Origin: a virus
Lineage: Duplodnaviria; Heunggongvirae; Uroviricota; Caudoviricetes
Strand: one strand, 5' to 3'
Length of the DNA stretch: 64,000 nt
Virus record (IMG/VR): IMGVR_UViG_3300009093_000042
Location: 1 to 64,000 of that record
The notes under the pieces: model-generated
Databases searched by the model: none
What the model saw: the letters and a program-made list of their open reading frames with translations, nothing else
What the model was told of the DNA's origin: nothing
In this document: in pieces, positions 1-64,000 of the stretch
Numbering within the stretch: the first letter of the stretch is position 1
Layout of the letters: every line of letters starts with the position of its first letter
Position numbers and translations under genes: made by a program

Positions 1-311
1 CCGCCGCCTCGATAGGTAATCGCCAGCTTGGCCTGTTCGGCCAGAGGCTCCCAGTCGAGGATGGTGAATTCCTGCGGGGCCTTGCTCCGGTGAAGGGCGA
101 CGATCTGCGCGCAGATTTTCATCATTGCGTCGATGCTGTTGGCCGGGCACATGAGCCATTCTTCGAACTGCTTCCAGCACTCCGCGCAGATGTGCTTCTT
201 CTTGACGTTGGGGTCAGCGGAGCCGTCCGGCAGCTCAGCGGGCGGCGAGAACGCCAGCCCGCCGTAGGTCATCAGTTCACGCCCGCAGTGATCGCACTTG
301 GGTTTGATCAT
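1..311 (-). CDS. partial CDS, 3' end beyond window start; zinc-ribbon protein (CDHCGRE...CAECWKQF)
   Basis: Minus-frame translation from ATG at 311 (MIKPKCDHCGREL...) runs open to position 1. ATGA overlap with stop of upstream gene 308..874. Confidence 0.5.
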   Translation of the reverse strand, partial: MIKPKCDHCGRELMTYGGLAFSPPAELPDGSADPNVKKKHICAECWKQFEEWLMCPANSIDAMMKICAQIVALHRSKAPQEFTILDWEPLAEQAKLAITYRGG

Positions 312-874
312 GCGCGTCCGGGGATGGAGCGTTCATGGCGTTCGAAGGACATTGGACTGGGCTTGTCCTCCATGTCCTTTTTCTTCTGCGCTTCGGTCAT
401 CTTTTTGATGGCCGGTCCGGTGAGACGGCGGATGTCAAAATCATGGCAGCGGACCATGCCGCCGCTTTTATCGCGCTCGCCCTGGGGTTGAACGTTGACG
501 TGTAGGCATCCGCTCATGAAAAGGACGAGGCCAATCGCGGTGCCCTTAAATCCGGTCGCGGTGTCTTCGACCTGCGTGCCGAGAATGTGCAGAGGGAGGT
601 CACTGGGAAGTGGAATAACTTCACCGCCCTTGATGCGCGTGGGCACGATCCAGTGCATCTTGATCGGTTCGCGTGTTTCTCTGTCCAGGCCCTTCGGCTG
701 GAAGCAATAGCTGTGGGTGAAGTCCATTCCGATTTCCATCAGCGTGATCATGCCTTTCATGTCGCTGGCGGTATCGGTGACCATGCCGCCGAGTTTGAAC
801 ATCGTGGCAGGAGTGACTGTGACTGGAGTTTCAGGAGTTTTAGGAGTTTTGGTGGTTGATGGTTTTGGAGGCAT
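308..874 (-). CDS. hypothetical protein (188 aa)
   Basis: Long minus ORF. Conserved TGTTTACA promoter-like motif abuts its ATG at 875-892. Overlapping plus ORF 90..491 looks antisense (R/A/L-rich). Confidence 0.55.
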   Translation of the reverse strand: MPPKPSTTKTPKTPETPVTVTPATMFKLGGMVTDTASDMKGMITLMEIGMDFTHSYCFQPKGLDRETREPIKMHWIVPTRIKGGEVIPLPSDLPLHILGTQVEDTATGFKGTAIGLVLFMSGCLHVNVQPQGERDKSGGMVRCHDFDIRRLTGPAIKKMTEAQKKKDMEDKPSPMSFERHERSIPGRA

Positions 875-892
875 AATGTTTACAATTTTGAG
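875..892 (-). promoter_or_regulatory. conserved TGTTTACA/TGTAAACA promoter-like element abutting ATG of 308..874
   Basis: Minus strand reads CTCAAAATTGTAAACATT directly before the ATG. Confidence 0.5.
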
Positions 893-932
893 ATGCTGTT
901 ATTGGCTTTATAGATTTGATTGTCAACAATTT

Positions 933-1343
933 TTATTTGGACTTCTTCACCGGAGTTTTTGGATCAGGCGCTGTCAATTTGAACGCCGGTGAGCGAATGC
1001 ACAGATTCTGAATCTGGTGGCTGCTGTAATTGCCGTAGAAGACCGAGACTTCATATCCAGGAACACGGCCATGGAGGACATTGAAGATCGTAGTCAATTC
1101 TTCGGTCGGGTCCGTGCTGATCGCCTGGATGTAGCCCTCCTGGTGACTGGAGGCCACAGTATTGATCCCGGCGTTGCGGAGCATACGGACCCATTCTCGT
1201 ACTCCTTCTTCCATCTTGCCGTAGAAGCTATTGTTTGCTTCCAGGCCGAAGCTGATGCTCGCACCGGCTTCATGGGCGGCGCGAACCATGGTTTCCAATG
1301 TAAGGTTTGGTTTTTGCTTTTGTTTAGTTGGTGGCTTTTTCAT
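933..1343 (-). CDS. hypothetical protein (~136 aa, trimmed from ORF 933..1577)
   Basis: ORF 933..1577 overlaps the upstream gene by 185 nt and has a low-complexity N-terminus. Internal ATG at 1343 follows a GGGAAAGGGAAA SD-like stretch and a GC hairpin after the stop of gene 1393..2052. Confidence 0.45.
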   Translation of the reverse strand: MKKPPTKQKQKPNLTLETMVRAAHEAGASISFGLEANNSFYGKMEEGVREWVRMLRNAGINTVASSHQEGYIQAISTDPTEELTTIFNVLHGRVPGYEVSVFYGNYSSHQIQNLCIRSPAFKLTAPDPKTPVKKSK

Positions 1344-1392
1344 TTTCCCTTTCCCGTGCGCGGTCGCTTCCCGTCCGGCGACCGCGTTGAAA

Positions 1393-2052
1393 TCAAGCAG
1401 CTTTTTGGAGCCGTGCCAGGCGCTTTTCCTCGTGCTGAGCGCAGATGGACTCTGGCTTGGGTTTGTCCATGCGGATGACGGCCCAGAAGTGGGTGAGGTA
1501 GCGTTTGGCATCAGCTTCGGTCCAAGCGTGGATGTAAACGCTATTGCTGTCCTGTTCGCCTTTGGTGACATTCTCATCTTTTACTTTTTCTAAGAACGTG
1601 TCGATCTGCTCACGTCGGAGATCGTGCAGGCTCATGTGATAAACTCGCTTGCGACTGCCGACTTTAAGCTTTGGAACGTAACCCAGGTAGTTGATGAAGT
1701 ACCAGTCAGTGCCCCAGGCCCCGCCGTACTCGTTGGGAATCTTTTTCCAGTCGAAGGGAATCATGTCTTCCGGCTCGGTCATTAGCAGGTACCACATGCC
1801 GGTTTCCTTCATGGAGAGATGACCTTCGTAACAGGTCTTATGGACCCACTCGTCGAGCATTCGCACCATGTACTGGTTGCGGAAAGATTCGGCGGTTACG
1901 TCCCATCCCTTTTTACAGATGGGGCATGTTTGACCACGCATGTCGGAGATGATCGTGGAGACAGTTCTCCCGTGTTCGTCCCAACACACGTTTAATTGTC
2001 CGTAGTCATCGAACCCGAGATTGTGAGCGAGGGGTCTTACGATTTGGTTCAT
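1393..2052 (-). CDS. hypothetical protein (219 aa), Cys/His-containing
   Basis: Long ORF with non-repetitive composition (CPICKKGW..HKTCYEGH). Confidence 0.55.
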   Translation of the reverse strand: MNQIVRPLAHNLGFDDYGQLNVCWDEHGRTVSTIISDMRGQTCPICKKGWDVTAESFRNQYMVRMLDEWVHKTCYEGHLSMKETGMWYLLMTEPEDMIPFDWKKIPNEYGGAWGTDWYFINYLGYVPKLKVGSRKRVYHMSLHDLRREQIDTFLEKVKDENVTKGEQDSNSVYIHAWTEADAKRYLTHFWAVIRMDKPKPESICAQHEEKRLARLQKAA

Positions 2053-2272
2053 GTTTGGTGGTTTTAGGTTTGGTAAAATAGCCGAAGCCCTTGGCGCGAA
2101 GCGTGGCCATGGGTGCGCCTTTTGGTTTCACGCTGGCTGAGCCGCCACGCACGAAAAAGTCATGCAGCGCGGTCAGAAACTTCTGTTGCTCCGGGTCATC
2201 GGTTTTGATTTCGAGCAGGCGGCAGCCGTCACTCATGCAGCCCTTGCGGGGCGCTTTGGCGTAAATTTCCAT
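2006..2272 (-). CDS. hypothetical small basic protein
   Basis: 88-aa ORF filling the gap between flanking genes. Overlaps the downstream gene by 47 nt. Confidence 0.3.
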   Translation of the reverse strand: MEIYAKAPRKGCMSDGCRLLEIKTDDPEQQKFLTALHDFFVRGGSASVKPKGAPMATLRAKGFGYFTKPKTTKHEPNRKTPRSQSRVR

Positions 2273-2274
2273 AA

Positions 2275-2730
2275 TTAGAAAGGGATAGGGACTTTGAAAT
2301 TCGCGAGCGTGAACATCACCAGGGCCAGCGGGATGGTTTCGTAGTGGTCCTTCTGAGGATCGCCGTAGCAGTAGCCGTCTTCGAACTTCCAGAGCTGAAG
2401 CGGGTGCTGGTCATCGACCGTAAGCGACATCTCCATGATCTCAACCACGTAATCGTCATCCTTGTGGTAGGCCGGGATGTCAGCGTCGATTTCGTCGTCC
2501 GGGTGCGGGTGGTCCACGCGGATCATGCCGTGACGCTTCTGGTGCTCTGCGGGCACCTGGAGGGAACAGAATGGCTTCACGGCTGGCCGCCAGTTCTTGT
2601 CGCCCTTGGGAATGCCTTTCGTTTCCTCCTGGCCGGGGAAGTAAAACCAAGCGTAGCCAAACAGGTGAATGGCCACTAACTTGTCGATCTCTTTTAGCTG
2701 CTCGTCCGTGAACTTCTTTATGGCTTGCAT
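2275..2730 (-). CDS. hypothetical protein (151 aa)
   Basis: Uninterrupted minus ORF, acidic and non-repetitive. Confidence 0.5.
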   Translation of the reverse strand: MQAIKKFTDEQLKEIDKLVAIHLFGYAWFYFPGQEETKGIPKGDKNWRPAVKPFCSLQVPAEHQKRHGMIRVDHPHPDDEIDADIPAYHKDDDYVVEIMEMSLTVDDQHPLQLWKFEDGYCYGDPQKDHYETIPLALVMFTLANFKVPIPF

Positions 2731-2924
2731 CTTATTTCAGGCCCAACGTTCAGCCCGGCAAATGCCCACTGTGGCGGATTCTTGACTTCGTGCATCACCG
2801 CACGCGCTTCTGCTTCGCGACGGTCTTCGCACTCGGCCACTCGTCTCCAAACCGTCTCGGTAACATCCGAGGGTTTGGTGACCAGGGTCGCGTACACAGC
2901 CCAGGGCAACGGTTCAGCCTTCAC
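2718..2924 (-). CDS. hypothetical small protein
   Basis: 68-aa ORF in gene-dense minus array with 13-nt overlap to the next gene. Confidence 0.3.
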   Translation of the reverse strand: MKAEPLPWAVYATLVTKPSDVTETVWRRVAECEDRREAEARAVMHEVKNPPQWAFAGLNVGPEIRCKP

Positions 2925-3304
2925 GCTACTTCGAGATCAAATAGTGTAACGGCAAATCTGCTTATGGCGTAATTGATATTCCGGTCGATCACGAGGAGGC
3001 GCTTGGCCACCGGGTGATGCCCGTTTATGTGAACTCTGTTTTGGTCGTCCAACTCCATCGCGAGTTCGTATCCCATCTCGCGAGCTTTTTCCATGCACCG
3101 GAGCCACACCATCTGGGAGGCAATCGGGTTGGCAGTCGGATAAAAAAGTTTTACGTGTTGAAATTTCCAGCCGCTGTCAACGCGGCTGTACCAGTCGTCA
3201 TTCCACAAGGTCCAGCCCATGACCTTTTCAGCAATCACTTTGTCCATTTTTCGATTAGGGCTGTCTTCCACAGGCTTGCTAAAATCTAAGGTCAAAACTG
3301 GCAT
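2921..3304 (-). CDS. hypothetical protein (trimmed; ORF-track start at 3343 is TTG inside the promoter motif)
   Basis: Codon at 3343 is TTG lying within the TTGTTTACAA motif. First ATG is at 3304 (MPVLTLDF...). Confidence 0.45.
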   Translation of the reverse strand: MPVLTLDFSKPVEDSPNRKMDKVIAEKVMGWTLWNDDWYSRVDSGWKFQHVKLFYPTANPIASQMVWLRCMEKAREMGYELAMELDDQNRVHINGHHPVAKRLLVIDRNINYAISRFAVTLFDLEVA

Positions 3305-3330
3305 GTCAGAGATATTTACCTGACGTGACG

Positions 3331-3348
3331 AAATTGTAAACAATTTTT
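3331..3348 (-). promoter_or_regulatory. conserved palindromic promoter-like element
   Basis: AAATTGTAAACAATTTTT. It overlaps the TAA stop of the upstream gene. Confidence 0.5.
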
Positions 3349-3811
3349 ATTTAACTTCGCGATATTCTTTTACCTTAACAAAGGCAAGGACTTCCGAGTC
3401 GTCATTGAAATCGCTTAAGTTGCCGTTGCTACCTGGCAGCTTCTCCCAGATATTACCGTCCTTTTCGAACAGTCCGCCATCAGGAATATCACGGACGGCA
3501 CAAACGCGTCCGGTCGGCACGCATTTCAAGGGCGAACCATCCGGCAGCGTGATCAGACGCATTTCTTTTTTGTTTTTGCGTGCCGCCTGCCTGAGCGTGA
3601 TCGGCACGTAGCAAAACTGATTCGGATCATCGGTGACTGGATCAAACTTCTGCTTCGTGAATCTGCCGTGCCAGGTGCCGGTGTGGCACTCCGAACACAG
3701 GATCATGCCGCTGCTTTTCTTCTTACCGGAGTCAACCAGGCGCGTCCAGTAGTTGCCGTGGAGCGCGGTGTTGTCGATACCGTGGCATTTGTCGCAAACG
3801 AACAGTGGCAT
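3347..3811 (-). CDS. Cys-rich putative zinc-binding protein
   Basis: CDKCHG...CSECHTG...FCY pattern. Ends with TAA overlapping the promoter motif at 3331-3348. Confidence 0.5.
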   Translation of the reverse strand: MPLFVCDKCHGIDNTALHGNYWTRLVDSGKKKSSGMILCSECHTGTWHGRFTKQKFDPVTDDPNQFCYVPITLRQAARKNKKEMRLITLPDGSPLKCVPTGRVCAVRDIPDGGLFEKDGNIWEKLPGSNGNLSDFNDDSEVLAFVKVKEYREVK

Positions 3812-4131
3812 TAGTCAACAATCAGAGTTTTTGAAACAGCGTATTCTCGAAAATCCGGTTTTGGTCGCTTCAGCACCATCTTGCGAAAATTGTCACCGTA
3901 CTCGCCTTCCTCCTCCCATTTCATGGTGCCTTCGGCCAGGCCGACGACGTTCCTGAAAAAGTCGATACCGTGCGTGGTGGACGTGGTCAGTCCGCGTGAA
4001 TACTTCTTCGAGAACCACATCTTCAGGTCCACGAACAGATCGGGGAAGCGCCACGGTGGGGCCAGGTTGAGGATGTGCTCGCACGCTTTTGCGCATTCGA
4101 GCATCGGGTCTGGCGGGGTGGATTCAGTCAT
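3811..4131 (-). CDS. hypothetical protein (trimmed to ATG at 4131)
   Basis: ATG at 4131 forms ATGA overlap with the stop of 4128..4355. GTAAACAT motif lies 4 nt upstream of the ATG. Confidence 0.4.
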   Translation of the reverse strand: MTESTPPDPMLECAKACEHILNLAPPWRFPDLFVDLKMWFSKKYSRGLTTSTTHGIDFFRNVVGLAEGTMKWEEEGEYGDNFRKMVLKRPKPDFREYAVSKTLIVD

Positions 4132-4355
4132 AAGATGTTTACGCTTTGAGCGAAGGTCAGCCTGCCCTTGGAGCGCCCGGTGATCTGGCGTGCGAATGCT
4201 TTTGTTACCAGGCCCTTCGACGTACGATCGAGAGCGATCCATTTCACTTCATTACGCACGTCGGTCATTGTGGGACATTGAAAAGCGCGCACCTGGTTGC
4301 GCTCGCCCGTTACCACAACGGACCAGTGCCCGACCTTATCGCTGTTGTCGATCAT
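4128..4355 (-). CDS. hypothetical small protein
   Basis: 75-aa ORF coupled by ATGA to the downstream gene. Confidence 0.4.
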   Translation of the reverse strand: MIDNSDKVGHWSVVVTGERNQVRAFQCPTMTDVRNEVKWIALDRTSKGLVTKAFARQITGRSKGRLTFAQSVNIL

Positions 4356-4786
4356 GCGCGCTCAAATGCGTGCCAGACGAGCCGACCGCCGAGCTGTTGA
4401 AATGTTCCGATGTAGCGACGATTGGCTTCTTCCGTAGGATTGCCTGTGCCGATGATCTCAATCTCCCGGCGCTGTTTCGGCGCTTTGGGATTAACCATTG
4501 CCCAGATGGCCGGGGTTTCGCCCTGTACTTGAACGGTCAGGATTTTTGCCCCCTCCGGCATCATCACGTTTTGGATGCCTGTTATTTCAAGAGGAAATTT
4601 CCAGATGGTTTTCGCATCGCCTGCGGGCGATTCTTCTTCCTGGTTCCAGAAATCACTGAGCCATTGCATCTCCTTGGAGTACATGTCGGCCCAAGTAGAA
4701 AGACCCGGCTGAGCGTCATCAAGCAGTGATTTGAGCCGGTTTACGTGCTCACGTATGGTATCGAGGTTTGGGGTGGATGAGTTCAT
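4352..4786 (-). CDS. hypothetical protein (144 aa)
   Basis: Minus ORF with 4-nt overlap to the next gene. Confidence 0.5.
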   Translation of the reverse strand: MNSSTPNLDTIREHVNRLKSLLDDAQPGLSTWADMYSKEMQWLSDFWNQEEESPAGDAKTIWKFPLEITGIQNVMMPEGAKILTVQVQGETPAIWAMVNPKAPKQRREIEIIGTGNPTEEANRRYIGTFQQLGGRLVWHAFERA

Positions 4787-4788
4787 AG

Positions 4789-5058
4789 TTAGGTTTCTTC
4801 AGTTTCTTCAGTTTTCATGGAAACGTCGGTTGGCGTTTCTTTTTCTTCGTGCTTGAGATCGCGGGCGTAGATCGCGTAATCGACACCTTGTTGCAGACCG
4901 ACGTGGTTGATGAACCCAGTCAGCACGGCGTCCACGATTTCCTGGGAAGGCGCTTCTTTCAGGTCGTGCATGTGGGAATTGCGCTGGTAGTGGTCTGCGT
5001 CCTTGCGGAATTGACGGGCGTTCTTCGTCAGCATCTCAAGCAGTTCTATCTTTGTCAT
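4789..5058 (-). CDS. hypothetical small acidic protein
   Basis: 89-aa ORF. Confidence 0.4.
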   Translation of the reverse strand: MTKIELLEMLTKNARQFRKDADHYQRNSHMHDLKEAPSQEIVDAVLTGFINHVGLQQGVDYAIYARDLKHEEKETPTDVSMKTEETEET

Positions 5059-5302
5059 GGTGTTCCTGGGCTTTCTGTTTTAGTTCCTTCACTGTTTTGG
5101 CGTGGGCCTTGAACCGGCCCTTCCAGAAAAGATCATATCCGTGCTCCGGCTTATGGATGCCGCGAAACGGTCGGCAATCCATGATCACGTACAAGCGGGC
5201 GAACCGCTTGCCGTAATACTGGCCGTCCTCCACCCAGTGGCGGTGCTGGTTCCGGCTGTAGCGCCAGTCCAGGGGTTTACTGCTTGGCGCGGTCTTCGAC
5301 AT
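5036..5302 (-). CDS. hypothetical basic protein (trimmed from ORF 5036..5569)
   Basis: Only the C-terminal 88 aa from ATG at 5302 look protein-like. The upstream part is low-complexity S/K/R and overlaps the ACP gene in another frame. Confidence 0.3.
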
Positions 5303-5531
5303 ACTTTTGGAGCTTCCCGAACGTCTGGAGCTTTTCCGCGTCCTCGTCCGAGATTTCGAAACCAAATTCTTCCTCAATGGCCATGAGGACTTCAACGGCG
5401 TCGAGGGAGTCCGCTCCGAGATCGTCAATGAAGTTGGTTTCGGGTTTGAGCTGCGATTCATCGACGCTAAGCTGCTCGACGATGACTTCTTTAAGGCGCT
5501 GTTCGACAGTTTTATTAGTAGAATTTGACAT
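5277..5531 (-). CDS. acpP: acyl carrier protein
   Basis: [22 protein letters not shown] is the canonical ACP phosphopantetheine-attachment motif (DSL). 84 aa and acidic. Promoter motif lies 9 nt upstream. Confidence 0.8.
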
Positions 5532-5535
5532 AGGT

Positions 5536-5553
5536 GAAAATGTTTACGTTTTG
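5536..5553 (-). promoter_or_regulatory. promoter-like element upstream of ACP gene
   Basis: Minus strand reads TTGACC-N17-CGTAAACATTTTCACCT-ATG. Confidence 0.5.
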
Positions 5554-5573
5554 TCTTTCGGTTGGTCAAGCGC

Positions 5574-5975
5574 TCATTGACGGGGTGGCCTCATTTTCTT
5601 TTCGGTCCACGCGGCGTGCATCCCGTCAACGTCCTTTTTCATTCTTTCCACGGTCTCATTGAGCGAGTCCATGGCGGCCTTCTGTGCTTTAGCGCGGTCG
5701 CCTTCAAGGAAATAAACGTTCCGTCCGACTTCATCTGGGCGATCGTACATGCGGACTCGGCGCACCTGCATGATCTCGTCCGCTTTCACGCGTTCGTGCA
5801 GGCCGACAGAAAATCCCTGCTGACGCAGCTCGTGCGTGACCATCTGCGGAAGGTAGTTTTTACCTGTGAACTTGACCGCGTACTTGCGGATGCTGGCTGC
5901 GATGCCAGTCGGATCGACCGCGACGACAAACTCGTACAGGGTGATGATTTCAGTTTTTGGCGCGGCGGTTTTCAT
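5574..5975 (-). CDS. hypothetical protein (133 aa)
   Basis: Minus ORF. Confidence 0.5.
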   Translation of the reverse strand: MKTAAPKTEIITLYEFVVAVDPTGIAASIRKYAVKFTGKNYLPQMVTHELRQQGFSVGLHERVKADEIMQVRRVRMYDRPDEVGRNVYFLEGDRAKAQKAAMDSLNETVERMKKDVDGMHAAWTEKKMRPPRQ

Positions 5976-6240
5976 CTTTCCATTTCAGGTATTTTTCCAA
6001 GTTTGCGATCCCGTCCAGCATGGCTTCACGGATCATCGTGTCATCACATCGACTGGCATCCCATTTCCATTTGGTTATGACGTGAGCCACATCTTCCAGG
6101 GGCTGAGTCTTGATCCAAGCCACGGCGCGCTTCACGTTGTGCATCGCCCACCAGAGGCGGACGCGCAGCACCGTGTAAGTCCAGAACCACACCAGGTGGT
6201 CACTCAACGACTTCCGCTTGTTCGATTTGCTTTTTATCAT
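5950..6240 (-). CDS. hypothetical basic protein
   Basis: 96-aa ORF overlapping both neighbours by 26 and 41 nt. Confidence 0.35.
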   Translation of the reverse strand: MIKSKSNKRKSLSDHLVWFWTYTVLRVRLWWAMHNVKRAVAWIKTQPLEDVAHVITKWKWDASRCDDTMIREAMLDGIANLEKYLKWKDENRRAKN

Positions 6241-6982
6241 TTTTCGGTACGGGTGGCAGCAGGGCGACTCCAGCCAGATTAGTAAGCGTCTGCATGATTC
6301 TCTCTGGCGTCAGGAACTCCGCCAGGCGCTTGCGCAGCTCGTCGATGCGCTTGGAAAATTCATCCAGGGCAGCACGATTCATCTCATTATCTTCGATGCA
6401 CGCGATGATTTTGCCGCCGCTATCCGTAAACGCGCCCGGCCAGACCTTGATTTTCATCTCGTGGCCGGACCATTCCTTCATGAGGAATTTTCCGTCCCAG
6501 GTGGTGCCGCGATAAACGCCCTTGTAGCTGAAGATGAGGCCGGTGCCGTCTCCGCCGCCCCAGGGGCGCTGCTGATCAATTTCTACCAGGAAGAAGTGTT
6601 CCCACTTCACTTCGAATTTTTTATCGAGCGCGCCCCACATTGCCTGGCGCAGGACTTCGATGTCAGTCCCCTCCATCTTGATGTCCAGTTCCTGGCAGAC
6701 CAGCTCAAAGCTCACGTTCCTGGTCGGATGCGGTGGTTCTTCAGACTGTTCAGTCTGTTTTTCCATGCGCAGCTCGATCTTGACGATTTTATTTTTGATG
6801 CGTTCTTTCCGGCGCTCATGCCGGTCGATGTGTTTGCGCTGGTCGCGTCCGCGCTCATCTTTGTCCTCGTCCTCGGGTGAGACGTAGTCCAGGCGCTCGA
6901 TCTCAACATCCTTGACTTTGTAAACCCAGGTGTCGATGAGCTTGTACGGGTTGTGACGAGACGATCCTAGTTCGCGTGGCAT
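6200..6982 (-). CDS. hypothetical protein (260 aa) with charged coiled-coil-like segment
   Basis: Long ORF containing a KDERGRDQRKHIDRHERRKERIK segment. Confidence 0.5.
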   Translation of the reverse strand: MPRELGSSRHNPYKLIDTWVYKVKDVEIERLDYVSPEDEDKDERGRDQRKHIDRHERRKERIKNKIVKIELRMEKQTEQSEEPPHPTRNVSFELVCQELDIKMEGTDIEVLRQAMWGALDKKFEVKWEHFFLVEIDQQRPWGGGDGTGLIFSYKGVYRGTTWDGKFLMKEWSGHEMKIKVWPGAFTDSGGKIIACIEDNEMNRAALDEFSKRIDELRKRLAEFLTPERIMQTLTNLAGVALLPPVPKNDKKQIEQAEVVE

Positions 6983-6985
6983 AAA

Positions 6986-7309
6986 TTAGCTTTTAGGGGT
7001 GAAGAACTGAGTCTGGGAAAAGTGGCAATGGCCGATGCGCCCTGGCCTGCCGACCGGACAGCCGAGCGTCCGGGCATGGTGTTCGCCCTTTACCTTTTTG
7101 CAGTGTTTGCACTTCACTGGCTTCGGGGCCAGGACACGAGGCTGAACGAGCGCGGTAGTGACTTCCTCAGCATCGCCGTAGTCGCCATTCTCTACAAATC
7201 TGACGAAGCAGTTGGTGCGTCCCATGCGGTAACTGACGAAAACACCGTTGCCACGGTTGGCGTGGGTGACGAGGTCGCCCGTCACGAATTGATGCTTCTT
7301 TTTTGCCAT
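6986..7309 (-). CDS. hypothetical protein (trimmed; ORF-track start 7315 is TTG)
   Basis: ATG at 7309 (MAKKKHQF...). Upstream intergenic carries the promoter motif and a terminator for the preceding gene. Confidence 0.45.
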   Translation of the reverse strand: MAKKKHQFVTGDLVTHANRGNGVFVSYRMGRTNCFVRFVENGDYGDAEEVTTALVQPRVLAPKPVKCKHCKKVKGEHHARTLGCPVGRPGRIGHCHFSQTQFFTPKS

Positions 7310-7335
7310 GCACAATACACTTACACTATTGACGT

Positions 7336-7354
7336 AAAATTGTAAACATTTTTT
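7336..7354 (-). promoter_or_regulatory. conserved palindromic promoter-like element
   Basis: AAAATTGTAAACATTTTTT, between the terminator of 7412..8431 and gene 6986..7309. Confidence 0.5.
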
Positions 7355-7360
7355 ATTACG

Positions 7361-7392
7361 AAAAAAGCGGCCTGGAATTGCTCCCAGGCCGC
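7361..7392 (-). terminator. rho-independent terminator after 7412..8431
   Basis: Minus strand GCGGCCTGG-GAGCAATT-CCAGGCCGC followed by TTTTTTCG. Confidence 0.7.
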
Positions 7393-7411
7393 TTGGTTTA
7401 ATCGAGTGATT

Positions 7412-8431
7412 TTAAGGAGCCGGATGGCCCGTCATCAGATCATTGGTGGTCATGCCGAACGCTTTCATCTGGTCTGCATCCATTTCCACCCACGGCTGGA
7501 CGGTGAAGGCTTTCTTGTTTACGAGCTGGCCAGCAATGTGCGGGCTAATGTCGTTGGTAGGTTGGAGGTAATTGCGGAAGTACAGCGGATACGGTTGATT
7601 GGTCGGGTAGGTCTTGAAGAAGACCGAGAAGCGCGCTCGCGTACCGTACAGCGGCGGATTGAGCGACGGATCATTCGTCCAGTTCACCGTATTTGTATTG
7701 CAGACGACATAACCGTAGTCGGTGAACAATTCCAAATGATTGGTCGGCTCCAACAGGTCTGTCGCGAGATGGTCGGTCGTGTTGGTGTTTGGTGTCAGGC
7801 CCCAGGTTGGCAGCGGCCAGGCCCAGTTGACGTAACCGTGGTACGTGCCGGGACAACCGCCAGAAGTGCCACCAATGAAACCGTTCGTGGCCGCGTGTAC
7901 CCACGCAACAAATCCCGGCTGCTGGACTGCCCGCCAGAATAAGTTTACGCCGGGGATGTTGGGGCCACCGACCATCTGCACGGTGTACTCGCTGTCGTTA
8001 GTCGTGCCGATGAAGATGCCGCCGAGATCATTCCAGTTGGTTGAACCGAGATCGGTTGTCCACTGAACGGTGTAGGCTCTCGTGGGGTCTGTGTTGGTTA
8101 CCGCGATGTTGTAGTAGAGATTTCCGTACGGGGCAGCCGTAGCAGCATCAAAGGGACTCGCGCCCGCGCTCACCAGTAGGTTGTTGCTGTCCACCATCCA
8201 GCCGTAGTTGGTGTACACCTGAACGAAGCCCGGTGTCAGAACGCTGGCCACGCGCACCAGCACGGCATCCAGCGGATACTCCTGAATGACTGGCGGTGGA
8301 TTGGTGTAAGGCGGACAATTCGTGCATGGTGGACAGTCCGGGCACGGTACCGGCTGAGCAGATGCGTTGATAGAAGTTACGGCGATCAGGGTAGCGACCG
8401 CCCCGGCAAATAGGTTTCGTAATTTAGTCAT
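7412..8431 (-). CDS. secreted Cys/Pro-rich protein with N-terminal signal peptide
   Basis: N-terminus MTKLRNLFAGAVATLIAVTSINASA, then PCPDCPPCTNCPPYTNPPP. Followed by a rho-independent terminator on the minus strand. Confidence 0.55.
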   Translation of the reverse strand: MTKLRNLFAGAVATLIAVTSINASAQPVPCPDCPPCTNCPPYTNPPPVIQEYPLDAVLVRVASVLTPGFVQVYTNYGWMVDSNNLLVSAGASPFDAATAAPYGNLYYNIAVTNTDPTRAYTVQWTTDLGSTNWNDLGGIFIGTTNDSEYTVQMVGGPNIPGVNLFWRAVQQPGFVAWVHAATNGFIGGTSGGCPGTYHGYVNWAWPLPTWGLTPNTNTTDHLATDLLEPTNHLELFTDYGYVVCNTNTVNWTNDPSLNPPLYGTRARFSVFFKTYPTNQPYPLYFRNYLQPTNDISPHIAGQLVNKKAFTVQPWVEMDADQMKAFGMTTNDLMTGHPAP

Positions 8432-8467
8432 CCACCAAAGAACGAAACCCGCAGAAAGGGAATTTGT

Positions 8468-8692
8468 TTACGCGGCGAAGGACTGTTCTTCGTGCTTCGG
8501 CTCTTTTGTCTTTTCGGATTTCGGGGGTTGACCAAGCGCGGAAAGCGGAATCGCGACCATTCCCAGGAGCTTCATCTGATGCTCGCTCATGGGCTTGCCG
8601 CAGGCTCCGCATTTTTCGTTTTTGGCACCGGTTCCAATGGTGAGCGTTTTGATTTTATCAATGAACGCCTTGTTAGCTGATTTCTTGCTCAT
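8468..8692 (-). CDS. hypothetical small protein with CxxC
   Basis: 74-aa ORF containing CGACGK. Confidence 0.4.
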   Translation of the reverse strand: MSKKSANKAFIDKIKTLTIGTGAKNEKCGACGKPMSEHQMKLLGMVAIPLSALGQPPKSEKTKEPKHEEQSFAA

Positions 8693-8736
8693 ACGGTTGG
8701 ACTTAACTATGACTTCAGTTTTTCCAAAAGCAAGTC

Positions 8737-8976
8737 TTAGCCTGCTTGTTTGAGGATTTTCTCTAGCGCGAGAAACCGGTTTAAGAGAGCGTCGCGGATC
8801 ACCGTGGCTTCGCGCCCGAGAGCTTCCTGGCCCAAGGAATGAGAGAGCTGTGCCAGTTCATGCAAAGACTTCGCTGCTGTTTCCATGGCATGACCCAGGA
8901 CAACAGCTTTAGCGGCAGGCGTTAGGTGCCTGCCGCTAAGTACGATCGGTCTTTCTGGCTTCTTCCTGGAGGCCAT
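8737..8976 (-). CDS. hypothetical small protein
   Basis: 79-aa ORF. Confidence 0.35.
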   Translation of the reverse strand: MASRKKPERPIVLSGRHLTPAAKAVVLGHAMETAAKSLHELAQLSHSLGQEALGREATVIRDALLNRFLALEKILKQAG

Positions 8977-8981
8977 CCGAT

Positions 8982-10187
8982 TTATTTGAGGACGGGTGCC
9001 GGAGTGGTTGCCGGAGTAACCGCAGGCGTGGTCTTGACGCCGACCATCATCTGTTCGACGGAGTCCATGAAGCTGGACGTGAGCAGGTTCACTTTCATGT
9101 CCTGCGGCAGCCAGCCCTTCACGCCCGAGAACGCGGGTGCGACCTGCTTGGCGATCTCGATGCGGGCGAACACGTCGGCACCGGCCACGGCGTAGGATTC
9201 GAGCTTCAGCTTGTTGGCTTGGGCTTCGGCTTCACCACGGGCGAGAATACCCTTGGATTCGGCGATGTCGGCATCACGTTTGCCTTCGGCTTCCAGCACG
9301 CGTTTCTGCTGCTCGGCTTTGGCGGCGATGATTGCCTTTTCGTTGTCGGCTTCCGCTTTCAAGATGGTGACCTGCTTGTCCCGGTCAGCCCCCACGATCT
9401 GGGTGTTGGCGTCGGCCTGGGCTTTGGCTTTGGCCACCAGCGCTTCTGCTTCAGCGGCCTTCTGCTCCTCCACGGCGCGCAACTGGCGCTGCACCGCGAC
9501 CTGTTTGCCTTTGATTTCCTCGATGTATTTCGGGTCCAGGGCAATGTGCTCGACCACGAAATTTTCCACGATGATGCCGCGCTGAGGCAGCTCCGCGCTG
9601 GCCTGGTCCTGGCCTTTGCCTTGCAGCGCGTTCTGGATGTTCTGCTGGAGCGTCACGAGGCCGGAGCCGGAGTAGGCGTCAAGAGCTTTCATCTTGGTGG
9701 CTTCGTCTTTGACGACGCGCATCACGACCGGGCGAATCAGCTTTTCCTCAATGTCCGTGCGGACGGTTTTGTGGATGCTGACCAGGTTGGTCGGATTCAG
9801 CCGCCAGCGGATGTTCATCGAGATCGTCATGTCTTGGCCCTCCTGGGACTGCACCAGGTAGGCGTCAGTGGCGCGGCCTTCGCCCTTTTCTTCAGGCGTG
9901 GTGTTGTTATTCATCACGAAGATGCGCGAGGAGGCGTCGTACGTGATGATCTTCTGGCTCCAGGCAGGGATCAGAACTTGCAGGCCGGGCTGATAGACTT
10001 TGTCTTCGACGCCGTCGTGCCAGGTTTCCTTGATGCCGAGTTCATTGCCTTTGATCATCTTGTAGTTCACGCACTGCAAAAGCAGGAACATTACGATGAT
10101 GACGGCGATAGCGCCGCCGATTAGTTTTCGTGGATTCATATTGGATTCTTCTGTTTTTGGTTTGGTGGTCCTTCGTCGTGCTGTCAT
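8982..10187 (-). CDS. SPFH/band-7 (stomatin/prohibitin/HflK-like) membrane protein
   Basis: N-terminal TM anchor, then a band-7-like core (IRPVVMRVVKDEATK...GIIVENFVVEHIALDP) and an Ala/Glu/Lys-rich coiled-coil tail. ATGA coupling to the upstream small membrane gene. Confidence 0.65.
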   Translation of the reverse strand: MTARRRTTKPKTEESNMNPRKLIGGAIAVIIVMFLLLQCVNYKMIKGNELGIKETWHDGVEDKVYQPGLQVLIPAWSQKIITYDASSRIFVMNNNTTPEEKGEGRATDAYLVQSQEGQDMTISMNIRWRLNPTNLVSIHKTVRTDIEEKLIRPVVMRVVKDEATKMKALDAYSGSGLVTLQQNIQNALQGKGQDQASAELPQRGIIVENFVVEHIALDPKYIEEIKGKQVAVQRQLRAVEEQKAAEAEALVAKAKAQADANTQIVGADRDKQVTILKAEADNEKAIIAAKAEQQKRVLEAEGKRDADIAESKGILARGEAEAQANKLKLESYAVAGADVFARIEIAKQVAPAFSGVKGWLPQDMKVNLLTSSFMDSVEQMMVGVKTTPAVTPATTPAPVLK

Positions 10188-10408
10188 AGCCGTTTCCAGA
10201 GAACGGAAAGCGTGGCGTAAATGAGGTAGCCGATGAAAATAAAGGTCACGAAGGGAAGCGCCACCCGCACTTCAGCTTCTCTTTCGATCACCATTACGAG
10301 AAACAACGCCACCCAGATCACGCCAATGATCGCCAGGATTTTAATGTGGCGTTTGAATTTTGGATCGGTTTCCTTGGGAGCGCCGTTTTTAGAGGGTTCT
10401 TTGGCCAT
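10184..10408 (-). CDS. small two-TM membrane protein, putative SPFH partner (NfeD-like role)
   Basis: 74 aa with two hydrophobic helices. Translationally coupled (ATGA) to the SPFH gene. Promoter motif upstream. Confidence 0.5.
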   Translation of the reverse strand: MAKEPSKNGAPKETDPKFKRHIKILAIIGVIWVALFLVMVIEREAEVRVALPFVTFIFIGYLIYATLSVLWKRL

Positions 10409-10429
10409 AATGGTGCAGTGTCAGTTTGG

Positions 10430-10470
10430 TTAATGTAAACAAAAGGACTTTAGCGCGGACAGCGCTGTCG
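10430..10470 (-). promoter_or_regulatory. promoter-like element plus small hairpin upstream of the SPFH operon
   Basis: AATGTAAACAAAAGG, then an AGCGCggacaGCGCT hairpin. Confidence 0.4.
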
Positions 10471-10495
10471 TCAGTTACAATCTGAGAACGATTTT

Positions 10496-10852
10496 CTACC
10501 GGCCCGGAATGTTCGGTCTCTGCTCCGTCAGGTAGCGGGTCATCGCAGGCCGATTCTTCGCGTTGAGAAAGCACATGGCGACCACGGTAATGACGAAAAC
10601 GATTGCCATCACCAGGAAGCCAGTTTCGAGGCGAGTCATCTTCTGCTGAAGTACATCGGTTCGAGCACGCTCGTCGTTCAGGCTGGCGCGCAGCGCACCG
10701 ATGGAACTCGCCAGGCTGTTGATTTGCAGCGTGCTGGAATTGGTCGTGTAGTCGGTGTTGGTGCTATTGGGCACAACCGGGGGCGTGACGATCTGGGCTT
10801 TCAGGTGGAAGGCCGCGAACAGCAGGAGCAGTGTAATGATAGTGGTTTTCAT
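10496..10852 (-). CDS. membrane protein with signal peptide and C-terminal TM helix
   Basis: N-terminus MKTTIITLLLLFAAFHLKAQ and a C-terminal FLVMAIVFVITVVAMCF stretch. Confidence 0.5.
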   Translation of the reverse strand: MKTTIITLLLLFAAFHLKAQIVTPPVVPNSTNTDYTTNSSTLQINSLASSIGALRASLNDERARTDVLQQKMTRLETGFLVMAIVFVITVVAMCFLNAKNRPAMTRYLTEQRPNIPGR

Positions 10853-10908
10853 GTGAGATCATGTTTGGGTTTAATGTTACCGCTCGGACTGTGGTAGCAG
10901 GCCAGCCG

Positions 10909-10926
10909 GAAAATGTAAACAATTTA
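10909..10926 (-). promoter_or_regulatory. conserved palindromic promoter-like element
   Basis: AAAATGTAAACAATTTAC in the intergenic region between 10948..11244 and 10496..10852. Confidence 0.45.
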
Positions 10927-10947
10927 CTGCTTCCCAGTCGAGAAAGC

Positions 10948-11244
10948 TCATATAAATTTCAGCTCGTGCGCGTAGGCCCCGCCGCGATCAACCTTCAATG
11001 GAAACTGCGGCTTCTCAATCAGGGCGTAGTGATTCGCGTGACAGCAAGGTTCGAACGTGGTCGGGCCGCCCTCTGGGGGAGACACGCGCCCCACTCGCTC
11101 GCCATTCCAGGTGTGGACGATGATGTCGAGGGAGACTCCGTGCTCATCGGACCAGACATCTTTGATAATGCCGAGGAGCGGACGCCGAGTGTCCTTTTCT
11201 GCGACCCACTTGCCTTTTTCAAATTTTACAGCACCAGCTTCCAT
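10948..11244 (-). CDS. hypothetical protein
   Basis: 98-aa ORF. Confidence 0.4.
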   Translation of the reverse strand: MEAGAVKFEKGKWVAEKDTRRPLLGIIKDVWSDEHGVSLDIIVHTWNGERVGRVSPPEGGPTTFEPCCHANHYALIEKPQFPLKVDRGGAYAHELKFI

Positions 11245-11471
11245 TTGGCCTTTTCGTGTTTGACCGGCACCAGGTTGTCGAGAATCGCCTGGGTGATCGG
11301 CACGTTCTCCCCGCGATCCTTCGGCTTTTTGGTGCGGTCGGATAGTTCCAGGGAGTGATTTTCACCGTTGATAAAATGTACGATCGTGTAAAGGAATTCC
11401 TCGCCGTCGATGACAACGAGAACCATGTCCCCCTGGAGCTGGCGCAGTGTGTTTTTGTCCGTGAGTTTCAT
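11226..11471 (-). CDS. hypothetical small protein (trimmed to ATG at 11471)
   Basis: TAATG overlap with the upstream gene stop. Confidence 0.35.
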   Translation of the reverse strand: MKLTDKNTLRQLQGDMVLVVIDGEEFLYTIVHFINGENHSLELSDRTKKPKDRGENVPITQAILDNLVPVKHEKAKWKLVL

Positions 11472-11570
11472 TAAAACATTGAGACTATTGGGTTGCGCGC
11501 CCGTTGCTGCTTCCACGTGCTCTTTATGTGAGCCATCACCTTATCGAATTGTTCCTCAGTTACGCCGTCT

Positions 11571-11933
11571 CTAAGCGCTAGGTCCTTCGCCTGCATCATC
11601 GACAGCTCCATCACGTCCGGTGACAGCGTGTGGTAGAACAGACTGAACAGCATGGCCGACATCACCGTTACGTTTTCTCTTGAGCAGTTCAGCTCGGTCG
11701 GGATTTCCGGGCGAGCAACACCCCGCTCCGAAGGCTGGAGCTGCCCACCACTCGGGGACGGGACGAGCGAGGATGTCGTTGTAGATTCCGCATTTGTTTT
11801 CATGAGTCAGATATTTGCAGGCTCGATTGGTTGGCGACGTGACTTCGCCGAACGGGCACGGAGCCTGTCGGCAGCAATAACCGGAGTTGATGCACATCCG
11901 AGCGCCAGGATGGAGAGGGAGAGGTTCATTCAT
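11571..11933 (-). CDS. Cys-rich small protein (7 Cys), possible metal-binding
   Basis: ATGA coupling with 11930..12307 supports this frame over the overlapping ORF 11471..11803. Confidence 0.4.
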   Translation of the reverse strand: MNEPLPLHPGARMCINSGYCCRQAPCPFGEVTSPTNRACKYLTHENKCGIYNDILARPVPEWWAAPAFGAGCCSPGNPDRAELLKRKRNGDVGHAVQSVLPHAVTGRDGAVDDAGEGPSA

Positions 11934-12307
11934 CCTACCAGAACCGCCCAGGCGGTGTGCAATCGTTCTTTCAGCCTTTTGACTGTCAGTTCGAGCCGTT
12001 CCAAATTATCAGACACGCGAGAAATTTCTTCCACGGCCTGGGCTTCGGTCATCGTGGACTGTTTTCTACCTGCAAGCGGGGTTGCCTTCTGAACGGCCAG
12101 GGCGTCCTTGCGGATAATCTCCCGGCACTTGCTGCACTCCACGTAGCTGTAATTCAGTCCGCTGCAACAGAATTGATATTCCGCCTTCGGATGGAACTTG
12201 GCTCCGCAAATCGGCTTTTGATCGCAGACCGCGTGAACCTTAGCCGTGGGGTTGTTCTGCCCCGGCATTCCCCACCAGCCCGTTGATGTGACGCGCAGCT
12301 TGCTCAT
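11930..12307 (-). CDS. Cys-rich zinc-finger-like protein
   Basis: CDQKPICG...CCSGLNYSYVECSKC pattern. Confidence 0.45.
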   Translation of the reverse strand: MSKLRVTSTGWWGMPGQNNPTAKVHAVCDQKPICGAKFHPKAEYQFCCSGLNYSYVECSKCREIIRKDALAVQKATPLAGRKQSTMTEAQAVEEISRVSDNLERLELTVKRLKERLHTAWAVLVG

Positions 12308-12660
12308 TAAAATGCTCGTTTCACTTTCAGTTTATCCTCGCCATCCTGGACGAAGAAGGCCACGTCAGCCGGGATGTCCTCACCGTCCCAGGGCAGGTCG
12401 TATTCGGGTTTGAGTGAGAGCTTGCACTCCGTCCACATGCCCTGTTCGACGATCTGCTTGGCGATCTTCTCAGCCTCGGCCACGGCGTCTTCGCGCTTCT
12501 CGAATCCCGTGGTGTGGTGGCCTTTCGATTTATGGCGCACCGGCTTGCTGTCCGATTCCGGGCCTGGCAGCGGCGACTCGTAATAAATGACTGGATGCCA
12601 GCGTTTCAGCTTCGCGTTGAAGATCATCGCGACAACAGGATTGACAAGAAGTGCGTTCAT
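12307..12660 (-). CDS. hypothetical protein (117 aa)
   Basis: Minus ORF. Confidence 0.5.
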   Translation of the reverse strand: MNALLVNPVVAMIFNAKLKRWHPVIYYESPLPGPESDSKPVRHKSKGHHTTGFEKREDAVAEAEKIAKQIVEQGMWTECKLSLKPEYDLPWDGEDIPADVAFFVQDGEDKLKVKRAF

Positions 12661-12703
12661 TGTAATGTGGATGGGTTCCTTGTAATGGTGGTTAGTTAGG
12701 TTC

Positions 12704-12734
12704 GGCGGCCCTGAGTGGGGCCGCCATTTTTATT
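12704..12734. terminator. GC hairpin plus T-run oriented on the plus strand inside a minus-strand gene array
   Basis: GGCGGCCC-tgagtg-GGGCCGCC followed by ATTTTTATT. May act bidirectionally or on antisense transcripts. Confidence 0.4.
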
Positions 12735-12960
12735 GCTCTCGCATCAAAGTTTCTACGCGTTCCATGAATTTGGCTTCGTTGGCGGCAGCTTCCATGTGAT
12801 CACGCCGGGTGAAAAAATCCATGCCGAAAATCTGGGTCATCGCTGATTTATCCGAACCCTCTCCTTCCAGGGATTCACGTTTGGCTTTCCAGTAGGCGTA
12901 GTCCTCGCGGGCCTTCCTGAGCTGGCGGGCTTTGAGCCATTTGACGAATCTTTCGATCAT
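12730..12960 (-). CDS. hypothetical small protein
   Basis: ATG at 12960 lies 8 nt downstream of a TTGACA-N16-TACATT promoter. Confidence 0.45.
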   Translation of the reverse strand: MIERFVKWLKARQLRKAREDYAYWKAKRESLEGEGSDKSAMTQIFGMDFFTRRDHMEAAANEAKFMERVETLMREQ

Positions 12961-12995
12961 GTGAAAAATGTAAACAATTTATTGTTGGTGTCAAT
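12961..12995 (-). promoter_or_regulatory. sigma70-like promoter with -35 TTGACA
   Basis: Minus strand TTGACA-N16-TACATT-TTTCAC-ATG. The core is AAATTGTTTACATTTTTCAC. Confidence 0.55.
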
Positions 12996-13000
12996 GCCTA

Positions 13001-13786
13001 TCAATCACGTTCAGCTCTTTCGTGATCATCCATCGCCCGATCCACCACGTAGCCCATCATCTCGTGCTCTTTGTCCATGTCCGCCTGGATGGTGTTGCGC
13101 AGGTGCTCGCGAAACTCCAGCGGGTTCATCGGGAGTTTGAGCTGCATCACCACGCTGATCGGTAGCAGCCGGGTGATCTCCCGGTGATACGACATCAGAT
13201 TGCTGTATTTTCGGTCGAGCCACTTGTCATAATGACGGATCGGCCAGAGTGCTTGCTCAGCTTCACGCCGCGATTTGAAAAAGTCTGCCAGCCAGAAAAG
13301 GATGCCATCTGAACCTTGCTCCATGTCCCAGTAGTAGAGAATTCCCCACGCGTGCGACCGTGGATTGTACGCCGGTTCGACGAACTCACAGCTTCCCCGG
13401 CTGCCATAATCCGGCTCCTGGCGCGCATACTCCTGGCAGGCGAGGCAGGTCTGGTGATAGCTGCGAGAGCCGAAATAGGCATCCATTTTCCTGATGCCGC
13501 AGCACATGCAGATGGCATCCAGTTCCAGGGGCTTTTTGGCCGCGTGAAAGAGGGCCAGGCGCAGGCACTGCTGATCCACCCAGTGCTCGTGCTCACGAAT
13601 GTCAGCTTCCACTAGCGGCTCGTAAGCCTTCAGCTTTTCCAAGGCACTCGCCTTCGTAATGACGCCCGAAGTCACGTCGCTGCGGATTTTATCCCAGTCG
13701 GTGGCGATGGGTTCGCGGTCAAAAAAGATGTCGGCCCTGATCTTATTCTCATCCAGCAGTTGAATATCAGTAGTCATCTTCGACAC
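13001..13786 (-). CDS. hypothetical protein (261 aa), Cys-containing
   Basis: Long ORF. Confidence 0.55.
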   Translation of the reverse strand: MSKMTTDIQLLDENKIRADIFFDREPIATDWDKIRSDVTSGVITKASALEKLKAYEPLVEADIREHEHWVDQQCLRLALFHAAKKPLELDAICMCCGIRKMDAYFGSRSYHQTCLACQEYARQEPDYGSRGSCEFVEPAYNPRSHAWGILYYWDMEQGSDGILFWLADFFKSRREAEQALWPIRHYDKWLDRKYSNLMSYHREITRLLPISVVMQLKLPMNPLEFREHLRNTIQADMDKEHEMMGYVVDRAMDDHERAERD

Positions 13787-15638
13787 CTTTCCATTCGACG
13801 AACGTGAAATTTTTCTTCTCCATGAAAGCCTTCAGCACGGCTTTATAGTTGACCATGAGCGGGACCGCCCACTGGTACTTCGACTTCCAATCCCGGTCGT
13901 CCAGAATCTCCTCCGACAGCGACGGCGGGAGCGGCATTCGCATGAAGTCTGAGTTTTTCAACACGAGCTTGATCGGCTCCTTTCGGCGCTGGCGGCTTCC
14001 CCAATCTGCTCCTGCGGCGCGGCGCTTCATCCAGGGGTAATAATTCACGACCGGCTTGCCGTCCTCGATGCTGAGCACTTCGAAGATGATGGGCTTTGAA
14101 TCCTTGTAGGTCGTACCGTTGCTGAAGGACGTAGGACCGGCGACCCATTCGTCCACGTAGGCCACGATCCAGTCTCCCCGGTGCGCTTTGCCATCCATGT
14201 AAGGTTCGATCTTCTTCGAAACGCCGTGCCACGGCAGCGCCTGGCGGTAGTCGTAGATGAGGTTGAAATACTTATCCACGTTCTCCCAGTTGAACAGATC
14301 GGTGCCCCTGGGAATGTTCAGCAGCTCGGTGTTATCGACGATGCCCTGGAGCAGCACAGCGAAAATCATCTGCTTCTTATTCACTTTGGTCAGATAATCT
14401 TGCACGGCCTGCCTGAGCTGTTTGTCCAGCAATTCCGGGTAGGAGGAACTGTCGAGCCACTTTTCAATAGTGGCGAAGCGCTCATGCACGATCTGGCGCG
14501 TGAAGTAAGGCTCCTCCTCTTTCAGTGGGCCATGCTTCAGTTCACCCATCACGTCGTCCTCGGCTTTGTCGCCGATGGTCTTCTCCCGTTTTTCCTTGAT
14601 GGCAAAGGAGCTTTCCCAGACGTGATTCTGGACCACGCGCACGGTACGATCGAACTGTTCCCGATCCGGGAACACCGCGTTTTGGAAGGTAAATTCCACG
14701 TCCACGTGGAATACGTTCTCGCCGTCGCGCACCCAGATCATGTTCTGCATGTTCAACATGTTGTTGTACAGATTCACGAAGGCGTCGCGCCCGTAGTCCT
14801 TGTCCTCTTTGCGAATGCGCGTCGCCAGGATGCAGCGTTCGAAAGGCAGGAATTTCCAAATCCGGCCTGACTTCACGAGCCACTTCTCCAGGGCCTCCAT
14901 GTTTTTGAAATCGAAGTCCTTGAAGTTGGCCAGGAGCGCGATCTCCTCGGACAGGTAAACCCTGTTTTGAAAGACTGCGTACTTGCCGGTGCCTTTGTTG
15001 CCCGAACAAATCTGTGTGCGATGACGCGTGCCGTGAAGGTAAGCGTCCAGGATGCTGAGCTTCTGCTTCATGTCCCGGACTTTTGCGCTGAGGTCCCCGC
15101 TCAGGCGCGACATCTCCCACTTCCGGCGCATCAGGCCCATCTGTTCGGCCTGGATTTCCATCTGCATGTCATGCCTGCGCGCCTGGAAATCCACCAGGCT
15201 CGCGCCCATCGGGCTGAGCACCACGTCGGTCGTCTCGTTCGTATTGGCCGGGGCTGCGATCTGCTTGTGCTCGGGATGAAGGTACTTGTTGATGTCAGTG
15301 ACTTTGATCTCCAGGTGCAGCCCAAAGTCCCGACCGTTTCCATTGTGCAGGCCGCCCTCCGCGTAGTGGCGATTCAGGAGTTTGCGTGTGCGCGCAACGA
15401 CTTCTGGCTCGTCGCTCCAGACCTGGATGACTTCGTAAGCTGAGACACCAGGGAGACTGACGGTGTCCAGGAAGAACTTTCTGCCGACCGGCTCAGCCGG
15501 AAAGGCCATCGCACCGAAAATGATCTTGAGGGCGTCCTCAACATTCTGGGCGGTAGCGTGCCAGTCGCCGTTGCCGTCGCGCTCTTTGTGGGAATTTTCG
15601 TACGGATTGACTCCGATGACGTACAGAAAAGCCTTCAT
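13767..15638 (-). CDS. large hypothetical protein (623 aa)
   Basis: Long uninterrupted ORF. No recognisable catalytic motif by eye. Confidence 0.6.
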   Translation of the reverse strand: MKAFLYVIGVNPYENSHKERDGNGDWHATAQNVEDALKIIFGAMAFPAEPVGRKFFLDTVSLPGVSAYEVIQVWSDEPEVVARTRKLLNRHYAEGGLHNGNGRDFGLHLEIKVTDINKYLHPEHKQIAAPANTNETTDVVLSPMGASLVDFQARRHDMQMEIQAEQMGLMRRKWEMSRLSGDLSAKVRDMKQKLSILDAYLHGTRHRTQICSGNKGTGKYAVFQNRVYLSEEIALLANFKDFDFKNMEALEKWLVKSGRIWKFLPFERCILATRIRKEDKDYGRDAFVNLYNNMLNMQNMIWVRDGENVFHVDVEFTFQNAVFPDREQFDRTVRVVQNHVWESSFAIKEKREKTIGDKAEDDVMGELKHGPLKEEEPYFTRQIVHERFATIEKWLDSSSYPELLDKQLRQAVQDYLTKVNKKQMIFAVLLQGIVDNTELLNIPRGTDLFNWENVDKYFNLIYDYRQALPWHGVSKKIEPYMDGKAHRGDWIVAYVDEWVAGPTSFSNGTTYKDSKPIIFEVLSIEDGKPVVNYYPWMKRRAAGADWGSRQRRKEPIKLVLKNSDFMRMPLPPSLSEEILDDRDWKSKYQWAVPLMVNYKAVLKAFMEKKNFTFVEWKGVEDDY

Positions 15639-16066
15639 TCCTTTTCTCCCTTGATCACCGAGTCATTGAATTCGTTCGTCGTCAGCGCACCTTTGGCAAG
15701 CTGCACCAGGAGCGACTTGCCGCGCTCAATGCCTGCTTCGTGCGACAGTTGGATCGCCTCCTGGATGGCCTTAAAGAGATCGTTGAGCGCCTGGCGTTGT
15801 TCCGGCGTGGCAATGCGGATGGCCGCGTCCAAGCCGCGTGGGTAAAAGGTCCCGTAATCCGGGACGATGGGACTCACGTCACGTTCAGCGTTGGCTGAAA
15901 GCGTGCGCTTATCCACCTGGGGGAACATCAGCTCGATGATGCGGTAGTAGGCCGCCGTCGCTTTCGGGTAAAGCGTGCCGTCGCCAGAGATAAACCTGGG
16001 ACGGAAGTGCGCCTGGGCAACCCAGAAGGAGTTTTCAGGAGCTTTTGGTTTGCGACGAGTGCCCAT
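15635..16066 (-). CDS. hypothetical protein (143 aa)
   Basis: ATGA coupling with the downstream gene. Promoter motif upstream. Confidence 0.5.
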   Translation of the reverse strand: MGTRRKPKAPENSFWVAQAHFRPRFISGDGTLYPKATAAYYRIIELMFPQVDKRTLSANAERDVSPIVPDYGTFYPRGLDAAIRIATPEQRQALNDLFKAIQEAIQLSHEAGIERGKSLLVQLAKGALTTNEFNDSVIKGEKE

Positions 16067-16070
16067 AATC

Positions 16071-16087
16071 GAAAATGTTTACAAATT
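16071..16087 (-). promoter_or_regulatory. conserved palindromic promoter-like element
   Basis: GAAAATGTTTACAAATT, 4 nt upstream of the ATG of 15635..16066. Confidence 0.45.
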
Positions 16088-16100
16088 CTGTCAGACTCAA

Positions 16101-16616
16101 TCAATGAAAATATCCGATATTAGAAATTCTCCTGCCGCCTTTCGGGGTGCGCCCGAAACGACTGAGGAATTCGAACTTGATGCTGTCTGACTCTGCCCTG
16201 TCCATCTCTGGCGTGGATCGGCTGCCGAGTGCTTCGAACACGGCGCACTGCGCCTGCATGTCTCGCACTTCGTCCCGGCCATCCACCTGAAATTTATCAG
16301 AAGGTTTCTGCGCGTAGCACTTGGGATCAGAGCAACCGGAGCTGAAGAAGTATTCGAAAGCCACGAGGAACGATGTCGCGCTGAGATCAGTCAGGTTCTC
16401 GACAAATTCCAGGAAGCAGGCTGCGTGCTCCGGGCTGTAATCCTTTTTGATGCCGTCATGGATCATCTCCAGGTGGGTTGGACCGAGGTCGCCGCGCTTG
16501 GGTCCCCGCCCGGCGTAATAGCCAGAGCGCGCCAGCAACCGGCCAGAGCACCAGGCGTCAATGGCTTCGTAAAAGCTGGCCGGTGGATTCGTGGGTTTGG
16601 GTAGTTCTTTTTTCAT
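16101..16616 (-). CDS. hypothetical protein (171 aa)
   Basis: Minus ORF. Confidence 0.5.
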   Translation of the reverse strand: MKKELPKPTNPPASFYEAIDAWCSGRLLARSGYYAGRGPKRGDLGPTHLEMIHDGIKKDYSPEHAACFLEFVENLTDLSATSFLVAFEYFFSSGCSDPKCYAQKPSDKFQVDGRDEVRDMQAQCAVFEALGSRSTPEMDRAESDSIKFEFLSRFGRTPKGGRRISNIGYFH

Positions 16617-16837
16617 TATGGGTATTGGGTGAGGGAGTCCCAGGTCGGCAGGTTATACTGCGCGTCCGCGCTGAGACGTTTGTTTTCTTCTTTCCGCCAC
16701 GCGATTTCATGGTAGTAGCACGCGTGACAAATAATCAGATTGCCGTGGTGCGGATTCTTGCCGAGGGGCAGAACTCGCACTTCGCCGGTCGCGCTTTGGC
16801 AATGAGACCCGTCGCAGTTGGGATTCAGGTTTGCCAT
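16616..16837 (-). CDS. Cys/His-rich zinc-finger-like small protein (trimmed)
   Basis: CDGSHCQ...CHACYYHE pattern. TGAtATG junction with the upstream GHKL gene. Confidence 0.4.
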   Translation of the reverse strand: MANLNPNCDGSHCQSATGEVRVLPLGKNPHHGNLIICHACYYHEIAWRKEENKRLSADAQYNLPTWDSLTQYP

Positions 16838-16838
16838 A

Positions 16839-18299
16839 TCACAGCTTTCGGTCGCGGATCGCCTGGGCCAGTTTGGAACCAATCATGGTCAGTGCCTTGT
16901 AGTACTCCTCGCTCAGGTGATTCTCGCTGTACTCGTGGCCGAACTCGTGGATGATCAGGTCATCAATTTCCTGCTGGTTCGTCTCACGATTGAACCAGTC
17001 GTAGCCGAGCCGACCGACGTTGAACACCAGGGTCCCGCTCGGGCCGTAAGTGGCACCGTAGGGCCAGGTTGCTTCCGCCGCAAAGACCACGCTGATACTT
17101 TTGCCGAGCACGATCCGGGCGAACGCTTTGGCGTAAGTTTCCACGTGCTGCATCCCGACCGTTACTTCCTTGACCAGCTTCAATGGCGCGCCGTCCGGGC
17201 TGTAGGGCTTGGGTGAAGGCGTGACCTGACCGGCAGGCAGCATCGCGCCCACGCTCTTGACGTTACTCCAGGCGGCCTTGCTGAGCTGATTGCCGGTGAC
17301 CACCGTGAAGCCAGCGGCAGCGGCACGGCTGTTGGATTCGATGTCGGACGGATCGTAGATGACGCGTTTCTCACCGAAGCGCTGAGTCATGCACGCCTCG
17401 ACCGCTGCGGGTGCGATGTCCGGTGAAGTCAAAGCTTCAGCGGCCCAGGACGTGTTGGCATCCTCGCTGTCGATGATTGTTGACATGTTATTCACAGCGG
17501 CTACTGCGAGCTGTTTTCGGAAGGAAGGCAGGACTTCTTCACGGTCCATCGTGAGCGGAACTTTCTGACCCACGTTGAAGATGTATTTGCCGTCGATCTC
17601 GCACACGGGTATCCCCATCTCGTAGATGGCAGCCGGGCAGCCTTCGCCGGGAACAGCGCGGTAAACTTCCACATTCGTCAGCCGGGTGGTTTTGACCATG
17701 TTGCCTTCACCGTCAGCGACCTCAGTGGCCAGGGCAGCTTTGAATCGCGTCATGCCCGGCGCACTGACGAGGGCTTTGCCGTTGATAGTCGTGATGATGG
17801 TCTTTTCGCCAACCGGAGGAATCAGCCGAGCGCAGGCATTTACAATCTGGTCGATCTCGTCCTTTTTCACGCGAATCATCATTGAGATCACCGAACCCTT
17901 TTCCCGCTTCAATCCTGGCGACCGTTGCCTGCCGTGTTTGGTAAAATTGACGGTGCCGGTGGTTGTGGAGACGCAGGCTTCTGAAGCGAGGGCCAGCACC
18001 AGCTTCTCGCCGAGGTTGAACCGACCGCGCTTTTCCGGGTTGGCCTTTTTCTTGGACTCAGCGAACAAGGTGTAGGCGTGCGTGAGGTCAGAGAATCCAT
18101 CCGGCGCATCGTCCGTCACACGCAGCATCGCCTGGCCAGGATACCCCGGCACCGACTCAAGCGTGACATCGACCTGAGTGACGCCTTCTTCGTCCCAGGC
18201 ATTCTGGATCAGTTCAAAGATAATGAACTCCTTGCCCTTGCGCTGGAGGATTTTCGCCAGCCCGTCTTTGTCTATTTCAAACCATGATGAAGTTTTCAT
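16839..18299 (-). CDS. GHKL (Bergerat-fold) ATPase fused to a C-terminal HExxH zincin-like motif
   Basis: N-box FELIQNAWDE, G1-like VTDDAPDGF, G2-like RGRFNLGEK, then IIHEFGHEYSENH near the C-terminus. ORF-track start 18317 is TTG inside the promoter. First ATG at 18299 sits 7 nt from a TACAAT -10 box. Confidence 0.6.
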   Translation of the reverse strand: MKTSSWFEIDKDGLAKILQRKGKEFIIFELIQNAWDEEGVTQVDVTLESVPGYPGQAMLRVTDDAPDGFSDLTHAYTLFAESKKKANPEKRGRFNLGEKLVLALASEACVSTTTGTVNFTKHGRQRSPGLKREKGSVISMMIRVKKDEIDQIVNACARLIPPVGEKTIITTINGKALVSAPGMTRFKAALATEVADGEGNMVKTTRLTNVEVYRAVPGEGCPAAIYEMGIPVCEIDGKYIFNVGQKVPLTMDREEVLPSFRKQLAVAAVNNMSTIIDSEDANTSWAAEALTSPDIAPAAVEACMTQRFGEKRVIYDPSDIESNSRAAAAGFTVVTGNQLSKAAWSNVKSVGAMLPAGQVTPSPKPYSPDGAPLKLVKEVTVGMQHVETYAKAFARIVLGKSISVVFAAEATWPYGATYGPSGTLVFNVGRLGYDWFNRETNQQEIDDLIIHEFGHEYSENHLSEEYYKALTMIGSKLAQAIRDRKL

Positions 18300-18349
18300 A
18301 CTCAGGATTGTAAACAATTACAGTCCAATGTCAATACACAAAGTGTATT
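18300..18349 (-). promoter_or_regulatory. promoter with -35 TTGACA, -10 TACAAT, near-leaderless start, plus upstream ATACAC-AAA-GTGTAT palindrome
   Basis: Minus strand CACTTTGTGTATTGACA-N16-TACAAT-CCTGAGT-ATG. Perfect 6-bp inverted repeat at 18335-18349. Confidence 0.55.
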
Positions 18350-18360
18350 TATTTTACCCT

Positions 18361-18699
18361 TTATTTAATAGGCTTTAATGCGTCATCGTGCGATTTGACT
18401 AGGCGCTTTAGTTTCAAGCTGAAGGGCGTATCACCGGAGCGTAGAGGCGGTAATTCCTCTGTCGTTTTCCTGTTCCTGGCCAGCGCCACGGCGGTCTTAA
18501 ATGGGTTGGGCAGCTTGAATCCGCCCACCCGGTTCAAGTGGACCCAGATCGCGGCCCAGTAGCCGAACATCTGGAACTTGTAGCGGGCCAGGGCGTCCCA
18601 GGCTTTCTTCTCCGCTTCTTCCAGGTCGGCTCGAAGGCGCGCCTCGATGTCGGTTACAGCGCTGCCACTTCGAATCTGCTTTTTTGTATCGGTTTCCAT
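18361..18699 (-). CDS. hypothetical protein (trimmed to internal ATG)
   Basis: The full ORF overlaps the UDG-like gene by 163 nt. An internal start reduces the overlap. Confidence 0.3.
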   Translation of the reverse strand: METDTKKQIRSGSAVTDIEARLRADLEEAEKKAWDALARYKFQMFGYWAAIWVHLNRVGGFKLPNPFKTAVALARNRKTTEELPPLRSGDTPFSLKLKRLVKSHDDALKPIK

Positions 18700-19103
18700 A
18701 CGATTGTTTTTCGGTCCTGGTATCCGGGCACCAGGAGCTTTTTGAATTCCATGTAGAGGTTGTTGCTGACACCGCGTGCAGCCGGGTGCGGCACTGACAG
18801 CATGGGTCCGCTCCATATCCAGGCCAGGGCGTTCTCGGCCTGCTTGCCGCAGGTGATCACGATCTCGGGGGCGCGCTCGGCCAGGACGTTGAGGATGTGC
18901 CCGTTGTCCGGCGCTACGACGCTGTTGGGAGCCTCGCCCACTATGGGGGTGGTGTTCTCGCAGATGGACAGGTCATCCACCAGGTAAATCAGGCGCTGAC
19001 CGGAGCGAGATCGGGCCAGAGCGCGCAGCCAGGACTCACGCGGCCAGCGGCGTCCGGCATAGACCGGCGACCAGGCGTTCTGGAGGAAGACTACGGCTTT
19101 CAT
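18654..19103 (-). CDS. uracil-DNA glycosylase superfamily protein (family 4-like)
   Basis: GEAPN (motif A-like) and HPAARG (motif B-like). Start trimmed to MKAVVFLQNAW, which gives ATGA coupling with 19100..19621. Confidence 0.45.
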   Translation of the reverse strand: MKAVVFLQNAWSPVYAGRRWPRESWLRALARSRSGQRLIYLVDDLSICENTTPIVGEAPNSVVAPDNGHILNVLAERAPEIVITCGKQAENALAWIWSGPMLSVPHPAARGVSNNLYMEFKKLLVPGYQDRKTIVWKPIQKSRFEVAAL

Positions 19104-19621
19104 ATCGCTTCTTTCGCTAGAACCAGCTCCACTTTCTCGACGCCGATTTTGCGTTGATCTCTCCACCAGCTTTCACGCCCCCAGTTGATGGCTAGGAGCT
19201 GCGCTTTCGCGGGGTCGTTGGCATACACTCCAATGCTGACTTTGGGAGCGGAGTCGCCCCACAGCGTGACATGATAGTCAAACGCACCGGACCCGATATG
19301 AAGCAGGTCGCGGCGTTCGGCTTCCTCCGCTGTGATCGTCGGGAAATCGGTAGGCGCTGGAATTGTGCTCCAGGACTGTGAGGTCGGGAGCGACTTGATT
19401 CCCTGCGGGCGCTTCCGACTGCAATACTTTCCATCCTTGGCGACCATTTTACCGGAGAGCAGATCAATCACGACGCCTTTGAATTTAGCCGTGTATTCGC
19501 ACGCTGATTTTATATCAAAGTGCCGGTCGCGGGCGACCCAGTGATTGAATCGTCCGATCCAGGAGAAGACGAGATAGTTGCAGGGGCGTTTGTCGGTGAT
19601 GGTTTGGGTGATAGTGTTCAT
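19100..19621 (-). CDS. hypothetical protein (173 aa)
   Basis: Minus ORF coupled to both neighbours. Confidence 0.5.
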   Translation of the reverse strand: MNTITQTITDKRPCNYLVFSWIGRFNHWVARDRHFDIKSACEYTAKFKGVVIDLLSGKMVAKDGKYCSRKRPQGIKSLPTSQSWSTIPAPTDFPTITAEEAERRDLLHIGSGAFDYHVTLWGDSAPKVSIGVYANDPAKAQLLAINWGRESWWRDQRKIGVEKVELVLAKEAI

Positions 19622-20622
19622 TATGCTGGCGGGTTGAAGTTTTCGTAAACAAATCGTTCAGTGTCGTCCACAGATAGTCCGGCTGCGGTAGCTGCTTTCC
19701 AGAGAGCCGAGCTGCGTTGGTCTTCTGCGCTGATGTCGCGGCGTTCGCGGAGACCTGGATTGGCTGCGAAGATCGCTTCCCATCTGGCAACGTCTTCGGG
19801 GTTGTGCTTCGTAATGGTGAATTTGGCCGGGCGTTTCCAGAAGCCGAATAGCTCGTCGTTTTTGCTTGGCTCGAACGTGGCGGTAAATTCCACTTCATCA
19901 CCCTTGCGCGGGAACATCACCTGGCCAGCGGCGTTGTATTCAGGAGCATTGCCGAAGGCGCGCACACCGTTGCCGAAGTCGATGGTGAGCTTGGTGACCA
20001 TTTTCCGAGGATCGAAGCCAGGAATAGTTTTGGTGGACAGGACAGTGCCTTTGACTGTGTGGCGGCCACTGAGAGCTTTGCCGGTCGCGGAGGCACGGCG
20101 CGCTTCGTCTTTTTCGCGGATGCTTTCGAGGGTGGTGATCTGCTTCTCGGACAGCTCACCGAAACGGCGCATCTTTTCCAGCATGTCCTTGGCGATCTTG
20201 GGAGCACGGGCCAGGCGGCACCAGCCGATGATGCTCATCGCCTCGGGGTGCGCGGTCAAGAAATCAGCTTCGCGCTTATTGCAAGCCAGGCGCTCGGCGA
20301 GGGCCACAGTGTGCTGTGCGATCATTCTGTCGAACCGGCGCAGATTTTCCACCTTGGCGGCACAGTCACGGCCAACCCAGTAGCCGGTGCCCGTGGGCGC
20401 GTGGACAATGGCGCAGGCGTACTTGAGAGTGTGGCCGCAACAGCCGCAGCGATTGGGTTGGTTTTGAGCTTTGAAAGTCTGCCAGAGCGGTTCGTCGATG
20501 ACATCCATCTCAGCCTCGACTGATCCATTTTCTCCTGCGTCCGGGTTGAAGCCGAGGACCACGCAGACAGCAACGAGCCGGAGTTCGTTCACCGGCAGTC
20601 CTTTAATAGATTCGTTTGTCAT
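19621..20622 (-). CDS. hypothetical protein (333 aa)
   Basis: Leaderless-type promoter (TTGACA-N16-TACATT-N6-ATG) upstream. Confidence 0.55.
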   Translation of the reverse strand: MTNESIKGLPVNELRLVAVCVVLGFNPDAGENGSVEAEMDVIDEPLWQTFKAQNQPNRCGCCGHTLKYACAIVHAPTGTGYWVGRDCAAKVENLRRFDRMIAQHTVALAERLACNKREADFLTAHPEAMSIIGWCRLARAPKIAKDMLEKMRRFGELSEKQITTLESIREKDEARRASATGKALSGRHTVKGTVLSTKTIPGFDPRKMVTKLTIDFGNGVRAFGNAPEYNAAGQVMFPRKGDEVEFTATFEPSKNDELFGFWKRPAKFTITKHNPEDVARWEAIFAANPGLRERRDISAEDQRSSALWKAATAAGLSVDDTERFVYENFNPPA

Positions 20623-20675
20623 GCCAGAAATGTAAACGAAATAGAATTGTTGTCAATACCCAAAGTGTAAATAGT
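20623..20675 (-). promoter_or_regulatory. promoter with -35 TTGACA, -10 TACATT, near-leaderless start
   Basis: Minus strand CACTTTGGGTATTGACA-N16-TACATT-TCTGGC-ATG. Shares GTATTGACA upstream context with the promoter at 18300-18349. Confidence 0.55.
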
Positions 20676-20744
20676 GAGAAATTTAATACCTCGTTGTAAG
20701 TGGCCTAACGACCGTAGTTAATGCGTGGTAATAGTGGATCGGGT

Positions 20745-20782
20745 GGGTGCCCGGCCCTCTTAGGGTTGGAGGGCCGGGTTTG
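20745..20782. other. strong GC hairpin (CCCGGCCCTC-ttagggttg-GAGGGCCGGG) followed by TTTGTTGG
   Basis: 10-bp perfect stem. Its role as a terminator versus a leader structure of the small plus ORF is unclear. Confidence 0.4.
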
Positions 20783-20793
20783 TTGGAGTGCGT

Positions 20794-20988
20794 ATGAAAT
20801 TTCGCTTAATAGCAGCACCGGTTGAGCGAGGGGACCTAAACAGGATTTTCTCTCTGTTCGAAGTCGCGCAATTCCTCGAAATAGCTGTTGAAGACCTGGC
20901 CCTGCGCGGAAAACTCTCGGGAAACGTCAGCCTGGATGGCTATACTTTCGAGGTTGTTCGCAGCGTGCAGGGTTCAAGTTTCAAATAG
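20794..20988 (+). CDS. hypothetical small protein (plus strand)
   Basis: GGAG sits 5 nt upstream of the ATG. Preceded by a strong GC hairpin. Convergent with the HerA-like gene. Confidence 0.25.
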   Translation: MKFRLIAAPVERGDLNRIFSLFEVAQFLEIAVEDLALRGKLSGNVSLDGYTFEVVRSVQGSSFK

Positions 20989-22734
20989 CGTTGCGCTGGC
21001 TCGGATTCTCAGCTCGCGATCCTGTTCCATCAGGTCGGGAGCGCGCAGGGCTGTTAGCGCGTTTCCAAACGTGCTGGAGTTCACGCTGTATCCCGTCGCG
21101 TCTGAAATCTCCTGGCGCGTGGCAAACTCCGGGAAGCGCGTCAGCAGGTAACTGAAAATCTTTCCCGCTGCGCCGCTCAGCTTATTCACCCAGAGATTTC
21201 TCAGAGCTTCACCTTTTGGCAACGGTTCAAAGTTTTTCAACAGGGCGCGAGCCTCGGGTATTGCAGTCAGCGTGTCGCCGCTGCGGATGATCGCGTTGTT
21301 TTTGGAAAGCTCGGTCAGCCCGTTGCCGAACGTGCTTGAAGTCACGCTGTAGCCGGATAGAAGCGCGGCCTGGCTGCGGGTCCGCCCTTCGGGATAACTG
21401 AGCAGCACGGTCAGAATCGCTGACGCACACTTGGAAAGTCCACCCGAGGATGGATCATGCACCGGCGATGAAAAATCGTGCCGAGTGGCGACAACTGGAG
21501 CCGGGATCGCCTTGGGTGCTACCGGTGTCGCAACCGCCATACTCGTCTTCTGGATCACGATCAATTTGTTTACAATATCGGTGCGTAGCGCTACCGCCTG
21601 ATTGGCCAGCTCAGAGAAGTTCACCACCGTCTTGCTGAAAGTAGTGCAGGCTTCCTCGATTCGCTTCAGAGTTTTTTCCTGCTCGGGCGTTAGCACGGGA
21701 ACTTCGACCTTTTCGATTCGCGTGTCCACGACCGTCACCGGCCTGGGCGCGACAGCGGCCTGTTCCGCTTTTACCAGCTTTTGTTTCAAAACAGCCACTT
21801 GTTGTTTCAAATGGGCCGGATCATTCTCGTTGGCGCGCTCAATCGTTTCACGAATCTCATTTCCCAGGCGCACGAGATCGACCTTGGCCAGCTTTTGCGG
21901 GATGATGACTTTTTCACCTGCCTTGGGCGTGGCTGATGAGTTGAAGGTCCGGCGCTGCCGGATGGTGATCCGTTGAAAGATGCGCAGCCAGCCGGGCGAC
22001 CATATCCAGCCCTCGCCGGTGTGAAGCGATGCCAGGGACTGCATCATGATGTCGCGCTGTTCCTTCGTGCCGTTGCGCTTCACCCAATCGTCGATGGCGT
22101 CCTGGTCCTGGGGCGAGTTGAGCTGAAGTACGATCAACAGTTCGGTCTGAGTGAAGACATTCTTATTGAGCACAGCCGGGCGCTGCGTGATCAGCGTCGT
22201 GCCAATCCCACGGATGCCTCCCCGGCGCACCAGGGCTTCGAAGGCTCCGAGCATTCGCTGCTGGCCGTCCTGGGGTTTCTGGGGAGCGAAAGAGTCGGCT
22301 TCGTCCACGAACAGGTGCAGCGGATTGCGGTTTTGATTTTTACGCCGGTAGAGGCGTTCGGCAAAGTCAGTGGCGAAGCGATCCTGCTGTGCGTTGCTTT
22401 CGGTCGAGGAGAGGTCGATGACGTAGTAGCCAGGATGGTCAACCACCATGTCGGCGATGACCCGGCCTGCCGTATATTCCAGTGGAACGTCCGCGTGCTC
22501 ACCGCCGATGATCACCACTGGCAAACCTTCGCGCAGACCGTTTGCTGATGAACGCAGGCCCCACCAGGCACCGGTCGGATCGAGCACGGCAAACGGCTGT
22601 GACGCCGCCACCAGCTCCTCGGCGATCACCGATCCTGTGTAGGTCTTACCGACCCGGCGCATGGCCATGATGGAACACGTCTGGGTGACGAAATCCAACG
22701 GCAGCGTCAGTTCCTTTGAGATTTTGAGGCTCAT
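20974..22734 (-). CDS. HerA/FtsK-superfamily P-loop NTPase (DUF87-like) with tandem C-terminal winged-helix-like repeats
   Basis: Walker A MAMRRVGKTY, AVLDPTGAWWGL, Walker B LHLFVDEADSF, and GIRGIGTTLITQRP. Two C-terminal repeats GYSV(T/N)SSTFGN(G/A)LT. Confidence 0.6.
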   Translation of the reverse strand: MSLKISKELTLPLDFVTQTCSIMAMRRVGKTYTGSVIAEELVAASQPFAVLDPTGAWWGLRSSANGLREGLPVVIIGGEHADVPLEYTAGRVIADMVVDHPGYYVIDLSSTESNAQQDRFATDFAERLYRRKNQNRNPLHLFVDEADSFAPQKPQDGQQRMLGAFEALVRRGGIRGIGTTLITQRPAVLNKNVFTQTELLIVLQLNSPQDQDAIDDWVKRNGTKEQRDIMMQSLASLHTGEGWIWSPGWLRIFQRITIRQRRTFNSSATPKAGEKVIIPQKLAKVDLVRLGNEIRETIERANENDPAHLKQQVAVLKQKLVKAEQAAVAPRPVTVVDTRIEKVEVPVLTPEQEKTLKRIEEACTTFSKTVVNFSELANQAVALRTDIVNKLIVIQKTSMAVATPVAPKAIPAPVVATRHDFSSPVHDPSSGGLSKCASAILTVLLSYPEGRTRSQAALLSGYSVTSSTFGNGLTELSKNNAIIRSGDTLTAIPEARALLKNFEPLPKGEALRNLWVNKLSGAAGKIFSYLLTRFPEFATRQEISDATGYSVNSSTFGNALTALRAPDLMEQDRELRIRASATLFET

Positions 22735-22754
22735 GCCTCAAAGAACGGAATCGT

Positions 22755-22994
22755 TTACTTTACTTCCAGGACGACGCGAAATTGGGCCAGACCACAGTTG
22801 GTGCAGCGCCGGAACTGGATGAATTGAGCGTTTTTGCCGTTGTTCTCGTCCGGGTCAGGATCGCCCCATTGACCCCATTCGTGGGTGTGGACGACTTCAG
22901 GATTTGCGGGGTGGACGTGGACGGCGAGGAGCGCGGTTCCTCCGACCACCAGGATTAGGGCCGCCAGAAGCGGCAGAAAGACTTTTTTCTTCAT
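22755..22994 (-). CDS. small membrane-anchored protein with CxxC
   Basis: N-terminus MKKKVFLPLLAALILVVGG and a CTNCG motif. Confidence 0.4.
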   Translation of the reverse strand: MKKKVFLPLLAALILVVGGTALLAVHVHPANPEVVHTHEWGQWGDPDPDENNGKNAQFIQFRRCTNCGLAQFRVVLEVK

Positions 22995-23403
22995 TTTTAC
23001 GTTTGCCCGTAGCTGCTGCGATTATGGGCAGAAGCTCGTCATGATATTTTAGAACGTAATCACGATGCTTTTGATCCAATTTTTCGGCGCGCCCACGCAT
23101 GTAGCCCAGTATCCAGAGGACAAAATCAATCTGTTCCTTGGTTAAACTTACGTTGGGGTGCTCGTGGCGAAGATCGCGGTCAATACCCAAGCTCTCAATT
23201 CCCAGATTCTTCGCCAGGATGTCGCGCATTCGAACGGCGGCATCGGCATAGACGAAGTCTGATCCAACAGTGGTGAAGTTAAAAACGCCATCGCGGTGCC
23301 AGGTCACCAGCACGGTTACGTCCTGACCGTGCTTTGCGGCGAGGGCGCGCAGTGTTTCAATGGGTACCGGTACCGGCGTCTTTTTCCATTTTGGAATCGG
23401 CAT
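22897..23403 (-). CDS. hypothetical protein (trimmed); C-terminus overlaps the next gene by about 98 nt
   Basis: The C-terminal 30 aa are low-complexity (GGRRNRAPRRPRPPRKS), so the true extent is uncertain. Confidence 0.35.
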   Translation of the reverse strand: MPIPKWKKTPVPVPIETLRALAAKHGQDVTVLVTWHRDGVFNFTTVGSDFVYADAAVRMRDILAKNLGIESLGIDRDLRHEHPNVSLTKEQIDFVLWILGYMRGRAEKLDQKHRDYVLKYHDELLPIIAAATGKRKNEEKSLSAASGGPNPGGRRNRAPRRPRPPRKS

Positions 23404-23662
23404 AAACTTGAGCGAGTTGTCGGTTGGCTTCTTCAATAGTTTTTCGAGTCGCGGGGGTCTCATGCTCCGGGTAGCAGTTCACGTAGATGCGGTCGTAAAC
23501 GCGCCAGAATTTTCCACCGAAACCAAGCGTGCCGATGAAGCGCCACTCGGTCGGGTGATTCCTCTTGCTCTGATTGTACACAAAGCTGTCGCGATCACCT
23601 TCAGAGGCCCCGCAGACCTTTACCAGGATGTCGTAGATGCGGTTGAGAGTGGCTTCTGACAC
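23357..23662 (-). CDS. hypothetical protein (101 aa)
   Basis: Globular-looking sequence (FIGTLGFGGKFWRVYD). Confidence 0.4.
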   Translation of the reverse strand: MSEATLNRIYDILVKVCGASEGDRDSFVYNQSKRNHPTEWRFIGTLGFGGKFWRVYDRIYVNCYPEHETPATRKTIEEANRQLAQVYADSKMEKDAGTGTH

Positions 23663-23663
23663 G

Positions 23664-24371
23664 TTATCCCCAGTAAACCAGCGGGTCTCTCCAGCTCGGG
23701 AACTTCTGGGTCAGCCACACATTGGCCGCTTCTTTGGCCTCATCAATGGCTTTGGATCGCGCCATAGCTTCTTCGCGTTTGTCCCAGTTCGCTTCCGGCA
23801 ATGGGTCGGATGAGTGCAGGACTTCTTTAGTAGCGGTGTCGATGACATCCACTCGCACGAATTTTGAGCTGACGCCCATTTTGTCTGCTTTATGCTCGCC
23901 GGTGGCGCGGTCGTAAATCTCCTCCTTCTTTTCGTCGAGGTAGGTGCTTCTGAAAGTGTAGCGCGGATTGAGACCGATGTGTGCGTTGTAATCGTAAAAA
24001 GCGGCTTTGAAGAAAATGCTACCGCGTTTGCGACCTTTGTCGTCCAGCAGATCACTCCACATGGAATGGCCGCTCGGACGTTTGGTCCAGCCTTTTGGGA
24101 AACTGCATTTCCAGAAAATACGGTCGGTCTTTTCGCCGAAGGTGAAGCCCAGTTTTTCGAAGTCCTTCACGGTGCAACCCTGCATGTCGATGGGCAGTGT
24201 CTCAAGCTTGGCCTGGGCCTGCTGGCCTTCCCGCTCCTGGGCTTCGATGCCGCCCGGCGTGGCAGCACGAATAGAGTTTGGTATATCTCCGACAGCGGCG
24301 GCGGCCATGGACGCCATGTTCGGTCCGCCCCGATGGACGTGGGTGAATCCTCGTTCTTTGCGTGTTTTCAT
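23664..24371 (-). CDS. hypothetical protein (235 aa)
   Basis: Minus ORF. Confidence 0.5.
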   Translation of the reverse strand: MKTRKERGFTHVHRGGPNMASMAAAAVGDIPNSIRAATPGGIEAQEREGQQAQAKLETLPIDMQGCTVKDFEKLGFTFGEKTDRIFWKCSFPKGWTKRPSGHSMWSDLLDDKGRKRGSIFFKAAFYDYNAHIGLNPRYTFRSTYLDEKKEEIYDRATGEHKADKMGVSSKFVRVDVIDTATKEVLHSSDPLPEANWDKREEAMARSKAIDEAKEAANVWLTQKFPSWRDPLVYWG

Positions 24372-24405
24372 TGATTGGTTGGTTAGGTGGTTAGGTGGTT
24401 AATTC

Positions 24406-24834
24406 TTACTCAAACGCGCCGCTGGCCTGTAATTGCAGGGCGGCAGCAGCTCCTCTCATGAGCATGTCCACATCTTCGGCGGTGGCTTTGCCGTTTGTCC
24501 ATTCGGACAGATTGACCAGCATTTTGCGATACTGGCGATCACTGTAATCCTTGCACCACTTCTCGAAGACTTCCTGGAAGTTGGCGCTGGTACGCAATGG
24601 CGTGAAGTGTTCGCCGAGGTCGGCGGCCATCAAATCGAGTTTTGTCTTGTAGTCGGTGTCGGGCAGCAAGAGAGTTTTTGTCTCCCGCGCCATGACCTCA
24701 TCCAGGACATCTTGCGGGTCTCGCGACGGGTCTTTTGCTTTGGCAGTTTCCAGGAAGATGTCATTTATTTTTCCGGCCTTCTCCATCACTTCTTCCAACT
24801 GCCTCATTGCTTTGAGTTTATTTAGTGCGCTCAT
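24406..24834 (-). CDS. hypothetical protein (142 aa)
   Basis: Minus ORF. Confidence 0.5.
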   Translation of the reverse strand: MSALNKLKAMRQLEEVMEKAGKINDIFLETAKAKDPSRDPQDVLDEVMARETKTLLLPDTDYKTKLDLMAADLGEHFTPLRTSANFQEVFEKWCKDYSDRQYRKMLVNLSEWTNGKATAEDVDMLMRGAAAALQLQASGAFE

Positions 24835-25127
24835 GGTTTGTTTAATCGGTCAACTCGCCAGACTTGGTCCTGTCCACAATAGAAAGTCCAGTCATTGGCT
24901 CCTACATAAGAACCGTGATCGTCGCGGCCTATAACCACCACGGCGATATGCGTCTTCCAGGCGTTGCTTGGGACAGGCAGCGTCTGACCTGGAGGTAAAT
25001 TGAGGCAGAGGAGCTGATTCTCTGAAATGACATCGAGATTAGCGGTCGTGTTATTGACCACGGTCAACTGCTGCGAGGCACAGCCGCACAACAGGGACAA
25101 GAAGATGACCATCTTCACCAGCTTCAT
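24831..25127 (-). CDS. putative lipoprotein
   Basis: N-terminus MKLVKMVIFLSLLCGCAS, a signal peptide with a lipobox-like LLCGC. Confidence 0.5.
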   Translation of the reverse strand: MKLVKMVIFLSLLCGCASQQLTVVNNTTANLDVISENQLLCLNLPPGQTLPVPSNAWKTHIAVVVIGRDDHGSYVGANDWTFYCGQDQVWRVDRLNKP

Positions 25128-25188
25128 TGAGTGAAAAATGTAAACAATTTTTTGCTTACGTCAACGACGAAGTTCGTTCTTTAAGGAT
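25128..25188. promoter_or_regulatory. divergent intergenic region with a single palindromic motif serving the minus lipoprotein gene and the plus gene 25189..25449
   Basis: GAAAAATGTAAACAATTTTTT. Minus strand reads TTGACG-N16-TACATT-TTTCACTCA-ATG. The plus gene has an AAGGA SD. Confidence 0.5.
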
Positions 25189-25449
25189 ATGGCACTGAAT
25201 AAAGCACAAAAGTTTACGAAAACATCGTTCAAGGCGCAGGCGGATGCGATTGGAAATATCCTCCGTACCAATACCCTCCTGAGCGATGAGGAGAAGGCGT
25301 CCCTGAATGAAACGTTTGGCGTTCTGACCTGGATGAACCAGTACCAGTTGCACCAGGAAGCAGGCAACAAGGACATCCCGGAAAATATCCGGGCGCAGAT
25401 TTTCGATGGTCGCCCCGGCGTGAAGCCGGTGCCTCCGACCGTCGATTAA
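25189..25449 (+). CDS. hypothetical protein (plus strand, 86 aa)
   Basis: AAGGA SD sits 4 nt before the ATG. It shares a 61-nt divergent intergenic region with one palindromic promoter motif. The minus-strand ORFs overlapping it are antisense. Confidence 0.5.
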   Translation: MALNKAQKFTKTSFKAQADAIGNILRTNTLLSDEEKASLNETFGVLTWMNQYQLHQEAGNKDIPENIRAQIFDGRPGVKPVPPTVD

Positions 25450-25817
25450 CCTTCGCAGAGCGGCAGCAGCTCGTCAGCGCGCTGCTGCACCCATACCGAT
25501 TCCATTTGGCCCATCAGCTCCATCGCCTCGCGTTTCAGTGAGGCGATCCGGGCTTGATTTTGTTTGTGGGGTGGCTGTTCTTCTTCCGCTCGAATGCGGG
25601 CAATCAAAGCGTCGAGGTCCTGCTGCGTGGCGTACGCTACGTCCGGCTGCTCGGTCTTGGCGAAGGAGAAACGCGATGTGTTGTTCTTCTTGATCGGAAC
25701 GGCGTTCGGCTCCTCCGGGTTCCAGCCCATGCGCTGCGCCCCTGGTCCAACGGGCCTGCGCTGCTGCGGCTCCGGGAAGTCGTTGCTCAAAATTTCGTTG
25801 ATACGCCGTGTTGCCAT
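25446..25817 (-). CDS. hypothetical protein (123 aa)
   Basis: Convergent 4-nt overlap with the plus-strand gene. Confidence 0.45.
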   Translation of the reverse strand: MATRRINEILSNDFPEPQQRRPVGPGAQRMGWNPEEPNAVPIKKNNTSRFSFAKTEQPDVAYATQQDLDALIARIRAEEEQPPHKQNQARIASLKREAMELMGQMESVWVQQRADELLPLCEG

Positions 25818-25824
25818 ATTTTAA

Positions 25825-26517
25825 CTACGCGAACTGCACGACGGCGATGTCGCTGATCTTGAAAACCGGATTCGTATGGTTCCAGTTGATGTTCAGGTGA
25901 TCGAGCACGCCATAGGTGCTTTCTCGCATAATTCCCCAGTCATTTAATGGGGTAAAGCTGTGGCCTGCCAACGAGGCTATTTCATTCACCACTTGGGCGT
26001 CAAAAGTGGCCTTATCAACATCAGTGCAGGCGGTGTCGGTATTTCTGAAAAGCTGGATGTGCCAGTCAGGATTGCCTTTGATGATGTCCACGAAGAACAG
26101 TGTGCGGTTAGCATCTGTTGCTCCGATGTTCCACGTGCTCGGCTCCAAATCTCCGCCGCCGCCCGTTCCGGCCAGTAGAACACCGTTCCCCCATTCTTCA
26201 GCCGCTCCAAAGGAACAGCCGTAGCGTGTCGGCCCGGTGGCCCGAACGAACGTGTTGAAATTGCCCACCATGTTTGCTCCAAAAAAGTGCGTCGGAGCTA
26301 AGCCGGAATCACCAAAGATGCTGGTATCTCCGGTGCAGATGCCTACGTGAAGACTGCACGAACTTACATCTGCGCCCGAGTCAGCCATGCACAAGCGCAT
26401 TCCGATCCGCAGCTTTTGCCACGTGCTGTTGAGCATGAAAAACGGCTGGCGAGCGAACCGACTGGCATCAAGAATGAGCCGATTCTCGCCGCTAATGCTG
26501 GAAATGATGGCGGACAT
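25825..26517 (-). CDS. virion-associated protein, tandem paralog A
   Basis: About 60% identical to 26521..27207 (MSAIISS.GENRLILD.SRFARQPFFM ... KISD.AVVQ.A). Confidence 0.55.
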   Translation of the reverse strand: MSAIISSISGENRLILDASRFARQPFFMLNSTWQKLRIGMRLCMADSGADVSSCSLHVGICTGDTSIFGDSGLAPTHFFGANMVGNFNTFVRATGPTRYGCSFGAAEEWGNGVLLAGTGGGGDLEPSTWNIGATDANRTLFFVDIIKGNPDWHIQLFRNTDTACTDVDKATFDAQVVNEIASLAGHSFTPLNDWGIMRESTYGVLDHLNINWNHTNPVFKISDIAVVQFA

Positions 26518-26520
26518 GAC

Positions 26521-27207
26521 TTAGGCGAGTTGAACCACCGCGAGATCGCTGATCTTGAAAACCGGAACGCCAAAGTTCCAACTGACGTTGATGTGGTCCA
26601 TGATTCCATTGGCAGCTTCGTTCACCAGCAGGTTTCCTGGCGTCTGAAAGCCGTGACCCGCGATAACGGGATTACCACTGACCACCTGGGCGTCAAAAGT
26701 AGCTTTGCTAACATCGACGCAGTTGTTGTCAGTGTTTCTGAAATAGCTCAGCGTCCACTGCGTGGGTCCCTTCTGGATGTCCACGAACAGCACCGTTCGA
26801 TTATTATCAGTCGCACCGATGCACCAGGTCGAAGGCTCCATATCGACGCCGACGCTGGAAACGTTCACGCCGTTGACAAAGCAGCTTCCTGATGAGAAGG
26901 AGCACCCGTACTGAGTGACGGGACTTGTCGCTCGGATAAACGTTGCGAAGTTCCCGACCCAGTTCATGCCCACAGCGTGGTGCGGGGCGGCTCCAGGATC
27001 ACCCCAGATGCTCGTATCGCCATTGCACGCTAGAACATTGAAACTGGCCGGGTTTATATTTCCTCCTGAGTCAGACATGCAAAGCCGCATCCCGATGCGC
27101 AATTTCTGCCACGCTTGGCCGACCATGAAAAAGGGTTGCCGAGCAAAACGACTGCTATCGAGGATGAGCCGATTTTCTCCGCCGACACTTGAGATAATTG
27201 CTGACAT
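26521..27207 (-). CDS. virion-associated protein, tandem paralog B
   Basis: Paralog of 25825..26517. Confidence 0.55.
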   Translation of the reverse strand: MSAIISSVGGENRLILDSSRFARQPFFMVGQAWQKLRIGMRLCMSDSGGNINPASFNVLACNGDTSIWGDPGAAPHHAVGMNWVGNFATFIRATSPVTQYGCSFSSGSCFVNGVNVSSVGVDMEPSTWCIGATDNNRTVLFVDIQKGPTQWTLSYFRNTDNNCVDVSKATFDAQVVSGNPVIAGHGFQTPGNLLVNEAANGIMDHINVSWNFGVPVFKISDLAVVQLA

Positions 27208-27211
27208 AGTA

Positions 27212-30190
27212 TTATGGTCTGCTGACGTAGTTGCTGGACCAGCCGCTGCCTCCGCTTAAGCCGTCCAAGGCCGATCCAGGGGTGTAAGATTCAAAACTGT
27301 CCGTAGCCACAGTATTTCCGCTGCGCGCTGCATAGGCGGCTTTCCAGATGCTGCCGCCGTTCAGGCCGTCCAGGAAAGCGTTATTCGCGTACGTTTCAAA
27401 GTCATCGAAGGCAAAACCTGTATTTGGCAGGTCAGGGACCGGATTCTCAAGGCCGCCAGGAGGGATGAAATTTCCGTCTGGCGAGTCAAAGTCGTTGGCA
27501 GCCGCGTAAAATCCTTGTTCGATCATCCACGGCTGGATGGCTTGATGGGTCGGATATGACGCATAAGATGGGTACCATCCGTGGACCGTGCCGGTACCCG
27601 CCACGCGAATGTATTCTATGCCAGCCGGGATTAAGCCGGTTTTGCCGACATCACCTGGCTGCGAAAGACGGTAGGCTCCGACCTGCGTGACAATCGGGTT
27701 GCCGCTTTGGGAAAAGCTTTGAGTGCCGCTGATGCCATAGAATGTTTGGCCGTTGGCAAAAGTGCCGTTGCTGTAAATGACATAGCCTCCGTTCGGTGTT
27801 GCCACCTTGTACTGACGACCGGGCAGGATACCGCCGCTAAAGACCTGGCCGGTCTGCCGTAGGCGCGGAGAAAAAACCTCCATGAACGACATCCATGACC
27901 CAGTGGATGCCATCGTCCATGAATCATTTGCGTCGCGAAATTCCGGCAGGATAGTGCCGTTGCGAGAGAGCGCCAGAGTGTAGGCGTCTTCAGTAGTGCG
28001 CAGAGCACGTTCCAGCATGTCTTGCCGGAATCCTTGGAATCCGACCGCGTCCGGCGTGGGCGCGGTGGCAATCAGTTTCATGAGCTGAACCTGTTCGAAG
28101 ACGAGAGGAATCTGTGGCTCAGAGCCGAGCTGGAACCAGGCTGAAGATTGACCGGGGATGTCGGTCGCGGCAGTGATAATGCTGGCCTGCCAGTAGATCA
28201 AATTGTAGATCACCTGGTCACCAGGGTTATAGGATTTTGCCTGCCAGGCTGAAGCCGCCTTCGGAAGCCACGAGATGTTGATCACGGGCGCGAGGTCCTG
28301 CTTCACGAGATTGAAGACGAACGGCATTACATCCGGCTGGTTGGCCTGACCGATCACGTCCAGGCTGGAATGAGCGTCGAGATTGGTTCCCGCTGCGCCA
28401 ATCCATGTTGCCTGCATGATGTAGTGGCTGGTGTCCGGTCCGTTGACCTGAACGAAGCGCAGCTTGCGCACATGGAACTGCCCGTTGCCTGCCGTCCATT
28501 GAACGCTGAAATTGTACACCTGGCCGGTGGACTGGATGTCAATGCCAGGGCTTTCAATCACTGTGTTTTCAGGAAGGGCGTTGCCGTTGCTGTCGGTGTA
28601 ATAGAGCGGCAGCGTGTTTGCGAGAATGGAAACGCTCCCCTGGCTCGCTTTGATACCGAAGGAGGTTGTCGGCGTCGCTGAGATGTTCGCGAAGTCGATG
28701 AACATTTTCCAGCCGCCCGCAGGCAGTGGAATTTCCCAGTTCCGCACGTCGCCGATCGTACTGTAGTCGGTTCCACCGTTATCCGGGTCTAGCGAGCCTT
28801 GGTCATTATCTCCGCCTGCGACCTCGACCGAAGGGGAAGGGCGAATCAGGCAGTTGAGTGCGTACGTGCCTGAATTACAGATTAGGCGCTCCAGATTAAA
28901 TGTGATTGAGTCTGGCATCATCAGCGTCACGTCTTTACCGTTTGGAGCCAGGGTGCTGATGCCTCCGTTGACAAAGGTGGTAAAGGACGAGCTATCCCGG
29001 TTACCCGTGGGTGCGAACACCTGCTGGCTGGAATACGTGCCTTCGGAAATGCAGAGGCGCGCCGCTTTCTGGCGGAAAAATTGCGCGTCCTTCTGCTCCG
29101 GTACCGCAGGCACCGTCTGGATGGTCTGGCCGGGCAGGATGCCGGGAATCAGGAAGCCCACGATCTGCGGCACGTGAATGGTGTCGAGCGTTTCCTTAAA
29201 CCATTGAAGCGTTTTTGCCTGAGTGTCGTAGATGATCCGGTTACGGGAATCCAGCGACGGCTCGGCCAGAAATTGAAGTTTCGTCGGAGCCGGGATGGAA
29301 TTCCAATTCGTGGACGGCGGAATGTCTGAAGTCGTGTTGATGGCCGTGTACCACACACCCTGGTACAAAACTTCGTCGCCTGCGGCGTACACCGCGCCTT
29401 GAACAAAAACATTGTTCGTCAGGACGTAGGTGTCGCTCTCACGGGTGTTGCCACTGCTGTCCGAATCGACTTGAACATAAATGCGACTGGCGTATGCGAA
29501 CGGGTTCTTCAACGCCTGGACCACACGCGAAACGTAACCGGCCACCTGGTTGTCGCGGTCGGCGAGATAGAGGTCAGGGTCTTTTAGGGTCGCTTGGCTC
29601 AACGGCTCGGAGGCGTTCGGCAGCTTAGGCCGATTCGTTCCTTGCGCTGTAGCCCAGACCGAGGTTGAACCTATGTAATTGCCTGCCGGATCGAGTTGGT
29701 TGATGGGCGCGTTGTCACTGAAAATGGATGCCGCTCTCGCCAGTGTTTCGTACAAAAGCAGGTCGCGGTTGTAGAGATTGACATCCGTCACTTTGACGGC
29801 GGCGTAGGGAATATCTGAATTCAGCACGTACTGAACAGCGGTGCTGTTATTCGGCAGGCTGGCTCCGACCTGGCTTGGGTCGAGCGGCATGAAGATGTTC
29901 GTGCCCGATTGATCCGTGACGGCGGTAACGCCCTGCAAGACTGGCTGCACGACGGTTCCGTTCCAGACCGTGCGAGAATGAATTGCCACTTTGGCAACAG
30001 CGGCGGCGGCCACCATGTCGCGGTGCTGGAACTCACGGTCTCGCCGGGCATAGGTGGTGATGTCCAGAGGTTTCCCTGGATCAACGGCGGTCAGCGTGCC
30101 CGAGAATTCGTTGACTGGAGGCAGCGCGGCACTCCAGTTCAGCGTTCCGGCCAACTGAATAATCAGGGCTGATTCTAAGGAATCGGGCAT
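27212..30190 (-). CDS. large structural protein (992 aa) with carbohydrate-binding-like W-rich repeats; tail or baseplate-fibre candidate
   Basis: Repeated GDxV.YQGVWYTA..TTSDIPPSTNW and GDQVIYNLIYWQA..ATDIPGQSSAW modules. Confidence 0.6.
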   Translation of the reverse strand: MPDSLESALIIQLAGTLNWSAALPPVNEFSGTLTAVDPGKPLDITTYARRDREFQHRDMVAAAAVAKVAIHSRTVWNGTVVQPVLQGVTAVTDQSGTNIFMPLDPSQVGASLPNNSTAVQYVLNSDIPYAAVKVTDVNLYNRDLLLYETLARAASIFSDNAPINQLDPAGNYIGSTSVWATAQGTNRPKLPNASEPLSQATLKDPDLYLADRDNQVAGYVSRVVQALKNPFAYASRIYVQVDSDSSGNTRESDTYVLTNNVFVQGAVYAAGDEVLYQGVWYTAINTTSDIPPSTNWNSIPAPTKLQFLAEPSLDSRNRIIYDTQAKTLQWFKETLDTIHVPQIVGFLIPGILPGQTIQTVPAVPEQKDAQFFRQKAARLCISEGTYSSQQVFAPTGNRDSSSFTTFVNGGISTLAPNGKDVTLMMPDSITFNLERLICNSGTYALNCLIRPSPSVEVAGGDNDQGSLDPDNGGTDYSTIGDVRNWEIPLPAGGWKMFIDFANISATPTTSFGIKASQGSVSILANTLPLYYTDSNGNALPENTVIESPGIDIQSTGQVYNFSVQWTAGNGQFHVRKLRFVQVNGPDTSHYIMQATWIGAAGTNLDAHSSLDVIGQANQPDVMPFVFNLVKQDLAPVINISWLPKAASAWQAKSYNPGDQVIYNLIYWQASIITAATDIPGQSSAWFQLGSEPQIPLVFEQVQLMKLIATAPTPDAVGFQGFRQDMLERALRTTEDAYTLALSRNGTILPEFRDANDSWTMASTGSWMSFMEVFSPRLRQTGQVFSGGILPGRQYKVATPNGGYVIYSNGTFANGQTFYGISGTQSFSQSGNPIVTQVGAYRLSQPGDVGKTGLIPAGIEYIRVAGTGTVHGWYPSYASYPTHQAIQPWMIEQGFYAAANDFDSPDGNFIPPGGLENPVPDLPNTGFAFDDFETYANNAFLDGLNGGSIWKAAYAARSGNTVATDSFESYTPGSALDGLSGGSGWSSNYVSRP

Positions 30191-30193
30191 ACG

Positions 30194-30802
30194 TTAAATC
30201 TGTTCTCCGCGCTTGCTGGCTTTTATTCTTGCGATTACTTTTTCGACTTCGGCCACGATCTCATTAGCGTGGTCTTCGAGACCGAACTGTTCTGCGTACG
30301 CCGCAATTTTAGCCAAACGCTCTTGTGGCGGCATGTTTTCCCACTCTGGTATCCATTCCCGTCCAAGCTCATTGTCTATGAAGCCTGCGGCAGCGCTTGC
30401 GGAATTGTTTGGATCGCCTTCACCAAACTCAAATGCTTCAGAACCGGTTTCCCAGGGGTTCTCTGTTATGAAATATCCCATCCGATTCACAAAGTGAAAT
30501 CCAGCCACGATAATATCTTGATTGTCGTCGCCGGTCACGTACGTCCAGACGTATTTTTCATTCGTGTTCTGAACGCGTTGCAGCTCCGGTCCGTAGGTCT
30601 CGAACATGGTGCCGTTAAACGGGGCGTCTTCCCCTTCGTTCGTGACATCGTTTTGGATCGGCTTGTACTTTTCCCACCATATCTCGTACGGGTCCTCAAC
30701 GGATGGTTCCGGGAAATCGGCAGAAGTAAGCCCCTTCAGATCGAGATCATCATCTTCAGGTGACTCGTTCAGAACGAATTTGATGATTTTTTCAGCGCTC
30801 AT
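30194..30802 (-). CDS. acidic hypothetical protein (202 aa)
   Basis: Minus ORF rich in D/E. Confidence 0.5.
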   Translation of the reverse strand: MSAEKIIKFVLNESPEDDDLDLKGLTSADFPEPSVEDPYEIWWEKYKPIQNDVTNEGEDAPFNGTMFETYGPELQRVQNTNEKYVWTYVTGDDNQDIIVAGFHFVNRMGYFITENPWETGSEAFEFGEGDPNNSASAAAGFIDNELGREWIPEWENMPPQERLAKIAAYAEQFGLEDHANEIVAEVEKVIARIKASKRGEQI

Positions 30803-31221
30803 CCGTTGATAATTTTGGCGACGCCAGTCATGGCCACCGTCACGTCCACATTCCGTGTATTGTTGCTAACTCCGAAATAGTAGGTGCCGGGCACGGCGAA
30901 GTCCCGGTACTGAAAGTTGTTGAATCCGACTACGCCAGGTGATGAGCACTTCATCAGCACGCCTGCTGAGCACAGCATGGGGCTGGTGAACACTCCGGCG
31001 CTGACCAGACCGAGAGACGTGCTGAAAATGTTGGGCGTGTTTTCCGGCGTAATGATGTTGATCAGGTGAAGGTTGAAGCACCGGACCCGGAGGATTTGCC
31101 CCAGGACGATGCTGATCGCACCAGAAACGATATAACGACCGCGCCTCAACTCCGTCTGCGGGAGCTGGATCGGCAGATCGTAAATCGTCTGAAATCGCTC
31201 GTTGGTTACGAAACCCTTCAT
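30799..31221 (-). CDS. small virion-module protein, paralog of 33899..34381
   Basis: Shared motifs YDLPIQLPQTELRRGRYIV versus LDIPINLPTTEIKMGDWIV, and VPGTYYFGVSNN versus APGTYSWLAVNN. Confidence 0.5.
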   Translation of the reverse strand: MKGFVTNERFQTIYDLPIQLPQTELRRGRYIVSGAISIVLGQILRVRCFNLHLINIITPENTPNIFSTSLGLVSAGVFTSPMLCSAGVLMKCSSPGVVGFNNFQYRDFAVPGTYYFGVSNNTRNVDVTVAMTGVAKIING

Positions 31222-31233
31222 GCTTTACATACG

Positions 31234-33564
31234 TTAATCTTCGTCCCAACCCATTTCCCGGCGAATCTCTCGATAGCCCTCGTCGGGAGGGATATAATCG
31301 TTATCTTTGTCCCAGAACCCGAGGTCAAGGATGTCAACGCGATCTCCGTCTTCGATGACGCGATTGGGGTAGTAGCGCCGCCATTCACCCAGATCGAATT
31401 TAGCAATCTGGCTCAGTGGCAGCGTGTCTTCTTCTGGCGGCGCGGGCGGCGGGTCTTTGAGCGTAACAGACAGGACCATCCCGTCGTCCGTGCGCGCCGT
31501 AAGCTCTCCCCAGGAGGAAGTGATCGTGAAGACCGCATCGGGTGGCGGGGTGCCGTGGACTTCTTTGAAGTCGTCATCCTCAGACTCACCAAGCCCAAGC
31601 TCCTTTTTGCTGTCCCCGATCTTCATCATGGTCATGTCGTCGAGCGCCCCGTAGTTGGCGTAGTACATGCAGTCCGAACAAATCTTATAGTCTTGTACTT
31701 CACGCGTGGTCGGATTGAATCCGTCTGCGTAGTAGCGCTCTCCGCCCAGGGCACGATGGCAGCAGTCACACGGGGTCCAGCTAAATCCAAGCTCATCGCC
31801 CGTGCTGAGATTGTTAATGCCTTCACGTTCCATGAATTCCTGAAAGCGGGCCTCGAACTCAGCGTAGTCATGAGCATTATCAATGTGCTTGAGGGATTGA
31901 CGGTTGGTGCCGTACACGTCCTTGGCGTCCTGGGCCTCGTCTTCCTCCGACTCGTGAACTGGATTGTTTTCCTCGCCGTAGAAAAGGCAGTCGCGCCTGA
32001 ATTCAGCGACCGGAGGCTCATAGCTGCCGTTCTTGTTCCAACACCCAAAATCCAGTATGTCCAGGTCAGTGCCTGGTTTTATGTCCTCTTTCCAGTACGA
32101 TCGCCACTCATTCACGTCAAATCGGTCGATATTTTTGAGATTTTCGCCGTCTGCGTCCACCGGAGGATAGATTTCTGTCTTGAGCACTTGTCCGTCTTCA
32201 ACGCGAACCACGAACTCACCGAGTGATGACATCACCTTAAAAGTTTCAGCGGGCGGCGGTTCTCCCAGGACATCCTTAAAATCAGAATCTTCCACGGCTT
32301 CGTCGATCTGCTCGCGATCCGTTTCAGGAAATTCCAGCGGGTCAGGGAACTTCTTGAAGCGAGTAAAATCAAATGAGTCGGCGGTGAAGGAAGCACCATC
32401 GCCCTGGCTTGAGAAGCCGCTCCAGCTAATATCCGCGTCGTCAAAACCCTTATTCTTCAGCAGCCACTTCCATTCGGCCACGACCGGCTCCGCGTAGTAG
32501 TTCTGGCCCATGGCGTCTTCGCCCTGGACCCACCATTCACGCGCTTTCTGTTTCGCACGGTCGTTGAGCTGGCTGTACAGCAGATTGCCTTCATCATACT
32601 CGCCGTCTTCACTGAACCGGTAGTCGTTGGACTCGATGGTCTCGGCTACGACCTCCTCACTGACGGACCAGTCGTAGGCAGCTTCCAGCTCTTTGTAAAT
32701 TTTTCTGTTCCAATCAACCATGCGCTCGTCGATGTCTTTTTCGAGCCGGTCGAGCAACTTTCCAATTCTCAGCTCAATTTCCTGCTGCTCATCGCGGGGA
32801 ATTTCATCCGTCCAATACCACTCATCTCGGAGAGTAAAAGTTGTGCTGCGCTCGTGAACATAGTGGTGGTCAGTGCGCTTGACGTTTCCGTAGAGACTCA
32901 GAATACCACGCTCAACGTAATTCCCGATGTCATCCAGATAGTCACCGGCATAAACTTCTTTGCTATCGAAGTCGTCCTCCATGCCTTCCTTGACCGGTTT
33001 TTCACCGAGTTCGTTCAGAACCTCAATGAGTCCATTTTCATCAACGTCCTGCTTCGAAACGCATTTCCAAGCATTATCGACCAGGTCCCAAAAACGAACC
33101 GCGAACTGACGCTCCCCGAAACCTTCGATGCTGACGGCGAGTTTTCCCATCCGCTTTTCCCACGGGAACGGGGCCAGTGTGGACTGTCTGAAGCCGTACC
33201 TTTTGAGGAAGTCGAGTGTCATGTCACCTGCCACTTCCTTGGTGTCAAAGTCTTCGGACTCCTGCACAGGAACAGCGGCGTAGTCTCTCAGCATACGCCT
33301 GACAGCGTTTTCGCCTCCTTCAGTCCGGTGATCAGGTATCCACCCGGTTTGACCCCTTTTATGAAATCCGATGGAATAAAAATCGTTCGGGATGCGGGCT
33401 ACGGTTACGGCTTCGTTGGCCATTCGTTTGATCCAAACGCCTTCTTCGGTCGCGAAACCGGCAGCACTGAGCGCCGCGTCCAGAGGTTCACCGGAGACTT
33501 CTTTGGTATCGAAGTCATCAGCTTCCAGAACGGCTTCAACCAGTTGATTTACTTCGTCGCTCAT
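31234..33564 (-). CDS. large acidic protein (~777 aa) with five internal (E/D)DFD(T/S)KEV repeats
   Basis: Repeats such as EDFDTKEVAGD and DDDFKEVHGTPPP. ORF-track start 33579 is GTG. The ATG at 33564 gives ATGA coupling. Confidence 0.6.
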   Translation of the reverse strand: MSDEVNQLVEAVLEADDFDTKEVSGEPLDAALSAAGFATEEGVWIKRMANEAVTVARIPNDFYSIGFHKRGQTGWIPDHRTEGGENAVRRMLRDYAAVPVQESEDFDTKEVAGDMTLDFLKRYGFRQSTLAPFPWEKRMGKLAVSIEGFGERQFAVRFWDLVDNAWKCVSKQDVDENGLIEVLNELGEKPVKEGMEDDFDSKEVYAGDYLDDIGNYVERGILSLYGNVKRTDHHYVHERSTTFTLRDEWYWTDEIPRDEQQEIELRIGKLLDRLEKDIDERMVDWNRKIYKELEAAYDWSVSEEVVAETIESNDYRFSEDGEYDEGNLLYSQLNDRAKQKAREWWVQGEDAMGQNYYAEPVVAEWKWLLKNKGFDDADISWSGFSSQGDGASFTADSFDFTRFKKFPDPLEFPETDREQIDEAVEDSDFKDVLGEPPPAETFKVMSSLGEFVVRVEDGQVLKTEIYPPVDADGENLKNIDRFDVNEWRSYWKEDIKPGTDLDILDFGCWNKNGSYEPPVAEFRRDCLFYGEENNPVHESEEDEAQDAKDVYGTNRQSLKHIDNAHDYAEFEARFQEFMEREGINNLSTGDELGFSWTPCDCCHRALGGERYYADGFNPTTREVQDYKICSDCMYYANYGALDDMTMMKIGDSKKELGLGESEDDDFKEVHGTPPPDAVFTITSSWGELTARTDDGMVLSVTLKDPPPAPPEEDTLPLSQIAKFDLGEWRRYYPNRVIEDGDRVDILDLGFWDKDNDYIPPDEGYREIRREMGWDED

Positions 33565-33902
33565 CGGATGATTCCCCACGTTCTCAACTGCGCCAGCACT
33601 TCGTCCCCGTATTCAGCGGTCACGCTTGTTTCCTGCTGCCACCGACCGGTGGAGGTACGCCGGTAAAGCACCAAAAGTCCTTTTCCCTGGGTGGTGGATG
33701 CGCCCACGGATGCCATCCTGCTCCCGACAGACTTCTCCCACCCACGACAGCCCATTTCCCGGTATTTGAAACCGAGAGGCTTAAGCGTGTGCTCCGTCCA
33801 GCTATCGCCTTCCGTCCAGTGATTCGAGTGAACAACATCCTTCCAATCGGAGTCATCCTCCTCGGTCACAAACGCCACGATCTTGTTGATTGCTTCGATC
33901 AT
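33561..33902 (-). CDS. hypothetical protein (trimmed)
   Basis: ATGA coupling at both ends. Confidence 0.4.
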   Translation of the reverse strand: MIEAINKIVAFVTEEDDSDWKDVVHSNHWTEGDSWTEHTLKPLGFKYREMGCRGWEKSVGSRMASVGASTTQGKGLLVLYRRTSTGRWQQETSVTAEYGDEVLAQLRTWGIIR

Positions 33903-34381
33903 TGAAGGTCGAGTTCCAGGCGCGCCTGGCCCACACAGTTTAGCGTGAAGTCGGCACTGTCTCCGGTAGTCAGCAGCACGTTCTGGTCGCTGAACTGGAT
34001 GTTGTTCACGGCCAGCCACGAATATGTTCCCGGCGCTACCGTCACGATGGGAGTCGCGGTGCGTGCGACGATGCCAAAGCTGGTTGCCTGCACCACATCC
34101 AGAGCCGGGAGTGCGCTCGGGTCACCGGACGTGTAATTGAAAAACAGGCCCACGTAGCACATGCCGAAGTTCGGCACGATGCGGTTGTCGGGTGTGATGT
34201 TGCTCAGAGCAATCGTGGAGCTGACGAAATCCAGGTTGAGCATCCGGTAAGTCAAGCGCGTCGGTGTTTCGATTTTCACGGTGGCCACGACAATCCAATC
34301 TCCCATTTTGATCTCGGTCGTCGGGAGGTTGATCGGGATGTCCAGCGTGTTCGATAATTTACGTTCGGTTAGGTAGGCCAT
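33899..34381 (-). CDS. small virion-module protein, paralog of 30799..31221 (trimmed)
   Basis: See the paralog entry. TGAtATG junction upstream. Confidence 0.5.
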   Translation of the reverse strand: MAYLTERKLSNTLDIPINLPTTEIKMGDWIVVATVKIETPTRLTYRMLNLDFVSSTIALSNITPDNRIVPNFGMCYVGLFFNYTSGDPSALPALDVVQATSFGIVARTATPIVTVAPGTYSWLAVNNIQFSDQNVLLTTGDSADFTLNCVGQARLELDLQ

Positions 34382-34382
34382 A

Positions 34383-35030
34383 TCAAATTTTGGTGACGAC
34401 CATGCTGGCGGTCCGGTTTTGCCGGGCGACGTGCCCGACATACTTCGACGGCAGCGCTGATTCCAGGATTTGTTTTACCCTGGTCACGCCAGAGTGCAAC
34501 ACATTCATGCTATCCGCAGGCCAGCTTACGGTCATGGAATCAGCCTGGTTCTCCACGCAGAATCCAGCGCTGGTCAGCGCGTTGACAGCTTCTTCGAATT
34601 CATTAACTGTCTGAGCCACTTCCACGTCGTCGTTCTCAACCACGAGATCGACAAGCGCGGCGGCCTTCTGACGGATGCTCTCGTAGTGATCCGGGTCGTC
34701 GGGAGGCGCAACAAGCGGGTCGTACTGGTGGGGAAGTTCAGGGATTTCGATTTGGCCCTCATGCGACTGCCACAGCATCTCTGCACCCTGCTGCTGGCTT
34801 TCCACGGGAACGTAGGTGTGCATACTGCGCCCGGCGACGTACGCGATAAACCACTTCTCCTCCGCCCACTCTGATCCCGGAGAGGCAACCATCTTCTTCA
34901 GCAAAGTGCCGATAAATTCCCCGTTCACGGAGACGACGAAAAAATGGCTGCCGTTGGCCGAACCAAAGCGTTCGATCTTGAATTCCGGGTACGTGTCGCC
35001 GATGTCTTTGGTCATAAAATCATCAGACAT
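34383..35030 (-). CDS. hypothetical protein (215 aa)
   Basis: Minus ORF. Confidence 0.5.
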   Translation of the reverse strand: MSDDFMTKDIGDTYPEFKIERFGSANGSHFFVVSVNGEFIGTLLKKMVASPGSEWAEEKWFIAYVAGRSMHTYVPVESQQQGAEMLWQSHEGQIEIPELPHQYDPLVAPPDDPDHYESIRQKAAALVDLVVENDDVEVAQTVNEFEEAVNALTSAGFCVENQADSMTVSWPADSMNVLHSGVTRVKQILESALPSKYVGHVARQNRTASMVVTKI

Positions 35031-35376
35031 TTAAGATGCCGAGGCTGGCAAGGCGAAGTTTTGTAGGCACCTGGATCACGTCGGCGATATTCGGTCCGAC
35101 CATCGGGTCCATGCCGGGATTACAGTCTGCGATGGCCCACCACAATTCAGGTGTTCCGTAAAGCTTCTGGGAAATGAGATCGAGGCGTCCCTCGCCGCCT
35201 GTCGGCACTGTAAACAAAGTGTCGCTTGGGTCGGGGACGACCACGTTACGTTTCAAGCCGAAGACAGCAACGTTTTGTTCGCTGCCATCTACTTCGGCCT
35301 GAATCTGATACGCCGGTGTTCCCGCAAACTTGCTGTACGGGACCAACTGGACGCGGATTGATGCGGCGTCTGCCAT
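35023..35376 (-). CDS. hypothetical protein (117 aa)
   Basis: Minus ORF. Confidence 0.45.
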   Translation of the reverse strand: MADAASIRVQLVPYSKFAGTPAYQIQAEVDGSEQNVAVFGLKRNVVVPDPSDTLFTVPTGGEGRLDLISQKLYGTPELWWAIADCNPGMDPMVGPNIADVIQVPTKLRLASLGILNV

Positions 35377-35410
35377 GCCCTAACTACAGACTCCGGCTTA
35401 GCCGTTTACT

Positions 35411-35917
35411 TCAGCTTGGGGAGGCTGGTGAGGTTGATGCGACCGGTGGCGGTAATTCGCCCGGTTGGTCTTCCGGTAAGGGCATAGCCGCCATTACTGC
35501 CACCTGCCGCCGCGTGACTCCCTGGCGCGCCCAGATTGCCGTGGCCAGGAGATTGTTGATGGCGATGGTCTGTTCCTTGCCTTCCGGCACTTCCTCCGCG
35601 ATGGCGAGCGCCAGTTCGCGGCAGGCGTTTTGGATTCGTTCGCATGATGCTAGGGTTTGACTGGACATCGGGGCGTTGAAAACGAAAACGTCGTTTACTT
35701 CGGCTTTGATGTCTTCCGGGGTTATGGGTGTTCGGGCGGTTTCAGTATTCATATTGGATAGAACCATTTTCAATCCGAAAAAGTTCTCCAGGTGGATGAT
35801 TTTTTCAGTTTTCGTGTCCGCGATGACCAGGTGGATGCTTTCGAAGGCTCCTTCTCCGATGGAAAGGAAGCTGGCTTCAACTGTTTCTGACAGAGGAATT
35901 TTTCCAATGAGTTTCAT
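35411..35917 (-). CDS. hypothetical protein (168 aa)
   Basis: 4-nt overlap with the terminase gene. Confidence 0.5.
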   Translation of the reverse strand: MKLIGKIPLSETVEASFLSIGEGAFESIHLVIADTKTEKIIHLENFFGLKMVLSNMNTETARTPITPEDIKAEVNDVFVFNAPMSSQTLASCERIQNACRELALAIAEEVPEGKEQTIAINNLLATAIWARQGVTRRQVAVMAAMPLPEDQPGELPPPVASTSPASPS

Positions 35918-37986
35918 GTGACTTTGAAGGTTTTGATGCGTTCGTAGCCGGGCGGCAGGTTAATTTCGACGGGCGGTTTTTCCAGGATAATAGATTCGAA
36001 CTCGCGGTTGAGATGCACGCGAGGGTTGTTCGACGCCATCATCGTCGCCTTTTCCTCAGAATTGATGGCGTTGTAATAAGAACCAGCGCAGGCGTCGGTC
36101 GTGTCTTTGCTGCCCTTGTCCGGGTGATCCACCTTTTTGTCGCCATCGAGCAGCTTTTCCGCTTCCTGCATCATGTGCCGGTGAGCGTAGGGGCGCAGGC
36201 GGTGTTCTTCAATGGCCATTCTCCAGGCGATGTACGCGTCTTTATTGCGGTCCACGCTCTGCTTGTCCACTTTGAACCCACGCGCTTCAAGCATCTGGAG
36301 CTGTTGATCGCTCTGGTATTGATCGTACGTGATCAGGCCAAAGTTGTAGCCACATTCGTCGCGCAACCAGATCAGGAAATTCTGGACCTTTTCCAGCGAT
36401 ATGGGCTTTACCTGACCGGCGATGACCGTGAGGATGAAATCGTATTCCACGATCAGTCGATACTCGGAATAGGGCATCACGTCGCCGGGCCGGATGGTGT
36501 TCTCGATGAGCTGCGTCCCTACCAGATGAGAGATGGCGATACCGGCCATGCTGGTGGTCGCCAAGTCGATGTGTGCGTAGCGAAGCTGGCCGGGGTGGCG
36601 CTTGGGCATCGTCTGGGAGGCGATGCGGTGGCAGAAGGCGCGGTGCTCCAGGTAATGCCAGAGCTGCTTGGTGTCCTCGGTCGAGAGCGGTAGGAGTTCC
36701 ATTCCGTTTTCGCCCTTTTCCACTGGGTTTACGACGCCGTCCTTTTCGGCCAACTCCACGCACATTTCAAAATCGACCATGGACGCAAACCAGCGGTTGG
36801 TGCCTCCGGTTGAGATTCCGCACACATCCCGCAAGGCGTTTAGCGGTCGTCGCTTGAACTCATCCAGGTACATGACTGGCACCAATTCAACAGACGCGCC
36901 ACGCGGCGGGTCTTCCCACGGGCCTTCACCGATCTGTTTGGCATCCTCGTTGTAGTATCCCTTGAGGATCATCGGGATCATGTTCTTGAGGCCGTAGCTG
37001 ACCTTGAACCATTTCGGACCAAGCTGAAGGGTGTGCCGCTTAATTTTGTAAACAGAATTGCGATAGACCTTCTGGCAAGAGGGATCGTTCGCTTTGTTGA
37101 TTTCGGTGATGACGGTTTCCGTGAAGGAGGACTCGTCCTTCGCCGACGATGCCAGGATCGAGATCGCGGGCAGGTAACCGGCGACCTTACGAAAGCGGTT
37201 ATTGATACGATTGCGGACTTCGTTGAAAAGCTCGTATGCCTTGTTGTCCGGCTCCGCTTCCAAGCGCCAGTTACCTTCGTCCAGTCCGACGCCGATGATG
37301 TTACGACCGAGCAAGTGCTGGCCCCGCGAACCTGCGGTCAAGATGATAGACCCTTTCAGCGGGATGCGAAATCCGCTGTACTGCGAATCAGGGTTGTACT
37401 TGCACTGTTCCAGAAAGTACGGCGAGTTGGCCATGAAATTCATGGCATCACCAAATGCTGTTTCAGTCACGGCGGCCTTCGTGACAGACAGAAGGTTGAA
37501 AATGATCTTGGTGCCTTTGGTGAGGCCGAAGAAATTGTGCGGGTTGCGCAGCAGCGTGGCGATCAGCACCCGGTAAAGGAGGATGGTCACCATGATGAAC
37601 GTTTTGCCGATACCCAGTGATCCAGTGATGACGCAGTTGTGGATGGCACTGTCGTAATTGAAATCGCGGCAAAGGATTTCTTTCCAGGCCGGGAACATGC
37701 CTTCGCTGTCCTGGCTCTTGGTCATCAGGCTCCCGAGATAGTACGGGTCGTCGAGGAACTGCTGCATGGTGGGAGGAATCTCAGTGTAGTCCACCATCTT
37801 GAGCTGGTCATTGATCTCCGACTTGCCGGACGCCCGATACTGATTGAGCATGTCTTCCCACACCTGACGTGCGTACGGCGACAATGACGAAAGCATCGGG
37901 TCAATGTTTTCCCCCTCAAGTCCGCGAGAGAGAATATCTTCCAACGTTTCCGTCAACGTTTTTTTGTTTACATTTACTTCAGGCAT
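35914..37986 (-). CDS. terL: terminase large subunit
   Basis: Walker A GSLGIGKT and Walker B IIGVGLDEGNW in the N-terminal half. RNaseH-like nuclease half (YAHIDLATTSMAGIA ... YDFILTV). 690 aa. Confidence 0.65.
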   Translation of the reverse strand: MPEVNVNKKTLTETLEDILSRGLEGENIDPMLSSLSPYARQVWEDMLNQYRASGKSEINDQLKMVDYTEIPPTMQQFLDDPYYLGSLMTKSQDSEGMFPAWKEILCRDFNYDSAIHNCVITGSLGIGKTFIMVTILLYRVLIATLLRNPHNFFGLTKGTKIIFNLLSVTKAAVTETAFGDAMNFMANSPYFLEQCKYNPDSQYSGFRIPLKGSIILTAGSRGQHLLGRNIIGVGLDEGNWRLEAEPDNKAYELFNEVRNRINNRFRKVAGYLPAISILASSAKDESSFTETVITEINKANDPSCQKVYRNSVYKIKRHTLQLGPKWFKVSYGLKNMIPMILKGYYNEDAKQIGEGPWEDPPRGASVELVPVMYLDEFKRRPLNALRDVCGISTGGTNRWFASMVDFEMCVELAEKDGVVNPVEKGENGMELLPLSTEDTKQLWHYLEHRAFCHRIASQTMPKRHPGQLRYAHIDLATTSMAGIAISHLVGTQLIENTIRPGDVMPYSEYRLIVEYDFILTVIAGQVKPISLEKVQNFLIWLRDECGYNFGLITYDQYQSDQQLQMLEARGFKVDKQSVDRNKDAYIAWRMAIEEHRLRPYAHRHMMQEAEKLLDGDKKVDHPDKGSKDTTDACAGSYYNAINSEEKATMMASNNPRVHLNREFESIILEKPPVEINLPPGYERIKTFKVT

Positions 37987-38028
37987 TTCCTCTAAAAAGA
38001 ACCGGTACCGCTGTGTTCTTAGTTAGGA

Positions 38029-38592
38029 ATGTATCGCTGGAAGAAACGAACACGGGTAGCGCCCAAGGCACGAAGCAAGGAAGAAAAGTGCATCAGTCCG
38101 CGCTGCCGTAATCGTAAGGCGGAGAAGTACACCTACTATAAAAGTCCCCGAACCGGCCTGGTCATAAAGTACGTCAACTACCTCAGCCACTGCTGGAAAT
38201 GCCGGGCCAGGATGCTCAAAGCGCGGCAGCCTGCCACGTACGTTCTCAACGCTGTTCGCCAGCGCGCCAAGGCACGCAAACTTCCGTTTACAATCACGCT
38301 TGAGGAGTTCAAAAAGTGGTGCGAAGACACCGGTTATTTGGAGAAGCGCGGGCGTGACCCGGACAGTTACACCATCGACCGGATCGACCACGACAAGGGT
38401 TACCACATCTGGAACATCCAGATCAAAACGTTTCTGGAAAACTGCACCAGCGGCCACACGGTGCCTGGGCGTGAAACCATGCAGAATGAGCGCAAGCCTG
38501 AGTCGTTCGATTATGATTTCAACGGACCCGCACCGGCAGATAGTTCGGAGCCAGAGTCTGTCGCTCCAGTAGAAGAAGGCGATCCGTTTTAA
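38029..38592 (+). CDS. HNH endonuclease with N-terminal Cys cluster
   Basis: DRIDHDKGYHIWNIQI..ENCTSGH His-Asn-His motif. CISPRC...CWKC zinc finger. Divergent from terL. Confidence 0.55.
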   Translation: MYRWKKRTRVAPKARSKEEKCISPRCRNRKAEKYTYYKSPRTGLVIKYVNYLSHCWKCRARMLKARQPATYVLNAVRQRAKARKLPFTITLEEFKKWCEDTGYLEKRGRDPDSYTIDRIDHDKGYHIWNIQIKTFLENCTSGHTVPGRETMQNERKPESFDYDFNGPAPADSSEPESVAPVEEGDPF

Positions 38593-39032
38593 GTGAGACT
38601 TTTCCAGCGCCCGGCGCGCCAGCAGGGAATTCTCCGGTCGAACCGAGCGTGAAGGTGAGGAAGCGTTTCAATCCGGCTCAGCGCTCGATTGTGCCTTTCC
38701 TGACAGGCTTCTTTTCCTTCCCGTGTCGGCTGAGCGTTGATCTCGCGCAGGAACGCTTTCTCACTGGGCGTCAGGAGCCTTCCGTAAGTGCGCGCCAAAG
38801 TGTAGGCGCAGTGGCGTTTGGCCTGGCGAAAATAGTTGGTGCTACAGTTGGTGAAATAGGGGTAGTTGTTATCGAATCCGGTCGTGGTGCCTGGACGATA
38901 ATTCGCGTAGCCGATGACTCCCATAGTGGACTGGGACATCGCTGCCGCAACAACAGCGGTGCTGTCGTCGTGACCATAGTCGTACCCAACGACGAGGATG
39001 TTCGGTCCTTTAACTTGGCGGGATGGTACCAT
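38589..39032 (-). CDS. hypothetical protein (147 aa)
   Basis: Convergent 4-nt overlap with the HNH gene. Confidence 0.35.
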   Translation of the reverse strand: MVPSRQVKGPNILVVGYDYGHDDSTAVVAAAMSQSTMGVIGYANYRPGTTTGFDNNYPYFTNCSTNYFRQAKRHCAYTLARTYGRLLTPSEKAFLREINAQPTREGKEACQERHNRALSRIETLPHLHARFDRRIPCWRAGRWKSLT

Positions 39033-40071
39033 CGGGTGCCTGCACGATTTCCACCGTCTCGGTGGTGGTCTTGGTTATCCTGGCAGCCAGGGCGCGCTCC
39101 ATCTTGAATCCTAGTTTGCGAAGAATTTCACGTTCCTGCGGCGTGGCAAGATCGAATTTACGCTGAAGCTCTTTCTGTTGGAGCTGCGTCGGCACGTTGA
39201 TCTTCGAGACCAAATCCAGCGGATCACGTCCAGAAGATGGCTCGCCTTTGGCCTGCTTGCGTTCAATGCGACCGAAAATTCTTTCGAGCTGACTGTTGAA
39301 ATATCCGGTGAGCGCCATGCCTTCGATAATGTTCAAGTCCGACCGGCGCATACACCCGTGCCAGAAGTCTTCCATCTTCGAGCGGGATTTTAGAATCTCG
39401 TTGGCGCGCTCGCGGTCCACAGAGTCATGCAGGCGCATCAGCAGCTCGTTGTGCTCGTCACCGCTCATGATGTGAACAGCGATCTGGTTGGCCAGCGAAG
39501 TCACGTCTTCACCGTTTTTAATGCCCTGCTCGATCTTGTCGATCATGGCGACGGCACCGCTGCTCGTGTCCGGCATGGGGCCTTCCATGTCGTGAAGCTG
39601 GCGCAGCATCACCGTGGCGACGGCGGGGTTGGCAGACGAAAGCGCAGTCAGGACATCGACCGGCTGAAAAACGGGAGGTATTCCGTCAATCTTTTCGGCT
39701 TCATCTGGCAACGGAAGATGCTGTCTTTTTCGCGCTTCATTTCTGGGCGGAACATTGATTTCCTCAGCTTTAGCGGTCTTTTCGGCGGTTCTTCCTGGTT
39801 TCGTTTCCGTTTCATTTCCACCTGGTTTTCCAACCAGCTCTTTGACCTTGGTAGGGAGAGAGGAAGAAGGAACTTGCACCAGGGGCTTCAAGTCCGCTTT
39901 CTTCTTGCGCGGAAATGGCCCTATCTTCGGCTCGGGGATTGCCCTTAACGCCATCTTATCCAAGGAGATTCTGGACAACCTTGGGTTCCGGCTGACTGGC
40001 CTGACCCTCTTGTACGGGGCGCGCCTGCTTGGCTTTGTCAGCCTCGGCTTGCGCACCGGCCTGCGTTTCAT
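39010..40071 (-). CDS. basic hypothetical protein (353 aa); small-terminase role possible by position only
   Basis: Lys/Arg-rich N-terminus. Lies upstream of terL in the transcription direction. No diagnostic motif. Confidence 0.45.
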   Translation of the reverse strand: MKRRPVRKPRLTKPSRRAPYKRVRPVSRNPRLSRISLDKMALRAIPEPKIGPFPRKKKADLKPLVQVPSSSLPTKVKELVGKPGGNETETKPGRTAEKTAKAEEINVPPRNEARKRQHLPLPDEAEKIDGIPPVFQPVDVLTALSSANPAVATVMLRQLHDMEGPMPDTSSGAVAMIDKIEQGIKNGEDVTSLANQIAVHIMSGDEHNELLMRLHDSVDRERANEILKSRSKMEDFWHGCMRRSDLNIIEGMALTGYFNSQLERIFGRIERKQAKGEPSSGRDPLDLVSKINVPTQLQQKELQRKFDLATPQEREILRKLGFKMERALAARITKTTTETVEIVQAPDGTIPPS

Positions 40072-40164
40072 GCAGGTTGCTGGACACCCGCTGGTTGCCC
40101 TGAACCGCTACGAATTTTCCATCTTCAGGATGTTTCATAAACACTAGAACTGAATTTAACTGAT

Positions 40165-40896
40165 TTAACTATCCACGTCGAGAGCATCGGTCAACACGGC
40201 CTGGATGATGGCGTCAATATCCTCCTGTACGTCGCCTTGGCGCTTCAGCTCGTTGAAACGGTCCCAGTACTCTGAAGAATACGCTTCGCGCTTTTTATCA
40301 TCGAAACGGTCGCGAAGATATTGCGCGGCTTCTTCCTTCGTGCGGTGTCTGCCTGCTCGGTCGGAATGCGCAGGCATGGTCACCCATGGAAACTCGATTG
40401 ATAGCGTTCTCAGCGTCGTGGAGCTGGTCTTCGTGTTAGGAACGTCTTTGTAGATGGAGCCAAGAAACCGGCCATCCAGATCGACGTGGTAGTAGTCGGC
40501 CATCCCGTGCCCCTTTTGAAGCACCACGTTAGGCTCCAGGTCTTTGAAATCGGAATCGTCATCCATCTCACGCAGTATGGGACGGCGACGGCGTTTAGTG
40601 GTGCGCCTCAAAATAGCCATTTCCTCCGGGCTGAGACGCTGTTCCTGAATAGATTCGGCCTGTGAGCGCATCTGCGCATCCCATGGAACTTTTGATACAC
40701 CGTCAGGATCGCGGCGCTGCATCAAGGCGCGAAGTTTCTCATGACGCTTTTTAAGACGCTCGTTGTACTTGTAATCGGGCACTCCCACAGTCGTCCCGGT
40801 GTCACCGACCGCCCGGCCTGGCGCGCTCGGTTCACCGTTGGTGCCGTCCGAGAAATCCGACGTGCAGTTCGAAAGATATTCTTCGAGACGTTTCAT
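40165..40896 (-). CDS. hypothetical protein (243 aa)
   Basis: Minus ORF. Confidence 0.5.
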   Translation of the reverse strand: MKRLEEYLSNCTSDFSDGTNGEPSAPGRAVGDTGTTVGVPDYKYNERLKKRHEKLRALMQRRDPDGVSKVPWDAQMRSQAESIQEQRLSPEEMAILRRTTKRRRRPILREMDDDSDFKDLEPNVVLQKGHGMADYYHVDLDGRFLGSIYKDVPNTKTSSTTLRTLSIEFPWVTMPAHSDRAGRHRTKEEAAQYLRDRFDDKKREAYSSEYWDRFNELKRQGDVQEDIDAIIQAVLTDALDVDS

Positions 40897-41591
40897 GGCG
40901 TCAGCCTGGTGGGAGGAATGGGCACTGGGTGATCGGTTGGGATGGGAATCTGAGGAATCACTGGCGAGGGTGAAGGCGTAACCACCGGCGCGGTCGTCAT
41001 CAGCTCGTTGATATTGTCGATCATCCCGCGCACGGTCTGAAGTTTACCCTGCATCTGCTGCGTCAATACCTGACCATTGGATGCTACGTAACCGCGTCGG
41101 AACAAGTCCAGTTGCTGTTGAAAGTTGGTGCCGAGCACAACGCCCACCGTGCTGGAACACGCCTGCTCCAGGCATTGCACGAATTCATTTCCGGTGTTGA
41201 GAATGTCGTTCACACTGGCCTGCACTTTGTTCATTTGCGCCTGGAGCGCGCCGAGACGAATGAACGGGTGCAGATTGAGTTTTTGAATCAGCCTGGCGTA
41301 CGCCGATGAAACCATCGCCTGAAGTTCTGCCGTGCTGGTGTTGCTCGGAGTCTTGGGAAGATTCAAAAAGGGACATGCGTTTACCAGATCGGTGTAAACG
41401 TCCAGATTGATGGCGTATAGCGGGATCAATGCCGATGGGTTGATACCTTCCAGTAGCGCGCTCACGTCGCCAAGCTGCTCCAGGAGTTCAGCCAGTCTTT
41501 GGAGAGCGTTGAACTTGCGGTTGACCGCTGTCACCGCATTCTGGTAATCGGCGGCCAAAACACCGGTCACATCACATGCGCTGGCGCTCAT
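40893..41591 (-). CDS. hypothetical protein (232 aa)
   Basis: The promoter motif occupies the entire 13-nt gap before its ATG. Confidence 0.5.
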   Translation of the reverse strand: MSASACDVTGVLAADYQNAVTAVNRKFNALQRLAELLEQLGDVSALLEGINPSALIPLYAINLDVYTDLVNACPFLNLPKTPSNTSTAELQAMVSSAYARLIQKLNLHPFIRLGALQAQMNKVQASVNDILNTGNEFVQCLEQACSSTVGVVLGTNFQQQLDLFRRGYVASNGQVLTQQMQGKLQTVRGMIDNINELMTTAPVVTPSPSPVIPQIPIPTDHPVPIPPTRLTP

Positions 41592-41604
41592 AAATGTTTA
41601 CAAA
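41592..41604 (-). promoter_or_regulatory. promoter-like motif filling the 13-nt gap between stop and start
   Basis: Minus strand TAA-TTTGTAAACATTT-ATG. Confidence 0.4.
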
Positions 41605-41916
41605 TTATTTCCACCGACCGGGGTTTTCGCTCGCCATTTGGTCGATCTGGGCGACTACCGCAACTGGGTCAGCCGTCAGGCCGTACTTCGTCAGGTACTG
41701 TTGAACCATGGCAACCACGTCGCGTTTTCCTCGGACAACTGACCAGTTATTCACCCAGTCGAAGCGACCGATCTCATTTTCCACGAAATCAGCCGCAATA
41801 TCTGCGACATCTTCGGTATCATCCAGAACGACTTCCACGATCAGGGCAGCCGCTTTTTGAAGGCCGGGATCATTCACGGCTTCCTCAATTCGGGACCTTT
41901 TTTCGTTCTGTTCCAT
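41605..41916 (-). CDS. hypothetical acidic protein (trimmed to avoid the plus-strand lipoprotein gene)
   Basis: Starts at internal ATG MEQNEKRS. The longer ORF would overlap the signal-peptide gene on the plus strand. Confidence 0.4.
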   Translation of the reverse strand: MEQNEKRSRIEEAVNDPGLQKAAALIVEVVLDDTEDVADIAADFVENEIGRFDWVNNWSVVRGKRDVVAMVQQYLTKYGLTADPVAVVAQIDQMASENPGRWK

Positions 41917-41947
41917 CGTAGATAGATACTGAACAGCAAAACAACCT

Positions 41948-42550
41948 ATGAAAAACATCAAAAAGTTCACGACATGGGTCACTGCCGGTCTTTTGGCCGT
42001 CTCGACCCCTCTTATCATCGCCCTTTGCGTCAGCGCGCCTGTTGCCTTTACCGGCTGCGGAGCACTCTCTGGCGGGGGAACCGGCACAAATAACCAGGCT
42101 CAAATCGACGCCACGGCGTTGATCCTGCAAAACAGCGCACGCGTCGGGGCTATTGCCGCCATCACGCCTCCGACCGGCGATACCAACAACGCTGCTTATT
42201 TCAAGCTGGCGTCTCAATCCATCGGCGCGTTCCTGACCGGCACGAACTACAGCCCGGCTGCGTTCCAGCAGGCGCTCCTTCAGATCAATGTGCCGCAGGC
42301 CAAGAACGTCTGGGTACAGCTCGGCATTGGCGCTGTGATCGACCTTTACCAGGTCTATTTCTCACAGTATGTCCAGGGCCAGCTCAACGGCAACATGGCG
42401 GCAGGAACGTTCCTACTCGCGGTCCAGAATGGGTTTAACCAGGCCCTCGGACAGCCGGTCGCTCCGACGCCGCCTGAATTCGCCCACCAGAATCTTCAAC
42501 TGGGACACGGAGTTAGTTCGTCAGTGCTGCCACGGCCTCTGAAGAAGTAG
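41948..42550 (+). CDS. putative lipoprotein (plus strand)
   Basis: N-terminus MKNIKKFTTWVTAGLLAVSTPLIIALCVSAPVAFTGCG, a signal peptide with a lipobox. Confidence 0.5.
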   Translation: MKNIKKFTTWVTAGLLAVSTPLIIALCVSAPVAFTGCGALSGGGTGTNNQAQIDATALILQNSARVGAIAAITPPTGDTNNAAYFKLASQSIGAFLTGTNYSPAAFQQALLQINVPQAKNVWVQLGIGAVIDLYQVYFSQYVQGQLNGNMAAGTFLLAVQNGFNQALGQPVAPTPPEFAHQNLQLGHGVSSSVLPRPLKK

Positions 42551-42578
42551 TTAGTCTGCCCAAACCGGGCTAACAACT

Positions 42579-43016
42579 ATGAAAACATTCAGAAAAATCG
42601 CGGTAATCGTGCTGGTCGCTGCGGCCTTTGTGTCCTTGTCCCTCGTGGCCATGGCTCAAGCCACCAATGCTCCGGCTGGTAATACCGGTGGTTCGACGGC
42701 CCCGATCACTGATCCGACGCCTTTGTGGAACGCGCTCATCGCAGTCCTGGTGCCGGTCGCGGTCTGGGGGATTAAGAAGATCGTGCCCAGGATTCCGCCT
42801 GTGCTGCTGCCTATTGGGGCTACGGCGCTCGGTGTTCTGTCCAACTATCTTTTGACGCTGGCACACGCGTTGCCTCACACGTCATTGATGCTTGGCGCGC
42901 TCGCGGGTGCAGCAGGTGTCGGTGTTCGTGAAATCACGGACCAGGTGAAGCAAGTGACGGCAGGGCCTACCCCGCCTCCGATGCCACCGACTCCTCCGAC
43001 TCCTCCTGCATCGTAA
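42579..43016 (+). CDS. multi-TM membrane protein (holin-like or superinfection-exclusion candidate) with Pro-rich tail
   Basis: Three or four hydrophobic helices. Followed by a strong intrinsic terminator. Confidence 0.5.
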   Translation: MKTFRKIAVIVLVAAAFVSLSLVAMAQATNAPAGNTGGSTAPITDPTPLWNALIAVLVPVAVWGIKKIVPRIPPVLLPIGATALGVLSNYLLTLAHALPHTSLMLGALAGAAGVGVREITDQVKQVTAGPTPPPMPPTPPTPPAS

Positions 43017-43042
43017 TGAATTGCGGTATCGGTTCGGTAGAA

Positions 43043-43075
43043 GCGCCGGGGTGACTCCCCGGCGCTTTCTTTTAT
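43043..43075 (+). terminator. rho-independent terminator after plus-strand membrane-protein gene
   Basis: GCGCCGGGG-tgac-TCCCCGGCGC followed by TTTCTTTTAT. Confidence 0.7.
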
Positions 43076-43297
43076 ATGCTTCCTAAAAAGGTTTTTGACG
43101 AACGGATGCAGAAGTGTCTCGGCTGCTCCGAGTGGAATAAAACCTATGCCGTGTGTCTGCGTGGCCACAAAGGAAACAGCCCCACAGGGTGCCCGCTTAA
43201 GAGATTTCCTCCGATCTTCAATGCGGCGTATGACGCTGATGCTGGAAGGGTTCTCTTTCTTCGTGACCTTCCCGCGTGCGACGGATGTGGAAAATGA
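43076..43297 (+). CDS. Cys-rich small protein
   Basis: CLGCSEW...CLRGH...CPLK...CDGCGK pattern. Confidence 0.3.
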   Translation: MLPKKVFDERMQKCLGCSEWNKTYAVCLRGHKGNSPTGCPLKRFPPIFNAAYDADAGRVLFLRDLPACDGCGK

Positions 43298-45112
43298 TCA
43301 AGGCACTTTGACGCCGTATTTGAACTTCAAATAGTTCTCGACGTTGGTGATCTGCACAGTGGTCAGATTGCTGTGGTAAACGAGGAGTTCAGCGAGGTAC
43401 CCGAACCCTTCAAAATTCGCTCCGTTGTAGTCTGAACCAACTACCCACCGTGTCGGAGCTTGAGTTCCGGCGTTTCCTTGTACGGCCAAAACTCCGTTTG
43501 TTCTTATGATCGAGGTCGTGCTGTTTTCACAAAATGAGAATATGCGCCATTCGTAAATGGGAGATTGGGGCGTAGGGGCGTTCAAGCTTGTTCCTGCGTA
43601 TATTTGAGTAACGATACCGCCTTCGCCCAGAGCGCAGCCAAAGCGGTTACCTTCTGCGTTACCATCCAGAAACACGAATCGGCCAGGTCTCCCGTACCAG
43701 ACAATGAAAGCCCAGTTTGGCTGCGCTACAACAGAAAATGTTGGTGACGATAGAGTGTCTGCACCCGTGGCGGGTGAAGGTGTCCAATTCAAAGAAGGAA
43801 TGTTTCCAGGAACGTTATTTGGGTTTGCGTTGTAAATTGCGCTAGAAAGCCCGGCGTTCGTCATGCGCGGTACAAACAGTGATAGATCATTCCACCATCG
43901 AACCGGCTGTCCAAAAGGCGCAGGAGTGGTGTTCGTCAGTTCTTCGGAGTATTTTCCGTTGGAGCCTTCAAGCCACAGCACGCATCCTCCCTGGCTATTT
44001 GTTGGATTGAACCCTCCCACGGTAAGAGTGTAGTTGGTGCTGATCGGGTAATCGTCAACACGCGCAGTGAAAACCACGTTGCTGTCGCCCTGACCAAAAA
44101 CTTGAAAATAAAATTTAGCTCCGTATCCGGTTGGTATTCCGCTGATCGACTGGTGGGCCTCTTGCCAGTTTGTAGAGGTTCCGATGTAATAAACATGCCG
44201 GTAATAATTGGTCGCAGGAACCCATACGTTCACAACCCGGCTGGTATTAGCTAATCCCCAGTTTGTGGCGTAGTTGAAGTAAATCGCACCGGTCGGATTA
44301 AACACTTGAGCCGGGTACGTGAAATCGACGTAATAGTTGGTTGCTCCGTCGAAGGGAGCCACATTGGTCTGGCTTAAATCAATGCCGCTGGCTCCGCCAC
44401 CACTGTTCGCGGCTGAAATTGTAACGCTCGTGCCATTGTCAGTCAGCGTCACGTTTCCACCTGCACGCAAGCCTTTAATACCTGCGATTGGTGCATTTGA
44501 TGATCCGACCATGGAAATATCGGTGGGAGTTGTTGCCCAAGCTGAGTTAGTAATGCTCAGCAAGTACTGACTCAAAGTGGGGATGTCGCCTGCAACCAGG
44601 CTCCGAAAGGTTGGCAGCCCGCTTCCTGATGTCGGCCCGGCGAATACGGCATTTTGACTTTGAGAGGACAGCGTGTAAGAAAGCGCGGGCGTGGTTGTGG
44701 GAGTGCCGACTGAGGTCGTAAATAGCGGTGAAAGGTTACCTGACGAAAAACTGGTAACTGTGCCACCACTCCCTGCGGGCAGATCAGAAGACACGAGCGC
44801 ACGAAAAGAGGGCGGTCCCGTGCCGCCGACCGGACTGGCGAACACGAGGCCCGGCGATTGCAGTTGAAGCTGGAAGCTCAAGTGAGGCGTGGTCGTAGGC
44901 GTTGTCACCGTGACGCCAAACAGTCCGGCAAGCGGGTCCGCTGAAAAAGAGCTGACGCCTCCGCCGTTCGTATTGATCTCAAGGTAAGCTCTGGCGGAGG
45001 CGGAGTTCACTGACTTGTTAAATCCCTGTGCCCAGGTGCTCATCTGCTGAGCGCGCAGTGAAAGCGGGAGGGTGGCCAGGAGTGCAGCGAGGATCAGGCG
45101 CAGGATTTTCAT
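43298..45112 (-). CDS. tail fibre protein with signal-peptide-like N-terminus and Phage_fiber_2-like repeats
   Basis: Repeats VFASPVGGTGPPSFRALVSSDLP and VFAGPTSGSGLPTFRSLVAGDIP. Confidence 0.55.
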   Translation of the reverse strand: MKILRLILAALLATLPLSLRAQQMSTWAQGFNKSVNSASARAYLEINTNGGGVSSFSADPLAGLFGVTVTTPTTTPHLSFQLQLQSPGLVFASPVGGTGPPSFRALVSSDLPAGSGGTVTSFSSGNLSPLFTTSVGTPTTTPALSYTLSSQSQNAVFAGPTSGSGLPTFRSLVAGDIPTLSQYLLSITNSAWATTPTDISMVGSSNAPIAGIKGLRAGGNVTLTDNGTSVTISAANSGGGASGIDLSQTNVAPFDGATNYYVDFTYPAQVFNPTGAIYFNYATNWGLANTSRVVNVWVPATNYYRHVYYIGTSTNWQEAHQSISGIPTGYGAKFYFQVFGQGDSNVVFTARVDDYPISTNYTLTVGGFNPTNSQGGCVLWLEGSNGKYSEELTNTTPAPFGQPVRWWNDLSLFVPRMTNAGLSSAIYNANPNNVPGNIPSLNWTPSPATGADTLSSPTFSVVAQPNWAFIVWYGRPGRFVFLDGNAEGNRFGCALGEGGIVTQIYAGTSLNAPTPQSPIYEWRIFSFCENSTTSIIRTNGVLAVQGNAGTQAPTRWVVGSDYNGANFEGFGYLAELLVYHSNLTTVQITNVENYLKFKYGVKVP

Positions 45113-45113
45113 A

Positions 45114-46685
45114 TTAGCTCAGTGTGATTTGCATCAGTCCCGTCAAAGGAACTGAGGACCGATAGACGTTGTACAGAACCGAATTAAATTCCTGGACCGT
45201 AAGCAGCCAGTCGGTGGACACGACGCCGTCTGTGACGATGTTGATGACTGCCGTTCCGAACGAAGCCGGATAAACGAAATAGATGTAGGATGCGGTCGGG
45301 ATGAACTGCTCGCTGATGTTGCGCGAGCTGGAAAAATCGCTCGTAAACAATAGCAGATCGTCGCTTGAGATCGCCTGGTTGAGCGAGGTTCCCCAGTAGC
45401 GCTTCTGAAGCGTCGTGGAGCCGGTGCCGCTGGTCTGCGGGCTGACCTGGGTATTCGGCCAGACCAGCGTCGTGATGAACTGTTGAAGCGACACAGACGT
45501 TGTTTTGCCAAAGCGGTCGGAGGCGGTCACCTGGCCAGTGATCGGTAGCGGGCCGGTACCGGGGTCAGTGCCGTTGCCTTCCAGGACCGTCTCATCGAAC
45601 ACCGAGTAGTCTGACGGTCTCAGCATCACTTCGCGACCGTAAAGCGTCACCAGCGGCTGACTGAAGTCCCACCGGTAATTGAGCAACGCGTTGTTCGGGT
45701 CGGCTGCCGTGGCTGAGAAATGGACAAAGCCAGCCTGGCTGACGGCATATCCGCCATTGATGACCGGAGCATCGGCGCTGATCGAGTTAATGACGGGTGT
45801 CTCTGCGCTGACCAGGGTGACCGTCGTATCGAAACCGATCGTACCGTTGGTGGTCAGGTTCGTGACTGTGCAAAGGACCGATTTCAGCCCTGGTGTCTCT
45901 GCGCTGACATCACGGGTGATCTGGCTCTTGTAAAGCCCGTTGGGAAGCTGGCTCGGCGTCTGGGTGATGACCGTGCCGGTGCTCCATCCGTTCAGCGTAC
46001 CGGCGCTCCAGAGGAATTGAAGCTGGCCGGGAGTCGTATCTTGGGCGTAAGCCGTGAACGTCGCGTGCTGGCCAGGGCCGATGATGATCTGCGAGAGGTT
46101 GTTCGCCGAGCTGACCAGGGAATTTCCGACCGATGAGCTGGAACCTTGCAGGCCGGACGGCGTGAACCCACGAATCGAGTAGTTGAACGAAAGGGAGCTG
46201 TTTGACGTGTCGGTGATGACCTGTGTCAGCGTTTCATTCGCAGTCACTCCGTTCACGTTCAGAAAATTCTGGTAGGTGCCGGTGCTGACCACGACGGTCG
46301 TTCCCGCGCCAATTAGCGTCGGTCCGTTATACCAGGCGAAACTCAGTTCTGTGCCGCCTGGATGGTCAGGATCGTAGGAGATTGACGAGAGCACCGTGTT
46401 GAAAGGAAAGGCAGCGTCATTCTGGCTGATGGTCGGCGACCCGATGATCGTCGGAGGGAAGTTGACGACAATCGTGTCAGTGTACTCGTGGCTGCGGCCA
46501 TAGGCGTCTGTTTGCAGGAGCGTGTAGCTCAGCGTGCCGCCTACGTTCAGCGTTTTATTCACCGTGGGCACGCTGGTCACGTCCACGGTGCCGTCCCACC
46601 ATTTCCAGACGTACACGTATCCGCCTCCGTCCGCTGGCGCGTTCTGGAGCGTAAACGTCTCTGTGTCGCCTACATTACAGGGCAT
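45114..46685 (-). CDS. structural protein (523 aa), Thr/Ser-rich beta-type
   Basis: Long ORF with fibre-like composition. Confidence 0.5.
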   Translation of the reverse strand: MPCNVGDTETFTLQNAPADGGGYVYVWKWWDGTVDVTSVPTVNKTLNVGGTLSYTLLQTDAYGRSHEYTDTIVVNFPPTIIGSPTISQNDAAFPFNTVLSSISYDPDHPGGTELSFAWYNGPTLIGAGTTVVVSTGTYQNFLNVNGVTANETLTQVITDTSNSSLSFNYSIRGFTPSGLQGSSSSVGNSLVSSANNLSQIIIGPGQHATFTAYAQDTTPGQLQFLWSAGTLNGWSTGTVITQTPSQLPNGLYKSQITRDVSAETPGLKSVLCTVTNLTTNGTIGFDTTVTLVSAETPVINSISADAPVINGGYAVSQAGFVHFSATAADPNNALLNYRWDFSQPLVTLYGREVMLRPSDYSVFDETVLEGNGTDPGTGPLPITGQVTASDRFGKTTSVSLQQFITTLVWPNTQVSPQTSGTGSTTLQKRYWGTSLNQAISSDDLLLFTSDFSSSRNISEQFIPTASYIYFVYPASFGTAVINIVTDGVVSTDWLLTVQEFNSVLYNVYRSSVPLTGLMQITLS

Positions 46686-46688
46686 AAA

Positions 46689-49600
46689 TCAGTGATATAC
46701 CAAAAATGGATTCGTGACGAAATCGCGCTGGAGGAAGTAAATGTCCCCGCTCGAATAGTCGATGGCGATGGAGCTGATATTCGCTCCCGTCGTGAACTCA
46801 CACACAATGGTTTTTCCGACCGGGTCGATCACCGTGACTTCGCCATTCTGGGCCGCTGCAATGATCAGTCCCGACACCGGGTTGTACTTGACATAAACTT
46901 TGTTGAAGACGTTGGAGACGTTCGTGAACGTGTCCACCACAGCGTAGGTGTTGGGATCGAACGAAACAATCGGGTTCGTTGATCCGTCCACCAGGCAGAA
47001 GTAAACCAGCCCTGTCGCCGGGACATAATCCACTTCAAAGTTCGAGTTGACCAGGAAGCTGTTGTTGTTGAGGGTCAGCGCAGGGAGCGCATAAAACAAC
47101 GTGGAGTTGGTCGGCTTCAGGATCAACTGACCAGGCAATCCGAATACGCCGGGCGTTGTTGCAGCAGAAATGGTCGTGGCAACGTCGTTGGTGATCGTGT
47201 TAGTGTGCGGGTCGATCTCGATGATGTGGATTTTGTGATCGCTGTTATTTCCCGCCACGCCGTATATCTTGTCCTGCGCCGCGCTGTAGTAGTAATTCGT
47301 GAGGAAGAACGAGTTGACTGGTTGACCGATCTCAGTGACCACGTTTCCACTGGTGTCGAATACCAACACACCTGCGGACCCGGTGACGAAGAACGTTTGG
47401 GTCGTCGGTGCAAAGGCGCTTCCATCACCGTCCATGTCCCATTCCACGTCGCACGCTGTTTGGGCGAGGACAGTGTTGGTCGATGAGTCGATGAACGTCA
47501 TGATTCCATCATTGGACCGCGTGACGCCGATGATTCTCACTGCGGCATTACGGCTCATCAGGATTTCGCCGTCAACGTTTCCAGTATTATCGAATTGTGT
47601 CACGAACACCGGACACGTCGGCGTGGGCGGAGCGGGCGAGGAGGAGCATGGACTCATAATGGTTCCGTAGGTTACGAAAGCAGGCAGCGTTCCGTCAGAC
47701 ACGGTGAACGATCCATTGAGGATAATGTCTTCGGTCCGATAGGACGTGGTTGCGGTTAGTTTGTTTGAAAACGGCTGAGGATTGCTCAGCGTGTCGTTGG
47801 AGCTGTAAATCTGTGACTCGTGCTGATAGCCGTAGGCCGTTCCCCAACTGCTCATGGTCGCCATCCAGCCGCCCGGAGTGGTTGGATAATCGGTGCCGGA
47901 GGTACCGAACTTCGTGGTCACGACGGAGCCTGCGCCGACTGTCAAACGATACAGTGACGTGTGGAATCGAGTGAGATTCACTTCGCTGATGAACAACTGG
48001 CGCGCCGTTCCCTTCTGGTTGTCACGGATGGCATTGCTCCAGTCAAACAGCAACAGCCAGGAACTCGGGCTGCCGGGCAGTGTGTGCGGCAGATAGAAAT
48101 CGAACGTGTCGGTCTGGCTGAAGTTCGCGCCGGTCTGGTCTGCACAGAGCTTGCCCTGGAAGACGATGTCGCCAACCGTGATGACCACGTTGAACCCAAC
48201 GAAGCTCGTATCGACTTTGCCGATGTTGCCAGACGTGACGCTCAATCGGTAAAAGCCGGGGAGCATCTGGTTGTTGATCTCGAACGCGATTTGGCCGTTG
48301 TTCTTCAGCGCCACCACTGGAGGCGTCTGGGCCAGGCCGAACGTGTTGGGCTGCACCCACGCGTTCACCGTGTTCGTCCCGGACAGGTCAATCACCGTTT
48401 CCTCATTTGCGTAAAGATAGATCGGCGCTGAGGTCGCGGTGCCGGTGTAGGTGCCTGAGTAAACCACGCCGCTGGTATTGACCGAGAGCTGTTTGTGCAG
48501 CGTTGCATCGCTTAGTTCCACTTCCGCGCCAGTCGGCTGGTACGACCCGTTCAAGCTGAAAATCTTTTCCGTGACGAAGGACACGTTTCCGGCCTCGGTG
48601 TTGGCCAAACTGATCTGCCAGACAAAGCCGTCGTCCCCCTTTCTCCAGATGCGATCTCGGCAGGGGTTGGTGGCTTGCAGGGGATTGGGCCACGGAGAGC
48701 CAGTGCCGGTCGAGGCGAGGGTGCCTGCGATGCCAGAGATGGTGCTGCCACTTTCGATCAGCGTCAGCACAAAGCCTGACGGATTGTCAAAGAGCCAGAC
48801 CTTGTTGACGCCAGGATAGTTTCCCTGCCAGGTGGACACTGCCACCGTCCCGTCCGCCGTGAGGGTGTCCCAGACACTTCCCAGAACTTGTTTTGGAGGC
48901 AGCGTGTTGCCGCCGCCTACGCCGGTTTCTTTGTAGCGTGATTGCGCGTCGTAGCGCGCCAGGTAATCGTAGCGCTGAACCCACGCGAGATTGTCCGTAA
49001 TGATCGAAGTGGGCAGTTGGTCAGGGATCACGTAACCGCTCGGCAGCACTTTGACTGCGTAGTGATCGTACGTGTTGACCGATTGCAACCACGTGGGCCG
49101 GTAAAGGCAGGCGGTTGGGCTTGGATTGTGATAGCGCGCCAGCGTCAATTCGTCCTGGGCTTTCGTCACATTCCACAGGCGCAGGTCCTGGATGTCAAAA
49201 GGCGAATTCTGGCAGCTCACTGTCAGATGGTACGGCGTTTCAAAGTCGATCAAGCTGGTCACTGAGATCGTTTGCACCGTGAGGCTGCCGGTCGAGTTCC
49301 AGTAATAAACCGTGAGCGTTTGAACGCCGTCGAATGACCACGCGAAGTAGCTCCATTTCTGGTCGAACACCTGGAACGCTTTGAGATTCACCGTCCCATC
49401 AGAGTAGGTCAGATAGAAATTCAAACGAGGCGTCGTGATTGCTCCCGAGAGTGTGATCTTCAGCGGGCCGGACAAAAGGATGGTCTGTTCGCTGGTGTAG
49501 CTGTTCAAGCCGCGAATCCAGAAACCACCGGAGAACATTTGGCCGAAGCCACGGGCCACCGGGCTGTTCAATAGCAATCCCGGTTGAGCTGCGAGATAAT

Positions 49601-51989
49601 TGCCGCGAACCGGATCAAACTTACGGTCGCCCGAAGCCAGCCCGTCGATGAAAGCGTTTCCAGCGTAGATCGAGTGATCTTCCACCAGAATGGCGTCGAG
49701 CGGCTGCTCATTGAAAGGATACCAGAGCGCCAGACCGTTGCGGTGATGTTTTCCAAAGAACTTCGGAGCGTCCGCCACCAGAACGCCTTGAACCAATCCG
49801 AAATGGTAAAGCTGCCAGCCCGGCTGCATCACACCGTCGAGACCGCCCTGTAATGTGCCGCTGGACGGACGAGTACCGGCGAGATTCAAAAATGTGCCGC
49901 TGAAGGCGATAGCGCGTTGGCCGGGAACGTAATCGTCCAGACTGCGCTCGGCAGTGACAAAGCGAGGAGGATAAGGTCCAGGTACCACGACCTGCACGTC
50001 GTACTGCGCGCCGGTCTGACTGACGACCGAAGCCGTCTGACCCAACCGAATGGTTTCCAGGTCCGGCACTGCCGGGCTGTAGTCGTTCAGGTCAACCAGC
50101 TCGCCGCCGCCCACCAGGCTGCGTCGCCATGGATACTCGTCCGGCATATCCATGGCTGGATCATCCAGAAAATCTTCCGGGCGCTCCTGATAACCGATCT
50201 GGATGCAGTTGGTTCCCGGATTCGAGCGAACGACTTCGGTCGAAGTCGGTTCGAAGACGACGTTGACGATGGTGCCTGTCTGAACCGTGCCGGGGAATCG
50301 AAGTATCCAGCTCGCGTTGCGATAGTCGAATGTGCCGGAAGCCAGCAGGTCGCTGGTCTTCAGCGTCAGGAAGCCGGAGTTCGTGATCGACTGTTCCTGA
50401 TACATGTCAATCGTCCCGGTCTGGAATTGGACGCTGTACGGAGGCGTCGGAAAGTCCGTGATCGTACCGCTGTAAATCGAAGTGCCGCTGTGGGTGATGA
50501 ACAGTTGATCCTTCTCGCAGAAGGCAGCGTAGCCGACCTGGTCTTCGATGAGATAGCCGACGTTGACTTGGCGCGGCGTACGGGTCGCGGGCCGGACTTC
50601 TTCCATCGCGGCCACCACTTGCGCGCCTGCCGCGCTGAGCGCGTCCTGGTCAAATTGACGGCTGGTCAGGTCGGCCTGCACGCGGGGAGAAACAATCGTC
50701 AGGTTGCCGTTCGTGTTGGTGCGCGTGATCCAATCGGCGGTGATCAGTTCCTGTCTGATGGACCCGGACATCCACGGACGAAACGGAGAAACGGCGGTTG
50801 CGCCGAAGTTCGCCGAGGTCGGGTTGTTCACCAGGTCCTTGTTGGCCGTGGCCACGACCGTTCCGAACTGCTCCAGCGCGTGGTCGAAATCCATCGTCAA
50901 CCCGAGATCGAAATAGCTGGTGCGGTATTTGATTGCCGAGAGCCGGTCGGTGATGGAGATGATGCGCGACGTGCCATTGTCGATGGACGTGAAGTTGATT
51001 TCCAGGCCGTTGAAGCTCGACCCAGACGAGATTGCCTTGAACAGCAGCCCGCTGCCGGGCGGTTCAACTGACGCCTGCTTTTCCGGGCCGCCGCCCACCA
51101 GGATGTAAGGCGCGCCTGCCGGATCGGGATCGGTTGGTGCCGTTCCCACCACGCTGACACTGACAAACGGATTGAACCCGTTCACAATATCGGTGTAAAA
51201 ACGCGTGTCGCTTTGTCCAAAGCGCGCTGAGGCAGTGCCGGTCCAAGTGAAAAAGGGACCGTCGTTCAGTACCCACGGATCGTAAAAGTTGTCGCGGGCC
51301 TGCTTCGGGAAATAGTCAGGAATCGTGGCGAAGTCCTGGTTGTTTCGCGGATCACCGATGTCGTTGGCGATACGCGGGCTGAGTCGCCCCCAAAGCGGAC
51401 TCATTCGCACGTCGTCAAAACCCAGAAGCCTGCCGAGCGTTTCGAAGGATTGCGCCGTGCCTTTGAACTGCAAACGCGGGAACCAGGTCGCCAGGAGACG
51501 GCGCGCATCACTCTGCGCGTTGTCCGGGTCCATCGCGGCTGTCTGGTAAAGCACCGCGCCAACGGTTTCAGCCAAGTAACCCAGGATGTTGGCGTCAACC
51601 AGCCGGAGCATGTCCACTCCGTACGCTGCCGAGATCAGGACGTGGTTTTCGTCAAGCTGGAGCTGGTCGGCAGCCCAGGTGAGAAGTGCTGGATCGTTCG
51701 CAGCCGGAGTATCGCTCTGGAAATCCAGCGAGCGGTTGTAAACTTTTCCCTGCGGCGACTGCACCTGGCAGAGGACCACGTTGTTGACGGGAGTACCGGA
51801 ATTGTCAGTCTCCGGCAGTCCGTTTGCCGTGACCAGAAGTTCGAGCTTGGAGACGTACGATCGCGTGTCGTCGATGCGATCCTGATAGCCGCCAATGACC
51901 GCCTGAATCAACCCTTGTTCATCAAGGTCGATTATGCCTTCGGGCAGAAGGTCATACAGGTAATCCTCAATTAGATTCTGCAAGCTCAC
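46689..51989 (-). CDS. giant virion protein (1766 aa); internal-core or baseplate-fibre candidate
   Basis: Uninterrupted 5.3-kb ORF. Its position before the fibre genes resembles T7 gp16-gp17 order. Confidence 0.65.
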   Translation of the reverse strand: MSLQNLIEDYLYDLLPEGIIDLDEQGLIQAVIGGYQDRIDDTRSYVSKLELLVTANGLPETDNSGTPVNNVVLCQVQSPQGKVYNRSLDFQSDTPAANDPALLTWAADQLQLDENHVLISAAYGVDMLRLVDANILGYLAETVGAVLYQTAAMDPDNAQSDARRLLATWFPRLQFKGTAQSFETLGRLLGFDDVRMSPLWGRLSPRIANDIGDPRNNQDFATIPDYFPKQARDNFYDPWVLNDGPFFTWTGTASARFGQSDTRFYTDIVNGFNPFVSVSVVGTAPTDPDPAGAPYILVGGGPEKQASVEPPGSGLLFKAISSGSSFNGLEINFTSIDNGTSRIISITDRLSAIKYRTSYFDLGLTMDFDHALEQFGTVVATANKDLVNNPTSANFGATAVSPFRPWMSGSIRQELITADWITRTNTNGNLTIVSPRVQADLTSRQFDQDALSAAGAQVVAAMEEVRPATRTPRQVNVGYLIEDQVGYAAFCEKDQLFITHSGTSIYSGTITDFPTPPYSVQFQTGTIDMYQEQSITNSGFLTLKTSDLLASGTFDYRNASWILRFPGTVQTGTIVNVVFEPTSTEVVRSNPGTNCIQIGYQERPEDFLDDPAMDMPDEYPWRRSLVGGGELVDLNDYSPAVPDLETIRLGQTASVVSQTGAQYDVQVVVPGPYPPRFVTAERSLDDYVPGQRAIAFSGTFLNLAGTRPSSGTLQGGLDGVMQPGWQLYHFGLVQGVLVADAPKFFGKHHRNGLALWYPFNEQPLDAILVEDHSIYAGNAFIDGLASGDRKFDPVRGNYLAAQPGLLLNSPVARGFGQMFSGGFWIRGLNSYTSEQTILLSGPLKITLSGAITTPRLNFYLTYSDGTVNLKAFQVFDQKWSYFAWSFDGVQTLTVYYWNSTGSLTVQTISVTSLIDFETPYHLTVSCQNSPFDIQDLRLWNVTKAQDELTLARYHNPSPTACLYRPTWLQSVNTYDHYAVKVLPSGYVIPDQLPTSIITDNLAWVQRYDYLARYDAQSRYKETGVGGGNTLPPKQVLGSVWDTLTADGTVAVSTWQGNYPGVNKVWLFDNPSGFVLTLIESGSTISGIAGTLASTGTGSPWPNPLQATNPCRDRIWRKGDDGFVWQISLANTEAGNVSFVTEKIFSLNGSYQPTGAEVELSDATLHKQLSVNTSGVVYSGTYTGTATSAPIYLYANEETVIDLSGTNTVNAWVQPNTFGLAQTPPVVALKNNGQIAFEINNQMLPGFYRLSVTSGNIGKVDTSFVGFNVVITVGDIVFQGKLCADQTGANFSQTDTFDFYLPHTLPGSPSSWLLLFDWSNAIRDNQKGTARQLFISEVNLTRFHTSLYRLTVGAGSVVTTKFGTSGTDYPTTPGGWMATMSSWGTAYGYQHESQIYSSNDTLSNPQPFSNKLTATTSYRTEDIILNGSFTVSDGTLPAFVTYGTIMSPCSSSPAPPTPTCPVFVTQFDNTGNVDGEILMSRNAAVRIIGVTRSNDGIMTFIDSSTNTVLAQTACDVEWDMDGDGSAFAPTTQTFFVTGSAGVLVFDTSGNVVTEIGQPVNSFFLTNYYYSAAQDKIYGVAGNNSDHKIHIIEIDPHTNTITNDVATTISAATTPGVFGLPGQLILKPTNSTLFYALPALTLNNNSFLVNSNFEVDYVPATGLVYFCLVDGSTNPIVSFDPNTYAVVDTFTNVSNVFNKVYVKYNPVSGLIIAAAQNGEVTVIDPVGKTIVCEFTTGANISSIAIDYSSGDIYFLQRDFVTNPFLVYH

Positions 51990-52009
51990 GCTTTAACTAC
52001 GCGACCGGC

Positions 52010-54598
52010 TTAACTGACATAGATTTTTCGACCTTTGGCGATGAACCAGGTCGAACCGGCGTTTCCGTAGGTGGTGGAGTAAAGCCGATAGAGCTTTCCG
52101 TTAAAAGCAATTCTGTAACCGGTGTTGAGTTTTGCCCCGTAACCGGTGGCCGTTTGCTGAAGTCCCCGTTTCTGCCATGGTGTCGGATCGTGAATCAATT
52201 CCTTTCGGTCCGCATAAATCCGTGGAAATTGACCGTTGGGAGAAGTTTCCACGTCCGCATCAGTAAAAAGCTTGTAACCATTTCCGTCGCTCGCAACGTC
52301 TTTGGCATCGTCAGCTTCCGCCTCCTCGTCGAACCCTTCCTGCACTTGAGCCAGCTTTCCGTGATACAGGCTGCCTTTGGGCAACGCGGTGGCTTCGTCA
52401 CTGTAGGCTTCTTCATCGAGCAACGGTTGAAGTCCCGAAAACCAGAATTCCACAATGTGGCCATCCGGCAGCACCGCATTGAACAAATCCTCGTCAGCCC
52501 GCCCCCACCACTTGCTGTTCTCGGCCAGGACGTGCATCGCGGCAGCAACGTTGTGACCGTCGCCCAGGGGCGTTAGGAGGATGTCGAGGTCTTTTTCTGA
52601 TTCACCGTGCCGATCCACACTTCCGACGATTTCTGCTTCATAGCCTACCGCTTCCAGCGCCGGGCGAACCATTTGAAGCCACGTTTCCGCCTGCTGGCGC
52701 GTCCACGGTGTAGCTTCATGCGTTCCCGGAGCTTTATTAGCCGTGTAGTCAGAAAGAGAGGACTCTCCAACAGATTTTGAAGCGTTCATCATGTACTGAT
52801 AAGCGTACTTCAAAAATTGCTTTTGGTTTTCCGGGGTTAAGCTATTCCAGAAAACTGGACGACTCGACGGTGACTGTAAAATTTTCATCGCTCCGTCAAA
52901 GCCGTGTTTTTCTATTTTTCTTGCAATAAAACCCTTGGCAAAAGCCATCACTTCATGAGGATCGTTGAAATAGCCTTTTTCGCGAAAATCCGGCTTCTGC
53001 TTTTGTTTATGATAGCTGGCCACCATCTTAGGAATGCTGCCCGGTCTCATGCGGCCCATCTGGCCTCGGTGTACAAGTTCATGCTGGATCATCCGCCGCA
53101 GATAGGATAGGAGGGTATCATCATTGCCTCGGGCCATCCATTGCGGCATACGGATGAGGATTCGGTTATGCACGAAGCCAAAAGCGGCGGCGGGAGAGCT
53201 GGACGGGAGAAAGCTTAATTCTTCCGTTTTCACTTTTTTCAGCGCACTCAGCCAGTTAATTTTTCCTTCGCTGTTATCAACTTCCTGCTGAGCTTTTTTA
53301 ATCTGCTGGAGAGCGAGCTGAGAAAGCCTTTCCACTTCTTCCTCTTTGGGTTCCACAACGTCTTCTGTGATCTGTTCCATCTCGATGTTTGGCTTACCGA
53401 GAAACAGTTTCGTTTTGGCTTTAGTTAGGCTGCTGAAGATCACAGACTTCACCAGGAATCGGGCATTGGTGTGCTCATCTGGTGCCATGAGGCGTTTGCC
53501 AACCAACTCGCGGCAGGTGCCCTTGGTCACGTAGGCCACGGTCATGTGCGGGTGGTATTCCGGGTACGTGTCCGTGCATTCCAGTTCCGCACTGATGCGA
53601 GCATTCAATTTGAAAAGCCCTTCGCCGGAGATGTCGAATTTCACCACATCGAACTTCTCATTTTCAAACAGCGAGATTGCTCCCACTTCGATCTCGAACG
53701 GCTCGGTTTGTTCGATGATCTTCAGAAGTTCCGGGCTTGGGTCTTTTTCGTGGAGTCCGAATTTAACCGTCACGTGGACTTCGTCCTCGCGCCCAAAACC
53801 CTCCGGGTCCTCCGGGTCGGTGTAGAGCTTATCGTCGGTGATGAACATCCGGCTGAACTGCTGCACTGCGTCCACGATGTCTGGCGACGCCGGGGCCATG
53901 ACACAGGAAAACTTCCGGGCCTCCATGATGCTCTCGATCTGCGCGTCCACGCCGCCCTGGTCGGGGTAAAGCCATTCGCTCAGCATCTCAGGAGTAATCC
54001 TTTCGACAATGCCGGAGGTATCGACCGCCTGATCAGCGCCAGTATCTTCAAACCATTCCGCGCCGCTCATATCGCGGGCGTCTTCAAACAGACCGCGCAA
54101 GCGCTCGTCTTCAATGAACTCCTCGTCGAGATCGGGAAACTTTTGCTTCAGGTTGACGAGGAATTCCTGGCGGTAGTGGTGCTTCCAGGCTTCGTCGCGT
54201 TTCAGCGATTCCACTGTGCGGTATTCTTCTTCGTCCAGCAGGCCGGAGGTTTTCAGCTTCTTGATCTGTTCGAACAGGCTGGCCGCCATGTCCGAATCCA
54301 ACTGGCCGAGTGACGATTCCGGTATGCCGACGATGACTGCGTTGAAGTTGGGGCCGGTGCTTGGGACGATGACGGGATAGTTCTTGATGAGGTAGCGGGC
54401 GTTGGCGCGGTCGGCGGTGTTGCCGGTATAGTCACTGAACTCGACGAGCTTCCAGACTTTGTGCTCGGGATCGTAAATCAGATTCTCATCCAGGAAGGCG
54501 CGCACTTTTTCCGGGTCCACGTCCCGAAGTTCACGCATGAAATCCGCGCTTTCTTGGTCGTCGCTTTCAATCAGTCGCCGCTTGGTAAGGTTTTTCAT
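52010..54598 (-). CDS. multidomain protein with 2H phosphoesterase (LigT-like) signature, HExxH motif and Pol-beta-type nucleotidyltransferase motif
   Basis: EVHVTVKFGLH and HPHMTVAYV form a pair of H-x-T-x motifs. MIQHELVHRGQ is the HExxH motif. IVGSVDRHGESEKDLDILL is a G[SG]..DhDh NTase motif. Confidence 0.6.
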   Translation of the reverse strand: MKNLTKRRLIESDDQESADFMRELRDVDPEKVRAFLDENLIYDPEHKVWKLVEFSDYTGNTADRANARYLIKNYPVIVPSTGPNFNAVIVGIPESSLGQLDSDMAASLFEQIKKLKTSGLLDEEEYRTVESLKRDEAWKHHYRQEFLVNLKQKFPDLDEEFIEDERLRGLFEDARDMSGAEWFEDTGADQAVDTSGIVERITPEMLSEWLYPDQGGVDAQIESIMEARKFSCVMAPASPDIVDAVQQFSRMFITDDKLYTDPEDPEGFGREDEVHVTVKFGLHEKDPSPELLKIIEQTEPFEIEVGAISLFENEKFDVVKFDISGEGLFKLNARISAELECTDTYPEYHPHMTVAYVTKGTCRELVGKRLMAPDEHTNARFLVKSVIFSSLTKAKTKLFLGKPNIEMEQITEDVVEPKEEEVERLSQLALQQIKKAQQEVDNSEGKINWLSALKKVKTEELSFLPSSSPAAAFGFVHNRILIRMPQWMARGNDDTLLSYLRRMIQHELVHRGQMGRMRPGSIPKMVASYHKQKQKPDFREKGYFNDPHEVMAFAKGFIARKIEKHGFDGAMKILQSPSSRPVFWNSLTPENQKQFLKYAYQYMMNASKSVGESSLSDYTANKAPGTHEATPWTRQQAETWLQMVRPALEAVGYEAEIVGSVDRHGESEKDLDILLTPLGDGHNVAAAMHVLAENSKWWGRADEDLFNAVLPDGHIVEFWFSGLQPLLDEEAYSDEATALPKGSLYHGKLAQVQEGFDEEAEADDAKDVASDGNGYKLFTDADVETSPNGQFPRIYADRKELIHDPTPWQKRGLQQTATGYGAKLNTGYRIAFNGKLYRLYSTTYGNAGSTWFIAKGRKIYVS

Positions 54599-55068
54599 GG
54601 CCAGTTAGTCCCCGGAGGCACGTACTGCGGCGGAACAGAGGTCACTGTCTCCGCGAAGTATTCGGGTCGGTTCACCGTGCCCCACATCGCTATAAAAGCA
54701 TTTCTCCACCGAATCACGTCGTTCGTCCCGATGTAAACGTATTCCGAAAAGGAATCAGGACCGCCCACGTCCACGGAGAATCGTCCCCATGGATATGCGT
54801 CCATGTACAACTGGATGGTATCAAGATCGGATACACCTTGACCAGCAAAGACGTTCGAATCGCCATCGCCCAACTCCGGTCCTAGTGGAGCCATCCGTAA
54901 CTCAGCGTTAATGATCCAGGAACCTCTCCCCACGAGGAAGTTGATCTGAGCGGTCGAGAGAGGTTTGTACTGTCCCGTCTGGATCAGCTTTTCAATGTAG
55001 CTGGCCGCGAGACCGAAAACTTGTAAATTGACTGCCATTATTGTTGTCCCAATATCCGCTGACGCCAC
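54595..55068 (-). CDS. hypothetical protein (157 aa)
   Basis: Minus ORF. Confidence 0.5.
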   Translation of the reverse strand: MASADIGTTIMAVNLQVFGLAASYIEKLIQTGQYKPLSTAQINFLVGRGSWIINAELRMAPLGPELGDGDSNVFAGQGVSDLDTIQLYMDAYPWGRFSVDVGGPDSFSEYVYIGTNDVIRWRNAFIAMWGTVNRPEYFAETVTSVPPQYVPPGTNWP

Positions 55069-55448
55069 GATCTGAAGTCCCTGCTCTTGATCATTTTCTT
55101 GGCATCGGCCAGCTCAGTGGTGTCCCCGCGTTTTACTAGCACTCCGTCCGGGCTGTCAGGAGTGACCTTAAATTCATAAATGACGTATTCATCCACGGTT
55201 GACTTCTGACCCCACCCAAGATGATGAACCTTGTGGTTGTAAACCACGATGAAGTTTCCGTATTTGTAGATTTTCTTGGTGCCGTGGAATCGCGTGGCCC
55301 TGCGGTTGAAGAAAAGAGGTTCGGCTGCCTTGATCTCATCCAGAGTGTAGATTCTGTCCTCTGGTTGAGCAGAGAGCATTTTCAAATCGTCTGAGCCAGA
55401 CATGTCATCGTCTGCTTCCGTGACGAACGCTAGAATTTCCCTTATCAC
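55038..55448 (-). CDS. hypothetical protein (136 aa)
   Basis: Minus ORF. Confidence 0.45.
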   Translation of the reverse strand: MIREILAFVTEADDDMSGSDDLKMLSAQPEDRIYTLDEIKAAEPLFFNRRATRFHGTKKIYKYGNFIVVYNHKVHHLGWGQKSTVDEYVIYEFKVTPDSPDGVLVKRGDTTELADAKKMIKSRDFRSWRQRILGQQ

Positions 55449-55456
55449 TGCCGTAA

Positions 55457-55699
55457 CTACGTTTCTCTGGAAGTCCGTGAGACCCTTGATCTCGCTAGGA
55501 GAGATTCAAAGAACTCCTGGGCCAGTCGGCAGGCGCAGGTAGGATGGTTCTTTTGAACTTCCTCTGCGCAGTCGATGCAGACCACCAGGACTGTTTCCAA
55601 ATCACTGAACTTGAGAGCGACCGCTTCTGACACTGGAACAGCGTTACGACATTTGTCGCATTTCAGCTCCGGTCTTCCGAATTCATTTTGCGTAAGCAT
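55457..55699 (-). CDS. zinc-ribbon small protein
   Basis: CDKC...CIDC...CAC pattern. A hairpin lies just upstream of its start. Confidence 0.45.
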   Translation of the reverse strand: MLTQNEFGRPELKCDKCRNAVPVSEAVALKFSDLETVLVVCIDCAEEVQKNHPTCACRLAQEFFESLLARSRVSRTSRET

Positions 55700-55705
55700 T
55701 TTACC

Positions 55706-55762
55706 AGCGACCGCCGTTAGGCGGTCCGCGAGACGCTTCGAGAATTTTGTTTTTCCAGGAAC
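55706..55762. promoter_or_regulatory. GC hairpin and AT-rich inverted repeat in the putative origin region
   Basis: GACCGCC-gtta-GGCGGTC hairpin, then TTTTGTT-tttccagg-AACAAAA inverted repeat. Confidence 0.4.
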
Positions 55763-55847
55763 AAAACTTTTCCCGTAACTGCGCTGTTAATACTGTTTCT
55801 AACTGACCAACTTCCAGAACAGCCTGAACGACTTAAGTATGAAAAGG

Positions 55848-55975
55848 CATCCGAGTTTGCAAATCAGCCATCCGACTTTGTAGTTCAACCATCCGACTTT
55901 GCGGATCAAGGGTCCGACTTTGCAGGTGAGCCATCCGAGTTTGCGGAACAAAGGTCCGAGTTTGCGGGTGACAGC
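55848..55975. repeat. six tandem 21-bp direct repeats (iteron-like), core TCCGA(G/C)TTTGC
   Basis: Core hexamer starts at about 55850, 55871, 55892, 55913, 55934 and 55955, an exact 21-bp period. The array abuts the stop of the winged-helix gene. Confidence 0.7.
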
Positions 55976-56695
55976 TCATACGTCTATGTCGTTGAGCACC
56001 TTAACGTCCGTGCATTGCCTCATATCCTGCTGAAGCACGGACTCAGGAAAGTAGGTCTCAGCGGTCACATCCAGGAGCCGATCCAAGGTGGATTTTGGTA
56101 AGCTCCAGACGGGAATCCGGCCACCTTTCCGACCGCATAAAATGATCTCTTTGGTGTCGATTAGGTGCTTGAACCCGCGCTCGACCGTCCACCGCGTCAG
56201 GTAATAGTGGCGTTCGGCCCATTTGCCCGGCGTGATGTAGTGGGTTGCTTTCTTGTTGGCATCCTCCAGGGATTCCTGCTTCTTCCAGTTTTCGATGATC
56301 CAGTGTGCCAGGTTGTGGTGGATGATTGCGGGGACTATGCCGTGAATCATGGTGAATTCGACCTCGAAGCAGAAGCGCGCCCCGTGGCTCACATCGTCCG
56401 GCAGGTTGAAGTCGGGGTTGTACTTGCCGATCATCCGGTAGGTGTAGTGCAACATCCCTCGTTGCTGCGACCGGGTAATGATGGGCAGTTCCTCGCCGTG
56501 GCCGCGCAAGAGCCGGTTGAGCGCGGAGCGCAGGCGCTGTTTGCCCATGTAGGGATAGCGCTTCAGGAGTTCGTCAAGGGTAATGGTCGTACTGCCGAAA
56601 TTTTCGTCGCGCCAGCTCAGGTAAGCGTACACGAGTGCGGCGTCGAGGCCATACAGCTTGGCCATCGCGGGTGAAAAGCGGTGAATTGTACTCAC
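55976..56695 (-). CDS. putative replication initiator or DNA-binding protein (winged-helix-like N-terminus)
   Basis: N-terminal LVYAYLSWRDENFGSTTITLDELLKRYPYMGKQRLRSALNRL resembles initiator winged-helix domains. The 21-bp iterons begin at its stop codon. A helicase gene is next upstream. Confidence 0.45.
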   Translation of the reverse strand: MSTIHRFSPAMAKLYGLDAALVYAYLSWRDENFGSTTITLDELLKRYPYMGKQRLRSALNRLLRGHGEELPIITRSQQRGMLHYTYRMIGKYNPDFNLPDDVSHGARFCFEVEFTMIHGIVPAIIHHNLAHWIIENWKKQESLEDANKKATHYITPGKWAERHYYLTRWTVERGFKHLIDTKEIILCGRKGGRIPVWSLPKSTLDRLLDVTAETYFPESVLQQDMRQCTDVKVLNDIDV

Positions 56696-56730
56696 TCAGT
56701 GCAGAACGGAAACCAGTTCTAAGCCGCTGG

Positions 56731-58542
56731 TCAGCCCAACTTTTCGTAAACTTTTGCTTGCGAAATACTGTCCGGTCCGAGCAGTGGATGGACGAAGGTG
56801 TAACCCCGGATGTTGAATAGTTTGTCGAAGACCCGTTTGCATCCGCGCCGGAGAATTTCGTGCTGGTTGTCGAAGAACCAGGTGATCTCCGCTTCATTGT
56901 TTACTTTTTTCTTACGAATGAAGCGACCGATAATCTGGTTGGCGCGCTCCCAGTCGCCAACGTAGTCAGCGATCACGCCGCCTCGAATTTCATTGATGGA
57001 AACGCCTTCCTGCACGAGTGGCGAGATCAGCACGCCGCCCGGTGTCTGCCGGAACCAATCGAAGCATTGGTCGCGCTGGCGTGGGCTGTGTTCACCGAGC
57101 AGTACCCGGACGTTGTGTTTGCCCACGGCGGCTTCAATCAGGCCCTGCAAGATGTAGATGTGGAGCGTGCGCGTGCAGACCACCAGCGTCGGATATTTCT
57201 TTTCGACGCTGTAGTAGCGCGTCCAATCCGTGATCATGTCATTGCGCTCGCCGAAGCGAATGAGCGCCCGGTCGTTGACTCGTTCCAGCAGGCAGTAAGT
57301 GGACTCGATTTCGTAAACAGATTCGTCACCGGGAAATTGGAACGTGTGAAAGCCGTCAATCGTCACCGGCACTTCCACGTCTTTCCAGCGCGCCGATTTC
57401 ACGGTCTCGGTGGCACCGTCTTCAGTCACCCTCTCACCTTCGTCCACGGTGTCTTCCAACACGCGTTTTTTCTGCGTCTTGATGTCGCCGTTTTTATCCA
57501 GCTCGTAAACCGGTCCAATGTAGGTTCCCTTTTTCCATTCGTTGCCGACGAGGGCGTAGCCGGGTGTGCCGGGAATGGCCTGGTGCGGCAGCGTCGAGAA
57601 GCGATTCCTCCAGGCCGGATTCTCGACAATGTAAATCTTGGGTTTGGCCGACCTGCCGATGTCGATGTAAACGCCGACCGGGACCGTGTAGCGGATCGGA
57701 CCGAGCAGCCCCTGGATGCGCGCCATGCTGTCAGGATCGTTGTCGCGCCGGGTGTCCGAGGCTCCCAGGCGAAAGAAGCACGGCAGCTTCATTAGGACCG
57801 CAGAGCTGGTCTTGGAGCAGGCGTGATGAGATTCGTCGTAGAGCACGCCGATAAACGAGCTGAACCAGTCTGTGCTCGCCAGTTTCGCGAAATGCTTCCA
57901 CAGCATCGCGGCGGTCGAGATGACCATGTCCTTTCCGGTGTTGTCCCCTTTACTTCCGCCGTACTGCGTGATGTCCCAGTCGGGCAGGAACTTCGTGATT
58001 TCCTGGTAAGCCTGGCGCACCAGGCGCTCTCGGTCGGCGATGTAGAGAAAGCGCGCTTCGTTGCCGTACCGGCGTTTGATCATGGCGGCAGCCGCTGCGA
58101 ACATGGCGGTTTTGCCACCGTTCACGGCGATTTTATTCACGCCCATGCCGCTGCGCAGCCAGAAGGCGATGGACTCGCGCTGATACTCATCGAGCGGGAA
58201 GTCAGCCTGGATGAGGTCATCAGGCAGGTCATCAGCGACGAGGCTGGCAAAAGGAGACTTAAGGCACTCTCTGGTATTGACCAGGAAGTTGAGGTTGCGC
58301 GCCGTCTGGATGACTTTGTCTTTGTGGCCGCGCAGGCAGTCGGCGCGCCCGATGTCGAGAATGCGGATCGGAGAAATGTAGCCGTCCCATCCTTCAGCTC
58401 CGTCCGTTAAGTCGTAAGCTTTGTAGCGAGGGGAATGGAAATAGCCCTTCGGATGATACCGAAGTTTGAAATGAATGGCCTTGATTTCGTTGTCTTCGCC
58501 GCTTAAGCGAAGGCGCGTTGGCCCCTCGACAATGTTTATCAT
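56731..58542 (-). CDS. SF2 DExH-box helicase
   Basis: Motif I AVNGGKTAMF, motif II VLYDESHH, motif III-like LGASDT. Promoter motif upstream. Confidence 0.6.
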   Translation of the reverse strand: MINIVEGPTRLRLSGEDNEIKAIHFKLRYHPKGYFHSPRYKAYDLTDGAEGWDGYISPIRILDIGRADCLRGHKDKVIQTARNLNFLVNTRECLKSPFASLVADDLPDDLIQADFPLDEYQRESIAFWLRSGMGVNKIAVNGGKTAMFAAAAAMIKRRYGNEARFLYIADRERLVRQAYQEITKFLPDWDITQYGGSKGDNTGKDMVISTAAMLWKHFAKLASTDWFSSFIGVLYDESHHACSKTSSAVLMKLPCFFRLGASDTRRDNDPDSMARIQGLLGPIRYTVPVGVYIDIGRSAKPKIYIVENPAWRNRFSTLPHQAIPGTPGYALVGNEWKKGTYIGPVYELDKNGDIKTQKKRVLEDTVDEGERVTEDGATETVKSARWKDVEVPVTIDGFHTFQFPGDESVYEIESTYCLLERVNDRALIRFGERNDMITDWTRYYSVEKKYPTLVVCTRTLHIYILQGLIEAAVGKHNVRVLLGEHSPRQRDQCFDWFRQTPGGVLISPLVQEGVSINEIRGGVIADYVGDWERANQIIGRFIRKKKVNNEAEITWFFDNQHEILRRGCKRVFDKLFNIRGYTFVHPLLGPDSISQAKVYEKLG

Positions 58543-58556
58543 CTCTGGAGAGAACC

Positions 58557-58576
58557 AAAAAAGTAAACAAATTATT
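58557..58576 (-). promoter_or_regulatory. conserved promoter-like element upstream of helicase gene
   Basis: Minus strand TAA-TTTGTTTACTTTTTTGG, then a 20-nt leader to the ATG. Confidence 0.45.
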
Positions 58577-59900
58577 TTGCTGGAGGCTCAGGAGTGGGGA
58601 TAATCTTTCTGAGCTGTTCGATCACATCCGCTGGACCGACAGCGCCCAGACACTCGCAAATTTGGCGGTCTTTGCGCGGCGGGCAGTATCTCGGGAACGT
58701 ACCCGCGTAAGCGAAGCACGGTGAAAATTGGCAGACTTCCTTTTTCCACACCGGGAAGTGATTTTTGTAGTACTTCACGCGGTTCATGGGATTGCACGGA
58801 CCCCAGAGGCCGACGCAAGGCGTTTCCAGCGACCCGGCGATGTGGACCATCATCGAGTCTGGACCGATCACGACCGCTGCCCGGCTGGCCACGGCCCATA
58901 GCTCGCGCAGGCTGGCCGCCTGGTAAATCTGGATGTTGTGCCGGAGGGTGCCGGAGCCTTTGCACTTGGGACAAATTTCTTGCTTTTTCCTGCCTGCTGC
59001 GGCGATGGACTCAGTGGCTTTCGTCACTTCGGCCAGGGCCTTGTCCGCTGATACGTTCGCCATGTCGTGTACGATCGGCACGGGCGGCGGTTCGACCACG
59101 TTGGATTCAAGGCGGCCCTTGCCGTTGCATTTCTGGCATTCGACGGCCTTTCGGTACTGTTCGGGAACGAACTTGTCGTAGAGTGCCAGCCAGTGAACGT
59201 TCGGGTAGGCTTCCGCGACTTTGCTCAGCAGGTAGGCGCTTTCGTTGGGCGGCATACAGCGCACCGGGTTGGCCGCTGAGAGTTGGTACATGCCGATGGG
59301 TTTTCCCTGGAACTGCATGGCGGCCTGCATCTCCAGGAAGGTGAAGTTCGGGTGATAGACTTTTAGTTTCGGGTCCACTGCGTCCGGGTTGATGCCGACG
59401 CGCCGGAGCATTTGGTCGAGCGGATGGAGCTGATCCACATGTTCTTCGGCATTGACGACAGTCTCGAAAATCACCCAGTAATCGTACATCTTAAACTGCT
59501 CGTACTGGATGGGGATGTTTTGGATGGACTTAACGAAAGGCATGTTCCACCAGCAGCTCACGTTGCCGGGATCGACCAGCACGTGGACTTCAAAGCCGTA
59601 GGACGCGAGGATGCGCGCAAACGGCCAGGTCATCACCTGGTCGCCGTAGCCGCCGCTGCCGTTGTAGAGTAGCAGCTTCTGGGTGCCGGGCTTCTTCGCG
59701 TTTGCGTTGAAATTGGGAATGCGGTTCTCGATGCGGCTCCACTTAAAGAGCCGGTCTTTCACTTCTTCCTTCGCGATCATGCGGTTGAAGTGAGATGCGG
59801 CGATCACGTAATCACGCCCGGCTTCGAAGACCATGTTGGTCGCGCCTGCGGATTTTTCCATCGTCAGTGAAACGTGTTCTGCAAAAGTGACAAGATTCAT
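58572..59900 (-). CDS. GT9-family (heptosyltransferase-like) glycosyltransferase with zinc-ribbon insertions
   Basis: IGPDSMMVHIAGSLETPCVGLWGPCNP matches the GT9 C-terminal D..H.A....P.V.LFGP motif. CQKCNGKG and CPKCKGSG inserts. ORF-track start 59906 is TTG, trimmed to ATG at 59900. Confidence 0.55.
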   Translation of the reverse strand: MNLVTFAEHVSLTMEKSAGATNMVFEAGRDYVIAASHFNRMIAKEEVKDRLFKWSRIENRIPNFNANAKKPGTQKLLLYNGSGGYGDQVMTWPFARILASYGFEVHVLVDPGNVSCWWNMPFVKSIQNIPIQYEQFKMYDYWVIFETVVNAEEHVDQLHPLDQMLRRVGINPDAVDPKLKVYHPNFTFLEMQAAMQFQGKPIGMYQLSAANPVRCMPPNESAYLLSKVAEAYPNVHWLALYDKFVPEQYRKAVECQKCNGKGRLESNVVEPPPVPIVHDMANVSADKALAEVTKATESIAAAGRKKQEICPKCKGSGTLRHNIQIYQAASLRELWAVASRAAVVIGPDSMMVHIAGSLETPCVGLWGPCNPMNRVKYYKNHFPVWKKEVCQFSPCFAYAGTFPRYCPPRKDRQICECLGAVGPADVIEQLRKIIPTPEPPAK

Positions 59901-59920
59901 GCCCAAAAGAACACGAACAA

Positions 59921-59939
59921 CTTTGTTTACAAATATGAG
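59921..59939. promoter_or_regulatory. single palindromic motif in divergent intergenic region (GT9 gene on minus, 59978..60388 on plus)
   Basis: CTTTGTTTACAAATATGAG, centred in the 77-nt gap. Confidence 0.45.
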
Positions 59940-59977
59940 ATCAGTCCGTTGGGTAGGTATTAGAAACGGCTTGAGCC

Positions 59978-60388
59978 ATGAGAATCCAAAAGATCAAAGA
60001 CACTTTTAACGATTATCGCGTGGAGCTGAGTTGGGGACAACTCAACGCGGTTTTCAAGGCGCTGGAGCAAGACCACGCCGATCCTCTTGCCGATGAGCTT
60101 TTTGCCGAGCTTGGCTGGTACCTTGAAAATGTGCCCGGCCCCGGCGAGGATGAAGACGAATATAAGGAAGCCAAGGAGGCTGAAAAGCAGTCCATTGAGG
60201 CCGGGGAGGAGGGCGCGGGCGGTGGAGCACCGAATCCCGACCTGGTCGGTCAGGAAGTCGGGCCTCCGGGAGAGCCGGAAGGTGCTGAGTCGCCGGTACC
60301 GCAAATGCAGCCGGGAGTTGAAGACGAAGCTGACCAGCACCTGGAACGTCCTCCTGGCCGCGAGGAGCAGGAGCCTCTGCCGGTTTAA
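59978..60388 (+). CDS. acidic hypothetical protein (plus-strand island)
   Basis: Glu/Asp-rich. Shares a divergent promoter region with the GT9 gene. Confidence 0.45.
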   Translation: MRIQKIKDTFNDYRVELSWGQLNAVFKALEQDHADPLADELFAELGWYLENVPGPGEDEDEYKEAKEAEKQSIEAGEEGAGGGAPNPDLVGQEVGPPGEPEGAESPVPQMQPGVEDEADQHLERPPGREEQEPLPV

Positions 60389-60404
60389 TTTGTTCTTTCC
60401 GTGA

Positions 60405-60932
60405 ATGAGCGCCAACACACCACTGCTCACCGATGCCTCTCGACTGGCATCGACGCAGAACGTGCAGAATTACAGCACGGGCGTTGCCGCGCACATCAAT
60501 GGTGACTGGGGACAGCACATTCAGATCGCTATCATCGACGAAAACTGGGTGGATTCTGCCGGGAACATTATCCCGAAAAGCAAACGTCTCCGGTTTCTGG
60601 CCAGCGTGGACGGCCAGGATGTGGCCTTGGTGATTCCGATCATTCCGTTCACTTCTGGTTCCCTTGGAAACGGACCTCAGATCACAAGCCAGCCGGTAAG
60701 CCAGTCGGTCAAAAAGGGAGGGTCGGTTACATTCTCGGTCACGGTCACCGGCGACCCAGTGCTGTCGTATCAGTGGCGACACAACAAGGTTGTCATTCCC
60801 GGTGCGATCTCGGCTCAGTTTGCCATCACCAACGTCCAGCAGATCAGTGGTGGAACATACGACTGTGTGGTGAGCAATCCTTTCGGTGTGGTGACGACGA
60901 ACGAGGTCAACTTGACCGTAACCTTGAAGTGA
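60405..60932 (+). CDS. Ig-like domain protein
   Basis: C-terminal PQITSQPVSQSVKKGGSVTFSVTV...YQWRHN...GTYDCVVSN is an I-set/Ig-like signature. Confidence 0.5.
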   Translation: MSANTPLLTDASRLASTQNVQNYSTGVAAHINGDWGQHIQIAIIDENWVDSAGNIIPKSKRLRFLASVDGQDVALVIPIIPFTSGSLGNGPQITSQPVSQSVKKGGSVTFSVTVTGDPVLSYQWRHNKVVIPGAISAQFAITNVQQISGGTYDCVVSNPFGVVTTNEVNLTVTLK

Positions 60933-60933
60933 T

Positions 60934-62568
60934 ATGGCGTCGAAAACCCTCGTAACCCAGGATGAGCTGAAGCAGACGATTGCCGGGCTGAACGCGCTGG
61001 CGGACAACCTGAACGAGCACGTCAATCAGTCGCTCTCTAAGGGACACGGGTGGAGCATCATAGACACCCCTTACCTGGATTCTGGCGGCATCTACCACAC
61101 GGATTTTGGCCAGTCTGGAGCGACGAGTATTCCTGGGATCGCCAATACCGGCGTGAATAACGACGGTACCTTGGCTTCGCCTGGAAGCATCGACCAGCAC
61201 TGGACCCTCATCCTCAGCCCTGATCCATCTTTCCCAGGTCCGAACGCTTTCGTCTCCAGCCCGAAAAAGGCTAATTGGTCGAGCAACGGTCCCATTTCAC
61301 AGTGGATTTCTCCAGCGGCGGACGCGACCAAAAACCGTAAAGGCGGCAGCTACAAGTACCGTCTTTCCTTCAATCTCTCTGGACTCAACCCGGCGTCGGC
61401 TGTCGTGAAGGGCAGTTGGGTCTCTGATAATAACACGACAGCGGTTTTGCTGAACGGCGTGACCACTGGGCTGACCGGACCAGCGAACTTCGGCAGCCAG
61501 CCCTCAGCCGGTTCGCAGTTTTATTTCAACAGTGGTTTCACCACTGGCGTCAACACGCTTGATTTCATTGTCAATAACGGTTCTGGCAGCCCTACCGGTA
61601 TCCGTGTGGAGATCACCGGCACTGCCTCAGCGGGTGGTGTCTTTGCGGTGCCGACCGTTTACGGAACAGGCTTGAATGACAATCGGACTCTCGCTACGCA
61701 AGGCGTGGCGGACCCGCACTGGACTCTCATTCTGAGCGCGTCCGGTTTGAATCCCGGCCCGACAGCGTACGTTCTTAAGGCTCCTCTTGATGGTTCGTGG
61801 CAGGGTAACACTTCGGCGTCACAGTGGATTGGCGTGCTGCCGAACGGCACCCAGTCTCCAGGTCTTGGTGCCTACGCATTTCGCACCACTTTTGATCTTA
61901 CTGGGTTCACTCCGAATACCGTTATTTTGAAGGGTCAGTTCAATGTGGACGATTCAGTGACGCAGGTCCTTTTGAATGGCATCGCGGTCGCCAGCTTTCC
62001 GAAGGGAAACAAGAAAACTATCAGCAGTTTTCTGATTAGTAGTGGCTTCGTTTCCGGTGTCAACACGCTCGATATTCATACCAAAAACACAGCCACTCAC
62101 ACGGGTCTTCGTGTGGATATGAGTGCGACCGGTTCCAAGAGTGGAAGCGGTCTCACCAGTCGGGTTCTGCGCTTGAACATCGGCGGGAACGTCTTCTATT
62201 TTCCGTGCCAGGCGTCAGGCGGGCTGGATGGAACGCCCGATCCGGCGATCCCAAGCTTCACCGGTATCATCTCACCACAGTCGGCTGATCCGGCGACCGA
62301 TCTCACCGTTGGTAGCCCCACGCCAGGGCAGTTGATAACGACTTTTTCTGACCAGTTGAATGCCATCTCCGGCGCGGCCAGTGACACGCTGGTTCAGCAC
62401 GCAGGTAGCGCGGCGGAGCACGTGCATGGCGGTTTGAGCTTCCAGCAGGACTCGGTTGTCACGTCGGCGGGTTACCTTGTCGGACGGCGCACCGTGAACA
62501 TTCTCATCGACGGTGTTCAGTACAAGATCGTTGGGGACTTCAATCCCAACGGCCCGATCAACTCTTAA
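60934..62568 (+). CDS. repeat-domain surface protein (three ~190-aa modules with D.HWTLILS motif)
   Basis: IDQHWTLILSPDPSFPGPNAFV and ADPHWTLILSASGLNPGPTAYV modules. Each module ends with NTLD(F/I) and a following hydrophobic stretch. Confidence 0.55.
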   Translation: MASKTLVTQDELKQTIAGLNALADNLNEHVNQSLSKGHGWSIIDTPYLDSGGIYHTDFGQSGATSIPGIANTGVNNDGTLASPGSIDQHWTLILSPDPSFPGPNAFVSSPKKANWSSNGPISQWISPAADATKNRKGGSYKYRLSFNLSGLNPASAVVKGSWVSDNNTTAVLLNGVTTGLTGPANFGSQPSAGSQFYFNSGFTTGVNTLDFIVNNGSGSPTGIRVEITGTASAGGVFAVPTVYGTGLNDNRTLATQGVADPHWTLILSASGLNPGPTAYVLKAPLDGSWQGNTSASQWIGVLPNGTQSPGLGAYAFRTTFDLTGFTPNTVILKGQFNVDDSVTQVLLNGIAVASFPKGNKKTISSFLISSGFVSGVNTLDIHTKNTATHTGLRVDMSATGSKSGSGLTSRVLRLNIGGNVFYFPCQASGGLDGTPDPAIPSFTGIISPQSADPATDLTVGSPTPGQLITTFSDQLNAISGAASDTLVQHAGSAAEHVHGGLSFQQDSVVTSAGYLVGRRTVNILIDGVQYKIVGDFNPNGPINS

Positions 62569-64000
62569 AACGATCGTACTCCAATGATCCCGACCGTCAC
62601 GCTGTTGGCGTCCGTGGTCGGTGCGTGAATGGTGATATTCGTTCCGTTTTGAATCGTCGCCAGGAAGTTTGCCACCACCGAGAAGGAGTAACCAGGCACC
62701 TTGGCCGGGCCACTGCTTTCCGTGACGAACGTTCCTGTGGTCGCGAATCCAGGAATAGTGCCGCTGCTGCTGATCAGCGTCGGAACGGTTCCATTGATGA
62801 CCTGTCCGGGCACCTGCACCGGTCCAGTAAACGAGGTTGGAATGCTTCCGTTGATGGTCAAAGCGCCTGCCGATTGGATCGACGTAACCACGTCAGTTCC
62901 GTTCCAGTTGAGCTGCGCGCCCTGGAGCTGCGAGGGCAGCGTCAAGGTGACATCCCCGATCCAGCGCGCCTGGAAGTTCGCCTTCAGGATGGCCATCCCG
63001 TGGCCGCTCGCTACGTCTTGAGAAATGATCTCCTGCAAACTGTAGGTCGTGGTGCCAGGGTAAGCCGGGATTCCGAGTGACGCGTATTGACCGCTGGTCG
63101 CCGCGAGCTGGTAGCTGGCTTCTGCGTAGATGTTGCTGGTGACTGAGTTGGTGCTGAACGCAGGCGACCCGGCGCTAAAGAGCTGGCTCCAGTCCGAGTT
63201 CGGCGGAGAGGTTGTTGGATTCGGCGGGTTCGCCGTTGCGATATAAGTCTGAGTGGCGGTTCCGTTGAACAGAATGTTGACCACGTCGTTTTGCAGATAG
63301 GAACCGAGGCCGTCCGCAGGAGGGTTGGCCCAGGGTCCGCGAAAACGAAAACCGGCACCGCTTTGAGCCACCAGAATCCAGGAGGAGGGGTTGCTCGGCG
63401 GAACCTTGTTGGTGTTCGTTGCCAGCGCACGGTAGGTGCTGCCCTGGTAGAGAACACCGTCGTCAAGAGCGTAGGTCTGCGCGCTGTTCCATGTGCCTTG
63501 CCATGTCACGCCTGCGTCACCCTTTTCAGCGACAAATTCCCAGAAGGCCGGGCTGATGTCGGGCTGATTGGCGGAGTTGGAATTCACCTTCGACTTGTAG
63601 GAAGACCCAAGCCAGAACACCACGTCAGTCGAGCTGTAGGTGCTGCCGATGTTCCAGGTGCTTTGCCACGTAAGGCCAGGGCTGCCGGGACCACCGGGAT
63701 TTCCTTGCGGACCCTGCTGGCCAGCCGGGCCTTGTGGTCCGGGAGGTCCAGGTTCGCCGACGATGGCAGAAGCGATCAAGATGCCAGCGGTCTCGGTCAA
63801 GGGGCGCATCGTGCTTTGGATCGACGCGATCATCTCGAACGTCGTGCCGCCGCGATTCTTCAGCGTGACGATGAATTCACCCTGGGAGAAAAATTCTGTG
63901 CCTGCGTTGAACTCGTCCGACGTGCTGACGATCAACTGGCCGGTGGAGTTGCCGTAGCCAGTGGAGTAATAGATGTCCAGTTCCGCGCTGGCTGACTGCG
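62565..64000 (-). CDS. collagen-like repeat fibre protein, 5' end beyond window
   Basis: GEPGPPGPQGPAGQQGPQGNPGGPGSPG forms nine or more Gly-X-Y triplets. The frame stays open upstream of the TTG at 63935 through to position 64000 (…YSTGYGNSTGQ). Confidence 0.55.
   Translation of the reverse strand, partial: QSASAELDIYYSTGYGNSTGQLIVSTSDEFNAGTEFFSQGEFIVTLKNRGGTTFEMIASIQSTMRPLTETAGILIASAIVGEPGPPGPQGPAGQQGPQGNPGGPGSPGLTWQSTWNIGSTYSSTDVVFWLGSSYKSKVNSNSANQPDISPAFWEFVAEKGDAGVTWQGTWNSAQTYALDDGVLYQGSTYRALATNTNKVPPSNPSSWILVAQSGAGFRFRGPWANPPADGLGSYLQNDVVNILFNGTATQTYIATANPPNPTTSPPNSDWSQLFSAGSPAFSTNSVTSNIYAEASYQLAATSGQYASLGIPAYPGTTTYSLQEIISQDVASGHGMAILKANFQARWIGDVTLTLPSQLQGAQLNWNGTDVVTSIQSAGALTINGSIPTSFTGPVQVPGQVINGTVPTLISSSGTIPGFATTGTFVTESSGPAKVPGYSFSVVANFLATIQNGTNITIHAPTTDANSVTVGIIGVRSF

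Follow-up and report, generated by a model that had tools for sequence, protein, structure and literature searches.

The origins of phages lambda and SPP1 lie within their initiator genes and combine direct repeats with an AT-rich element (PMC7466680, PMC6316719). Lambda carries four of these repeats, or iterons, and Stx phages carry six (PMC7466680). Here we describe a related layout in 64,000 nt of DNA from an uncultured tailed phage (positions 1 to 64,000 of IMG/VR record IMGVR_UViG_3300009093_000042; hereafter, the window), where six units at a 21-bp period follow a gene for a 239-aa winged-helix protein. We think it likely that this array is the iteron part of a replication origin bound by the neighbouring protein, which we call the candidate initiator. 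We favour this reading because the array is phased and unique in the window, its neighbour matches a replication-initiator PHROG, the repeats are inherited together with the initiator family, and the peptide that they could encode is not conserved. From these sequence comparisons we infer that the initiator would bind the array and that replication would start there. The features discussed below are collected in Table 1.

The iteron array and the genes around it

Table 1. Positions of the array, the elements of the gap that holds it and the adjoining genes in the window, with the evidence for each.
Feature	Position	Strand	Evidence and remarks
80-aa CxxC...CxxC zinc-ribbon protein	55457..55699	-	Follows the array directly in L001, L002 and L088 too
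GC-rich hairpin/palindrome	55707..55729	.	- strand GCG-G-ACCGCC-TAAC-GGCGGT-CGC; no T-run after it
AT-rich stretch, candidate DNA unwinding element	55739..55839	.	35-45% GC in 40-nt windows vs 55% for the window
27-nt block TGG(T/C)CAGTTAGAAACAGTATTAACAGC	55783..55809	-	Alignment; constant but for one position in three relatives (initiators 68-85% identical)
48-codon ORF over the array (probably not a gene)	55833..55979	-	ATGA overlap with the initiator stop; codon-change counts, frame shift in L002
Six-unit 21-bp iteron array	55850..55975	.	Core scan, TRF; homologous arrays in L001, L002 and L088
Candidate initiator, 239 aa	55976..56695	-	AlphaFold2 model, PHROG 11233 match, no Pfam match
SF2 helicase, 603 aa	56731..58542	-	ResIII, Helicase_C, DEAD; PHROG 16; adjoins the initiator also in L001, L041 and L063
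444-aa protein	58572..59906	-	CxxC zinc motifs, weak glycosyltransferase-9-like match; upstream of the helicase also in L063 and L041

A preliminary description of this locus had noted six direct repeats of TCCGA(G/C)TTTGC at an exact 21-bp period, and both a core scan and TRF bear this out. On the + strand the cores start at 55850, 55871, 55892, 55913, 55934 and 55955; five of the six are exact TCCGASTTTGC, and the unit at 55871, which reads ...TTTGT, carries one mismatch (TCCGACTTTGT). Read on the gene (-) strand, the unit takes the form xxxCCGCAAA(C/G)TCGGA(T/C)xxxx. TRF reports 5.6 copies at period 21 over 55848-55971 (score 103, or 143 at period 42), by far the top-scoring and the sole strong tandem repeat of the window. 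Outside the array, core matches with at most one mismatch are limited to 2 isolated sites in 64 kb, with about 3 expected by chance. The exact period, the top TRF score and the chance-level frequency of the core elsewhere led us to reject a chance repeat. A CRISPR array was rejected because the unit is too short and spacers are absent, and a packaging site because the terminase gene is ~34 kb away. No DnaA boxes were found near the array, and Rfam covariance models gave 0 matches at E <= 1 over 55300-56200. The GC-skew check that had been proposed for the locus gave no support when run on the window, as cumulative skew shows no inflection at the array (55.8 kb); this carries little weight, given that nearly every gene is on one strand and that the window covers 64 of ~102 kb.

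The array begins, as first described, at the stop codon of the candidate initiator gene: the TGA directly abuts the last unit, and the C-terminus reads ...KVLNDIDV*. At its other end the array stops ~150 nt upstream of the gene for the 80-aa protein. The initiator had been credited with a winged-helix-like N-terminus, and an AlphaFold2 model built on a 62-sequence alignment (pLDDT 86.5, pTM 0.81) extends this to two tandem winged-helix domains, at approximately residues 4-88 and 108-198, followed by a short C-terminal tail. The protein stops ~40 residues past the second domain, without a C-terminal helicase-recruiting domain. Both domains are alike in sequence, each opening with H/R-x-F-x-x-x-x-A-x-x-x-G, and this mutual likeness suggests that they arose by internal duplication.

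Residues 109-181 of the protein match PHROG 11233, 'replication initiation protein', at E 2.1e-11; this PHROG seems to owe its label to similarity and gene context. Scans against Pfam (Rep_3 PF01051 and Phage_rep_O PF04492 included) and NCBIfam gave no match, nor did tblastn against phage records or against plasmids. Among the predicted viral structures of BFVD, the best neighbours of the model bear the names replication initiator or replication protein (E 5e-5 to 1e-3). The top neighbour is a 'Replication initiator protein' (E 5e-5, TM 0.54), and the others include the 'DNA replication protein' of Lactobacillus phage phiLdb, a 'Replication protein' and, weakly, a 'Replication protein O'. The nearest solved folds are MarR/ArsR-type regulators. 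Foldseek matches in the PDB also include the iteron-bound pi structure (2nra) and RepE co-crystals, both weak (E 0.02-0.03, TM 0.35-0.42), and a profile search against PDB sequences gave insignificant winged-helix matches only.

The next gene upstream of the initiator encodes an SF2 helicase, in agreement with the preliminary description, and almost all genes of the window lie on the - strand. The window, from a tailed phage, encodes a terminase (20974..22734) and tail-fibre-like proteins. We saw no DnaB-type helicase or loader in the window, and no loader gene adjoins the initiator; the downstream proteins of 80, 136 and 157 aa show no homology to the C-terminal parts of longer initiator-family members. 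DNA similarity searches against 50,697 phage records returned no match for the window, and searches among viral contigs and among genome contigs found no close relatives.

These neighbours bear on whether the array could be a partition (centromere-like) or incompatibility site, bound by the winged-helix protein, through which a plasmid-like prophage would be segregated or its copy number controlled, with no part in initiation. Centromeres of the parC/parS type and iteron incompatibility loci also combine phased direct repeats with a neighbouring gene for a DNA-binding protein, and the array would fit them in this respect. However, no ParA/ParM-type ATPase or ParB domain was found among the neighbouring genes scanned, the window has a terminase, tail fibres and no match to plasmid records, and both the annotations and the context of the initiator family point to replication. 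We consider a partition or incompatibility site very unlikely.

Close relatives and the coding question

Close homologs of the 239-aa protein numbered only three in 5.8 billion proteins: the window's own and those of L001 (85% identical) and L002 (68%). One more locus, L088, represents a near-identical strain. In L001 (six units), L002 (five units) and L088, a 21-bp array again lies directly past the initiator stop, with the cores CGCCAAAWYCGKAT in L001 and CGACAAAACCGCATGG in L002. The arrays of the window, L001 and L002 align without internal gaps, and their cores differ between genomes in all copies together: the consensus is CCGCAAA(C/G)TCGGAT in the window, CGCCAAA(TT/TC/AC)CG(G/T)AT in L001 and CGACAAAACCGCATGG in L002, with CAAAnnCGnA constant in every unit of the three save for one CAGA unit in L002. 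The spacers between cores are partly kept between the window and L001 (e.g., ATGGCTCAC, ACCyTTGAT and ATGGTTGAm), and units have been gained and lost. Such concerted core change on a partly kept scaffold is the pattern that would be expected of a binding site co-evolving with its protein.

Along the direction of transcription, the array is followed by a ~40-nt spacer, the 27-nt block, a pair of direct repeats and a GC hairpin. The 27-nt block has a single copy in the window and was found elsewhere only in the near-identical strain. We rejected it as a repeated phage promoter, there being no second copy in the window; it is a candidate promoter or site for a host factor, or may belong to the unwinding region. 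The AT-rich stretch has 35-45% GC over ~100 bp, where the lambda tract is far more extreme (23%). Inside it, at 55739-55774, lies a degenerate pair of 17-18-nt direct repeats, GGGAAAAGTTTTGTTCC / TGGAAAAACAAAATTCTC, that L001 and L002 show more clearly; in L002, TRF reports period 17 and 2.8 copies.

The preliminary description had instead drawn attention to an inverted repeat here, TTTTGTT...AACAAAA. This 7-bp inverted repeat is present (55745-55751 / 55760-55766), but only in the window genome, and the relatives have the 17-18-nt direct repeats in its place. The GC hairpin that had been placed alongside is found in the window and at the equivalent position in three of three close relatives, with a changed inner stem in L002 (ACGCC/GGCGT). 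Single-sequence folds give a hairpin in each genome with unremarkable z-scores. RNAalifold showed no covariation, on an alignment in which MAFFT had misaligned L002. Folded as single-stranded DNA, the whole gap has no special structure (z -0.6), and a scan of the region for intrinsic terminators found nothing relevant.

The position of the array, between the helicase and initiator genes and a long co-oriented gene run that leads from the 80-aa protein to the structural genes, raises the possibility that it is an operator or a transcription roadblock through which the protein regulates read-through of its own operon or a promoter for the downstream genes. We consider this unlikely. The invariant 27-nt block past the array could be such a promoter, yet a scan of 54500-57500 detected no sigma-70-like promoter. 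The MarR/ArsR-type regulators among solved folds would suit a regulator, but the PHROG matches and the viral structural neighbours are replication proteins. Iteron-binding initiators are also known to autoregulate, so that both roles could coexist at one array.

The gap that holds the array had been described as non-coding. It does contain ORFs of 48 and 50 codons, with a second frame open at 55799..55951, but neither ORF behaves as a gene. The 48-codon ORF stays open in the window, L001 and L002 with an ATGA overlap onto the initiator stop, and JGI annotates a gene in L002. In addition, the base preceding the initiator TGA is A in all three, despite a differing last codon. Taken at face value, these features would favour a reading in which the repeats encode protein, either as an ATGA-coupled 48-aa heptad-repeat peptide or as a C-terminal extension of the initiator reached by frameshifting or re-initiation.

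The codon changes argue otherwise. Against L001, the 48-codon ORF has 3 synonymous and 21 non-synonymous codon changes (differences by codon position 5/17/18), showing no purifying selection, whereas the initiator gene has 79 synonymous and 35 non-synonymous changes (30/12/97). The gene for the 80-aa protein is likewise under purifying selection against L001 (26 synonymous, 15 non-synonymous; 13/8/30), and it accompanies the module in L002 as well, despite a different upstream context there. The alignment with L002 needs a gap of 22 nt, not 21, which shifts the ORF frame relative to the core and replaces PQTRMxx with the unrelated RDKTAWL. With a unit of 21 bp, moreover, a frame free of stops remains open automatically. 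The 48-codon ORF is therefore probably not a gene, and we regard protein coding by the repeats as extremely improbable, a judgement to which the wider family adds.

The wider initiator family and its repeats

An exhaustive profile search (E <= 1e-3, 1.84 billion representatives) placed the 239-aa protein in a family of 94 cluster representatives of 200-700 aa, the homologous part being N-terminal. PHROG 11233 was matched by 61 of the 62 members scanned (best E 6e-29). A few members also match PHROGs for 'replication initiation', 'O-like' (weakly) or 'DnaD-like helicase loader', or Pfam HTH_36. We found no experimentally studied member, SSP002 gp055 included, and tblastn of the family consensus against 72,556 plasmids gave no match.

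Similar to our observations in the close relatives, all family loci with readable DNA carry 3-6 repeats at a 20-21-bp period with a C(A/C)AAA(A) core, save that L003 has 2-3 copies and SSP002 irregular spacing. The arrays lie just 3' of the winged-helix coding part on the gene strand, either past the stop codon or inside the gene, and same-core-type arrays occupy the same relative position in L001, L002, L003, L006, L008, L032, L041, L063 and SSP002. Two of these loci were reached by protein homology alone. L003 has CATCCGGCCAAAAGGACA (CGGCCAAAAGGA) in 2-3 copies at 20 bp inside the 3' part of the gene, and L006 has GCGCCAAAA(C/G)G(G)AA (GCGCCAAAASGGAA) in four copies at 20 bp plus one outlier, inside the gene and just 3' of the winged-helix part. 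The L006 locus adjoins an integrase and an excisionase-like gene. In L032 and L008 the iterons are palindromic (CCGCCAAAATGGCGG).

We also searched in the converse direction, scanning IMG/VR viral contigs for three GCCAAAA copies at a 20-21-bp period, which returned at least 80 mixed loci. At 4 of 80 returned loci (L008, L032, L041 and L063), a family gene overlaps or abuts the array on the same strand; judged from these sequence matches, such co-occurrence is far above chance for so rare a family. L063 and L041 share with the window phage the gene order 444-aa protein, helicase, initiator, array. Their helicases are 60% (L063) and 44% (L041) identical to that of the window, while their initiators are only 31% identical and their iterons differ. 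The L063 initiator stops (...VPVLDDPD*) 29 nt before its array, as the window's does before its own, and the L041 initiator reads through a 20-bp array as TAKTQ / PPKPK / HRQNP. The order of iterons, AT-rich tract and GC palindrome recurs in L063. More generally, the array gives way to an AT-rich tract in the window, L001, L002, L063, L003, SSP002 and lambda, and such a tract is unclear in L032, L008 and L006.

Across the family, the same core is translated in all three frames or left untranslated, giving the readings HRQN, PPK and AK(S/T). Relatives such as P0004 do translate the array as a C-terminal tail, here HRQNGTP-HRQNGTP-HRQKGTP-DRQKGTP, which corresponds to CAC CGC CAA AAC, i.e., the L001 core. 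This speaks for the coding reading and selection on a peptide, and the use of three frames or none across the family speaks against it. Significant 7-residue periodicity occurs in 17 of 98 family proteins, in 15 of these 17 at residues 226-302, past the second winged-helix domain. Control periods of 6, 8 and 9 residues gave 1-3 significant proteins each, and 5 residues gave 10. The periodic peptides are mutually unrelated (AAKSExQ, EAKTKxx, PPKGQxT, NPDANLx, DMSGSNP and others), and several are those that GCCAAAA would yield in different frames. Since unrelated peptides share one DNA core, it is the DNA repeat, not the peptide, that is conserved.

It had been proposed that repeats lying in a protein-coding frame of related genomes would refute an origin. 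They do lie in such a frame in several relatives, yet the origin reading stands, because the lambda and SPP1 origins are themselves intragenic and the three frames are used interchangeably.

The only cultured relatives that we found are Vibrio phage SSP002-like siphoviruses (Mardecavirus), in which tblastn of the family consensus matches SSP002 gp055 at E 5e-4 to 6e-4. Downstream of this gene, annotated 'replication initiation protein', come a DnaC-like helicase loader, Pol I and a helicase. Just 3' of its winged-helix part, gp055 holds three unannotated ACCGACAAAATGGCG repeats and then a tract of 25% GC. The wider family thereby adds to the case against an operator: many relatives have the array far within the coding region, where an operator would be poorly placed, and the SSP002 homolog belongs to a cluster of replication genes and has a helicase loader next to it.

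Proposed mechanism and comparison with known origins

If the array is the iteron part of an origin, the initiator would bind each iteron, possibly with one winged-helix domain per half-site. With a period of 21 bp, or two helical turns, the bound proteins would share one face of the DNA with the A-tracts, and this arrangement could bend or wrap the DNA into an O-some-like complex. The resulting strain would open the adjacent AT-rich stretch, where the helicase would be loaded. Placing the origin beside the initiator gene would keep protein and site linked as one specificity cassette, as could be seen in L063 and L041, where the initiator is so much less like that of the window than the helicase is and the iterons differ. 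The unit of initiator, origin and zinc ribbon may behave as an exchangeable cassette of this kind, given its different gene context in L002 and its far faster divergence than the helicase in L063 and L041.

It is tempting to speculate that an initiator consisting only of two winged-helix domains works with the SF2 helicase, and perhaps with the 444-aa or the 80-aa zinc protein, in place of a DnaB-type helicase and its loader. We consider this distinctly unlikely; if true, opening and priming of an iteron origin would here follow a non-canonical route.

The origin reading supplies a testable origin and initiator for uncultured phages of ~100 kb or more, in which the genes for replication otherwise lack annotation. 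The family gains from it both a functional hypothesis and a DNA signature, namely repeats of 20-21 bp that lie just 3' of the winged-helix coding region and have a core of the GCCAAAA type. With this signature, origins could be annotated in phages (cultured SSP002-like Vibrio phages included) and in integrative elements. The case also illustrates that translation of repeats in relatives does not argue against an origin.

Our locus had been likened to lambda-O or plasmid Rep-type iteron origins. That it works like them is supported, whereas membership of the O or Rep_3 family is not. Similar to the lambda origin (TCCCTCAAAACGAGGGA), it has phased iterons with an A-tract (CAAAA) centre between GC-rich arms, the most lambda-like in the family being the palindromic iterons of L032 and L008 (CCGCCAAAATGGCGG). 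In both, an AT-rich tract lies past the iterons in the direction of initiator transcription, the origin is physically linked to the initiator gene, lying just 3' of the part that codes for the DNA-binding domain, and iterons diverge between related phages along with the specificity of the initiator. The differences from lambda are equally clear. There is no significant homology to O (family profile hhalign probability 0.1, no match to Phage_rep_O, PF04492), and the window protein has two winged-helix domains without a C-terminal domain of the P-binding type. The window array lies past the stop codon, whereas that of lambda is mid-gene; its period is exactly 21 bp, compared to 20, 24 and 23 in lambda; and no P/DnaC-like loader gene follows it.

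The likeness to G38P and oriL of Bacillus phage SPP1 is one of layout, with direct repeats as well as an AT-rich unwinding element inside or beside the gene for the origin-binding protein (PMC6316719). Other phages of Gram-positive bacteria have similar replisome organisers with internal origins. In SPP1, however, the loader gp39 and the DnaB-type helicase gp40 adjoin, whereas the neighbour in the window is an SF2 helicase. The Rep_3 proteins of plasmids (pi of R6K, RepE of F and RepA of pPS10) share two tandem winged-helix domains per polypeptide, and their phased iterons of 17-22 bp likewise lie beside an AT-rich region. Here, by contrast, the structural matches are weak, Pfam gives no Rep_3 match, and the element is a tailed phage.

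The nearest cultured counterpart is SSP002 gp055, whose second winged-helix domain is homologous (PHROG 11233) and is followed just 3' by three CGACAAAATGGCG-type repeats and then an AT-rich tract. It differs in its length of 339 aa, in the intragenic position and irregular spacing (28 and 48 bp) of its repeats, and in the DnaC-like loader, Pol I and helicase that come after it. A phage iteron origin tied to an initiator gene is a known kind of system, and our view of how iteron origins work is unchanged. What is new here is an uncharacterised initiator family without a Pfam model, an iteron signature of the GCCAAAA type, and a stop codon that may fall before, within or after the array.

Gene order around the initiator and its iterons

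Two IMG/VR contigs, L063 and L041, have the gene order of the window: the 444-aa protein is followed by the SF2 helicase, the initiator and the iterons. The helicases of these contigs are 60% (L063) and 44% (L041) identical to that of the window, while initiator identity is just 31%, and the iteron cores of both contigs are unlike the window's. Compared to the window, the initiator/origin specificity cassette thus looks to have been exchanged, or to be rapidly diverging, in L063 and L041. The 444-aa protein, which shows a weak glycosyltransferase-9 C-terminal match, is kept upstream of the helicase in both contigs, with 61% identity in L063.

In L002, a locus whose initiator is 68% identical to that of the window, the unit of initiator, array and zinc-ribbon gene is preceded not by a helicase but by genes of opposite orientation (1-935), one of which has a faint match to an IS1595 transposase. 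Because these upstream genes differ from the window's, the unit is found in more than one genomic context. A more distant locus, L006 (166-3497), encodes a 432-aa family member with 20-bp iterons internal to the gene. Because an integrase gene and an excisionase-like HTH_17 gene immediately precede it, we suggest that the window's initiator/origin type is used by small integrative elements as well as by phages.

Positions of features in the window and in related loci
Feature	Position	Strand	Remarks
1766-aa ORF	window 46689-51989	-	
862-aa protein	window 52010-54598	-	about residues 270-385: 2'-5' RNA ligase/LigT-like phosphoesterase domain
80-aa protein	window 55457-55699	-	CxxC-x23-CxxC; directly downstream of origin region
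27-nt block	window 55783-55809	-	TGG(T/C)CAGTTAGAAACAGTATTAACAGC; one variable position among loci compared
444-aa protein	window 58572-59906	-	several CxxC zinc motifs (DnaJ-type CXXCXGXG, anti-TRAP-like)
Shared gene order	L063 4205-8270		IMG/VR, 238 kb contig
Shared gene order	L041 3-3944		IMG/VR, 37 kb contig
SSP002 repeats	L089 4328-4418 (NC_041910 about 37298-37388)		ACCGACAAAATGGCG x3, inside gp055

Conserved elements beside the array

The 80-aa protein lies directly 3' of the origin region in all of L001, L002 and the near-identical strain L088, including where the genes upstream are different, and its gene is under purifying selection. We found no family match for this protein, which may be part of the replication module or a small regulator. 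The 27-nt block, single-copy in the window, is near-invariant although the initiators of the compared loci are only 68-85% identical; it does not resemble a sigma-70 promoter. Within the array, L088 carries a single SNP in iteron 3 (about 1243; window equivalent about 55925), CACCTGCAAAGT to CACCCGCAAAGT, which brings back the CCG left arm present in other units.

Other large proteins of the window

The 862-aa protein has an unusual domain architecture: besides the phosphoesterase domain, it carries a PHROG 3436 domain at its C-terminus and faintly matches a baseplate wedge. At the corresponding position, L001 (initiator 85% identical) encodes a 664-aa protein with the Pfam domain of the 862-aa protein. 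The 1766-aa ORF had zero matches in Pfam or PHROG.

Repeats in a cultured Vibrio phage

In Vibrio phage SSP002, the family homologue gp055, annotated as a 'replication initiation protein', contains three direct repeats that are absent from the annotation. A stretch of 25% GC comes after them, and a DnaC-like loader gene adjoins the site. These repeats are probably an unannotated origin in a cultured phage.

Follow-up and report, generated by a model that had tools for sequence, protein, structure and literature searches.

To our knowledge, glycosyltransferases of CAZy family 9 (GT9) are known almost only from the LPS inner core, as heptosyltransferases, and from a few pathogens, where they act as autotransporter O-heptosyltransferases. 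The LPS heptosyltransferases WaaC, WaaF and WaaQ (PDB 2h1f and 1psw; TIGR02193, TIGR02195 and TIGR02201) contain a catalytic Asp, a Lys or Arg, and a D-[ST]-x-x-x-H ... GP motif, which they have in common with the phage protein that we describe here. TibC and AAH (BAHT; PDB 4rap/4rb4; PF21129 plus PF01075) contain an extra N-terminal β-rich domain ahead of the catalytic domain, an N-lobe reduced to four strands, a C-lobe insertion at the position of the β-hairpin thumb, and a Cys4 finger after the GP motif. The roles of the barrel, thumb and iron finger of TibC have been described, and the thumb mediates ring assembly (PMC4358343). Phage GT-B enzymes that add heptose to 5hmC are also known (bioRxiv 10.1101/2023.12.21.572611), and a survey of huge phages lists heptosyltransferase I as an auxiliary gene on the basis of automatic annotation only (PMC10747093).

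We examined a GT9 gene in a 64,000-nucleotide window (positions 1 to 64,000 of IMG/VR virus record IMGVR_UViG_3300009093_000042, a genome of 245 kb). The gene and its immediate neighbors are:

55976..56695, minus strand, replication-initiator-like protein of 239 aa (PHROG 11233, 2.1e-11)
56731..58542, minus strand, helicase of 603 aa with ResIII/DEAD and Helicase_C domains by Pfam (PHROG 16, DNA helicase, 4.4e-33)
58572..59900, minus strand, complete GT9 coding sequence, 442 aa plus stop, predicted to encode a phage GT9-family glycosyltransferase
59978..60388, plus strand, divergently transcribed acidic protein of 136 aa, the most constant neighbor of the GT9 gene

The minus-strand open reading frame ends at 58572 and has two possible start codons, a TTG at 59906 and an ATG at 59900. 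All homologues begin with MNLVTF or MNL.., so we assigned the start to the ATG. The family contains at least 221 sequences, with 44 clusters at 50% identity and E<1e-30; we used 116 full-length homologues for a motif census and 38 for profile and charge comparisons. Searches of 50,697 GenBank phage records with the protein (tblastn) and with 14 kb of DNA (megablast) gave no match, and a PHROGs scan of the protein returned only sub-threshold zinc-finger-like matches.

The GT9 gene lies at a border between divergent virion genes (portal, gp25 and Ig/fibre proteins) and an operon, which it heads, that contains the helicase and replication-initiator-like genes. Further neighboring gene products are an Ig-domain protein encoded at 60405-60932, a 544-aa fibre-like protein and giant proteins encoded at 46689-54598. 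The preliminary description placed it among replication genes, which holds for the operon but overlooks the adjoining virion genes. Nearby genes for a T4-type portal, gp25 and a terminase-like protein, together with homologues on IMG/VR viral contigs, bear out the phage origin of the gene. The order portal-gp25-...-Ig/fibre followed by GT9-helicase was found at 36 IMG/VR loci and on several metagenome contigs with protein identities of 30-84%. In nearly all related loci the helicase is 0-3 kb downstream in the same orientation, and in one (L003) the GT9 and helicase reading frames overlap by 4 bp. In every one of the 35 IMG/VR loci from which a GT9 reading frame was recovered, including a rearranged one (L031), the gene for the 136-aa acidic protein directly precedes the GT9 gene on the opposite strand. 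The orthologue of the replication-initiator-like protein at another locus (L005) has a weak match to HTH_36. Thus, an uncultured group of T4-portal-type myoviruses with genomes of approximately 200-260 kb has the GT9 gene as a fixed part of its core gene set; the nearest cultured relatives of the portal are only about 23% identical. A search of 185,579 species genomes gave a single weak GT9 match on a 4.6-kb contig; cellular genomes contain practically no close homologues. The host may be a member of the Bacteroidota, in which the supply of ADP-heptose is uncertain. Pfam scans of 61 of the 68 window ORFs revealed no genes for sugar-nucleotide synthesis.

More distant relatives occur in other settings. 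One that is 27% identical and has the same architecture (P0171) is within the replication module of another phage, together with genes for SNF2/ResIII, PDDEXK, AAA_24, MCM, Thy1 (a faint match), UDG and PolA. Others adjoin genes for GT2 and FkbM-type methyltransferases; the contexts retrieved for three distant relatives are contigs of only 2-5 kb and carry little information.

The predicted features of the protein, in order from the N-terminus, are:

59685..59900, minus strand, N-terminal β-rich domain (aa 1-72) from model secondary structure, absent from WaaC/F/Q
59307..59684, minus strand, reduced N-lobe and inter-lobe linker (aa 73-198), four strands in the model
59637-59663, minus strand, GSGGYGD motif containing D87, the putative catalytic base, which aligns with WaaC D13 and TibC D110
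58953..59141, minus strand, optional insertion (aa 254-316) in which two CxxCxGxG half-sites flank a variable linker, from motif positions, the census and DnaJ profiles
59115-59138, minus strand, first CxxCxGxG half-site, CQKCNGKG (aa 255-262)
58950-58973, minus strand, second CxxCxGxG half-site, CPKCKGSG (aa 310-317)
58797..58862, minus strand, nucleotide-sugar binding motif PDSMMVHIAGSLETPCVGLWGP (aa 347-368), from phmmer alignments to WaaF, WaaC and 3tov and hhalign to WaaC
58650..58733, minus strand, constitutive Cys4 finger (C390, C395, C406 and C415), a putative metal site corresponding to the iron finger of TibC

Residues 325-390 matched Pfam PF01075 (Glyco_transf_9) with E=7e-9 and a score of 35.8 bits, above the cut-off of 22, and 37 of the 38 family members matched this model as well. 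An AF2 model of the protein (pLDDT 88.5, pTM 0.84) has a GT-B two-lobe fold that is closest to the solved GT9 structures. Both sequence and predicted structure thus identify the protein as a GT9-fold enzyme. Among PDB sequences, a profile search produced GT9 matches that were marginal only (E 0.04-0.14) and a spurious P-loop-like match to ArsA. When we compared the model with the viral structures of BFVD using Foldseek, the best matches were GT9-like proteins of uncultured phages and giant viruses (E 1e-10 to 5e-7), such as A0A6J7WHE7 ('RfaF') and A0A6J5SVC1 ('Aah/TibC'). These had TM-scores of 0.45-0.50 on the query and identities of 11-17% and, unlike the protein described here, are minimal enzymes of 250-320 aa or fusions of more than 900 aa; none is functionally characterized.

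The C-terminal motif aligned with the DSG..H..A...P.V.L.GP segment of WaaF and WaaC from E. coli. The GT9 motif recognized in the preliminary description (residues 348-371, within the PF01075 match) is therefore real. By hhalign, D348 and H353 are equivalent to D261 and H266 of WaaC, R214 to K192, and D87 to D13. Across 40 sequences with identities down to 22%, G86, D87, D162, R214 and H353 were invariant and D348 and S349 were at least 90% conserved; G86 and D87 were unchanged even in relatives of 22-30% identity.

The catalytic core is closer in sequence to WaaC/F/Q than to TibC. In profile-profile comparisons, hhalign against a profile of WaaC/F/Q/U from E. coli gave E=1.2e-10 (probability 97) compared to 3.9e-5 for BAHT, and single-sequence comparisons gave 2e-7 for WaaQ, 9e-7 for WaaC and 4e-3 for TibC. 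By contrast, models specific for the LPS enzymes scored far below their cut-offs: 21.7 versus 134.6 bits for TIGR02195, 21.5 versus 170.2 for TIGR02201, 20.1 versus 185.3 for TIGR02193, and 15-21 versus 437-569 for the PRK LPS heptosyltransferase models. The earlier designation as a GT9 heptosyltransferase-like enzyme is justified by the PF01075 match as far as the family is concerned, but does not extend to the LPS equivalogs. Compared to WaaC/F/Q, the protein has approximately 72 additional residues at the N-terminus and an N-lobe that lacks about 40 residues and is acidic where theirs is basic. Its predicted Zn-finger insertion of 63 aa and its Cys4 finger are both missing from the Waa enzymes. 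The gene is also located outside of LPS gene clusters (waa/rfa) and cellular genomes.

In the model, the N-terminal domain contains strands at residues 2-6, 10-16, 19-25, 30-33 and 51-56. This domain is kept in all full-length homologues and is basic, with a mean net charge of +4.5 across the family; the second part of the C-lobe is basic too. The preliminary description did not mention this domain or the four invariant cysteines near the C-terminus. The N-lobe that follows has strands at residues 74-79, 103-109, 123-128 and 141-144 and, with its linker, spans approximately 126 aa, with large gaps in the hhalign alignment to WaaC. The mean net charge of the N-lobe, a crude proxy, was -5.6 among the 38 homologues (range -8 to -3), compared to +7 for WaaC, +5 for WaaF, +2 for WaaQ and 0 for TibC.

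Alignment with WaaC, WaaF and WaaQ from E. coli by hhalign placed residues 254-317 wholly as an insertion, and these three enzymes lack the Cys motifs, as had been suggested for canonical bacterial enzymes. The same pair of motifs occurs in 72 of the 116 full-length homologues of a family of at least 221 and so is not a chance occurrence. The remaining homologues include 41 with no motif, one with a single, degenerate motif, and one (P0110) with all four repeats, as in DnaJ. Because the counts per homologue are 0, 2 or 4, the motifs appear to be half-sites of one DnaJ-type zinc centre, and from sequence a single centre of this type is the most likely arrangement. The two zinc-ribbon insertions proposed previously are therefore better described as one insertion in which both motifs, which are real, are of the CxxCxGxG type and act as one unit. 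Pfam DnaJ_CXXCXGXG (PF00684) matched 15 of the 38 members at E<=0.01 (best E in the family 7.2e-6), Anti-TRAP (PF15777) matched 10, and the NCBIfam DnaJ model PRK10767 aligned residues 249-322 with profile positions 138-209, in the Cys-rich region of DnaJ. The PF00684 score of the protein itself, 23.1 bits, is below the gathering threshold of 32.7, as expected for a two-repeat version under a four-repeat model. The likeness to the Cys-rich domain of DnaJ and to Anti-TRAP, its single-centre relative, is in the paired CxxCxGxG repeats, which bind zinc in DnaJ. Unlike DnaJ, most family members have only two repeats and hence one predicted centre, the segment between the motifs is a variable, non-homologous linker, and the module is embedded in a glycosyltransferase with no J-domain. 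The insert ranges from 8 to 74 aa across the family, and about six gains or losses of the module are needed on a rough tree (crude UPGMA with parsimony). These sequence comparisons indicate that the insert is optional and evolutionarily unstable, and since approximately one-third of the family, P0045 among them, is without it, the module is probably not essential for catalysis.

The second set of cysteines, in contrast to the optional insert, is constitutive. The four residues were invariant in 38 of 38 sequences, at least 90% conserved in distant relatives, and present in 114 of the 116 full-length homologues; the finger is absent from WaaC/F/Q of E. coli. In the profile-profile alignment with BAHT (probability 70.6, 328 columns), C390, C395, C406 and C415 paired one-to-one with C339, C342, C358 and C370 of TibC, and the zinc insert fell within the thumb segment of TibC (residues 259-277). 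The pLDDT of residues 390-420 is 63-77, and we infer spatial clustering of the cysteines from their conservation only. Tandem-GT9 proteins without the N-terminal domain contain the Cys4 motif as well, and the motif is therefore not specific to BAHT. By analogy, the accessory layout of N-terminal β domain, four-stranded N-lobe, insertion at the thumb site and Cys4 finger seems to be shared otherwise only with TibC and AAH. There are differences from these enzymes. Neither the protein nor any of its 38 homologues matched PF21129, the N-terminal domain of TibC that is carried by all 120 listed BAHT homologues; the donor motif is a canonical D-S-x-x-x-H where TibC has P300 and W305 at the corresponding two positions; and the insertion is a predicted Zn-finger excursion missing from 41 of the 116 homologues rather than a plain hairpin. 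TibC comes from a bacterial pathogen, whereas this enzyme is phage-encoded, and no autotransporter gene adjoins it, the neighbors being helicase, replication-initiator-like and Ig/fibre-like genes. Membership in BAHT was rejected on the lack of a PF21129 match and a sequence similarity weaker than that to the Waa enzymes.

It had been suggested that the enzyme modifies the LPS core for serotype conversion or superinfection exclusion. As an LPS-core or lipid-linked glycan heptosyltransferase, it would be the product of an auxiliary gene that remodels the host envelope, resulting in superinfection exclusion, receptor masking or serotype change. We do not favor this explanation and consider it unlikely, even though WaaC/F/Q/U gave the highest profile-profile similarity to the catalytic core and both the canonical donor motif and the catalytic Asp are present. 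Scores of only 15-22 bits with equivalog models that have cut-offs of 135-570 argue against it, as does the shortened, acidic acceptor lobe, given that Kdo2-lipid A is polyanionic and the N-lobes of Waa enzymes are basic. JGI pipelines label homologues 'ADP-heptose:LPS heptosyltransferase', in line with the listing of heptosyltransferase I in the huge-phage survey, and the GT2 and FkbM-type neighbors of distant relatives have the appearance of glycan assembly. In this phage group, however, the gene is a positionally fixed, syntenic core gene and not a sporadic accessory, it is nearly absent from cellular genomes, and the N-terminal domain, Cys4 finger and zinc insert of its product have no counterpart in Waa enzymes.

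The position as first gene of a conserved operon, together with genes for a helicase and a replication-initiator-like protein, the overlap of reading frames in L003, and the replication module around P0171 could instead indicate a DNA glycosyltransferase that places a sugar such as heptose on a hydroxymethylated or otherwise modified phage base to evade restriction or CRISPR. This would be the first DNA glycosyltransferase of the GT9 type, co-expressed with the replication helicase, with the zinc finger and basic N-terminal domain gripping the DNA. The basic second part of the C-lobe and the phage GT-B enzymes that act on 5hmC are consistent with such an activity. We nonetheless regard it as improbable. 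The acceptor lobe is acidic, other distant relatives occur in glycan-type rather than DNA contexts, and among 61 window ORFs (64 kb of the 245-kb genome) Pfam detected no thymidylate-synthase-like hydroxymethylase, TET/5mYOX or C5-methyltransferase. Adjacency to the helicase may also be inherited gene order, comparable to T4 uvsW, which adjoins baseplate genes. It is very improbable that the protein is a non-catalytic GT9-fold subunit, either structural or a scaffold like PnsB1 of the chloroplast NDH, or a DnaJ-like co-chaperone module for which the GT fold is the platform. Although DnaJ-type zinc fingers are typical of chaperone-client binding, the finger is missing from about one-third of the family, and the catalytic base and donor-binding residues are invariant or at least 90% conserved over deep divergence, on which grounds we rejected a pseudoenzyme.

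The explanation that we prefer, with a probability of roughly 0.4 based on sequence and the structural model, is that the gene encodes an active GT9 enzyme, specific to phages, whose acceptor for glycosylation is a protein. A protein is somewhat more likely to be the target than an outer-membrane lipid. This follows from the combination of a Waa-like core, the accessory layout of TibC and AAH, and an acidic acceptor lobe. The preliminary description had also mentioned glycosylation of a phage or host protein, a possibility that would fit the TibC-like accessory modules better than an LPS function does. Several observations weigh against a protein target: the catalytic core is by sequence nearer to the LPS heptosyltransferases than to TibC, the Cys4 motif is not confined to BAHT, no gene for an autotransporter-like substrate is next to the GT9 gene, and its place at the head of an operon that also encodes a helicase and a replication-initiator-like protein does not suggest glycosylation of virions. 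As a protein glycosyltransferase, the enzyme would belong to a phage-specific subfamily of inverting GT-B glycosyltransferases in CAZy family 9 and is predicted to be catalytically competent. By homology, the C-lobe would bind the nucleotide sugar, most likely ADP-heptose, through D348-S-x-x-x-H353 ... G-P and R214, and D87 in the GSGGYGD loop would act as general base on the acceptor hydroxyl. Rather than Kdo2-lipid A, the acceptor would be some other macromolecule and most probably a protein, which could come from the phage virion or surface or from the host. The zinc centre may clamp the base of an excursion of variable length and would be dispensable for catalysis; the centre probably serves in oligomerization or acceptor docking, like the thumb of TibC.

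This gene defines a sizeable, strictly phage-borne family and belongs to the fixed core of a group of jumbo phages that has no close cultured relative. Members of the family appear to combine three elements: a Waa-like active site, accessory modules like those of TibC, and a DnaJ-type zinc finger that is optional. Whether the acceptor is protein or DNA, automatic annotations of huge-phage genomes that call genes of this family 'ADP-heptose:LPS heptosyltransferase' or 'auxiliary metabolic gene' probably mislead. If the acceptor were DNA, the family would represent a new class of DNA-modifying enzyme and a third GT-B lineage in phage DNA hypermodification. With a phage or host protein as acceptor, the enzyme would exemplify protein heptosylation encoded by a phage, and the 'iron finger' of TibC would be an older and more widespread feature of GT9 enzymes. 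A TibC-like protein O-heptosylation system acting on the virion proteins of giant phages would be less radical than DNA modification and still new.

The GT9 gene is a minus-strand ORF that ends at window position 58572 and could begin at either an ATG at 59900 or a TTG at 59906. Every homologue has an N-terminus starting MNL(V/I)TF, showing that the ATG is the real start and that the product is 442 aa long. The preliminary description placed this protein in the GT9 family, and this was correct. Pfam Glyco_transf_9 matched residues 325-390 (E=7e-9, 35.8 bits versus a curated threshold of 22), and the motif quoted as the basis for the assignment could be aligned, position by position, with the motif that binds the donor in E. 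coli WaaF and WaaC. Fold comparison gave values of 22.3 for a Veillonella GT9 protein (3tov), 21.1 for WaaF (1psw), 19.6 for TibC (4rap), and 18.2 for both WaaC (2h1f) and chloroplast PnsB1 (7wff). Alignment of 40 relatives, down to 22% identity, showed that G86, D87, D162, R214, and H353 are invariant and that P347-D348-S349 are conserved at 90% or more. An hhalign comparison with WaaC matched D87 to its catalytic base D13, R214 to K192, D348 to D261, and H353 to H266. Retention of such residues is not expected of a pseudoenzyme, making it highly improbable that the family is non-catalytic.

The two cysteine motifs reported for this protein are present (CQKCNGKG, aa 255-262; CPKCKGSG, aa 310-317) and, as claimed, E. 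coli WaaC, WaaF, and WaaQ have neither the insert nor its cysteines. Each motif has the CxxCxGxG pattern of DnaJ. Matches of the query to Pfam DnaJ_CXXCXGXG and Anti-TRAP were below threshold, and in an NCBIfam DnaJ model aa 249-322 aligned with the Cys-rich part. Among 38 homologues, 15 matched PF00684 and 10 matched Anti-TRAP. A census of 116 full-length homologues showed that the CxxC motifs are paired across the family: 72 have two between the lobes, 41 have none and a short helical linker in their place, one (P0110) has four in the full DnaJ arrangement, one has a single degenerate motif, and in the last the pair is accompanied by an unrelated CxxC at another site. The insert spans 8-74 residues, with a variable stretch between its motifs, and a rough catalytic-core tree required about six gains or losses of the module. 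Thus, what had been described as two zinc ribbons is a single facultative module, and it cannot be required for catalysis. The two half-sites are predicted to form one DnaJ-type zinc centre, from which a variable excursion extends. The geometry of this site, and of the Cys4 site described below, is predicted from conservation and alignment.

Two other features had been overlooked. Residues 1-72 are modeled as an additional β-rich domain of five strands and two short helices preceding the catalytic domain, and a second, constitutive Cys4 finger is predicted from the invariant C390, C395, C406, and C415, found in 114 of the 116 homologues. Only four strands make up the N-lobe, which lacks approximately 40 residues relative to the WaaC N-lobe. 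This architecture resembles TibC, a bacterial autotransporter O-heptosyltransferase (BAHT) whose N-lobe is also four-stranded and which has an N-terminal β-barrel, a thumb, and a Cys4 iron finger, the thumb and finger having roles in oligomerisation and substrate contact (PMC4358343). With TibC taken from E. coli H10407, profile-profile hhalign against a BAHT alignment built for this purpose gave a probability of 70.6 (E=3.9e-5, 328 columns); in it, the four finger cysteines of the query aligned one-to-one with TibC C339, C342, C358, and C370, and the insert fell within residues 259-277, the β-hairpin thumb. The finger cysteines, like the insert, are absent from E. coli WaaC, WaaF, and WaaQ. 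By sequence, the catalytic core is nearer to the LPS enzymes than to TibC (WaaC/F/Q/U profile, E=1.2e-10, probability 97; single sequences, WaaQ 2e-7, WaaC 9e-7, WaaF 1e-6, TibC 4e-3). PF21129, the TibC N-domain family carried by all listed BAHTs, had no match in the N-terminal domain of any of 38 members, and tandem-GT9 proteins that lack this domain have similar Cys4 motifs. The enzyme is therefore a mosaic of a Waa-like active site and BAHT-like accessories, representing a phage-specific GT9 subfamily. We rejected membership in the BAHTs since the N-terminal domain lacks a PF21129 match and the core is nearer to the Waa enzymes.

The GT9 gene has the following neighbours.

Divergent, upstream:
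59978-60388, plus strand: 136-aa acidic protein
Ig-domain protein
60934-62568, plus strand: 544-aa fibre-like protein
CBM5/12-collagen protein
Farther upstream: gp25 and a T4-type portal
Co-directional, downstream:
ResIII/DEAD helicase
Replication-initiator-like protein
Two small ORFs
52013-54598, minus strand: 862-aa protein with a 2H phosphoesterase / 2'-5' RNA ligase domain (PF13563, 2.3e-9)
46689-51989, minus strand: 1766-aa protein

Orthologues of the 862-aa protein are 1212-2383 aa long (related-phage loci L003, 14293-17931, and L005, 15601-21227) and one has a weak match to Acb1, an anti-CBASS phosphodiesterase; an anti-defence nuclease domain has possibly been incorporated into a giant protein. 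The 1766-aa ORF had no Pfam or PHROG match, and its 1857-aa counterpart in L003 has PhoD-like phosphatase matches. One of 41 small ORFs (311-43013) matched PF24729, the Acb2/Tad1 hairpin domain (E=9e-4), whose fold is employed by phage sponges for cyclic-nucleotide immune signals. Elsewhere in the window, neighbouring paralogues of 230 and 228 aa (25828-26517 and 26524-27207, both minus strand) with near-identical N-termini (MSAIISS.GENRLILD.SRFARQPFFM) are a tandem duplication and adjoin a 992-aa protein that weakly matches CBM5/12. An SPFH/Band 7 protein of 401 aa that carries a membrane anchor at its N-terminus (8985-10187, minus strand; PF01145, 1.8e-19) is unusual phage cargo. A Logan contig overlapping the left end of the window (L053, 6522-6776) contains a phage-encoded 84-aa acyl-carrier-protein-like gene (PP-binding, PF00550).

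An identical GT9 protein is encoded on a 245,196-bp metagenome contig in which the window is positions 143,284-207,283. The same gene order is shared by 36 IMG/VR loci and by contigs of 130-260 kb, in which the GT9 proteins have only 45-48% identity to the query. At least 221 sequences belong to the family, with 44 clusters at 50% identity at E<1e-30 and 965 at E<1e-3. A search of 185,579 species genomes gave a single match, located on a 4.6-kb contig from a Flavobacteriales MAG, and tblastn against 50,697 GenBank phage records found no cultured phage carrying the gene. Portal identity to the nearest cultured relatives, Flavobacterium and Microcystis phages, is only about 23%. The recurrent gene order and near-absence from cells and cultured phages thus indicate that this gene belongs to the core of a deeply novel group of jumbo myoviruses and is not a sporadic conversion gene. 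A Shine-Dalgarno-like 4-mer precedes only 9 of 68 long window ORFs and the 64-kb window has no tRNA; together with the portal relatives and the MAG match, this hints at a host in the Bacteroidota, in which case ADP-heptose would be less certain as the donor.

We considered what the acceptor might be. LPS-core remodelling had been proposed, and LPS or another host glycoconjugate is the less likely interpretation, being rather doubtful: with respect to Kdo2-lipid A as acceptor, the acceptor lobe is shortened and has a net charge of -5.6 (-8 to -3 across the 38 homologues) versus +7 in WaaC, +5 in WaaF, and +2 in WaaQ, LPS equivalog models scored far under their cut-offs, and this core gene has no close cellular homologues. 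The acidic lobe also argues against DNA, an improbable acceptor despite the operon shared with a helicase and a replication-initiator-like gene. A 27% identical protein that shares the N-domain, GT9, and Cys4 architecture (P0171; L010, 7075-8328) is within the replication module of another phage (SNF2, PDDEXK, GT9, AAA_24, MCM, a faint Thy1/ThyX-like gene, UDG, PolA), and phage GT-B enzymes that attach heptose to 5hmC exist (bioRxiv 10.1101/2023.12.21.572611). However, a Pfam scan of 61 window ORFs found no hydroxymethylase, TET, or C5-MTase, and other distant relatives adjoin GT2 and FkbM genes. Known DNA glycosyltransferases are T4 β-GT-like and are not close structural matches to the query. 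A distant relative in another phage (P0185; L049, 60-1922) combines the N-domain, GT9, and Cys4 with a fused GT2 domain, and a further GT2 gene comes after it.

We tentatively favor a protein acceptor, with a probability of roughly 0.4, based on the TibC-like accessory architecture and the adhesin-like virion genes that adjoin the GT9 gene. An internal duplication (DQHWTLILSPDPSFPGPNAFV and DPHWTLILSASGLNPGPTAYV) is present in the 544-aa fibre-like protein, which adjoins the Ig-domain protein. These two proteins may be exposed at the surface and are candidate targets of glycosylation. The 136-aa protein has a very acidic, probably disordered C-terminal half. Its gene is the most constant neighbour, present in 35 of 35 IMG/VR loci where the GT9 ORF was recovered, including L031, in which the helicase and portal have moved. 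This protein may be a functional partner or substrate of the GT9 enzyme.
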